From: Thermodesulfovibrionales bacterium
GTDB taxonomy: Bacteria; Nitrospirota; Thermodesulfovibrionia; Thermodesulfovibrionales; SM23-35
Length of the DNA stretch: 39,883 nucleotides
NCBI GenBank assembly: GCA_049700155.1
Contig: JBNAVX010000022.1
Coordinates: 1-39,883, forward strand
Direction of reading: 5' to 3'
Shown: piece after piece, positions 1 to 39,883 of the stretch
Layout of the letters: each line of letters starts with the position of its first letter
How positions within the stretch are numbered: position 1 is the first letter of the stretch
Notes under the pieces: model-generated
What the model saw: the letters and a program-made list of their open reading frames with translations, nothing else
Database searches by the model: none
What the model was told of the DNA's origin: nothing
Made by a program: the position numbers and the translations under genes

Positions 1-37
1 CTTTCAGTTCCCTCTTCATTGGGAAGTCAACTGCATC
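1..37 (-). CRISPR. Leader-proximal CRISPR repeat (37 nt, minus strand GATGCAGTTGACTTCCCAATGAAGAGGGAACTGAAAG); the array continues beyond the window edge
   Basis: Ends in GAAAG on the minus strand and has an internal TTCCC-N8-GGGAA palindrome. It lies just downstream of cas1-cas2-cas4 after an AT-rich spacer, and a degenerate copy occurs at 5009-5032. Only one full copy is visible, so the boundaries are inferred. Confidence 0.75.
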
Positions 38-160
38 TGCTCTTAAAATACCAAAAATTCAAAATGTTATACAAGCATGTTATAAAGAAATTTGGAAATT
101 CCTTTTTCTGCTTTTATATGTATCAGGTTTGCGAAAAACTGTTTTAAATTTATCCATAGG
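38..160 (-). promoter_or_regulatory. CRISPR leader
   Basis: AT-rich non-coding 123 bp between the cas4 stop and the repeat. Confidence 0.65.
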
Positions 161-745
161 TTAAAAAACATCTCTGCAATAGTTCCTGTATTCACAATCG
201 AAACATTTATTTCTATTAGCTACTGGCTCTGGCATCTTTTTCTTCTTAATCATCAGTCTTATATTAGAAAGCAACCTCATGGTTTCTTCTTTCAGTAAAT
301 TATTTAGTTCAAAAATAACTGCATCTTCAAGCGGTATTAGATAGACAAAACCATGACTAACTTTTTTATGGTAAATATCTTCAAGAATAAGTGCATAACC
401 ACAAAGTTGATAAATATGGTTTTTGTGTGGTTTCCTTTTTGTATATTTAAAATCAACAGGAATATATTCATCCTCTGTCTCTATGAGCATGTCGAGTTTT
501 CCTGAAAGAGAAAGTCTATCTGAATTTATTACAACATGAAAAAGCCTTTTACCCTCAATGACACCATACTTTTTAAGCTTACGTCTTGTCTCAAGTCTAT
601 CTATTCTTGCTTCTTCGATCTTTCCATAATTCATCTTGAATGTGGTTTTTTTCCCGACTGGCATAATATATTGGTAGTACACAACTCTCGGACAATAAAC
701 AAATTGCTTGAGATCACTTACCTTGAGAGGGGTCTGAGCTTGCAT
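161..745 (-). CDS. cas4: CRISPR-associated exonuclease Cas4
   Basis: Fe-S cysteines YCPR and CFDCEYRNYC; RecB-like GKLD/DFK/QLCGY motifs. Start moved to ATG 745 (MQAQ), which has a GAGGA SD upstream and overlaps the cas2 end. Confidence 0.95.
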   Translation of the reverse strand: MQAQTPLKVSDLKQFVYCPRVVYYQYIMPVGKKTTFKMNYGKIEEARIDRLETRRKLKKYGVIEGKRLFHVVINSDRLSLSGKLDMLIETEDEYIPVDFKYTKRKPHKNHIYQLCGYALILEDIYHKKVSHGFVYLIPLEDAVIFELNNLLKEETMRLLSNIRLMIKKKKMPEPVANRNKCFDCEYRNYCRDVF

Positions 746-1004
746 CCTTTTCCTCTTTGATATATTCAAGAATGCCCCTAAAATCTTTCTCGCACACGGG
801 AAGGATAAGAATCTTTCCAGAACCCTTTTTAATGACATTTTTAAGTTTTAAAAAAAGCTCCTCTCTTTTGTTCTGTCCTAATTTCCCTGAAAAACCGCTG
901 AACTGAATACGCTCAAGGCCAAAGTCCAGACATATATCTGCGATCTTATTCCTTATCCTGTTAATCTCAATGTCATAAAATACAAAATGTGTTAGTTCTT
1001 CCAT
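714..1004 (-). CDS. cas2: CRISPR-associated endoribonuclease Cas2
   Basis: 96 aa with VFYDI, R.KIA..C.DFGLERIQFSGF; sits between cas1 and cas4. Confidence 0.95.
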   Translation of the reverse strand: MEELTHFVFYDIEINRIRNKIADICLDFGLERIQFSGFSGKLGQNKREELFLKLKNVIKKGSGKILILPVCEKDFRGILEYIKEEKDASSDPSQGK

Positions 1005-1005
1005 C

Positions 1006-2196
1006 CTACCACTTGAAAGTGAAGGGTTTATAATCCTGCTGTCCTCTTAAAAAAGATGCCAGATTTCTTGCCTGCATCTGAATAATAGAGCGTATCTGGT
1101 ATTTCTTGCCTTTGTAAGTTTCGGTTGATTCAAGTCTGCCCAGGACTTTTTCCCCTATAATCTTTCTTGTTTCAGCATCAAGTAGCCCATCAGTGATTTT
1201 AATATCCTGTCCAAGGTTCACATGGGCAATAACCACTCTATCAACCACTGGCTGACGGAACTCTTCAATGAGGTCAAGAATAAGTGAAGGCTTTCCGGGT
1301 CTATCCACATGAAGAAATCCTGCAAAAGGCTCAAGCCCTGCATTAACCAGTGCTCCCCAAACAGTTGAATAGAGAATACCATAGCCATAGTTTAGAAGTG
1401 AGTTTACAGGATCTATTGCTCCCCTTGTCTGCCTACCAAAAAACTCTACCCTTTGCGTCAATATCTCCTTAACACCATCCCAGTAAAGCCTGCCTGCTGT
1501 GCCTTCAATACCGATAAGAGTATTTCTCTTCTCATCAATGCTGTTACCTGTAACTGCCTTAACCTTTCCTCTCAAATTATTGAGTTCTTCAGCAAGAGAA
1601 TCTATTGTCTTGTATCTTTCAGGATCAGTCTCTTTGATATACTTTCCAAAATATCTCAGGAGTCTTTCCTGATTAGTGATCTTTCCATAAACGATTGCCT
1701 TTGAAAATTCAAGCCCTCTCGGGTCTTTCATTGCTTCGAACTGTTCTCTACGAGCCTCTATAGTTGCTGTAAGCATCGGAGATGTAATCATCGCATAAGG
1801 CTTATTAACTCCTGAAAGAAAATGTAGAGTGATACCCCTTAAGCATAGTTCTTCAATAAGGTCTGATGAGATGGTTACACCTTTCGAGGCAATAACTACA
1901 TCTTTCAGCCGAAATAATGGGAATTGGTAAATAACATCCTTCCCTTTTCTGACAATCAGCCGCTCACTCTTTTTCGAAAGAAAGATCCTATATCCCGAGA
2001 GTATAATCTGTGAGATATCGCCGGTTTTCACTATGGTTATCCCTTCGTCTATTTTTACTTCGCCTTCGTATTGTGCTTCTACAAGTATTGGGATAGCTTC
2101 TGGTTCGCCTGTGAAAAGATTATACTGGGCAGGATAAAGAGGCTTCTCTTCAGGCTCATACTCAGGATGAATCCTCTGAACCTTTGACTGAGGCAT
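1006..2196 (-). CDS. cas1: CRISPR-associated endonuclease Cas1 with ~60 aa N-terminal extension
   Basis: GIEG, NSLLNYGY, GFLH and DLIEEFR catalytic motifs intact. The start is uncertain (alternative GTG near 2031). Confidence 0.95.
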   Translation of the reverse strand: MPQSKVQRIHPEYEPEEKPLYPAQYNLFTGEPEAIPILVEAQYEGEVKIDEGITIVKTGDISQIILSGYRIFLSKKSERLIVRKGKDVIYQFPLFRLKDVVIASKGVTISSDLIEELCLRGITLHFLSGVNKPYAMITSPMLTATIEARREQFEAMKDPRGLEFSKAIVYGKITNQERLLRYFGKYIKETDPERYKTIDSLAEELNNLRGKVKAVTGNSIDEKRNTLIGIEGTAGRLYWDGVKEILTQRVEFFGRQTRGAIDPVNSLLNYGYGILYSTVWGALVNAGLEPFAGFLHVDRPGKPSLILDLIEEFRQPVVDRVVIAHVNLGQDIKITDGLLDAETRKIIGEKVLGRLESTETYKGKKYQIRSIIQMQARNLASFLRGQQDYKPFTFKW

Positions 2197-2258
2197 ACAT
2201 AATATTTAACAGATAATAAAAGAACAGATAAGGATTTTAATCACAAAAAACAAGTTTG

Positions 2259-2288
2259 TTGACTTCTTGAGATACTACTTCATATACT
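2259..2288 (+). promoter_or_regulatory. Sigma70-type promoter for the Pif1-WYL gene
   Basis: TTGACT (2259-2264), N18, TATACT (2283-2288), ending 10 nt before the GTG start. Confidence 0.6.
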
Positions 2289-2298
2289 TTTAAAAGTT

Positions 2299-3858
2299 GT
2301 GAGTATCTGCAAACCTGGAAATATAGAGCTAAATGAACTGTTCCAGAAGGCACTTGACCTTATGGAGAATACCAACAGGCATGTCTTCATTACCGGAAAG
2401 GCAGGAACTGGTAAATCAACACTCCTTGACTATTTCCGAAATCATACAAGGAAAAAGGTGGTTGTCCTTTCTCCAACAGGAGTTTCTGCACTCAATGTAA
2501 AAGGACAGACTATACATTCCTTTTTTGGTTTCAAGCCAAATGTTACTTTAAATTCAATTAAAAAATTTAAAGGGGACCATAAAAATATTTACAAAGAACT
2601 GGATGCGATTATTATTGACGAGGCATCAATGGTTCGTGCTGATTTGCTTGACTGTATAGATAAATTCTTGAGGTTGAATGTAAATAAGAAGAGACCTTTT
2701 GGTGGAATCCAGATGATATTTATTGGTGATCTTTATCAACTCCCTCCGGTGGTTACAGGAAAGGAAAAGGAATTCTTCAATATATATTACAAAAGCCCTT
2801 ATTTCTTCGATTCTATGGTAATGAAAGAGATAGATATGGAATTTATAGAACTCGAAAAAATATACAGGCAAAAGGATGAAATTTTCATCGCCATTCTTAA
2901 TGCGATACGTAACAACTCAATCACTGATAAAGAGCTAAAAATCCTTAACCAGAGATATGACCCTGAATTTATCCCAGACCCGAAGGATTTCTACATCTGG
3001 CTCACATCTATGAACAATGCTGCAGAGAAGATAAATAGAGAACATCTTTCAAGGATTTCTTCACCTCTTATGACTTACCAAGGGGTGATAAAAGGAGACT
3101 TCAATGAAGACTCATTGCCTACACAGAGTGACCTTCAGATTAAGAAGGGGGCACAGGTTATGCTTCTTAACAACGATTCTTATTTTAGATGGGTAAACGG
3201 TAGCATAGGGAAGATTGTGAATATTATAAAGCAGAAAGATGAACCAGATATTATTGTTGTTGAATTGATTACAGGAGAGGTTGTTGATGTCCAGCCATAC
3301 AGATGGGAATTATTCAATTATTATTTTGATAAAGAGAAAAACACCATTGAATCTGAAGTGGTTGGCTCATTCACTCAGTATCCCATGAAACTCGCATGGG
3401 CTGTAACCATCCATAAGTCGCAGGGTAAGACCTTTGACAAGGTAGTGATAGATATAGGAAGAGGGACATTTGCAAGTGGCCAGGTCTATGTCGCACTAAG
3501 CAGGTGCACACGACTTGATGGCATAGTTCTCAAAAAGCCATTAGAGAAAAAGCACATATTTATGGACTGGAGAGTGGTGAAATTTTTGACTCAGTTTCAA
3601 TATAAACTCTCAGAAAATCTTTGTCCTTTTGAAGAAAAGCTGGCTCTGATAAAAAGTGCTATAAAAACAAACCAGAGGCTTGAGATTGTTTATCTCAAAA
3701 ATAATGACACTAAATCCAGAAGGATTATAACTCCTGTTTCTGTTGGGGAAATGGAATATAATGGAAGAAAATACATCGGAATGGAGGCATTCTGCCATTT
3801 AAGAAATGACAGGAGGGTATTCCGCCTCGATAGAATTCTAGAGATCAGGGAAGTATAG
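2299..3858 (+). CDS. Pif1-family SF1B helicase with C-terminal WYL domain
   Basis: GKAGTGKS, IIDEASM, PFGGIQMIFIGDLYQLPPV, AVTIHKSQG and GQVYVALSR helicase motifs; C-terminal AI...LEIVY...RIITP...AFCHLRNDRRVFRLDRI is a WYL signature. Confidence 0.9.
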   Translation: MSICKPGNIELNELFQKALDLMENTNRHVFITGKAGTGKSTLLDYFRNHTRKKVVVLSPTGVSALNVKGQTIHSFFGFKPNVTLNSIKKFKGDHKNIYKELDAIIIDEASMVRADLLDCIDKFLRLNVNKKRPFGGIQMIFIGDLYQLPPVVTGKEKEFFNIYYKSPYFFDSMVMKEIDMEFIELEKIYRQKDEIFIAILNAIRNNSITDKELKILNQRYDPEFIPDPKDFYIWLTSMNNAAEKINREHLSRISSPLMTYQGVIKGDFNEDSLPTQSDLQIKKGAQVMLLNNDSYFRWVNGSIGKIVNIIKQKDEPDIIVVELITGEVVDVQPYRWELFNYYFDKEKNTIESEVVGSFTQYPMKLAWAVTIHKSQGKTFDKVVIDIGRGTFASGQVYVALSRCTRLDGIVLKKPLEKKHIFMDWRVVKFLTQFQYKLSENLCPFEEKLALIKSAIKTNQRLEIVYLKNNDTKSRRIITPVSVGEMEYNGRKYIGMEAFCHLRNDRRVFRLDRILEIREV

Positions 3859-3866
3859 AAGAAAAG

Positions 3867-4277
3867 CTAGTCATCAAATTTAATAGAATTCTTTATACTC
3901 TCGACAAATCTATTAGCCATCTCAAGTGCCTCAGCAGAATCCTTAAGTTTGAAAGTAGATTCAGGATAGTAGTCTGCTTCTTCACGCAATTTCATGAGTC
4001 TACCGATAATCCGTCCGATATCAATTTCTATCTCCTTCGTCTTAACGTAATAAAGGCTGAACATCCTTTCTACTCCTTCATGAGTTTTAGGAACAACTCC
4101 CTTAAGAAGCAGTGCTGCCTTTGCAGCATGATATACTGCATAATATGCCGATACAATGCTTTTGAAATAAAGCTCATTCTCTTGCAAAACCCTTGCAGAT
4201 TTTAGTTCATCCAGTGACCGCTGGAATTCATCACGAGCAAGTATCTTGCCTTCCTCTTTACTTATTCTCTCGACCAT
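3867..4277 (-). CDS. HEPN domain protein (UPF0332/COG1895-like)
   Basis: SAYYAVYHAAKA, KTHEG and LREEADY motifs; overlaps the upstream MNT gene. Confidence 0.88.
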   Translation of the reverse strand: MVERISKEEGKILARDEFQRSLDELKSARVLQENELYFKSIVSAYYAVYHAAKAALLLKGVVPKTHEGVERMFSLYYVKTKEIEIDIGRIIGRLMKLREEADYYPESTFKLKDSAEALEMANRFVESIKNSIKFDD

Positions 4278-4627
4278 ACAATAATCCCCTCTTTTTTAAC
4301 CCCTTTTAAAAAAAGACTGATACTTTTATTAAACTCGGATTCTGGTACAAAAATAGCTGAAACTACTATGTCGTTGGCAAGCTCATGGTTATAAATAATA
4401 TCACTAATCTCCATTTTGGAAGAAAGTGGAATGTCATAATCAGTTATAAAAAGCAGGTCAATGTCTGATTCTTCTACATAATCTCCCCTTGCTTTAGATC
4501 CATAAAGTATAACCTTCTTGACAAAAGGATATTTTTCTGTCAATTCTCCTATTATGCCTTTTAACCCTTTTTGTTCGTTATAATTGAGAGGGATTAAATT
4601 AATATTTATCATAGAAACACTTTCCAT
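4262..4627 (-). CDS. Minimal nucleotidyltransferase (MNT), partner of the HEPN gene
   Basis: LYGSKARG...SDIDLL Pol-beta-superfamily motif; the start may be ATG 4612. Confidence 0.88.
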   Translation of the reverse strand: MESVSMININLIPLNYNEQKGLKGIIGELTEKYPFVKKVILYGSKARGDYVEESDIDLLFITDYDIPLSSKMEISDIIYNHELANDIVVSAIFVPESEFNKSISLFLKGVKKEGIIVWSRE

Positions 4628-4683
4628 TATATTTCCAATATTTCAAATATATAATAAAACATTGAGGTTAAATTTTATAGAGA

Positions 4684-4728
4684 TTTCAAAAAACAAAAGG
4701 ATGTTTTCTATATAAACCCAGTTTTCAC
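4684..4728 (-). pseudogene. Relic 3' end of a second cas5
   Basis: Aligns with 6384-6429 with one indel; reads ENWV/LYRKHPFVF* versus ENWVLYKKHPFVL* in the intact cas5. Confidence 0.75.
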
Positions 4729-4744
4729 TATGACAATCTTCTAC

Positions 4745-4992
4745 TTAAATGAATCCTTCCTTAATCAAAAATTCTTTTGGTTTTATAATTTCTATACCTT
4801 CATAATTGCCTAAATCAAGAAGATGATGGTCACCAAAGATAATATAATCTGCCTTTCCATCTATAGCACATTCAAGGAAGATATTATCTGTAGGATCATC
4901 CTTTATAACACTAATTTTGCTCTCTACTTCAAAAAAATGCATAAATTTTCTAAGATTGTTAACATAGGAAGGATCTCAGCAGGAGTCAGTCC
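4745..4992 (-). pseudogene. 5'-truncated, frameshifted PIN toxin paralog
   Basis: The last 65 aa are 50/65 identical to the PIN protein at 8049-8459. The upstream GLTPAEILP is in another frame (1-nt deletion near 4964), and the N-terminal ~53 aa including the first catalytic Asp are missing. Confidence 0.88.
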
Positions 4993-5008
4993 TTTGATCC
5001 AGCAAAAC

Positions 5009-5045
5009 AATTTAGTTCCCTCATCATTGGGATATTTTTTTTGGG
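5009..5045 (-). CRISPR. Solitary degenerate CRISPR repeat
   Basis: 5014-5032 AGTTCCCTCATCATTGGGA matches repeat positions 6-24 AGTTCCCTCTTCATTGGGA at 18/19, and the hairpin core is retained. It is intergenic and in the same orientation as the array. Confidence 0.7.
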
Positions 5046-5118
5046 GGCTTTATTTATAACTTATCATACTTAATCTTTACAGAAAAACGCGAGTATAAAT
5101 AGGAAATATAAACTATTA

Positions 5119-6246
5119 TCATTTCAAATGTCTAAGCCAGAGACCAAAAACTGTATCAACTACATGAAATACACCATTCTTTTTTTCTATATAATCCAGG
5201 TCTATCAACCTTTTTATGGCTCCCTGAACCCCTCCTATAGAACCGAGGTTATATCTGTTCATATATTCGATTGAGTATGGTTTATCTGTGGGCTCCTCAG
5301 ATAGGGCGGACAACAGTTTTATCTGTTGAGGCGCAAGAACTTGAAGCATTGCTTCGTATATCGGTCTTTCTTCATTAATGACTTTGATAAATCCCTTTGA
5401 ATAGTTCTCTTCAGTTATATGTTTACCGCTAACCTCATATATAGAATAGGGAACTCTCTGAATGTAATATGGATAACCTTCAACCTTTTCAGAAATTTTT
5501 CTGGCGATTTCCTCTGGACATATCTTTCCGCCACGCCTGAATTGCTCAACTATAAATGCTGTGGATTCATTGAGTGGCAGTGGACCCAAAGGGTAGTTAA
5601 TAGCACTTCTGTAGAAAGGTCTTTTCCGCTCATTAAAGATCTCGCTCAATATCCTTCTCCTGCTTCCTACAAAAAAATATGAAGCATTTCTATGGGTCTG
5701 TATATGAGCCCTCATGATACCTTCTATCTGAAGAGATTCACGTAATTCGGCAATCTCCTGAAATTCATCGATTACTACATGGAAGCCTTTCTTACTCGAC
5801 TCCATAAACTTTCCAAAGCCAGCAAGAACATCCTCAAGCAGCTCAATCCCCCTTCTTTTTCCCGCGGGCTCGGCAGTTATGGACATCCCGTATTCAGGAT
5901 CAGGACGTATGACTGGCCTCCATGATGTTATAAACTTTATTGCCTTCTTTAAGAGATTATCATCTTTATGACAGTAGGAATATAATCTTGAGGCTAATCT
6001 TGATGCTATATCTTCTAAAGAATATACTCCAAAGAAATCAACGTAAAGAGTAATAATTCCCTCGCTTGACAACTCTGCCTGAATTCTTTTTACAAGGGAC
6101 GTTTTTCCATAACGCCTTGGAGAAAAAAGCACGACATTTGCCTTATTTCGTGAATGTGAAAGGAGTTCTTCAATCTCTTTTTTTCTGTTACAGAAAGGAG
6201 CTGTCAGGGGAAGCTCCCGAAAATAAAATGGGTTCGCCAGCGGCAC
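5119..6246 (-). CDS. AAA-family ATPase (archaeal ATPase_2-like) with C-terminal winged helix
   Basis: NPF...FCNR, Walker A SPRRYGKTS, Walker B VVIDEFQ, GYPYYIQ; C-terminal wHTH-like segment. Confidence 0.85.
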   Translation of the reverse strand: MPLANPFYFRELPLTAPFCNRKKEIEELLSHSRNKANVVLFSPRRYGKTSLVKRIQAELSSEGIITLYVDFFGVYSLEDIASRLASRLYSYCHKDDNLLKKAIKFITSWRPVIRPDPEYGMSITAEPAGKRRGIELLEDVLAGFGKFMESSKKGFHVVIDEFQEIAELRESLQIEGIMRAHIQTHRNASYFFVGSRRRILSEIFNERKRPFYRSAINYPLGPLPLNESTAFIVEQFRRGGKICPEEIARKISEKVEGYPYYIQRVPYSIYEVSGKHITEENYSKGFIKVINEERPIYEAMLQVLAPQQIKLLSALSEEPTDKPYSIEYMNRYNLGSIGGVQGAIKRLIDLDYIEKKNGVFHVVDTVFGLWLRHLK

Positions 6247-6250
6247 TCAC

Positions 6251-6306
6251 CTCTCTTATAATTATCCTATTATAGTTACTCTCTTATAGTTACTATATTA
6301 TAGTAA
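6251..6306. repeat. Four tandem degenerate 14-bp units upstream of the ATPase, probable operator
   Basis: CTCTCTTATAATTA / TCCTATTATAGTTA / CTCTCTTATAGTTA / CTATATTATAGTAA, including the palindrome TTACTATA-T-TATAGTAA at 6290-6306. Confidence 0.75.
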
Positions 6307-6320
6307 AAATGATAAATCAA
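6292..6320 (-). promoter_or_regulatory. Sigma70-type promoter for the ATPase gene
   Basis: Minus strand TTGATT (6320-6315), N17, TATAGT (6297-6292). Confidence 0.55.
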
Positions 6321-6385
6321 GAATAAATACAAAGCATAAAAGCATAGAGGGATTTCATATGTATGATGTCAGAAAAATAGTGTTT

Positions 6386-7081
6386 TCAAAGAACAAAAGG
6401 ATGTTTTTTATAGAGAACCCAGTTTTCACCTTGCCGTTCTTCTATCAGTGGAAGGACAAAAATTTTCTGAATATAAGGATTCCCTCTTTTACCTCTTGCG
6501 TACGGGTTAACTTGAGAAAATTGAGCATCTTTTTTTAATTCATTCAATGTGGCAATCGGACGTCTTGCAAGATTTGACACTTCTAATTTCAAAACATTTG
6601 TCTCTTTACAGGTAGAATTGAATATTGGCTCTTTATCTTCAATCTGTGCTATCCCTCTTACTATAGAATCAGTTGTTCCCAAGCGCCTTAATATTCGAAA
6701 GAGGTTAGCTATTTCATCTTCTCTTTCTGAAATCTCAAGATAAATTCTAAGTGGTCCCCAAAAATGACAATACTCTCTTACACCGAAGGATTCTTCAAAA
6801 CTTTTTTCTTTAGATTTTGAAGGTTTTAATCTCTTAATGAAAAACTTGAGGACCACTACTTTTTCAGGTGGTTCTATCTCCAGTGGCGACGACTTAACTA
6901 TCTCAAAGACCTCTTCACCATAAGATACTTTTCCTGTTGATTTTATTGCGGAATCTACCAATGCAAGCCTCAAAGCCGCAGGGCTTGGAATGAGTGAAGT
7001 CAGGGCATAACCCGGAGATAGATTTGGCATCCTGTAAGAGTAAAGACTTGCGAAATGAAGTTCTGCAGATATCCAGGCCAT
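6386..7081 (-). CDS. cas5: Cas5 (type I-A-like RAMP)
   Basis: N-terminal FASLYSYRMP...IPSPAALRLAL, REY and RRLGTTDS motifs; directly after cas7. Confidence 0.85.
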   Translation of the reverse strand: MAWISAELHFASLYSYRMPNLSPGYALTSLIPSPAALRLALVDSAIKSTGKVSYGEEVFEIVKSSPLEIEPPEKVVVLKFFIKRLKPSKSKEKSFEESFGVREYCHFWGPLRIYLEISEREDEIANLFRILRRLGTTDSIVRGIAQIEDKEPIFNSTCKETNVLKLEVSNLARRPIATLNELKKDAQFSQVNPYARGKRGNPYIQKIFVLPLIEERQGENWVLYKKHPFVL

Positions 7082-7090
7082 ACTTGCTCC

Positions 7091-8023
7091 TTATTTTGGA
7101 ATGGCTAACTTATAAATATCTTTTGTTGACAACCCATCCATAATCAAGCAAAGTTCAGCCAAGTTAGCAAATTTTTGAGTAGATAGGCCTTTTTGTTTTT
7201 CCACGATTTTATCTATCTCTGTTATGTAATCATCTCTTATAGGGCTTATTGCTGGAGCAGGAAAGTTCGTTTCAGAGATAACTACTATTCCCTCTATTGC
7301 CTCTATATGTGGAAGTCGTGTAGATGTCATCGCACCGTCTGTTCTCACAAATGTCGCTTTATATGCATTAAGAGCTAACTGATAACGATTCTTTCTTCCG
7401 GCGTCATCTATTGCATAACTGTAGTCAACTTCATTTAGACCGATCCTCCATGGCTGGAAAACCGAAACAATAGCATATATGCCTGAGCGCGTTGGCCTGT
7501 GGTAAATCATTTGTGCGGTAACTGCACCTTCTACTTTCTCTTCTTCTGCTTCTGATTCCTCTTTTGTTCTCCCAACCATAGAATGCCTCGCATGTAAATG
7601 GATATCTCTATGAGTTTTTTCTGGCAATCCAAGTGCCCAACCAAACTCTACAGTAGATGGTCTTGCAATAGTAGGCCTTTGAACTAAAAAACCATGAAGG
7701 TCACAGAGGGCACAAGACTTTATAGCCTCACTCATAGCCTTTGCCTCATTTAATTTATTACCACTTACCATGGGGTTCAAATCTGCTTTTTGTGGATGAA
7801 ATTTTTGACATGCTGCGCAAAACTGACTTTTATCTTCCTGTAATAGCCACACATTATAAGAATGAATATGTTTAAGCATCTCACCAGATATGCCATCGGT
7901 TTTTTCTCCACTTGCTAAAACAACAGTTCGAGGCTCTGTGACATTGCCAACAGTGCCCTCGTTATTTAATGAATGGAGATTCCATGTAACTCTACCTAAA
8001 ATTGCTATCTCAAAAATTGCCAT
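7091..8023 (-). CDS. cas7: Cas7 backbone subunit (DevR/Csa2 family)
   Basis: LHSLNNEG, DGISGEMLKH, CxxC...CxxCDLHGF and RPTRSGIYA motifs. Start set to ATG 8023, which has a strong SD upstream. Confidence 0.92.
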   Translation of the reverse strand: MAIFEIAILGRVTWNLHSLNNEGTVGNVTEPRTVVLASGEKTDGISGEMLKHIHSYNVWLLQEDKSQFCAACQKFHPQKADLNPMVSGNKLNEAKAMSEAIKSCALCDLHGFLVQRPTIARPSTVEFGWALGLPEKTHRDIHLHARHSMVGRTKEESEAEEEKVEGAVTAQMIYHRPTRSGIYAIVSVFQPWRIGLNEVDYSYAIDDAGRKNRYQLALNAYKATFVRTDGAMTSTRLPHIEAIEGIVVISETNFPAPAISPIRDDYITEIDKIVEKQKGLSTQKFANLAELCLIMDGLSTKDIYKLAIPK

Positions 8024-8048
8024 TTGATTCCTCCTCGTTAACAATCTT

Positions 8049-8459
8049 TTAAATAAATCCTTCTCTAATTAGAAAATCTTTTGCTTTTATAATCTTAATT
8101 CCTTCAAAAATACCTATATCAAGGAGATGATGATCACCAGAAATAATATAATCTGCCTTACCATCCAATGCACATTCAAGAAATATATTATCTGTGGGGT
8201 CATCCTTAACAATATTGATTTTGCTTTTTACTTCAACAAAATGTACAAATTTTCTCAGCGTGTTAACAATAGGAAGTATTTCAGCAGGAGTCAATCCGAA
8301 CTTAGAATAAGCCAAAACTCTTATAAATTCTGCTTCTATTTTCGTATTATAAAGAATGGCAAGTTTACCACTTTTTGCTAATTCAAGTATAGTTCTTGGG
8401 TAACCTTTCCAGAAAAAAGCTGAGATGGTAACATTGGTATCAAGGACTATGCGTTTCAA
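8049..8459 (-). CDS. PIN-domain (VapC-like) toxin
   Basis: IVLDTNV, E, DPTDNIFLECA and IISGDHHLL acidic active-site motifs; TTG start overlaps the upstream TGA. Confidence 0.9.
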   Translation of the reverse strand: MKRIVLDTNVTISAFFWKGYPRTILELAKSGKLAILYNTKIEAEFIRVLAYSKFGLTPAEILPIVNTLRKFVHFVEVKSKINIVKDDPTDNIFLECALDGKADYIISGDHHLLDIGIFEGIKIIKAKDFLIREGFI

Positions 8460-8680
8460 TAAAGACCTCGGGATTCATGTATTATCTTTTCGATATCTTC
8501 CTCTGTAAGTTTTGAGAATCCCTTTTCCTCTGCCAGAGCTTCTGTATAAGGATAGATATCAGCTTCTTCTATGGGAATCAGGATTACTTCATATATTTTG
8601 CCTGTCTCTTTGGCAAAATTCTCAGGTAAAGATAGATGACCATCGGGTAAAACCTTACCTATAAATTTTTTTGCTTGCAT
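8456..8680 (-). CDS. Putative antitoxin (AbrB-like N-terminus, acidic helical C-terminus)
   Basis: 74 aa with GKVLPDGHLSLPE and an acidic tail; has a GGAGG SD and is coupled to the PIN gene. Confidence 0.7.
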   Translation of the reverse strand: MQAKKFIGKVLPDGHLSLPENFAKETGKIYEVILIPIEEADIYPYTEALAEEKGFSKLTEEDIEKIIHESRGLY

Positions 8681-8693
8681 TGAGTTACCTCCT

Positions 8694-9017
8694 TTATTCT
8701 TCTTTCAAACCTCTAACAAGGGCATGGCTTATAAGCGCTGCCCGAACCAATCTTACACCATAATCACTTACTAACTTCATAAGTCTTTCTAAACTCTCTT
8801 CTGTTGGTCTTTTTAAATGCATTTGTCGAGCATGTGTCTCGTATCTGCGTAAAAATTTACGTAAAGCATCTGCAAAGTCTTCCTCTTTCTCAGCATTTTC
8901 CAATTCAATAAGAGATGCATAATCCTGGATTTCTTCCATTCTTAAAGCCTTACGCAATGTGCTTCCAAAGTCTTTTATAGCTTCATCAGAGTAAAGCATA
9001 GCTAAGCTATCTGACAT
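8694..9017 (-). CDS. cas11: Cascade small subunit (Cas11/Csa5-like)
   Basis: 107 aa, predicted all-helical, overlapping the cas8 stop and with a GGAGG SD. Assigned mainly by position. Confidence 0.7.
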   Translation of the reverse strand: MSDSLAMLYSDEAIKDFGSTLRKALRMEEIQDYASLIELENAEKEEDFADALRKFLRRYETHARQMHLKRPTEESLERLMKLVSDYGVRLVRAALISHALVRGLKEE

Positions 9018-10092
9018 AAGCTATCACCTCCTTTAAGGTATCATCACTATATAAATTTGCGGATTTAATCTCTTTTGGTTTTGATATATATTTAAGGAAT
9101 ATTTTTACATGTTTCTCGTAGGTTTCAATTGTCGGATTCATAACAAATTCTGTTATTGCCTCAGCTATATCCTCGCATCCCTGGATGCTTCCTTTTCTGA
9201 ATAGATAATTCCAGACCTCAAAAACCTTTTCTATATTAGGCTTTCCCGACAAAGCAAGTTCCATAAGTGGATAAAGGCTTAAATTGCCTCCTGCAGATGG
9301 CTTAAACTGTTGACCGCTTTGAACCATTGAGAAATAAAAAATACCAGAAAACCTGTCAGCAAATTGAGATTTTGATGCTGCCAGTTCTCGCATCTTTTCT
9401 GCAAGGACAACAGAAAAATGGGCAGCAGCATTCTGAACACTCAAATATTTAAGAGCAGTAGTGTATGTAGAGTTTGTAGAGTTCCTTATTTCTCTAAAAT
9501 TATTAAGTTCAATCCTTTGAGGTACAGGAAAGATTACAAAGTAGTCCCACTTATTACCTTGAGCTTTTTGAGCTTTGTATCTTCCAGAAACAGCACCGCC
9601 AAGACAGGCAAGTGCCCAGTTGTAAATATCGACCTTAGTCTGCCCTTCAGAGTAATCGCTTCTTGTTCTTCCTTTGAGTCCTTTAAAAGCTGACGGGTCA
9701 AGAGGTCCTGAAAGGGTTTCGCCCTTGTCTGAAGATATCTCAGGAAGGTTTGTAGGACTTTGAAAATCCTTGCTAATCTTTTCAGCGTCTTTGCTCAATA
9801 TATCTTTTACCTTTTTAACTTTCTTTGACCAGTTCTGTTTATCAGTAAGAAAGATCCTGCTCCATGTCCTGTCATCCGGGGATTCTTCAAATAGGGAATG
9901 CCATGCAGGGTCTTTAAGAAGTCTTTCGTGTGAAATATCTATTGAACCATGCTCAATTAGATAAAAACTTCCTGCATTATTTATAACAGGAGTTTCACCT
10001 TCGAGGCTTGCGTTGTCCAGTAACATAGCTAACCCATAAGCCCTGCAGAGATCAAAAATTTCAAGCCCGGTTTTAACTATGTAATATCGCAT
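9007..10092 (-). CDS. cas8: Cascade large subunit (Cas8a-like)
   Basis: N-terminal YYIVKTG...D...AYGLA pattern and position between cas3 and the small subunit. Start set to ATG 10092. Confidence 0.7.
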   Translation of the reverse strand: MRYYIVKTGLEIFDLCRAYGLAMLLDNASLEGETPVINNAGSFYLIEHGSIDISHERLLKDPAWHSLFEESPDDRTWSRIFLTDKQNWSKKVKKVKDILSKDAEKISKDFQSPTNLPEISSDKGETLSGPLDPSAFKGLKGRTRSDYSEGQTKVDIYNWALACLGGAVSGRYKAQKAQGNKWDYFVIFPVPQRIELNNFREIRNSTNSTYTTALKYLSVQNAAAHFSVVLAEKMRELAASKSQFADRFSGIFYFSMVQSGQQFKPSAGGNLSLYPLMELALSGKPNIEKVFEVWNYLFRKGSIQGCEDIAEAITEFVMNPTIETYEKHVKIFLKYISKPKEIKSANLYSDDTLKEVIAYVR

Positions 10093-12304
10093 CTTTTCCC
10101 CCAGTAGCAATTCTGTCAGAAAGCCTCAATGCCCTTGACAGGATGACATAGAGATTGTAACTCTTTTCTTTTTCAAAGGGGGGGGAATGACTGGAAAGAG
10201 ATGTTGGGGAATTTTGAACGACGAAGTTCTTCACTTCCTTCCAATCGAGTTTCATCCTTAATTCAGATAGCACTCCATCAACCTCATCAAACCACCCATC
10301 ACAGAGTTTATAATTCGGAACTTTTGTGGCTCTGACAGAATGGTGATGGGCTATGGCAAAGAAAGCAGCATCTCCAATAATATTACCCCATTCTTTTCTG
10401 AGATAATCTCTCAATATATATGCAGAAACCGTTGCATGTGGTGGAAGCTTAACCTTTTCCAGATTCCCGGAATGGGCAAGGAATTCTTTCGAAGATCCAA
10501 TTTTTTGCTGCCATTCCATTGTAAGCTTACCGAAGTCATGCATAGCAATAACAAATCTTAAAATGTCTAAAAGTTTATCTTTATCCATATTATATGCATG
10601 AGAGATTTTTGAGTAAACAAAATCTTCATCTGGAAGGATATATTTTTCAAATGCCTCTATGGTTTTTAATGCATGCTCTCTCCATGTTTCCAGAGGAATT
10701 TTATTAAATGATGAATCCATTGAGATTTGTTCCATTTCAAAAGGTTCAAGAGAGTCACCCTGTTTTCCTAAAATAAGACCAAAGTCTGGATTGTAAAATG
10801 CATAATCACTATGTATCACATAGAATCTGCTTGAAGCGACACTTTTCTCAGAGTAAATTAGAACTGCTTCTATTTTAGGATTGTAATCGTCATCCATATC
10901 TCTGTCTTGCTCGATAAGCCAGATTTTGGGGTTCTTTTCCTTAATAAATCTTTTCAAAGTGCCAGGATGTATCTTACATTTAGGAAGATTGAATACCTTA
11001 ATTCCAAGAGATTCAGGTTTATCGTGTATAGAAACCTCAACAGAGATAGCATCTCTGACCGCCTTTTCAGCAATGGCAGGCTTCCCCTCAAAAGCGCCTT
11101 TCGAAAGATACATCATAGCCTTAGCCCCGGCTTCTGGCTTAGCTAACTCCATGAATGGTTTTTCAAGAACTTCATCAACCATATTCTTTTCAAGTAGCCA
11201 TGTAAGTCGTTCATTCTTATATTTTTCAATAACTGTCTTTGTATTAGCGACAAGGTTCTTTTCGTAAGGTGCATGATGAGGGATATCAAAAACAATCACA
11301 TTACCTTCTCCTCCCCATCTGGCACATCTCCCAGCTCTTTGTATTAGGGCATCGATTGGTGCAAGTTCTGTAATGAGTAAATCACATGATATATCCATCC
11401 CAACTTCTATTACCTGTGTTGTAATAAGCAAAGCTTTATCTTTGCTATCTTTGCCGAAAAGTCTTTTTATATCGTCTTCTTTCTTCGCTCTATCATCATC
11501 CAAAAATCTTGAATGAATAAGAGTAGGTTTCGGTATTACTTTATCCCTCAATTCTGAAAACAGATTGATAGCCCTATCAACTGTATTGCAAACCGCAATA
11601 GTTCTGCCTGTGTGACTGTTGTGTAGTCTTAAAACTTCATTTGAAGAAAGTAGATCTTTAAGATTCTCTTTTAATATCACTTTTCTCTTAGTTCTGACAG
11701 GTATCGCATCTTCTTCGACATCTATTACATTAGTATTAAATCTTTCGGACAAAGAATATACAAATCTGGTTGGAAGGGTAGCAGACATAATAACAAATGG
11801 AATGCCAAGATTTTTCATTCTTTCAGCCAAAATCAAAGTACTCTGAAGTCCGAGCATTAGTTCAAAGGTATGAACTTCATCAAAAACAAGAAAGCTTGAT
11901 CCTATGGCACCTGCAGGAATATTGCCATGCCTTACTCCAAGAGACAAAGGAGCACAGGCATAAGATGTAATTGTCTGGTCAAGAGTTGCAACGATGCAGT
12001 CAGCATCAAATAAAAGACTTTCTGTTCTTTTGCCATGCTGAGCTCTTATATCGAGATGAGGAGCATAACCTTTAAATCTTTCATGCAATGAATTAACAAG
12101 TGCTCTCATCGGGAGAGAGTAAATCATTCTATGGGGAAGAAACTTACCTCTTAAATCCACAAAAGGCACAAATACTGCCTCGCTCTTCCCACTTCCTGTT
12201 GGTGCTCTAAGGATAGCCGACTGTCCGCTCTTAAGTGCCTTATAAGTTTCTATCTGGTGGGGATAAGGGTCATAGTCTGTGAGGGTTTTGAACTGCATAA
12301 TCAT
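10073..12304 (-). CDS. cas3: Cas3 with N-terminal SF2 helicase and C-terminal HD nuclease
   Basis: APTGSGKS, DEVH, SAT and QRAGRCAR helicase motifs, followed by EH, MHDFGK, PHA, HHH and SD HD-domain motifs. Confidence 0.93.
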   Translation of the reverse strand: MIMQFKTLTDYDPYPHQIETYKALKSGQSAILRAPTGSGKSEAVFVPFVDLRGKFLPHRMIYSLPMRALVNSLHERFKGYAPHLDIRAQHGKRTESLLFDADCIVATLDQTITSYACAPLSLGVRHGNIPAGAIGSSFLVFDEVHTFELMLGLQSTLILAERMKNLGIPFVIMSATLPTRFVYSLSERFNTNVIDVEEDAIPVRTKRKVILKENLKDLLSSNEVLRLHNSHTGRTIAVCNTVDRAINLFSELRDKVIPKPTLIHSRFLDDDRAKKEDDIKRLFGKDSKDKALLITTQVIEVGMDISCDLLITELAPIDALIQRAGRCARWGGEGNVIVFDIPHHAPYEKNLVANTKTVIEKYKNERLTWLLEKNMVDEVLEKPFMELAKPEAGAKAMMYLSKGAFEGKPAIAEKAVRDAISVEVSIHDKPESLGIKVFNLPKCKIHPGTLKRFIKEKNPKIWLIEQDRDMDDDYNPKIEAVLIYSEKSVASSRFYVIHSDYAFYNPDFGLILGKQGDSLEPFEMEQISMDSSFNKIPLETWREHALKTIEAFEKYILPDEDFVYSKISHAYNMDKDKLLDILRFVIAMHDFGKLTMEWQQKIGSSKEFLAHSGNLEKVKLPPHATVSAYILRDYLRKEWGNIIGDAAFFAIAHHHSVRATKVPNYKLCDGWFDEVDGVLSELRMKLDWKEVKNFVVQNSPTSLSSHSPPFEKEKSYNLYVILSRALRLSDRIATGGKDAILHS

Positions 12305-12356
12305 CTCCTCTTTCTAACTCCAGCCAATATTTAAAAAACTAAATAATTCATAGTGC

Positions 12357-13409
12357 CTATATTTTTTCCCATACCTTATCATGAAATTTAATTTTATTCT
12401 CTTTTTTCATATCTGATAAAGCCTTCTTGATTATGGATTCAGGTATATTTGCACACACATCTCTAAGCATAGAAATAGTAAATCTTTCAGGCAATCGGTC
12501 TATTTGTCTTCTTACTTCAAAGTAACTACCTCCTGTCAATGAAGGTGCTTCACCATATGTTTCTAATGCCTCTGCTATTTTTAATGGAGGGCTATCTTGT
12601 TCATGAGATCTTATGGCAGAAAAAAATCTCAAAACCCACTCATTAGCAAGTTTTCTGTTCCCAGCAAAAATAATATTGAGTTTCGGATGAAGGGCAAAGA
12701 TTTCTGCAATCGCTTTTGCAGCAAATGAAGGTTGATAGAATCTCAATTTCTCGGGCTTAAGGAAATCTGAATAATTAGCCTCTATAAGGAGGGCATTGTG
12801 CTCGTATGCCTCAAGTTCAGTAAGCTGCTGGTGAAAGGCTGGCATCCTTCCAAATTCAGAAATAATATTTTCATATGTTTTTCTTTCAATAACTGCAATA
12901 AGTCTATTTTCAACTTTCAGTGCATAATCACCTATTGGAAGTCTTCCCTTTTCTGTATAACAACCTGTGAACTTTAAGGGATATCTTTCATTCGTGTCAA
13001 TGACGATGTGAAGATCATATGTTTTATAAGTTGTGAGTTTTACCTTTGGCCTTCGTTCTCTTAAGGCTTGTTGTGTTCTCCAGAATATCTGTTCATATGA
13101 ACCTTCTCTGGTTTTGTATTGTTTTTCAAGAAAAAGAAAATCACATCTTTTATTTTTTGCTCTATCGAGAACAACAACGAGTCTTTTGCCATAGCGTCTT
13201 AGGGAAAGCACGGGTACTCTCTCTATTTCTTCTACAATCTCTGGCCACTGTCTCGATTCTTCCCTTATACAGAAGATCTGTCCTTTTGTACCTGGCCATC
13301 TATCTTGTACCCTCAGGCATAATATGTTGTCGTCACCTTTTTTAATACTCAGACGAAATGGAAATTTCTCATCCCTTGTAGACTCAATTATCCAGAGTGT
13401 TTTATTCAT
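12357..13409 (-). CDS. ERCC4 (XPF/Mus81-family) nuclease domain protein with C-terminal wHTH-like domain
   Basis: IVIDTNE, LPIGDY and VIERKT motifs. ATG 13409 overlaps the cas6 TGA (ATGA). Confidence 0.85.
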   Translation of the reverse strand: MNKTLWIIESTRDEKFPFRLSIKKGDDNILCLRVQDRWPGTKGQIFCIREESRQWPEIVEEIERVPVLSLRRYGKRLVVVLDRAKNKRCDFLFLEKQYKTREGSYEQIFWRTQQALRERRPKVKLTTYKTYDLHIVIDTNERYPLKFTGCYTEKGRLPIGDYALKVENRLIAVIERKTYENIISEFGRMPAFHQQLTELEAYEHNALLIEANYSDFLKPEKLRFYQPSFAAKAIAEIFALHPKLNIIFAGNRKLANEWVLRFFSAIRSHEQDSPPLKIAEALETYGEAPSLTGGSYFEVRRQIDRLPERFTISMLRDVCANIPESIIKKALSDMKKENKIKFHDKVWEKI

Positions 13410-14374
13410 CTCACTATCCTGTACCACCCGTTTCCAAAGACTACATCTTCTCCTACATGGACATATTCGCCCAAGACAATTAGTGGTAAAAACTCTTTCA
13501 AGTCTCCTTCAAAAGTAATATCACCGATAAATCCACTCTGATCATGATAAACAGGCTGTGTCCTGCTCTTACGTTTGATATCAAGCCACTTAAGATTTAC
13601 CTCCCTTGTCTTTATTTTCATTGCCCTCTCTGCTATACCTTTAAAATCCACATCAATTGGACCTCCACAATAAGTTGAAGAAAGTGCGTTAACCCTGTCT
13701 CTGAGCCTTCTGATGATATGGTGAAATTCTGGAACTCTTACTACTTTACTTTTACCTTTTTCTCCTGAAGGATTGTACCTAATCCTTGTTGGCGTGAGAA
13801 ACTTAAGAGTTATTTTTTGCCCATTTATTTTTCCTACATATCCCAGAATTTCTTTACCTGTCACAGTTTTCTGGACATTTTTGACTATATTAGATTGAGA
13901 ATCATAGATGGATTCAGGTGAAGAAGAGTAAAAAGGCAGTATACTTATATCTGTAAGTGTAAACCTTCCTCTGTTTAGACCTATGCCATACTTCCCGAGT
14001 TCTATCAGAGGCACTATCACATATGGAAGGTAATTTATCCTGTCACCTATTAGAACCATATCAAAAGAAAAAGGTCTTTCAGATGAATATACTACTTCTT
14101 TTTCAAGTGGTGGATTCAGGACAAAACCACGTGGCACATCGTGTAATCTCTTTGCAGGATTAATGCCTACGGGATTGAATATCGATATATAGGCACATTT
14201 GTCTTTTAATATGCATCCGCCACATTTTGACTCTTTATTAACACATACGAGTCTTTTTAAGGATGAGCCGAAAGCGCCTCTAAGGATATTACCTTTATTA
14301 AAGGCAGGCATCTGGATTATGTTTTCGGGAGTAAGAGTAAACCTGCAGTGAGCGAGTTTAAAATCTTCAAACAT
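13406..14374 (-). CDS. cas6: Cas6 pre-crRNA processing endoribonuclease
   Basis: GNILRGAFG, Cys cluster, FLTPTRI, GFIG and C-terminal G-loop HVGEDVVFGNG. Confidence 0.92.
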   Translation of the reverse strand: MFEDFKLAHCRFTLTPENIIQMPAFNKGNILRGAFGSSLKRLVCVNKESKCGGCILKDKCAYISIFNPVGINPAKRLHDVPRGFVLNPPLEKEVVYSSERPFSFDMVLIGDRINYLPYVIVPLIELGKYGIGLNRGRFTLTDISILPFYSSSPESIYDSQSNIVKNVQKTVTGKEILGYVGKINGQKITLKFLTPTRIRYNPSGEKGKSKVVRVPEFHHIIRRLRDRVNALSSTYCGGPIDVDFKGIAERAMKIKTREVNLKWLDIKRKSRTQPVYHDQSGFIGDITFEGDLKEFLPLIVLGEYVHVGEDVVFGNGWYRIVR

Positions 14375-14452
14375 ACATTCTGCTCATATATGTCAAAAAA
14401 TATTCAATTTTTCAGAAAGTGAGTGATATAGCTCGATTTCAGAAATTAATTT

Positions 14453-15607
14453 TTATTTCTTTGCGGTTTCTTTTATTAAAGCCTGTCCTATTACATTTCT
14501 CTGTATCTGATTTGTCCCTTCATAAATTTGTAGTATCTTTGCATCTCGCATCATCTTCTCTACAGGATATTCCCTCATATATCCTGAGCCACCCATAACC
14601 TGAACAGCATTTGTTGTTACACGCATCGCTACATCTGTCGCAAAGACCTTCGCGATTGCAGATTCTTTTGATATATCCTTTGCACCACTGTCAATATACC
14701 TCGCAACAGAATATACAAGGGCTCTTGCTGCCTCAATCTCTATTGCCATGTCAGCAAGCATATGTTGAACAGCCTGAAAACTGATTATAGGATGTCCAAA
14801 CTGAATGCGTTGTTTTGCAAACTTCATAGCCTCTTCAAAGGCACCCTGTGCTACTCCTACTCCCTGTGATCCAACACCTGTCCTTGAGTTATCAAGTGTT
14901 TTCATTGCTATGATAAACCCATATCCTTCTTTAGCAATAATGTTCTCTTTTGGTATCCTGCAGTTTTCGAATATCAATTCTCTTGTCGAAGATGCCCTTA
15001 TTCCCATCTTCTTTTCTTTTTTACCAAAAAGAAACCCTGGTGTGCCTTTTTCTACGATAAATGCAGAAGCACCTCTTGCCCCTTTTGTCTTATCTGTCAT
15101 AGCTATGACTGTATAGATCTCTGCTTCTCCTCCATTAGTAATCCACTGCTTTGTTCCATTCAAAACATATTCATTACCATCAAGTCTTGCTGTAGTCTGT
15201 ATACCCGCAGCATCACTTCCAGCATTAGCCTCTGTCAAAGCAAATGCAACAAGTCTCTTTCCTGCTGCAATATCTGGAAGATATTTTTTCTTCTGTTCTT
15301 CAGAACCAAAAAGCAATATTGGATATGTACCAAGCGCATTTGCTGCATATGTCGTTGACACCCCAAGACATGCCCTTGAAAGTTCCTCTACTGCTATACA
15401 TAACTCAAGACATCCTTTGCCAAGTCCACCATATTCTTCAGGGATGAAAAGGCCAAAAAGGTCTGACTTTGCAAGAACCTTCATAATCTCCCAGGGGAAT
15501 TCCTCCTTTTCATCAAGCTCACTTCTGACAGGTACAATTTTCTCATCTGCAATCTGCCTCGTAAGCTCTTTAATCATAATCTGGTCATCCGTTAAAAAGT
15601 AGTCCAT
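14453..15607 (-). CDS. Acyl-CoA dehydrogenase
   Basis: FALTEANAGSD, GTKQWITNG, QVMGGSGY and IYEGTNQIQR motifs. Confidence 0.95.
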   Translation of the reverse strand: MDYFLTDDQIMIKELTRQIADEKIVPVRSELDEKEEFPWEIMKVLAKSDLFGLFIPEEYGGLGKGCLELCIAVEELSRACLGVSTTYAANALGTYPILLFGSEEQKKKYLPDIAAGKRLVAFALTEANAGSDAAGIQTTARLDGNEYVLNGTKQWITNGGEAEIYTVIAMTDKTKGARGASAFIVEKGTPGFLFGKKEKKMGIRASSTRELIFENCRIPKENIIAKEGYGFIIAMKTLDNSRTGVGSQGVGVAQGAFEEAMKFAKQRIQFGHPIISFQAVQHMLADMAIEIEAARALVYSVARYIDSGAKDISKESAIAKVFATDVAMRVTTNAVQVMGGSGYMREYPVEKMMRDAKILQIYEGTNQIQRNVIGQALIKETAKK

Positions 15608-15627
15608 TGTTAATCCTCCATGATAAT

Positions 15628-16965
15628 TTATGCACTAATATCAATTGGTCCAAAGAGAATACTTGGGCTACCAATATTGCCAAAAAACCTGAAGTCATCT
15701 CCAAAGGCTTCTATATTGCAAAAAAAAGATAGTATGTTTCCTGAAATTACTGCTTCCTTTACGGGGAAAACTATTTCTCCTTTTTCGATCCAGATGCCTG
15801 AGACCCCAAAAGAGAATTCTCCGGAAATCGGATTTGCGGTATGAACTCCCATCGCCTCTGTTACGTATAGGCATTTATCCACTGCTTTGAAAATATCTTT
15901 GAGTGGAATGATATCAGTCCCTGAGATAGGCTCAATATACATATTAGATATTCCTACAGATGGAAGAGCAGAAAAGCCTCTTCTTACTGCATTGCCTGTT
16001 GATGAAACCCTGTCTTTATTTGCAGTATATGTATTGTAAAGATAACCCTGAAGGATGCCTTCACTGATAAGTGTTTTTTTTCTGCATGATACTCCTTCAT
16101 CATCAACAGGACTGCTACCGAGTTTACCCCGAAGAAGTCCATTATCTATAATGTTTACTTTAGGACTGATGACAGTTTTACCTAATTTACCAGAAAGAAG
16201 AGATTTCCCTTTCTGTACGTTCTCTGATGAGAGTAGTGATGCGAATATTCCAATAAATTCAGTAGATATTATGTTATCAAGAACGATATTTGCTTTCTGA
16301 GGACTCATCCTTTTTGAACCAAGAAGCTGTAAAGCCCTTCTTGAGGCATCTCTTCCTACATCTTCAAATGAGACTTCACCTAAAAATCTTGACCCTGAAA
16401 AAGACCATCCCATCTGTTTATCATTTCCAGCTTCTGCCATTACCATAACCTGAGCTGTGCATGTTGTAGCAGGATAGTGGCTGTCAACACCTTTTGAATT
16501 CTTTATGATGACTTCTGTTTGTGAAAAACTACCGCGTGCTTTTCTGATATTCTTTATCCTCGGATCTTCATCATATGCACACTCCTCAATGGTCATAACT
16601 TTTCTGACAGCTTCATCCTCACTTATTGAACTTATATCTGGATCAAATATATCAACCTTAGCTATCTCAGATGGAGCAGGTAATTCAAGGTTTTCATCTT
16701 TATCAACCCATTTTGCTGCTTCTACTGCCTTGGTAACTACAGATTCAATCTCAAAGATATCTGTAGAATAAGAAAAACCAAGTTTTTTGTCTTTTAATAC
16801 TCGTAAAGAATATCCTATGCTATTTGATGATTCAAAGGCATCTATCTTCTGGTCTTTTATTTCAATCGAGAGATTTTTTGAGGATTTTATATAAACTTCA
16901 ACTTCATCTGCACCTTTCTTCAGTGCAAGTTGCATAACACTTTCTGCAAGTTCTTTTTCATTCAT
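15628..16965 (-). CDS. TldD/PmbA family protein (PmbA/TldE-like)
   Basis: DDEG, STGNA, NPISGEFS and ISGN motifs; no HExxH. Start set to ATG 16965, overlapping the queD end. Confidence 0.88.
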   Translation of the reverse strand: MNEKELAESVMQLALKKGADEVEVYIKSSKNLSIEIKDQKIDAFESSNSIGYSLRVLKDKKLGFSYSTDIFEIESVVTKAVEAAKWVDKDENLELPAPSEIAKVDIFDPDISSISEDEAVRKVMTIEECAYDEDPRIKNIRKARGSFSQTEVIIKNSKGVDSHYPATTCTAQVMVMAEAGNDKQMGWSFSGSRFLGEVSFEDVGRDASRRALQLLGSKRMSPQKANIVLDNIISTEFIGIFASLLSSENVQKGKSLLSGKLGKTVISPKVNIIDNGLLRGKLGSSPVDDEGVSCRKKTLISEGILQGYLYNTYTANKDRVSSTGNAVRRGFSALPSVGISNMYIEPISGTDIIPLKDIFKAVDKCLYVTEAMGVHTANPISGEFSFGVSGIWIEKGEIVFPVKEAVISGNILSFFCNIEAFGDDFRFFGNIGSPSILFGPIDISA

Positions 16966-17326
16966 AGTATGTTGCAGATGATGTCTCTGATTCCCAGACT
17001 GTGACTGCAGAGACATGGATATTTTCATCATCTATCTTTTTAACAAGGCAATCATAAATCCATTTTGCAATATTTTCAGAGGATGGATTCTTTTCAGTAA
17101 ATGGAAAGATTTCATTCAAGACACTATGATCAAGGGGTGCTATAACCTCATTTGTTATTCTTTTTAAATCATGGAAATCCATTGCTATATCTATCTCATT
17201 AAGCCTTTCTGCAACAACATAAACCTGAACTTTCCAGTTATGACCATGAAGACGCTCACATTTTCCCATATAACCCTTCAGTTGATGGGCTGCTGAAAAT
17301 GTTGTCTCTATCATAAGTTCAAACAT
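16958..17326 (-). CDS. queD: 6-carboxytetrahydropterin synthase
   Basis: FSAAH, CERLHGHNW, LDH, NPSSEN and VWES motifs. Confidence 0.95.
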   Translation of the reverse strand: MFELMIETTFSAAHQLKGYMGKCERLHGHNWKVQVYVVAERLNEIDIAMDFHDLKRITNEVIAPLDHSVLNEIFPFTEKNPSSENIAKWIYDCLVKKIDDENIHVSAVTVWESETSSATYYE

Positions 17327-17329
17327 AAG

Positions 17330-17851
17330 TTATACAGATTTTTTGAATATTGCTATATAGGGAAGATTTCTGAACTTATTTTCATAGTCAAGTCCGTAGC
17401 CAACAACAAAAACGTTCGGTATTTCATATCCCACATAATCAAGTGGGACATCCACCCTTCTCCTTTCTTTTTTATCAAGAAATACACATATCTTAAGACT
17501 CTTTGGCTTCTTTGCAAGAATTCTTTCTCTTATGAAATTAAGCGTAAAACCAGAATCAATGATATCCTCTATCAGGAGTACATCTTTGCCAGAAATGTCT
17601 TCTCTGATATCATAATGTATTTTTACATCTCCTGTAGTTTCTGTCTTCGCATAACTTGAAGCTACAACAAAATCAATAGTTAAAGGAACCTTGATAGCCC
17701 TTACTAAATCTGAAAAAAACATAAAGGCACCTTTAAGCACTCCTATTGCAAGAATATCTTTTCCTGTATAATCATCTGATATCCTGTCTGCCAGCTCTTT
17801 AACTTTATTCTGAATCTGCTCAATTGTAAAAAAAGGTTTACCAATGACCAT
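17330..17851 (-). CDS. hpt: Hypoxanthine phosphoribosyltransferase
   Basis: VLKGA, IEDIIDSGFT and FVVGYGLDY motifs; start at ATG 17851 with a GGAGGA SD. Confidence 0.95.
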   Translation of the reverse strand: MVIGKPFFTIEQIQNKVKELADRISDDYTGKDILAIGVLKGAFMFFSDLVRAIKVPLTIDFVVASSYAKTETTGDVKIHYDIREDISGKDVLLIEDIIDSGFTLNFIRERILAKKPKSLKICVFLDKKERRRVDVPLDYVGYEIPNVFVVGYGLDYENKFRNLPYIAIFKKSV

Positions 17852-17959
17852 GATTCCTCCTTCATTTTTTGAGTAATTCAATAAATAATACATTCATTGA
17901 ATAGAAAATGGCAATAAACGTTTGATTGAAGATGCTATAATAGATAAACTAAGAAGGAA

Positions 17960-20755
17960 ATGTCTATTAAAGTCTTCTATATCCCTTTCCGCTTCAAAGG
18001 ATTAACAGAGTTTCTTTTAAACATGTCAACTGAGTATTCAGGTAGCACTGATTATTCAGGGATTCTCTATATTGCTCCAACGCCAAGAAAAGTTAGGGAA
18101 GCACAAAAAACTTTTCATATGATCAGAAGAGGTAGTTATATACCTCCTCAAATGATGACTGTTAAACAACTTTCAAAAAGAATTTACTCTCTTTATGGAG
18201 ACAGATATGTGATACCTAATAGCCTGATACCGATATTAATATCAAGAATTACTGAAAAAGGGATAGGCTTTGCATCCATCATTGCAGAATTTGTTAGCGA
18301 GATAAAACAGTATCATCCATCTAAAGATATTGAAACCATTGAAAATGCGATAAATGCCATTTTTTATGAACTTAACATCCCTGAGGAAGTTTCAAATAGG
18401 GTAAGGGAAGTTGTACAGATCTTTAAGATATATAATGACCTTTTAAAAAGAGGCTATGCTGTTGATGAAGATGATGTGATGGCAGAATGTCCTGAACTAA
18501 TTAAGAAAAATAACTGGGGGAAAAATATACTTATTCTTGATGGATTTTATGAACTTACAAAATCAGAAGAGGAAATAATTAAGTCTCTTATCAATAATTC
18601 TGAAATTGTGCTGATATCAATAAATTATGATTCTTTATTTGCCAATATTACAAATAGTTATATTGAATTTTTAAATAATAACTTTAAATTTGAGGAGGTA
18701 TTTTTAGCTTCAAATTTAATCCAAAAGGATATTTATTACTATTCATACCCTGGAATAGAAGAAGAAGTAGAGGGAATTGCACGATGTATTAAAAATTACT
18801 TCATATCAGGAAAGATAAGAGAGCTTGAGAAGGTAACAGTTGCTTTTCCAAAACTACATGAATACTCAAACATAGTGGAACGGGTCTTCAAGAGATATGG
18901 AATTCCGTATAACATATCAGTTTCAAAACCGACTCATAAGTCACGACCTATACTTGATTTATTATCTCTGATTGAATCAGTCACAGATGATTATCCCAGG
19001 CTTGCCTTCTCAAGGTTTCTTATTTCACCATATTTTAAAAACCTTCCACCAGAATTCAAGGATTGGATTCCTTTACTCTCACTTGAATCAGGGATCATAA
19101 AAGGAAAAGACCAATGGTTGAATATGATAAAAAAACTTCTCAGTCAGCACTCATCAAGCAATATTCCTCTCTCTCAAATAGAAAAGGGTCTCAAATGGCT
19201 ATTCAAAAAACTATTACCTTTAGAAAATATAAGAAATGAAGGAAACTTCAAACAATTAAGTAATACTATAAATAAAATATTAAAAGCCCTTGATTTTACG
19301 CTTGAAGACAAAGAATTAGAAGAAGAAGTTCATAAAGCTCTTAGGGAACTTTCCCTCGTTGAATGTCTTATCCAGTATATTTCAAATGATAAAAAAACTC
19401 AAACAGGTGTTAAGAGCAATTTGCGTCAATTCTTAGATTCTTTCAGATATATCATGAACATTTCAGAGATGGATATTGAAGATACAGGTGTCCAGATTAC
19501 AGATTTTTTTGAAATAAGAGGGACTGAACCTGAATTCCTTTTTCTTGGAGGATTGAAAGAAGGAGACCTCCCTTCCAAGCCAGATATTGACTACATACTT
19601 CCTGACAGTGTCAGGACAAAGCTTGGTCTTGTAAATATGAGAAGATATCTCTCTCTTCAGAAATTCCTTTTTTTCAAGTCAATTGAATCAGTAGAAAATA
19701 TATATCTTTCTTATCCTTTAATGGAGATGGATAAGTTGTTCCTTCCATCCCCTTTTCTGCCAAGAAATAGAGAGAAAAAAGACATGGTAACTGGGATCTT
19801 TTCAAGAGAAGAAGAGCTTATTAGCAGAGGGGGTATTCCCCTTTCTTATTATATCTGTGAAATAGAAAGAGTAGATGACAGTTTAATAAAAGACAGGTAT
19901 GGAGAAGATTCATATATAAAAGTAACAGACATAGATTCCTACAGAACATGCCCGAGAAAATATTTTATTGAAAAAATTCTCTGCCTCGAACCCCTTGAAA
20001 TAAAGGAATATAAGATTGAGGCAATGTTACTTGGGAATATTGTTCATGAGATAATGCAAAGTCTTCTGTCATCTTCTTTTAAAAATGAAGAGGATTTCAG
20101 GGTCAAAGCAGAAGAGATAATTGTAAACCTCCTTGTTAATAAACCAATTGAGAATTACTGGAAAAATTTTATTTTGGACTCTTTTTTATCAATCATTCCA
20201 GAAATATACGATATTGAATCCAATATTCTTAAAGAAGGTTACTCATTTATGGCTGCCGAGTTTCCTGTTGAAGGCGAGCCTATAAAAGGGATAAAACTAA
20301 AAGGAAAGATAGACAGGATAGATAAAAAAGCTCAAAATTCAAAATTCAAAACTCAAAACTTAAAAGCAAATAAATCTATTGAGCTTATTGATTATAAGAC
20401 TGGTTCTACACAGTTTACAGGACAGCAAATAAGAACAAAAGGTGCAAATTTGCAACTTTTCCTTTACGCATCATTGATGAAGATAAAAGGATTTGATGTT
20501 GAACGTGTTGGTTTATATTCACTGAAAGATATAAACATTTTATGGATACCAGGAAAAAATGATAAAAAAGAAGGACGGACAATTGAGGACTATATAATTA
20601 CAAGTCTTAAATTTCTTGAAGACACAGTCTTTGAACTGCGGAAAGGACATTTTCCTGCATATCCTTTAAATGAATTTATATGCTGGAATTGTTCTGAAAG
20701 ACCATATTGCCCGTATATACAAAAGTCATTAAGAGATTATGGAAAAATATCTTGA
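17960..20755 (+). CDS. addB: AddB/RexB-like helicase-nuclease subunit
   Basis: C-terminal PD-(D/E)xK domain (GKIDRID, DYK, LQL.LY) with Fe-S staple TCP...CWNC..RPYC; overlaps the addA-like gene. Confidence 0.8.
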   Translation: MSIKVFYIPFRFKGLTEFLLNMSTEYSGSTDYSGILYIAPTPRKVREAQKTFHMIRRGSYIPPQMMTVKQLSKRIYSLYGDRYVIPNSLIPILISRITEKGIGFASIIAEFVSEIKQYHPSKDIETIENAINAIFYELNIPEEVSNRVREVVQIFKIYNDLLKRGYAVDEDDVMAECPELIKKNNWGKNILILDGFYELTKSEEEIIKSLINNSEIVLISINYDSLFANITNSYIEFLNNNFKFEEVFLASNLIQKDIYYYSYPGIEEEVEGIARCIKNYFISGKIRELEKVTVAFPKLHEYSNIVERVFKRYGIPYNISVSKPTHKSRPILDLLSLIESVTDDYPRLAFSRFLISPYFKNLPPEFKDWIPLLSLESGIIKGKDQWLNMIKKLLSQHSSSNIPLSQIEKGLKWLFKKLLPLENIRNEGNFKQLSNTINKILKALDFTLEDKELEEEVHKALRELSLVECLIQYISNDKKTQTGVKSNLRQFLDSFRYIMNISEMDIEDTGVQITDFFEIRGTEPEFLFLGGLKEGDLPSKPDIDYILPDSVRTKLGLVNMRRYLSLQKFLFFKSIESVENIYLSYPLMEMDKLFLPSPFLPRNREKKDMVTGIFSREEELISRGGIPLSYYICEIERVDDSLIKDRYGEDSYIKVTDIDSYRTCPRKYFIEKILCLEPLEIKEYKIEAMLLGNIVHEIMQSLLSSSFKNEEDFRVKAEEIIVNLLVNKPIENYWKNFILDSFLSIIPEIYDIESNILKEGYSFMAAEFPVEGEPIKGIKLKGKIDRIDKKAQNSKFKTQNLKANKSIELIDYKTGSTQFTGQQIRTKGANLQLFLYASLMKIKGFDVERVGLYSLKDINILWIPGKNDKKEGRTIEDYIITSLKFLEDTVFELRKGHFPAYPLNEFICWNCSERPYCPYIQKSLRDYGKIS
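20331..20365 (+). repeat. Five tandem heptamers (YTYAAAA) inside the addB nuclease domain
   Basis: ctcaaaa ttcaaaa ttcaaaa ctcaaaa cttaaaa. Confidence 0.8.
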
Positions 20756-23597
20756 TATAACAAAGAGCATTATTATCTCATCACCTGCGGGTTCAGGAAA
20801 GACAGAAAAGCTCGCGAGGCGCTATATAAGCTTACTTCTTGGTGGAAATGAGATAGAAAAGATACTTGCAATCACATTTACTGAAAAAGCTGCAGCAGAG
20901 ATGAAAGACAGGATACTCTCAATCCTTGAAAAAGAACATCCTGATTTATTTTTAAAAATTCGAGAGAAGATACCTCTAATGCGTATATCCACAATTCATG
21001 CCTTCTGTCTTAAACTTCTTAAAAGATTTTCTATTGAGTTAGGAATTGATCCTTCTTTTAATATATTAGATGAGTTTACTTCATCGCTAATCTGGTCAGA
21101 ATCAGTATATGAAGCTTTAATGGAAGAAAAAGAAAGTCCTGAACTTTTTTACGAGATGATGAAGGACAGAGGTATAAGAGGATGGGATATCCTTTATAGA
21201 ACACTTAATGAACTTCATAGCAAAAGACCTCACCCAGAGCTTATCTTGAAAGAGGGGCATTTAGTTGAAGGAGATGAGGAAAAAAAGATTCTTAATTTAT
21301 ATTCTCGATGCCTTAAACATTATTTAGAAAAAAAGAAAGAGAGGCATCTTGTTGACTATAATGACCTTGAGCTACTTACATATGAAGCCTTAAGCAAAAA
21401 CCCTGAATGGATGAACATACTTTATTCTTTTGATGAACATACAGACCATATCCTTGTTGATGAATTCCAAGATACAAGTTCCCTTCAGTGGAAGATTATA
21501 GATAAGCTAACAGAGGAGTGGAGAGCAGGTATGGGTTCTAAGAAAGAATCAGGAAGGACACCAACAATCTTTCTTGTAGGAGATGAAAAACAATCTATAT
21601 ATCTGTTCAGAGGTGCAAATGTAAGCATCTTCCATGAGGCAAGAGAAAAACTTTCAGAATGGCTTAAAGATGAATACCTTTTTGAAGAGATAAAAGAAAA
21701 CTATCGTAGTCTCCCTGCTATAACAGAATTTGTAAACAGTCTCTTCAAAAGACTTATGCAACCATATATTTATGAAAGCTGGCGCACAAGGTATGCACCT
21801 TTTGAAGCAACAAGAAAAGGAGAAGGTAGGGTTGAACTTATATTGATAGAAGGGAATGAAAGTACAAAAGAAAGCAGGGAAAAGGAGGCATCTATCCTTG
21901 CAAAAAGGATTCAGTCACTTGTTGGTAACTATGAAATATATGACGGAGATAAAAAGAGAGCCTGTCTTTACAGTGATATGGCGATTCTCCTCAGAAGAAG
22001 GACGCACCTCTCTCTTCTTGAAGATGCCTTAAGAATATATAAAATACCATTTGTTATTGTTAAAGGGATTGGTTTTTATGATGAACCAGAAGTTGCATTT
22101 CTACGCGAACTTATTTCCTTCCTTGTTGATCCAAAAGATGACTATAGCCTATTCTGTATCCTGAGGTCGCCTTTATTCAATATTGACTATGACACATTAT
22201 TCAGATTGATTGATAAAAAAGGTGAAGTCTCATTATATGAAAAACTAAAGAATTCCATACCGTTAAACCTGTCTCTCTTGGAAGACAAAAAAAATAGATT
22301 TGTAACACATAATCTATATAAAGCATATAATCTTATTTCTGAATGGATTGAAAAAATTAGAACGCTTCCCCTTTCTATACTCCTTGAGGAGATACTCTCA
22401 GAGACAGATGGATGGCAATATTTCTGGGAAAGGCAGAGACATGTGAATATTAAAAAGTTTATAAAAATAATTGAACAGTATGATGCCAGTGGTTTGTCTA
22501 TTCTTGAAATCAGGGAAAAACTAATCAGCGCCAGGCAAGGCGAGGAAGCAAAGGCAAATATAAATACTGAAGGCATGAATGCTGTAAAGATAATGACTGT
22601 TCATGCTGCTAAAGGTCTTGAATTTCCTATAGTCTTTCTCCCTTCACTTGATGAAGAAAACACACCTAAAAGTAAATCAATTGTTATAGATGAAGAAGAT
22701 GGCAGAATATTTTTTGGATATGAAGAAGACTCAAATGCAAGAAAAAAGAGAGAGTTATTTCAGAGGAGGAAAGAAAAGGAGATTGAAGAAGAGAAAAGAC
22801 TTTTCTATGTCTCTGCAACAAGAGCAAGGGATTTTCTCTGTATGATTGCCTCACAAAAACAAGATAAAAGACCTAAAAATTGCAGACTTTCTTATATTTT
22901 GGAAAACCTTGAATACCTCCAATCCTTGAAAATCATGAATGAAGCTGAATTGAACAATTTATATTCGACCTCTAATACTAAATCTATTATTTCAGAAGAA
23001 ACATCAAAAAATCTTATGAAGGGACCTATATACACGAAACCTATTCCATATGAGCCAGAATTTAAATGGAGAGATGTCACAGAAGAAATAGCAGACATAA
23101 GAGTAAAGCATGGACATGATTGGGTATTGCTTGGAAAAGTTTTTCACCAACTTTTTGAAGAAATCTCAAGGGGTCTTCTAAATTTAAATATTCTGGAGAG
23201 ACGTGCATGGGTTCTTCTGAAGTCCGAGATATTTGTTGAAGATAAGCTTGACAATTATATTAAGATTATAAAATCTGATTTTAAAAAACTTTCTGATTCA
23301 GGATATCTTGAGGATATCATCTTATCACGTAAAGATTCTTTTGTAGAGTTACCATTTATTTATCAAAAAGGAAAGACCATATTCAGGGGAAGAATTGACA
23401 GAATTATTTTGAAAAACAATATTGCATATATATATGATTACAAGACTTTCCCTGTAGAGGAAAAAGAACTGCCAGAACTTAAAGAGAGATATAGATTTCA
23501 GATGGATATTTATAAAGAAGCGGTTGAAGATATATTAAAACTCAGGACAAAGAGCTATCTGCTTTTTACCCATTTACCTTTACTAATGGAGCTATAA
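20739..23597 (+). CDS. addA: AddA/RexA-like UvrD helicase-nuclease
   Basis: SPAGSGKT, TFT, VDEFQD, VGDEKQSIY.FRGA, TVHAAKGLEF, YV..TRA, and C-terminal GRID/DYKT. Confidence 0.85.
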   Translation: MEKYLDITKSIIISSPAGSGKTEKLARRYISLLLGGNEIEKILAITFTEKAAAEMKDRILSILEKEHPDLFLKIREKIPLMRISTIHAFCLKLLKRFSIELGIDPSFNILDEFTSSLIWSESVYEALMEEKESPELFYEMMKDRGIRGWDILYRTLNELHSKRPHPELILKEGHLVEGDEEKKILNLYSRCLKHYLEKKKERHLVDYNDLELLTYEALSKNPEWMNILYSFDEHTDHILVDEFQDTSSLQWKIIDKLTEEWRAGMGSKKESGRTPTIFLVGDEKQSIYLFRGANVSIFHEAREKLSEWLKDEYLFEEIKENYRSLPAITEFVNSLFKRLMQPYIYESWRTRYAPFEATRKGEGRVELILIEGNESTKESREKEASILAKRIQSLVGNYEIYDGDKKRACLYSDMAILLRRRTHLSLLEDALRIYKIPFVIVKGIGFYDEPEVAFLRELISFLVDPKDDYSLFCILRSPLFNIDYDTLFRLIDKKGEVSLYEKLKNSIPLNLSLLEDKKNRFVTHNLYKAYNLISEWIEKIRTLPLSILLEEILSETDGWQYFWERQRHVNIKKFIKIIEQYDASGLSILEIREKLISARQGEEAKANINTEGMNAVKIMTVHAAKGLEFPIVFLPSLDEENTPKSKSIVIDEEDGRIFFGYEEDSNARKKRELFQRRKEKEIEEEKRLFYVSATRARDFLCMIASQKQDKRPKNCRLSYILENLEYLQSLKIMNEAELNNLYSTSNTKSIISEETSKNLMKGPIYTKPIPYEPEFKWRDVTEEIADIRVKHGHDWVLLGKVFHQLFEEISRGLLNLNILERRAWVLLKSEIFVEDKLDNYIKIIKSDFKKLSDSGYLEDIILSRKDSFVELPFIYQKGKTIFRGRIDRIILKNNIAYIYDYKTFPVEEKELPELKERYRFQMDIYKEAVEDILKLRTKSYLLFTHLPLLMEL

Positions 23598-23647
23598 AAT
23601 ATATTTAGCCCTAATTCATAAATTTATGAGTAACTGGCAGATGCAGC

Positions 23648-23689
23648 ATTCTACTCCTGTAACAGAAAGTTCTGCTACAGGAGTAGAAT
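23648..23689. terminator. Long hairpin between convergent genes, probable bidirectional terminator
   Basis: ATTCTACTCCTGTAACAGAA / TTCTGCTACAGGAGTAGAAT, 20-bp arms with one mismatch. Confidence 0.7.
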
Positions 23690-23693
23690 AATT

Positions 23694-23852
23694 TTAGTTT
23701 TCACAACATAAACGTCTCATTTTCTTCTTTCCATTTGGAGTAAGGGCCATAACAACCTCTACTTTATTACCGCAAAAACGACACCGTTGGATTCTGTTTT
23801 TTGCATCTGCCCTTGCCATAACATCTGTCTTTGATTTTCCTTTCTCTGCCAT
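23694..23852 (-). CDS. Small basic Cys-rich protein (52 aa), not in the ORF track
   Basis: MAEKGKSKTDVMARADAKNRIQRCRFCGNKVEVVMALTPNGKKKMRRLCCEN*, with an AGGAGG SD upstream and a hairpin directly downstream. Confidence 0.75.
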   Translation of the reverse strand: MAEKGKSKTDVMARADAKNRIQRCRFCGNKVEVVMALTPNGKKKMRRLCCEN

Positions 23853-24072
23853 CTTCTACCTCCTTTCTTTTAAGATATTTTTAAAGTGACCAAATCAAAA
23901 AATACCCTGTTCTTTAAATTGGAGTTATTAAATAATTACTGGATAGCTTCTTTATACAATAGAAGCTAAAATTGTTTTAGGATATAAAAAACTTTATATT
24001 ATAATTAATAGGAAGAAAAAAAATCAAATACATTCACGTATCGATAGAATTGGGACTCCAATGGCAATTTCA

Positions 24073-24612
24073 TTATTTTTTCCCTGTAGGGCATTTAATG
24101 CCTTCAAAGGCATAAACTATTCTTTTCCCTTTTTCGAGTCTATTGGAGGGGCAGGGTATCTTTTTAAAATCATTCATTATATTCAGTGCTTCATCACGGT
24201 TGTAAATCTCTTTAAGAGATTTACCGATTATCTTACCTTCAACAACATCTATTATCTTTGCGCTTTCGCCATCAGTGACCACAGCAAAAGGGATCAGATA
24301 GTCCTTTACAACACTTGCAAAAGATGTTATATATCTCTCCCATGATTCAAATGTCCCAGTAGTGCAATGTATAACCATAAAACTTAACGAGTTAAGATTT
24401 ATAAGGAAGTCTATATGAACTTTTATATATTTATCTTTTAGATCTATCTTGAATTCTGGGCTTATCTCTATCTCTTCTAATTTAAAATGTTTTTCTTTTA
24501 TAAGGAATTCCCATACCTTTTGCTTTACACTACTAAGTTGCACTTTCTCAATTTCTTCTTCCTCCTTTATGTGATCTTCGATTATCTTTTCTCTATCATC
24601 TATAAATTCCAT
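24073..24612 (-). CDS. Standalone HsdR N-terminal-like (restriction-fold) protein
   Basis: FLIKEKHF...EI, ID, FAVVTDG pattern; the catalytic lysine motif appears degenerate. Confidence 0.65.
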   Translation of the reverse strand: MEFIDDREKIIEDHIKEEEEIEKVQLSSVKQKVWEFLIKEKHFKLEEIEISPEFKIDLKDKYIKVHIDFLINLNSLSFMVIHCTTGTFESWERYITSFASVVKDYLIPFAVVTDGESAKIIDVVEGKIIGKSLKEIYNRDEALNIMNDFKKIPCPSNRLEKGKRIVYAFEGIKCPTGKK

Positions 24613-25141
24613 ATTTTCCCTCTTTAAATTTATTCTTCAACATCTCTCTTGCCTTCATGAATATATCAATATGTGTTTTATCCTGATAATCTTTATAAGT
24701 AAAAAGATGTGGTTTATACATACTTTTTTTGTATATAAGAGTTACCTCTCCATAAATACCTTTGCCAAGATAGATACGATGTGCATAGTTTTTTGTGGAT
24801 GCAAGGACAACCTTTGATAGAGTGAGGTAACCAGGGTCAAGATTAATACTCCTTTTACCTTCTAAAGAAAGTGATAACTCTATTTCATTAGTTCTCAGTT
24901 TAACATCAGCAAGTACTCCGGGATCAATCAGTTTTTGAAAAAAGATAAGTTGTCTATAAAGAGGCCAGCCGATCTCATCTTTATAATATGTAGAATATTC
25001 CCATGTAAGGGAAGGGCTAATAAATAATACATCTCCAAAATTCTTTTCAAGTATTTCTTTTGAACGATAGAAAGTATCATTATTACTATATAGAGTGCTT
25101 ATAAAAAGGAGTACCGGATCAGGGTTTCTGGTTCTTCCCAC
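24596..25141 (-). CDS. DUF4416 family protein
   Basis: YY..E.G, R.INLDPGY, LASTKN.AHRIYL and TY.DY motifs. Confidence 0.8.
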   Translation of the reverse strand: MGRTRNPDPVLLFISTLYSNNDTFYRSKEILEKNFGDVLFISPSLTWEYSTYYKDEIGWPLYRQLIFFQKLIDPGVLADVKLRTNEIELSLSLEGKRSINLDPGYLTLSKVVLASTKNYAHRIYLGKGIYGEVTLIYKKSMYKPHLFTYKDYQDKTHIDIFMKAREMLKNKFKEGKYGIYR

Positions 25142-25143
25142 TG

Positions 25144-25671
25144 CTATTCATTTATTAGTTTTGATAACAATTCTATGACATATGGAGAATCCCATTCTGA
25201 AGGACCTATTACTTTATTTCTCAGTATCCCATTTTTGTCAATTATGAATGTCTCAGGGACACCTGTGATACCAAATTTATCAGCAGCAGATCCGTCAGAA
25301 TCAAGGTATACTGGAAAGGTGTAGTTCATTTCTTTCATATAATAATTTACCTTATTTATATCATCATTATATAGAATAGTTAACATCCTGAAATCAGGAT
25401 TCCCTTCAAATTTTTTTGATAACCTTTCTATTGAAGGTAGTTCTTCAATACATGGAGGACACCATGTTGCCCAGAAATTGACAAAGATTACAGAACCTTT
25501 TAGATCAGCTAATTTCAGTCTATTTTTATAAGAAGAATCAGTCAGTTCAATATTTGGGACTGGAAGACCTACTCTTGTTGAAGTTTTAGGATACTGATGT
25601 CTTATAAACAAATAGATAACAGTGATTATAAAGAAGGCCAAAACAAGAAGGATAACAGTTTTACTTTTCAA
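25144..25671 (-). CDS. TlpA/ResA-family thiol-disulfide reductase
   Basis: N-terminal TM segment, NFWATWCPPC and GVPETF. Confidence 0.92.
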   Translation of the reverse strand: MKSKTVILLVLAFFIITVIYLFIRHQYPKTSTRVGLPVPNIELTDSSYKNRLKLADLKGSVIFVNFWATWCPPCIEELPSIERLSKKFEGNPDFRMLTILYNDDINKVNYYMKEMNYTFPVYLDSDGSAADKFGITGVPETFIIDKNGILRNKVIGPSEWDSPYVIELLSKLINE

Positions 25672-25701
25672 ATCTCAGAGTTGATTATCTGATTTATAAT
25701 T

Positions 25702-28143
25702 TTAATTAACACCAGATAAAACAGATTCTTCTTCTGAAGCAATGAATACAGGAGTATCGTCTTCAAGAATAACTTTAATCTTATGTAAACCTTTAAATCT
25801 TCCCCTTAAAATTTCTTCAGATAATGGGTCTTCAATGACCTTCTGCACGGCTCTTCGCATAGGTCTTGCACCATAAGCAGGTTGATAATAGTGTTTTAAT
25901 ATCCATTCTTTGACTTCCTGTGATACCTCAATAACAAGCTCCCTATCAACAAGCATCTTATTTGTTTCTTCAACGAGAAGGTCGATAATAGAGAGCAGAT
26001 GTTCTTTTTCAAGAGGATGGAAGACAACTATTTCATCAACACGATTGAGGAACTCTGGATTAAAAGTCTTTTTTAGTTCACTCAGTACATTTTCTTTGAT
26101 TTTTTCATATACGATCTCAGATGCATCTCTTTGAAAACCCAATGGAGTTGCTTTTTCAATAAGCCTTGCACCAAGATTTGAGGTCATTATTATAAGTGTA
26201 TTTTTAAAATCTACCTTTCTCCCAAAACTGTCTGTAAGGACGCCTTCATCAAGAACCTGTAAGAGTATATTGAAGACATCTGGATGTGCCTTTTCTATTT
26301 CATCAAAAAGTACAACAGAATAAGGTTTTTTCCTGATTCTTTCTGTGAGCTGTCCACCTTCTTCATAGCCTACGTATCCAGGAGGTGCACCTGTAAGACG
26401 GGAGACATTAAATCTTTCCATGTACTCAGACATATCAATCTTAACCAATGAACTTTCGTCATTGAACATAAACCATGCCAATGCTTTCGCAAGCTCTGTT
26501 TTACCAACCCCTGTAGGACCGAGGAAAAAGAAAGAGCCAATAGGTTTTTTACTCGACTTTAATCCTGCTCTTGATCTTCTTATCGCCCTTGAGACTGCCT
26601 TGATAGCTTCGTCTTGAGCTATAATCCTCTTATGGAGTTCTTCCTCCATCCTTATGAGTTTTTCAGATTCTTTCTCCTCTAATTTAGCAAGTGGTATACC
26701 TGTCATCTTAGAGACAGTATATGCGACATCCTCTTCCATTATAGAAGGAATTTCTTTATTAAGATTATCTCTCCATTGTTTATAAAGCTGGTCATGAATC
26801 TTTTTGAGTTTTTCCTCTTCAAGACGTATAGAAGAAGCTCGTTCAAGGTCATGAAGCTTAATATAAAGATTTTTTTCCTTTGACAATCTATGTATTTCAG
26901 CCTCAAGTTCTTTCAATTCGCGGGGTGGGCTATATCTTTTAAGCTTTATTCTCGAACCAGTCTCATCTATTACATCTATTGCCTTGTCAGGTAGATATCT
27001 GTCAGAGATATATCTATCAGATAGCCTTGCTGCAGCATCTATTGCCTCATCAGTTATCTTAACCTTATGGTGACTTTCATATCTCGGACGCAATCCTTTT
27101 AAAATATTGATTGTGCTTTCAACATCAGGTGGTTGAATATTAACAGGCTGGAATCTCCGTTCAAGTGCTCCGTCTTTTTCTATATATTTTCTATACTCAT
27201 CAGGTGTTGTTGCACCTATACACTGTATCTCACCTCGAGAAAGGGCAGGTTTCAACATGCTCGATGCATCCACCGAACCTTCAGCAGCACCAGCACCTAT
27301 TAAGGTATGTAATTCATCAATAAACAAGATTACATTGTCAGACTGAATAATCTCCTTCATTACAATCTTGAGTCTTTCTTCAAATTGTCCTCTGTATTTT
27401 GTGCCTGCGATAAGTGCTCCGAGGTCAAGTGAAACAATACGCTTTCCCAAAAGACTATCAGGAACTTCTCCTGAAACAATCTTCTGGGCAAGCCCTTCTA
27501 CAATAGCCGTCTTACCAACACCGGGCTCTCCTATTATTGCAGGATTGTTTTTGATACGTCTACCAAGTATCTGTATTAGACGTTCTATTTCATCTTCTCT
27601 GTCTATAACAGGATCGAGTTTTCCCTCTTTTGCCATTTGTGTTAAATCCCTTCCAAATTCATCGAGTGCAGGGGTTGTACTCCTCTTTTCTCTTATATTT
27701 GTATGTGTCCTTATTGAGAAATTTATTGTGAGTTGTCTTGCTCCAAGAAGGTTTGCGCCAAGGTTACGGAGTATCTTACCGCCTATTCCTTCCTCTTCTC
27801 TTATAAGCCCGAGTAAGATATGTTCGCTTCCTATGTAATTATGACCAAGTAGCCGTGCTTCTTCTACAGCAAGTTCAAGGACTTTTTTGGCACGTGGTGT
27901 GAATGGGATATCGTCAAATGTCATAAGGTCAGTACCCTGTGGTAGATTCCTTTCGACCTCCATACGGACTTCTTCGCGGGTTATACCCATTCGTTTAAGT
28001 ATTGCTACAGGCAAGCCATCTTCTTCTCTCAGAATTGCAAGCAATAAGTGTTCAGTCCCAAGGTAATCATTCTGGCGTTTTTCAGCCTCTTCCTTTGCAT
28101 AAATGATTACCTTTCTTCCTCTTTCTGTAAACTTCTCAAACAT
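25702..28143 (-). CDS. clpC: ATP-dependent Clp protease ATP-binding subunit ClpC
   Basis: Clp N repeats, two AAA+ modules ([16 protein letters not shown]), short middle coiled coil and LGF loop. Confidence 0.95.
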
Positions 28144-28308
28144 AAGGACTAACCTGTTTCTTTCTTAGCTTTAGAGTAATACTTTTTCAAATATAAAGTC
28201 AATATGCCGAATTGCCTCATCAAAAATCTATATGAAACTGAATCGTTGCATCACGGCATCATTAAATATAAACATTCTTATTATTTATGTGTAATAACTT
28301 AACCTATC

Positions 28309-30018
28309 TCACCAGCTCCCGCCGCCCCCTCCACCGCCGCCTCCACCTGAAAATCCACCACCACTAAATCCACTTCCTCTTGGTGATGAAAAGGTTGCAG
28401 ATGCAAGGCGTGAGGTTAGCGAACTGATTGAATTGGAAAAAGTATGTGGGCTGAAGGTTCTGAATCCTCCAGGAGAAACATACCAGTCAGGCTGATCCTG
28501 ATAAATTCCTTCAAATGCTTTTGCCCATTTTTTTTCAACACCAAGGGCAATTGCATAAGGTAAAAATTTTGAGAAGAGATTTTTATCTCCAATTCTCTCT
28601 ATTCTATCTTTTTCAGCACGACTTAAAAATTCCCTAAATCCTAAGATATCCATATATGCTAAAGCTCCATTTCTTGTTTTTGCAGGCATTATTCTTCCGA
28701 AAACAATGAATGGTAAAACTGTTATCGCACCTACTACAATGCTTTTCCCTGGAGAGTAAGATGTAATTATGCTCAAAATGCTGGTGAGGCTTGCGATGAG
28801 TATTCCTGCAACTATATATATATTCCTAACTTTTTCAGGGTTTTTAAGAAAATACTTTTTGCTTACAAGTTCACCATACAAGGTATCTTTTAATGATGAT
28901 AAATTTTTATAAAATTCATTCTCTAATTCTGAGATAAATATGCCCTGTGACGAACCAGAAAATAGATATGACATAATCTTATATTCAAAAGTGCTTAGAT
29001 TTTTATCGGGTTCTTTAACCTTTTTAATATAATAATCTGTTTTGTCAAATAATAGACCCTCTTCTTTTCTCTCTTCTATTCTTATATAACCCTTTGTAGC
29101 AAGCCCAATAATGCTGGAGGTGAGGTCTCGTGAATCGAGTCTTTCGTCAACAAGAGCACCTACCTCGGCTGGTGAAAGAAACTTATCACCATACATGGGT
29201 GGGTTATACATCACTGTGATAGCTTCTCTTACTTTAGGATCCCTGCCTTTTCTATACCATTGGTTAAACACAAAAAATAATGAAAGTACAGGAAATAAAA
29301 ATACCCAGTTTTCTTCTAAATCAAGTGACCACAAGAACTTCTGAATAGAAGAAGGTTCGGTAACAAGTCCTTTATCCCATCCAAATGCGATGGTTAGTCC
29401 TTCACCAATATTAAGATTTTTCCTTGTAATGAATTCAGCACTGTTATCATATGTCTTGTAAGTGCATAATGAGCTTCTTGAACCATAAGGGCCTGTATAA
29501 CATGCTGACCATAACTTTTTACTTTTATTTTTTGTATTTAAATTTATATCTGCTGAAGCCTCTTTTATTGGAGCCTGCCAGTAGTTACCTGTCACATTCC
29601 AGTAAAGCTCATCATGGTCTTTAAAAAAGTATAATGCATTCTTAACTTCATATGTTATTACATACGTTTGTTTACCTGAGACATATATATTTGGGTCACC
29701 TATCCTTATGTTAATGACATTACCTGTTCTTCTAATCCTGTATTTCCATTTATTTCCAGACTCATCTATTACAGATAATACCTTTATAGGGGTCTTTGTG
29801 GTTTTAAAGAATTCATCGGTATATTTGAAAGGAATCTCACGATAAATACCGTGTCTCTCTCTATGAAACTCCACTTTTATCGTCTCCTTTACTATAAAAG
29901 AGGAATCCTCTTTTATAACAATATCAGAGTGAAAATTATTGATAGTGAAGTATTGTGCAAAAACAGGCTGTGCAAGAATAAGTAAAATGAAAAAAGTGAT
30001 GAACGATATAATATACAC
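28309..30018 (-). CDS. DUF2207 family membrane protein
   Basis: ELYWNVTG, LPYAIALG and Gly-rich C-terminus ending GGGSW; next to lemA. Confidence 0.88.
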   Translation of the reverse strand: MYIISFITFFILLILAQPVFAQYFTINNFHSDIVIKEDSSFIVKETIKVEFHRERHGIYREIPFKYTDEFFKTTKTPIKVLSVIDESGNKWKYRIRRTGNVINIRIGDPNIYVSGKQTYVITYEVKNALYFFKDHDELYWNVTGNYWQAPIKEASADINLNTKNKSKKLWSACYTGPYGSRSSLCTYKTYDNSAEFITRKNLNIGEGLTIAFGWDKGLVTEPSSIQKFLWSLDLEENWVFLFPVLSLFFVFNQWYRKGRDPKVREAITVMYNPPMYGDKFLSPAEVGALVDERLDSRDLTSSIIGLATKGYIRIEERKEEGLLFDKTDYYIKKVKEPDKNLSTFEYKIMSYLFSGSSQGIFISELENEFYKNLSSLKDTLYGELVSKKYFLKNPEKVRNIYIVAGILIASLTSILSIITSYSPGKSIVVGAITVLPFIVFGRIMPAKTRNGALAYMDILGFREFLSRAEKDRIERIGDKNLFSKFLPYAIALGVEKKWAKAFEGIYQDQPDWYVSPGGFRTFSPHTFSNSISSLTSRLASATFSSPRGSGFSGGGFSGGGGGGGGGGSW

Positions 30019-30576
30019 TTAAAAACTCACTTTTACCGGTTTTCTTTCGACTTCAGGAGATTCAAGTGCAAAGAATTCCTCTTGCTTGAAGCTGAAAGAA
30101 GATGCGATGATGTTTGATGGGAAAGATTCTATCAGGATATTGTAATCACGAACAACAGCATTATAATATCTTCTTGCATTTTCTATATTGTCTTCCAATT
30201 CTTTGAGCTGTGACTGGAGCTGCAAGAAATTAGTGGATGCCTTAAGGTCAGGATATGCCTCAGCAACTGCAAACAGTGTCTTTAGAGTCTCTGTAAGCAT
30301 ATTCTCTGCTTTTGCTTTTTCAGATGGAGATGAAGCATGCATTGCTGTAGTTCTTGCCTCTGTGACTTTTTCAAATAATGTCCTTTCATGAGAGGCATAG
30401 CCTTTCACTGTCTCTACAAGGTTAGGTACAAGGTCATATCTTTTCTTACATTGAACATCGATATCTGCCCATGAGGACTTTACCGTATTCCTTAACCGTA
30501 TAAGCTTATTATATATTGCTATTGCAGAAACTATAATTCCCAGAATGACTCCAAGAATAATTAATATAGTTAACAC
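30019..30576 (-). CDS. lemA: LemA family protein
   Basis: RYDLVPNLVE.VKGY..HE, AEAYPDLKA and ARRYYN motifs. Confidence 0.93.
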   Translation of the reverse strand: MLTILIILGVILGIIVSAIAIYNKLIRLRNTVKSSWADIDVQCKKRYDLVPNLVETVKGYASHERTLFEKVTEARTTAMHASSPSEKAKAENMLTETLKTLFAVAEAYPDLKASTNFLQLQSQLKELEDNIENARRYYNAVVRDYNILIESFPSNIIASSFSFKQEEFFALESPEVERKPVKVSF

Positions 30577-30704
30577 TATAAAACCTCCTTTTTATAATTA
30601 TATGAGACCCATCTCATATCAGGGAAAATCATAACAGATTTTGAAAAAATATGCATATGATTCTACATCTAATTCACATTACTTATTAAAATTAACCCTT
30701 AAAT

Positions 30705-30731
30705 TGTTATCCTGAACTCGTTTTAGAATCT
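30705..30731. repeat. Degenerate half of a REP-like palindromic element
   Basis: TGTTATCCTGAACTCGTTTTAGAATCT resembles 37056-37081 at about 18/27. Confidence 0.4.
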
Positions 30732-30788
30732 TCTGGGTAGGCTTGTTAATGAGTTTGCAGAATCTGCATTATTCAAATTGTTTTTTGG

Positions 30789-31757
30789 TTAACCCCGTAA
30801 ACTATTAACTAATTCTTTATTTTCAAGATACCATTTAACTGTTTTTTTGATACCTTCTTGAATTGTAGTTTTAGGGGACCACTTTAATTTAGCTTTTGAT
30901 TTCTCTATATCTGCCCATGTTGCAATAACATCTGCAGGATGTCGAGGAGAAAAATTCATTACTGCCTTCTTTTCAAGTTCCTCTTCTATCAGTTTTATCA
31001 CATATATCAATTCAACAGGGTCGTCACTTCCAAGGTTAAATATCTCATAACCAAAGGGTTGAAGACATTTCAATGTGCCATCTGCTATGTCATCAATATA
31101 AGAAAAATCCCTTTTCTGCCTGCCATCTCCAAAGATGGTTATGGGGTTACCATTATCAATGTTTTTTATGAATATAAAAATACTCATATCAGGTCTTCCT
31201 GCAGGTCCATAGACTGTAAAATATCTTGGTATGCTTATATCAATACCATACAGATAATGATAGCTATAGCAAAGGACTTCAGCACCCTTTTTAGTTGCTG
31301 AATATGGTGCTAAAGGAGAATCAGTTATATCAGATTCTTTAAAAGGTATCTTATTAAGACCATAAATACTGGATGTTGAAGCTAAAACAAATTTTTTGAC
31401 ACCATATCCTTTACAACATTCAAGGAGATTTAAAGTCCCTTTTGTATTAGTATCGAGATAAACCCATGGATCTTTTACAGATGCCCTTACTCCTGCCCTT
31501 GCAGCAAGATTTATGACAGCGTCAATTTTATGTTGATTAAAAATTTCTTTGACTGAATTAAAATCAGATATATCACATTGATAAAAAATGAAAGCCTTGT
31601 TATCCTTTAATTGCATAAGCCTCCATTCTTTTAATCTTGGATCATAATAGTCATTAAGGTTGTCCACTCCTACAACATTCATGTTTTCCTTAATTAATCT
31701 CTCTGAAACCTTCCAGCCGATAAAACCTGCACAACCTGTCACCAGAATAGAATTCAC
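30789..31757 (-). CDS. NAD-dependent epimerase/dehydratase (UDP-glucuronate 4-epimerase-like)
   Basis: TGCAGFIG, LAARAGVR, YSATKK and YGPAGRPDM motifs. Confidence 0.9.
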   Translation of the reverse strand: MNSILVTGCAGFIGWKVSERLIKENMNVVGVDNLNDYYDPRLKEWRLMQLKDNKAFIFYQCDISDFNSVKEIFNQHKIDAVINLAARAGVRASVKDPWVYLDTNTKGTLNLLECCKGYGVKKFVLASTSSIYGLNKIPFKESDITDSPLAPYSATKKGAEVLCYSYHYLYGIDISIPRYFTVYGPAGRPDMSIFIFIKNIDNGNPITIFGDGRQKRDFSYIDDIADGTLKCLQPFGYEIFNLGSDDPVELIYVIKLIEEELEKKAVMNFSPRHPADVIATWADIEKSKAKLKWSPKTTIQEGIKKTVKWYLENKELVNSLRG

Positions 31758-31768
31758 AATATACCTCC

Positions 31769-33817
31769 TTATTTTCTCCTCCTCAAGAATTCCCTTGGCT
31801 TTCCTGCACCCTTTGGTGGTCCAACAAGACCATCTTCTTCCATCAACTCCATAATATTGGCTGCCCTGTTATATCCAATCTTCAATCTTCTCTGGATAGA
31901 TGATATTGATACTTCTCCTACGGATTCTGCAAACTCAACAGCCTTTAGATAAAGCTCATCCCGTTCACCTTTAACTCCATCCACTTCAAACTCTGTCTCA
32001 TTTATTCCTTCAAGTATTGAATAGTCAGGCTTTCCCTGAGACTTTATAAAATTAGTCACTGCTTTTATCTCTTCCTCTGTAACAAGGGCACCATGGACAC
32101 GAATGATTCTTGTACCAGGGAACATAAGAAGCATATCACCTTTTCCAAGTAGCTGTTCTGCTCCATGTGTGTCAAGAATTGTTCTTGAGTCAATTTTCGA
32201 AGAGACCTGAAAAGATATACGAGCAGGAAAGTTTGCTTTTATTATACCTGTTATTACATCAACAGATGGCCTCTGTGTTGCGAGTATAAGGTGGATACCA
32301 GCAGCACGTCCCATTTGTGCAAGTCGTGCTATGGAGTCTTCAATTTCCGCTGCTACTGAAAACATCAGGTCAGCGAGCTCATCAATAAAAATAACAATAT
32401 AAGGCATTTGCTCCCCAATTTCTCTCTGGGCATTGTAATTCTCGATGTTCCTTGCAGCTTTCTCAGCAAGTACCTTATACCTCCTTTCCATTTCAAAGAC
32501 TATCTTTCTCAATGCATCTACAGCCTCTCTCGGAGTTGTTATAACAGGTGATATGAGATGGGGTATTTCTTCATAAGCTGAAAGTTCAAGGAGTTTCGGA
32601 TCTATCATCAACATCTTTACATCTGAAGGGGTTGATTTATAGAGAAGGCTTACAACCATAGAATTTATTGATACACTTTTACCAGAACCTGTTGCACCAG
32701 CAACAAGAAGATGTGGCATCTTTAGTAGGTCAGCAATGATAGGTTTTCCGAATATATCTTTACCAAGACCAAGTGTGAGTTTTGAGCTGCTCTTCTTAAA
32801 ATTCTCTGATGAGAGGATTTCTCTTAAAGATACTATCTCTCTCTGACTGTTTGGAACCTCTATACCCAATGTAGCCTTACCAGCAATAGGTGAGATTCTT
32901 ACACTCTGCGCCTTGAGAGAAAGTGCTAAATCATCAGCAAGGGATACAACCCTGTTTATTTTTACTCCGGGTGCAGGTTCAAACTCAAACATCGTAACAA
33001 CAGGACCGGGATGAACCTGTGTAATCTTTCCTTCTACATCGAAGTCTTCAAGCTTCTTTTCTATTAGAACTGAATTTTCCAATAACTCCTCCTTTGATGG
33101 TCTGACAAATGTTGAATCATAACTCTTGAGGAGTTCAAGTGATGGCAGTTCATAACCACCGATTTTTTCCGGTCGTATAGTTGGTATTTCAGCTTGAGAT
33201 GGTGAAATTATCTCATGTTTTTCCCTTATCTTTTCTTCTATTACACCTTCTTCTATAAATCGACCCTTTTCTTTAAATTTCTGTCTTTTGTGAACTACTA
33301 ACTTTGTAATAGAAACCGGGCTCATCAGGATGATAGAACAAAGAAATAAAGAAAGGGAAAAGATGTAAGCTCCTGGAATAGAAAATAAGCTATTCGCAAT
33401 ATACGCAATCTCTTTTCCTATAAGTCCTCCGATACCATCGGGATACTTGCTGACTTTGATATCGAATGTCAAAGAGAAGAGTGACATAAGAACTGAAAAT
33501 GAAACAATAAATAGAATACTACCTAAAAGGTATATTTTATGTCCCTCTTTTCCAAGAAGCCTTTTGACACCGAATGCGATAATGAGGAGAGGGATAATGA
33601 AAGACCCAAGTCCAAGAAAAATTATTAACCATCCAGATATGTATGCCCCTACTGCCCCACCAAGGTTCTTTACAGGTTCAGGTGGTTCTGTTAATCGGAA
33701 AAAGGGGACGGGGTCTTTTATATAATGGCTGATCAGACTGAGAAAGAGATAAATACTGCCAAGTATGGAAAGAACACCTGCAATTTCCTCTTTTATACGC
33801 TTTATCCTCTCAACCAT
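31769..33817 (-). CDS. ftsK: DNA translocase FtsK
   Basis: N-terminal TM segments, GATGSGKS, IDELAD, ATQRPS and gamma domain QRRLKIGYNRA. Confidence 0.95.
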   Translation of the reverse strand: MVERIKRIKEEIAGVLSILGSIYLFLSLISHYIKDPVPFFRLTEPPEPVKNLGGAVGAYISGWLIIFLGLGSFIIPLLIIAFGVKRLLGKEGHKIYLLGSILFIVSFSVLMSLFSLTFDIKVSKYPDGIGGLIGKEIAYIANSLFSIPGAYIFSLSLFLCSIILMSPVSITKLVVHKRQKFKEKGRFIEEGVIEEKIREKHEIISPSQAEIPTIRPEKIGGYELPSLELLKSYDSTFVRPSKEELLENSVLIEKKLEDFDVEGKITQVHPGPVVTMFEFEPAPGVKINRVVSLADDLALSLKAQSVRISPIAGKATLGIEVPNSQREIVSLREILSSENFKKSSSKLTLGLGKDIFGKPIIADLLKMPHLLVAGATGSGKSVSINSMVVSLLYKSTPSDVKMLMIDPKLLELSAYEEIPHLISPVITTPREAVDALRKIVFEMERRYKVLAEKAARNIENYNAQREIGEQMPYIVIFIDELADLMFSVAAEIEDSIARLAQMGRAAGIHLILATQRPSVDVITGIIKANFPARISFQVSSKIDSRTILDTHGAEQLLGKGDMLLMFPGTRIIRVHGALVTEEEIKAVTNFIKSQGKPDYSILEGINETEFEVDGVKGERDELYLKAVEFAESVGEVSISSIQRRLKIGYNRAANIMELMEEDGLVGPPKGAGKPREFLRRRK

Positions 33818-34569
33818 ATCCCAGCTATTATAACAACTGCAAGTGTAAATCTATAATAAACAAATAGATTCAATGGATATTTTCTGAGAAAACTCAGTAA
33901 GAATTTTATAGCTATAAGACCGGTTATAGAAGATGTTACAAATCCTGCTGCAAAAAGCTGAAGGTCATAATTCTCTCTTAGGATTAAGAATTTTTTGAGG
34001 TGAAGGGCAGTTGCGCCTGCAATGATTGGTGTCGAAAGTAAGAATGAGAAACGTGCTGACGCATCTCTTTTAAGTCCTTTAAACATACCTGATGAAATAG
34101 TTATACCTGAACGTGATACGCCGGGTATAAGGGCAGTTGCTTGTGCAATTCCGATAAAGATAGCATCTTTTAAATTTATATCTTCTATTCCTTTTTTTTT
34201 CATTGAGCTTTCAGAAGCTAACATGATGAGACCTACTAATATTAGCATTATGCTGATTAGAAAGGGCTCTCGGAGTTTTTTCTCTACTATATCATTTAAA
34301 AGAAAGCCCGCAATACCTGCAGGAATTGAAGAAATAATAATAATAAATAAAAGTTTCTGTTTTTTGGAAAATAATTCTACCCAGTCTTTCCAGAAACAGA
34401 AGATTAGAGCGGTCAGTGTTCCCCCATGAAGTGCAACATCAAAGGTTAATGTATTAACATCTCCCCCCCATCCAAAAAACCATGGGAGCAAAATCAGATG
34501 TGCGGTACTACTAATAGGAAAAAATTCGGTAAAACCCTGAGTTATTCCAAGAATTATTGCCTCTATCAA
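33802..34569 (-). CDS. uppP: Undecaprenyl-diphosphatase
   Basis: QGFTEFFPISSTAH and PGVSRSG motifs. Confidence 0.95.
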   Translation of the reverse strand: MIEAIILGITQGFTEFFPISSTAHLILLPWFFGWGGDVNTLTFDVALHGGTLTALIFCFWKDWVELFSKKQKLLFIIIISSIPAGIAGFLLNDIVEKKLREPFLISIMLILVGLIMLASESSMKKKGIEDINLKDAIFIGIAQATALIPGVSRSGITISSGMFKGLKRDASARFSFLLSTPIIAGATALHLKKFLILRENYDLQLFAAGFVTSSITGLIAIKFLLSFLRKYPLNLFVYYRFTLAVVIIAGIWLRG

Positions 34570-34572
34570 GTA

Positions 34573-36228
34573 TTAAACCTCAAATATGATAGGCATGATC
34601 ATTGGTCTTCTTTCCATTGTATCTCTGAGATATTTCTTCAATGTATTTCGTAGCTTTGCTTGAAGAACGGATGAATCTGATATAACCTCTTTATCAAGTC
34701 CTTTTATTGTATCAGTCAAAAGCTTTTTTACATCATTTATCACTTCCTGAGAGGCATCCTCAAACACAAATCCCCTTGAAATGATGTCAGGTCCTGATAT
34801 TATATTACCCGTAAGCTTTTCTATTGATAAAAGTATGAGTACTATTCCGTCATGTGCAAGTCTTAAACGGTCACGAAGGACCATCTCTTTAACATCTCCA
34901 ACGCCCTTTCCATCTATAAAAACCCTCCCAGAGTTTACCCTTCCATTCTTTCTTGCTTCTTTATTAGATATTTCAAGAATCTCACCATCTTCAAGAATAA
35001 ATATATTCTCTTTAGGTATTCCGAGTTTCTTTGCAAGGATTGAATGATACACAAGGTGTCTGTATTCACCATGAATAGGCATAAAATATCTTGGTCTTAC
35101 GAGGTTTAGCATAAGTTTAAGCTCTTCTTTAGATGCATGTCCAGATACATGGACTTCTGAAACCTTTTCATAAAAGACATTTGCTCCACGTCTGAAAAGA
35201 TGGTTTATAATCCTTCCTATGGAGCGTTCATTTCCTGGTATCATACGTGCTGATAATATAACTGTATCTCCATCCCTGATTTTGATCTCTTTATGCTCAT
35301 CTGTAGCAATCCTTGAGAGAACACTCATCGGCTCACCCTGGCTACCTGTTGTTATTATTACAATCTGATGGTCTTTTAGTTTTGGCAGGTCTTCGAGTCT
35401 GAGCCATGTGTTTTCGGGTATTTTGAGATAGCCGAGATCCAGGGCAATCTGTGCATTTGATACGATGCTCTTTCCGCATATTATTACCTTTCTACCAAAT
35501 TTAACAGCGACATCAATTGCCTGCTGAATCCTATGAATATTTGATGCAAAAGTGGCAATTATGATTCTCCCCTGTGCAGAAGAAAATATATCCTCAAATA
35601 TACGTAATACCTCTTTTTCTGAATAAGTGAAGCCACCCTTTTCAGAGTTTGTGCTGTCAGAAAGGAGAAGTAGTGTTCCCCTCTCTCCATATTCTGTGAA
35701 TTTATGCAGATCCATTAACTGACCATCAACAGGGGTTGGATCAAGTTTAAAATCACCTGTGTGAACAACAAGTCCTAAAGGGGTCTGAATTCCGAGCCCA
35801 ACTCCGTCAACTATGCTGTGAGTAACCCTTATGAATTCAACTGAAAATACCCCGAGGCTTACTATATCTCTTGGTTTTACAGGTATAAGTTCGACATTTT
35901 CAAGATTATGTTCAAAAAGCTTGCTCTTGACAAGTCCAAGTGTAAGGGGGGTCCCATAGACAGGGACAGAGATTTCCTTCAATAAAAATGGTAGAGCCCC
36001 TATATGGTCTTCATGTCCATGGGTGAGTATTATCCCTCTTATTTTTTCTTTATTATCAAGAATATAGGAAAAATCAGGTATAACATAATCAACTCCAAGC
36101 ATATCTTCTTCAGGAAACATAAGACCTGCATCAATAATGATTATGTCATTATTATATTCAAAGACCGTCATGTTTAGACCAATTTCTTGAACACCGCCGA
36201 GAGGAATTACAGATAGGATATTTTCCAT
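34573..36228 (-). CDS. rnj: Ribonuclease J
   Basis: THGHEDHIG, HTGDFK, TGSQGEP, HVSGH and PIHGE motifs. Confidence 0.95.
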   Translation of the reverse strand: MENILSVIPLGGVQEIGLNMTVFEYNNDIIIIDAGLMFPEEDMLGVDYVIPDFSYILDNKEKIRGIILTHGHEDHIGALPFLLKEISVPVYGTPLTLGLVKSKLFEHNLENVELIPVKPRDIVSLGVFSVEFIRVTHSIVDGVGLGIQTPLGLVVHTGDFKLDPTPVDGQLMDLHKFTEYGERGTLLLLSDSTNSEKGGFTYSEKEVLRIFEDIFSSAQGRIIIATFASNIHRIQQAIDVAVKFGRKVIICGKSIVSNAQIALDLGYLKIPENTWLRLEDLPKLKDHQIVIITTGSQGEPMSVLSRIATDEHKEIKIRDGDTVILSARMIPGNERSIGRIINHLFRRGANVFYEKVSEVHVSGHASKEELKLMLNLVRPRYFMPIHGEYRHLVYHSILAKKLGIPKENIFILEDGEILEISNKEARKNGRVNSGRVFIDGKGVGDVKEMVLRDRLRLAHDGIVLILLSIEKLTGNIISGPDIISRGFVFEDASQEVINDVKKLLTDTIKGLDKEVISDSSVLQAKLRNTLKKYLRDTMERRPMIMPIIFEV

Positions 36229-36274
36229 TAATAAATTATATCAAATTTTCAAGTACAAAAATGCCTTCAGAATA

Positions 36275-36994
36275 CTATCCTTTTTTCAAGGAGATTACCT
36301 CAACTTTTACATTTGCAGTCCCTTTTTCAAAAAACCCGAGTTTCCTGGCTGCACCCATACTCAGATCTATTACCCTTTTTTCAGCATCTGGGTTTTCTTT
36401 ACATGAGAATGGTCCGCGGTCGTTTACCCTCACAATGATTGAACGATTATTTTCGAGGTTTGTAACTTTAACATGTATTGGAAGCGGTAGGTATTTATGT
36501 GCACCTGTTAATCCTTCTGGATTGAACACCTCTCCATTTGCAGTCATATACCCTCCTTTTTGTACAGTCTCGTAACCATACCATGATGCGATCCCTATTT
36601 CACTATAATTTTCAGCTTCTTCTACTGACATAGGATTATAGGTCTTTCCATTGACAGTATAAGGAGAATTTTTCACACGACCTAAGCGGATAGCTTCTTT
36701 TGGAGATAATCCATCTATTTTTTCAATGTCTTTATTAATAAGTGGCCAATCTAAGGGAGCTTTTGCTACCTCAAAAGTATATTCACCGATTTTATAAAGG
36801 AGCTTTGTTGTACCTGCGGTAAACTCATAAGTTCCTTTTACTACCCAGATTGTACTTTTAAAAACTCCTTTTGTTACCTTGTAAGGCGCAGTTATTATTG
36901 AACAACTAGACGATATAAGACACAAAATTATGATTGATTGATATATTATCCTTTTTAAAAGGTAGATATAATTCATTAAGTTCACTATTTCCAA
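36275..36994 (-). CDS. rlpA: Septal ring lytic transglycosylase RlpA family lipoprotein
   Basis: Lipobox-like SSSC, GIASWYG, TANGE, VNDRGPF and IDLS motifs; the start may be the ATG of MNY. Confidence 0.88.
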   Translation of the reverse strand: MEIVNLMNYIYLLKRIIYQSIIILCLISSSCSIITAPYKVTKGVFKSTIWVVKGTYEFTAGTTKLLYKIGEYTFEVAKAPLDWPLINKDIEKIDGLSPKEAIRLGRVKNSPYTVNGKTYNPMSVEEAENYSEIGIASWYGYETVQKGGYMTANGEVFNPEGLTGAHKYLPLPIHVKVTNLENNRSIIVRVNDRGPFSCKENPDAEKRVIDLSMGAARKLGFFEKGTANVKVEVISLKKG

Positions 36995-37055
36995 TTTTAC
37001 AATTATAGCTCAATATTGCTTCAATTATGACTCTTATATAGCCCTTAATCCGCCG

Positions 37056-37126
37056 TGTCACCCTTAATTTTTTCAGGGTCTCTGGTCAATACTTTTAAGA
37101 GATGCTGGTTCAAGTTCAAAATGAAA
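37056..37126. repeat. Degenerate REP-like palindromic element
   Basis: TGTCACCCTTAATTTTTTCAGGGTCT...AGATGCTGGTTCAAGTTCAAAATGA, two imperfect inverted arms in an intergenic region. Confidence 0.45.
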
Positions 37127-37183
37127 AGTAATATTAAACCTTTTTTATTTTTAAATATTCTGGTAGGATTAAGTTATGATCTT

Positions 37184-37213
37184 TTGACACATATTATTTT
37201 TTTATGATAGAGT
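37184..37213 (+). promoter_or_regulatory. Putative hemL promoter
   Basis: TTGACA, N18, TAGAGT with a TG extension. Confidence 0.45.
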
Positions 37214-37230
37214 AACAAAGTTTTTAAAAT

Positions 37231-38514
37231 ATGAAATGGGAAAAATCTAAAAAACTTTTTAAGAAAGCTCAGGAACTTATCCCTGGGGGTGTCAATAGTC
37301 CTGTCCGTGCTTTTAAGGCTGTTGGTGGAAATCCGATATTCATCCAGAAGGCTAAAGGTTCAAAGATATATGATGTAGATGGAAACGAGTATATAGACTA
37401 TGTCCTTTCATGGGGACCACTCATACTTGGACATGCACATCCTGATATTATTAGGGCACTAAAAAAGGCTTCAGAAAGAGGTACAAGTTATGGAGCTCCA
37501 ACACCCCTTGAGATTGAACTTGCAAAGCTTATACTTAAGGCTTATCCATCAATGGACATGGTAAGAATGGTGAATTCAGGCACAGAGGCAACAATGAGTG
37601 CCATAAGAGTAGCAAGGGGGTTTACAGGAAGAGACAGAATTATAAAGTTTGAAGGTTGCTATCATGGGCATGCTGATGGCTTGCTTGTAAGGGCTGGCTC
37701 TGGTGCAACCACTTTTGGGATACCCGATAGTCCCGGAGTTCCTAAGTCTTATGCTCAGGAGACGATTACATTGCCATTTAATAATATAGAGGCATTAAAG
37801 AATGTTATTAATAATGAAGGAAAATCTATTGCTTGTGTAATTATAGAGCCTGTTGTTGGAAATATCGGATGTGTTCTCCCCTTGTCTGGATTCCTCGAGA
37901 CACTCAGGGAATTAACAGAAAAAAATGGCATTATACTTATCTTTGACGAGGTGATGACAGGCTTCAGGGTTTCATTTGGTGGTGCGCAGAAATATTATGG
38001 CATAAAGCCTGACATGACATGCCTTGGTAAAGTTATTGGAGGTGGACTACCTGTTGGTGCATATGGTGGGAAAAAAGAGATCATGTCTATGGTTTCACCA
38101 ATAGGTCCTGTATATCAGGCAGGTACATTATCAGGGAATCCTCTTGCAATGACAGCAGGAATAGAAACAATAAAGATTCTTTCAAAAAGTAGCACATATA
38201 AAAGACTTGAATATATAGCAGGTTTATTAGAAGATGGGCTTAAAGATGCAGCAAAAATGGCAGGTGTAAAGACAAGATTTTACAGAGCAGGAACAATGTT
38301 CTGTACATATTTTACAGATATTGATGTAATTGACTATAACACAGCTAAGACATCGGACACTTCTAAATTCTCAAGATTCTTTTATAATATGCTTAAAAGA
38401 GGAGTTAACCTCGCCCCCTCACAGTTTGAAGCTGGATTCATATCACTTGCACATACAGAGAAAGATGTAGAAAAAACAGTAAAGGCAGCATTCGAATCCT
38501 TTAAAGAGTGCTGA
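37231..38514 (+). CDS. hemL: Glutamate-1-semialdehyde 2,1-aminomutase
   Basis: [33 protein letters not shown] and GTLSGNP motifs. Confidence 0.97.
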
Positions 38515-38516
38515 GC

Positions 38517-38771
38517 ATGCCAGAGAAAGAAAAACCACTCTTAAAACAATTATGGGAAGCAAGCACTGTTGGGCTTAATCTTGTCATTTCCACAATTGTA
38601 GGAGGTTTAATAGGTTATGGATTAGATTATGCTATGGAGAACTGGTTCGGTATAAAGACAAAACCATGGCTGTTATTTATTTTTGCATTACTTGGTATTA
38701 TTGCAGGCTTCAGAGACCTCTTCAGAATAGCGTCTAAAAAAGAAAATGAATCTGGTAAAAAGGATCTTTAA
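38517..38771 (+). CDS. atpZ: AtpZ/ATPase gene-1 family membrane protein
   Basis: Two TM segments with G..IGY.LD...PW....LG..AGF; start at ATG 38517. Confidence 0.8.
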   Translation: MPEKEKPLLKQLWEASTVGLNLVISTIVGGLIGYGLDYAMENWFGIKTKPWLLFIFALLGIIAGFRDLFRIASKKENESGKKDL

Positions 38772-39126
38772 GCAATCTATAATACTCCTTATTCCATTAT
38801 CAATTATTTCATCTTTTATTGAATGGCCCAAACTTCCATTGGGCATTCTCGTTGGTGGTATTCTTGGACTTATTAATTTGAGGGGTCTTGCAAAAGGAGT
38901 TCAGGGATTGACAGGGACTTACAGACCGACAGGGAAATTGGTTTTTTTTAGCCTTTTCAGACTTGCAATCCTTGCTATTGTCCTTGGAATCATTATTGTT
39001 TCTGGAAAGGTCAACGCCTTTGGAATCCTTATAGGGTTTACTGTTGTTTTTATCTCAATCTTGAAAGAAGGGCTTCATGCTGCAAAAGAAACTCCTGAGG
39101 AACAGATAAAGTCATGCAGAAAGTAA
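38746..39126 (+). CDS. atpI: ATP synthase subunit I
   Basis: Four TM segments with G......N and R...L patterns; follows atpZ. Confidence 0.75.
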   Translation: MNLVKRIFKQSIILLIPLSIISSFIEWPKLPLGILVGGILGLINLRGLAKGVQGLTGTYRPTGKLVFFSLFRLAILAIVLGIIIVSGKVNAFGILIGFTVVFISILKEGLHAAKETPEEQIKSCRK

Positions 39127-39132
39127 TATATA

Positions 39133-39789
39133 TCATTCAATCTTCATGTGCCGTATAATCTTTCCCTCACACATATAGATAACCATCTCTGCGATATTAG
39201 TTGCATGGTCAGCAATACGCTCAAGATATCTTGAGACATAGTTTATCTTTATGGCACGTGTAACAGTGTTTGGGTCCTGAATCATGTAAAAAAGCAGTTC
39301 ATTAAAAACTTGTGCATTCAGATTGTCCACCTCATCATCTCTTTTTATTACTTCATAAGGAAGACTTGAACATCCCATTACAAAGGCATCGAGAGCGTCT
39401 CTTACCATTCCTTCTGTAATTTCAGCCATCCGAGGAATATCTATGTAGGGCTTTAACTGTGGTTCTTCATTTAGTTCTATTGCCCTTTCAGCGATGTTTT
39501 CAGCAAGGTCTCCGATTCGTTCTAAGTCTGTTGTTATCTTCATAGCAGTAGTTATGAATCTCAAATCCCTTGCCTTTGGTTGCCTTAAAGCAATCAGCCT
39601 TATACATTCTTCATCTATCTCAACATCAAGGGCATTTATCCTGTGGTCCCTCTCTATAACCCTTTTTGCAAGACTGCTATCCCTTTCTACAAGTGACCTC
39701 ACGGAATCCCTTATGGCAATCTCCACAAGAAAACCTATTTTTAAAACCTTATCTTTTAGCAACCTTAATTCCTCATCAAAAATAGCCAT
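39133..39789 (-). CDS. phoU: Phosphate signalling protein PhoU
   Basis: QPKARDLR, DLERIGD and LERIADHATNIAE motifs. Confidence 0.95.
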   Translation of the reverse strand: MAIFDEELRLLKDKVLKIGFLVEIAIRDSVRSLVERDSSLAKRVIERDHRINALDVEIDEECIRLIALRQPKARDLRFITTAMKITTDLERIGDLAENIAERAIELNEEPQLKPYIDIPRMAEITEGMVRDALDAFVMGCSSLPYEVIKRDDEVDNLNAQVFNELLFYMIQDPNTVTRAIKINYVSRYLERIADHATNIAEMVIYMCEGKIIRHMKIE

Positions 39790-39883
39790 TATAAGACCTC
39801 ACTGTTAACCCATATTATTCATAAAATTTTTGGCAGATGTGGTATTTGAGCGGATTTAAATTCTTTCGAAGAAAGAATTTACC

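Follow-up and report, generated by a model that had tools for sequence, protein, structure and literature searches.

A solitary half CRISPR repeat among toxin–antitoxin genes of a bacterial type I-A cas locus: a probable recombination scar

Does a lone repeat-like sequence, lying among toxin genes ∼5 kb from the CRISPR array of a cas locus, specify a crRNA-like guide, or was it left behind by recombination? The question was raised by a preliminary description of the locus, which had proposed either a Cas6-processed guide linking Cascade to the neighbouring toxin–antitoxin (TA) modules or the scar of a lost array. The DNA analyzed here (the window, 39,883 nt) is a whole contig (C22) from the genome of a Thermodesulfovibrionales bacterium (G000), and starts inside a CRISPR repeat. 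The lone sequence, a half repeat, is termed psiR.

The type I-A locus and its half repeat

The 37-nt array repeat reads CTTTCAGTTCCCTCTTCATTGGGAAGTCAACTGCATC on the plus strand and GATGCAGTTGACTTCCCAATGAAGAGGGAACTGAAAG on the minus (functional) strand, where it ends in the handle ACTGAAAG. One repeat lies at window 1-37, and contig C165 ends in four more. C165 and the window overlap by 55 identical nucleotides, the last of the former and the first of the latter, which gives an assembled array of 5 repeats and 4 spacers. Its most distant copy, as counted from the window, has a degenerate 3′ end (ACTGATTA), which places the leader at window 38-160. The features of the locus are as follows.

1-37 and 38-160, minus strand: leader-proximal array repeat and leader (rest of the 5-repeat array on C165)
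161-838, minus: cas4 (NCBIfam/Pfam)
714-1004, minus: cas2 (NCBIfam/Pfam)
1006-2196, minus: cas1 (NCBIfam/Pfam)
2299-3858, plus: PIF1-WYL helicase gene
6386-14374, minus: type I-A effector operon (cas6, ERCC4-domain gene, cas3, cas8a, cas11a, inserted vapB-like/vapC pair, cas7, cas5a), composed of the nine genes below
6386-7081, minus: cas5a (PADLOC Cas5a, 6.1e-31)
7091-8044, minus: cas7 (PADLOC Cas7, 7.1e-57)
8049-8459, minus: vapC of the cas operon
8456-8680, minus: vapB-like gene, 74 codons (the inserted pair occupies 8049-8680)
8694-9017, minus: cas11a (PADLOC Cas11a, 4.9e-38)
9007-10110, minus: cas8a (PADLOC Cas8a, 2.6e-39)
10073-12304, minus: cas3, helicase with a C-terminal HD domain (NCBIfam/Pfam)
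12357-13427, minus: ERCC4-domain gene
13406-14374, minus: cas6 (NCBIfam/Pfam)

Since the PADLOC profiles return Cas5a, Cas11a and Cas8a, the system is assigned to type I-A, and Cas8a, Cas11a (Csa5), Cas7 (Csa2), Cas5a, Cas3, Cas6, Cas1, Cas2 and Cas4 are all present. Housekeeping genes follow from 14453 onward. The Cas3 is unusual in that a single protein combines the helicase and, C-terminally, the HD domain. Cas10 is encoded on a separate contig, C170.

Between the effector operon and the helicase gene, psiR sits in the following context, listed in the direction of minus-strand transcription.

6377-6444, minus: E1, the cas5a 3′ end, encoding ...GENWVLYKKHPFVL and the stop codon; a conserved cassette-insertion site in several genera
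5119-6246, minus: PF01637-type ATPase gene
5033-5118, minus: upstream flank, 86 nt of unique A+T-rich DNA from the ATPase stop codon to psiR, in place of the repeat's 5′ 13 nt
5009-5032, minus: psiR (half repeat), inner hairpin and degenerate 8-nt handle, 20/24 identical to the 3′ part of the array repeat
4993-5008, minus: 16-nt linker GTTTTGCTGGATCAAA, from the handle to the start of vapC homology; 5′ end of the would-be pseudo-spacer
4745-4992, minus: vapC copy, a PIN toxin gene, 5′-truncated and frameshifted, 82% identical to 8049-8297
4677-4743, minus: E2, second copy (84%) of the last cas5a codons and downstream bases (element E)
4262-4627, minus: MNT nucleotidyltransferase gene, TA pair with HEPN
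3867-4277, minus: HEPN gene, TA pair with MNT

The core match that first drew attention to psiR was recovered: at 5014-5032 (plus strand) AGTTCCCTCATCATTGGGA agrees with the array core AGTTCCCTCTTCATTGGGA (window 6-24) at 18 of 19 positions. The TCCC-N8-GGGA hairpin is intact, as had been stated, and reads TCCC-AATGATGA-GGGA (5032-5017); psiR has the orientation of the array, which is ∼5 kb off. On the minus strand the handle is ACTAAATT (5016-5009) against ACTGAAAG in the array, a match at 5/8 positions, and the next bases are GTTTTGCTGGATCAAAGG. Of the 37-nt repeat, psiR retains no more than the 3′ 24 nt. Upstream of psiR the positions of the repeat's 5′ 13 nt match at 2/13, and the breakpoint is sharp.

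The array repeat is predicted to fold into an inner stem, UCCC/GGGA, and an outer stem, CAGU/ACUG (−7.7 kcal/mol); psiR, having lost the outer stem, would form the 4-bp inner stem alone (−5.3 kcal/mol). Four substitutions separate psiR from the array repeat, one in the loop and three in the handle. All four avoid the 8 stem bases, a weak signal given a calculated chance of 0.17. Among listed sequencing runs, the stretch 3860-6400 is represented in one DNA run (a hot-spring metagenome) and in no RNA run. A 1358-nt contig of DNA run X1 spans 4703-5600 with zero differences; this run probably derives from the same sample as the assembly and is not independent of it.

Chance resemblance and distribution among relatives

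Might A+T-rich intergenic DNA resemble a repeat by chance? We scanned for the array core with ≤3 mismatches, and the window contained 2 matches vs. 0.05 expected; none of 100 shuffles gave 2. Across the 2.05-Mb genome, at ≤2 mismatches, all 9 matches were psiR, array repeats or two degenerate repeats adjoining the array, and a reversed-pattern control gave 1 match. With the array repeat as blastn-short query, psiR was the best non-array match (19 nt, E 0.039 genome-wide), the next best being 14 nt long. Stretches reaching ≥17/24 identity to the hairpin plus handle averaged 0.07 in shuffled window 1-15000 (30 shuffles); the actual sequence has just the array repeat (24/24) and psiR (20/24), which bears out the earlier statement that no second repeat lies beside it.

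Some results do speak for chance. The reversed-pattern control with ≤2 mismatches gave 8 matches across 57 genomes, the isolated 2-mismatch matches seen in two genomes (G051, G055) are themselves probably due to chance, and a match in G022 overlaps a ribosome-binding site and start codon. Against this, psiR has 1 mismatch in 19 and 20/24 overall, sits within the 14-kb cas locus in the array's orientation, and has a 24-mer that is absent from 316 other genomes of the order. We regard chance resemblance as highly improbable. The identities in the core and over hairpin plus handle, together with the shared orientation, are those of a CRISPR-derived standalone (ectopic) repeat, and on this comparison of sequences psiR is a truncated, genuine copy of the locus's own CRISPR repeat.

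An informative locus is that of G065, from the same family and another genus. It has the same array repeat, leader, cas4, cas2, cas1 (86% aa identity) and helicase (82% aa), and its helicase gene ends only 68 nt from the homologue of window 6269-6442, the E/promoter region; window 3860-6268 is without counterpart there, and the HEPN/MNT pair forms the far end of the missing segment. A Cas7 scan of all species-representative genomes returned five cas7-orthologue loci (64–89% aa), and none of the five contained a solitary repeat at ≤4 mismatches. In L049 and L050 cas1 lies ∼100 nt after cas5, and in L046 (= G066) the genes after cas5 are one for an HTH-nucleotidyltransferase and a 5′-truncated cas1. 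In all four loci that cover the junction (L046, L048, L049, L050) there is no room for a vapB/vapC pair between cas11a and cas7.

Homologues of the ATPase gene were found in 12 of the 401 phylum genomes sampled (G000 included) and in 80 metagenome loci. The repeat core (≤3 mismatches) was absent from all 80 metagenome loci with the ATPase and from the seven ATPase 3′ flanks examined in other genomes; the idea that psiR travels with the ATPase gene was therefore discarded. Of the 317 genomes of the order, G000 alone contained a psiR-specific 24-mer (≤3 mismatches). The same-genus genomes G001 (96% complete) and G002 (70% complete) gave no match to the region or the repeat. Since both are without the locus, the absence of psiR from relatives means absence in other genera. 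The conservation in related loci on which the preliminary description had made a regulatory role depend was thus not found in the relatives examined, that is, in the five cas7-orthologue loci, G065 or the 316 other genomes of the order; no same-genus genome has the locus.

Guide, decoy and processing-site readings

CreA was reportedly described by Cheng and co-workers in 2021 as the antitoxin RNA of CreTA modules. By analogy with CreA or CreR, processing of the half repeat would yield a crRNA-like RNA which, once in the I-A Cascade, would pair partially with a toxin or cas promoter and repress it. The richness of the cas locus in TA modules, the array orientation and the intact hairpin are in keeping with such a guide.

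We looked for its target by a PAM-free search of the whole genome with would-be spacer positions 1-5 and 7-11 as seed. The 254 places that match 9–10 of the 10 seed positions are within the range of 20 shuffled spacers (6–164 per 0.725 Mb). No seed-plus-extension target was found genome-wide: the overall maximum was 22/36 and the best full-seed match 20/36. On the window's contig the seed-level matches besides psiR itself were just those at 496, 5088, 8418 and 29608, each with 9/10 in the seed and 13–15/36 overall. The preliminary description had found no convincing PAM-flanked target in the window. Neither a cas promoter of the same locus, as for CreR, nor a toxin promoter with extended partial complementarity, as for CreA, was recovered by the PAM-free search. 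The pseudo-spacer matches the vapC of the cas operon at 18/21 positions from nt 17 onward, which might be read in favour of a guide. In register, however, its first 16 nt match at 5/16, so that the similarity reflects common descent and not targeting.

A creT-like partner was likewise not found. Since the plus strand of the 86 nt upstream of psiR lacks an ATG, there is no divergent small SD-ATG gene, and the TTG frame downstream, 28 codons long, is what remains of vapC and not a creT. No second repeat was found one spacer away in window 1-15000, where a 22/37 match at 7290-7326 is at chance level; psiR is therefore not half of a mini-array with two repeat-like sequences about one spacer apart. 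Comparison of window 1-15000 with Rfam (E ≤ 1) gave 0 matches, and the minus-strand fold of 4940-5120 was no better than that of shuffles (z 0.29). Promoter-like sites in 4500-6500 (9) were not above shuffles (7.9, sd 3.2). The upstream flank holds part of a weak promoter-like site (5134-5105) and the TATGAT hexamer that had been taken for a −10-like element; the hexamer is indeed present (5068-5063, minus strand), but without a usable −35 hexamer. No terminator-like sites were detected in 4500-6500.

According to the available text of Shmakov et al. 2023 (bioRxiv 10.1101/2023.03.03.530964), type I loci commonly contain standalone repeats that pass a 16-bp match threshold; psiR passes it and, like them, is repeat-derived, degenerate, outside the array and intergenic in a type I locus. 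As described there, the pipeline requires conservation in closely related loci, which psiR lacks in the relatives examined. The functional candidates in that text are mostly mini-arrays of two repeats that target a cas or cargo promoter, whereas psiR is single and no target was found for it in the PAM-free search; mini-arrays are given there for ∼15% of type I loci, and none for bacterial I-A loci, a further point against a guide. Standalone repeat-like sequences in cas loci have thus already been described, and psiR is one more instance, without the conservation that defines the regulatory subset.

Resemblance to CreA is similarly partial. In the portion of Cheng et al. 2022 (PMC9458426) that bears on this, CreA is a degenerate ectopic repeat in a type I cas locus with toxin genes, it can derive from one or two ectopic repeats, and its orientation follows the same logic as that of psiR (Cas6 site, then would-be guide). 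As CreTA is presented there, the psiR locus differs by the absence of psiR2, of an adjacent creT-like small toxin gene and of a partial promoter match, and by a poorly kept handle (5/8), the handle being described as critical for Cas5 binding. The toxins neighbouring psiR are, unlike those of CreTA in that text, parts of protein TA systems (PIN, HEPN). CreR and mini-arrays that autorepress cas operons, as far as they are set out in the text available of bioRxiv 10.1101/2023.03.10.532045, are also degenerate CRISPR-derived elements in cas loci. Compared with these, psiR has no seed-plus-extension match to the window's cas promoters, lies far from cas8a and cas6, and is a single truncated repeat. 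With one repeat, a 5/8 handle, no target in the PAM-free search, no creT partner, no Rfam match and no counterpart in the relatives examined, the proposed guide linking Cascade to the TA modules finds no support, and we consider it very unlikely. If psiR is a scar, a solitary repeat beside toxin genes should not be taken as evidence for a CreA-like guide.

A decoy brought in by a mobile cassette, sequestering Cas6 or Cascade subunits in the manner of an RNA anti-CRISPR, is scarcely credible. psiR is a solitary unit with a hairpin and a partial handle, within inserted DNA, and Racrs, in the available text of Camara-Wilpert et al. 2023 (PMC10651486), are solitary repeat units that mimic the array repeat. 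Those Racrs are viral-encoded, whereas psiR belongs to a cas locus on the chromosome and is not surrounded by mobile-element genes: genes of integrase, phage or plasmid type were not found in 2197-6385, and psiR was not found to lie on a phage, prophage or plasmid. The psiR core had 0 matches in viral contigs, the array core matched in 2 stretches (by a rough estimate about the chance number for 18 specified bases), and psiR is not carried with the ATPase gene elsewhere.

Could psiR instead serve as a minimal Cas6 processing site on cargo mRNAs? Read-through transcripts running from the ATPase gene through the vapC remnant to MNT-HEPN would then be cut at the hairpin base, between 5017 and 5016. 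The inner hairpin and the cleavage context are intact, and psiR lies sense-oriented 86 nt past the ATPase stop codon in a region lacking terminator-like sites. The retained 24 nt correspond to the module conserved between divergent arrays whose Cas6 proteins are similar (78% aa identity between G000 and G044), and the sense-oriented IVP genes bracketed by repeats in G064, G013, G065 and on C165 suggest that repeat-flanked mRNAs are a habit of the family. Against such a site, the outer stem CAGU/ACUG that array repeats conserve is lost and the hairpin is reduced to 4 bp (−5.3 kcal/mol), the Cas6 has no PDB relative that could be found by sequence, ATPase homologues elsewhere have no such element, and the downstream neighbour is a dead gene fragment. 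From these sequence features we judge a Cas6 site of this kind unlikely. If it were real, the ATPase mRNA would acquire a Cas6-bound hairpin at its 3′ end, the downstream TA transcript would be uncoupled, and cargo-gene expression would be tied to Cas6 activity.

The broader proposal, that CRISPR repeats in this bacterial family double as Cas6-dependent mRNA punctuation for cargo genes and that psiR is one such mark, is rather more doubtful still. Under it, cargo expression would depend on Cas6, giving a protein-level cousin of CreTA-type addiction that acts via RNA processing and not via Cascade binding. Only if Cas6 cutting at psiR were both real and consequential would psiR be a natural case of Cas6 shaping non-CRISPR mRNAs.

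Gene debris and the insertion hot spot after cas5a

psiR is CRISPR-derived, is truncated at a sharp breakpoint, and is followed by a broken vapC copy and a second cas5 3′ end. The ∼490 nt that separate the ATPase gene from the MNT-HEPN pair, and in which psiR lies, are gene debris. On one side, homology of the ATPase region with its closest relative, metagenome locus L075 (87% aa, 84% nt), extends over 6290-5122 and ends at the stop codon. On the other, vapC homology begins abruptly at 4992. This copy is without its first 54 codons and has a 1-nt deletion, and is thus a pseudogene. The exact stretch without any homologue, 4993-5118 (126 nt), runs from the ATPase stop codon to the breakpoint of the truncated vapC copy. 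Its upstream part, 5033-5118, had no homologue in any relative, and neither the 86-nt nor the 16-nt flank matched the leaders, trailers or spacers of 155 loci, the best matches (12–14 nt) being at chance level.

We conclude that psiR probably has no guide function and is a scar that recombination left in an insertion hot spot beyond cas5. The scar of a lost array or rearrangement, which the preliminary description had offered as its second possibility, fits the context: psiR and the truncated, frameshifted vapC copy meet at a sharp junction, in a segment that G065 lacks. This conclusion draws on (i) the mosaic context, with ATPase homology ending at the stop codon, vapC starting abruptly at 4992 and E2 beyond it; (ii) a lineage-specific segment without counterpart in G065, at a hot-spot site, psiR itself not being found in the relatives examined; and (iii) the recurrence in the family of solitary repeats at gene-fragment junctions. 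psiR differs from the array repeat at 4/24 positions (17%) and the neighbouring pseudogene from its paralogue at 18%, as neutral decay would give; psiR thus appears to decay at the rate of its pseudogene neighbour. Shmakov et al. 2023, in the available text, ascribe standalone repeats to the recombinogenic propensity of repeats, which agrees with a scar.

As a scar, psiR would be a by-product of the insertions, duplications and deletions that have repeatedly remodelled the stretch from cas5a to the adaptation genes in this lineage. Illegitimate or repeat-mediated recombination would have brought a terminal, 3′-degenerate repeat, or part of one, to the site. Later events would have trimmed it to hairpin and handle: on one side the ATPase gene would have arrived, and on the other vapB and the 5′ end of vapC would have been lost. 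Degenerate terminal (trailer-end) repeats share the degenerate 3′ handle, as in G000 (ACTGATTA), G064 (ACCTTTAT) and G065 (ACTGAGGT); psiR differs in standing alone ∼5 kb from the array, on the leader side, with the 5′ third missing.

Several observations count against a scar. In the repeats of L047 and L048 the first 13–14 nt differ and TCCC(A/T)ATGAAGAGGGAACTGAAAG is kept, so that what survives in psiR is the very module conserved between arrays with different 5′ ends. The sparing of the stem by the substitutions points the same way, weakly. psiR is probably transcribed, since it shares the sense orientation of the entire cas operon and 4500-6500 showed no terminator-like site, and Cas6 may cut it if the region is transcribed; nothing indicates that a product is used. 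Moreover, the 86-nt and 16-nt flanks match nothing in the loci compared and so point to no donor event, and few relatives are close enough to inform.

The hot spot itself is seen in other genera, where element E recurs at ∼90% nt identity. G022 and G065 have two copies each, flanking the same DUF433-DUF5615 toxin–antitoxin pair, G044 has one downstream of a type I-D effector operon, followed by the same TA gene, and G066 has one. Since E copies lie beside cassettes in several genera, the stretch after the last effector gene repeatedly takes up cassettes, duplicating the 3′ end of that gene. As a marker, psiR helps to show that the post-cas5a stretch of type I-A (and neighbouring I-D) loci is a hot spot, where insertion of TA and other cassettes duplicates the cas5 3′ end. 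If a scar, psiR is a commonplace example of the recombinogenic CRISPR repeats that lie scattered through cas loci.

A possible second example is the G022 match (TCCCAATAATGAGGGAAC), located 82 nt beyond an E copy; however, the ORF preceding AbiEii has its ribosome-binding site and ATG within this match, and controls also match at its mismatch level. The A-to-T loop change common to psiR and a repeat on contig C7 of G044 (a 17-nt exact match) was set aside as no evidence, the search pattern having allowed both bases. Origin of psiR as the end of a lost IVP cassette, an idea suggested by the ATAT that precedes the C-run at psiR and at IVP right-end repeats, was rejected: no AGTCTAAGAG-type terminal motifs occur in window 1-15000, and the IVP ‘half repeats' are full-length degenerate repeats that keep TGTAGTT and the outer stem.

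Elsewhere in the family, a near-full solitary repeat lies between an N-terminal cas3 fragment and cas6 on contig C83 of G044. At array ends in at least four genomes (G064, G013, G065 and, on C165, G000), full or degenerate repeats in array orientation bracket a sense-oriented 23S-rRNA-IVP (Avd-like) gene. The degenerate repeat on G044 C7 is at the edge of a defence island beside TauE, and TauE also adjoins the repeat-bracketed cassette of G064.

Copies of the cas5a 3′ end and further genes of the cas locus

The 3′ end of cas5a encodes ...GENWVLY(K/R)KHPFVL* and retains ~90% nucleotide identity between genera. Copies of this segment were located at the following sites.

Copies of the cas5a 3′ end (element E)
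G000 (the genome of the window), 6377-6444, minus strand: copy E1
G000, window 4677-4743, minus strand: copy E2
G022 (another genome), contig C100, 3809-3853 and 4557-4599 (fetched locus L041): two copies
G065 (same family as G000, other genus), contig C50 (L058, 4442-4483 and 5191-5244): two copies
G044 (another genome), contig C83, 372-429 (L039): one copy
G066 (another genome), contig C146: one copy

The inserted cassettes are flanked by the duplicated cas5a 3′ end, and in G022 and G065 the cassette is the same DUF433-DUF5615 toxin-antitoxin pair. The duplication of this segment around cassettes suggests that the end of the effector operon is an insertion site or a recombination hot spot.

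Further genes lie within or next to the cas genes of the window. In the type I-A effector operon, an inserted vapB-like/vapC (PIN) pair (8049-8680) separates cas11a from cas7, two genes that are adjacent in 4/4 relatives covering this junction. Between cas6 and cas3, and in operon with them, lies a gene (12357-13427) whose 356-aa product contains an ERCC4 nuclease domain and received no family assignment from PADLOC or NCBIfam. A helicase of the PIF1 family that carries a fused WYL domain (window 2299-3858 in G000; L058 2694-4250 in G065; 82% at the amino acid level) adjoins cas1 divergently in both genomes, and seems to accompany their adaptation module as a conserved accessory.

Genes for 23S rRNA-intervening-sequence proteins bracketed by repeats

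Genes for 23S rRNA-intervening-sequence proteins (IVP; Avd-like, PF05635) were observed at the trailer ends of arrays or closing a type III-A operon.

Sites of IVP genes
G000, contig C165 (L008:1496-2640)
G064, contig C66, 7994-8468 (L043)
G013, contig C309 (L022)
G065, contig C50 (L042)

In all four genomes the IVP genes are sense-oriented, with a repeat as left flank and a degenerate repeat as right flank, and the units have inverted ends of the AGTCTAAGAG/ACTTTTAGACT type. The G000 unit measures 551 bp and is duplicated in tandem on C165. The repeat-bracketed IVP unit looks like a cassette residing within CRISPR arrays, and Cas6 could release it. A figure legend in PMC10910872 names the 23S rRNA IVP among array-associated proteins.

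Solitary repeats and other repeat-like sequences

A nearly full-length solitary repeat (33/37, own count) is present in G044 (C83 9483-9519; L039). It is sense-oriented, lies ~200 nt upstream of a type I-D cas6, right after an N-terminal cas3 fragment, and is placed like the mini-arrays upstream of cas6 as outlined by Shmakov et al. (bioRxiv 10.1101/2023.03.03.530964). As a CreR-type element it would be a better candidate than the half repeat at window 5009-5032.

On the minus strand of a viral contig (L073, positions 15-33), 21 nt (TTCCCAATGAAGAGGGAACTG) agree exactly with the hairpin and the beginning of the handle; they are preceded by an A+T-rich stretch and followed by a possible start codon. 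Since the count of viral matches to the repeat is about that expected by chance, this match is probably a coincidence.

Inside cas4, a 37-nt stretch (window 289-325, minus strand) shares 24/37 positions with the array repeat: its two ends (GATGCAGTT, ACTGAAAG) are identical to those of the repeat and correctly spaced, and the middle is unrelated. In the shuffle control for 37-nt repeat matches, a mean of 0.33 stretches per shuffle reached 22/37. The stretch codes for EDAVIFELNNLLKE of Cas4, is partially retained in G065 cas4, and may be a coincidence in conserved coding sequence.

Elsewhere in G000, a ~36-nt element, (T/C)TTTTTCTGGATTGTCCGATCAAGTCGGACAATGAC, with a palindrome within it, is found on many contigs (for example C59:128, C74:150, C124:2575 and C153:287). 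It occurs at least 15 times among the seed-search matches in this genome and resembles a repeat of the REP or MITE type.
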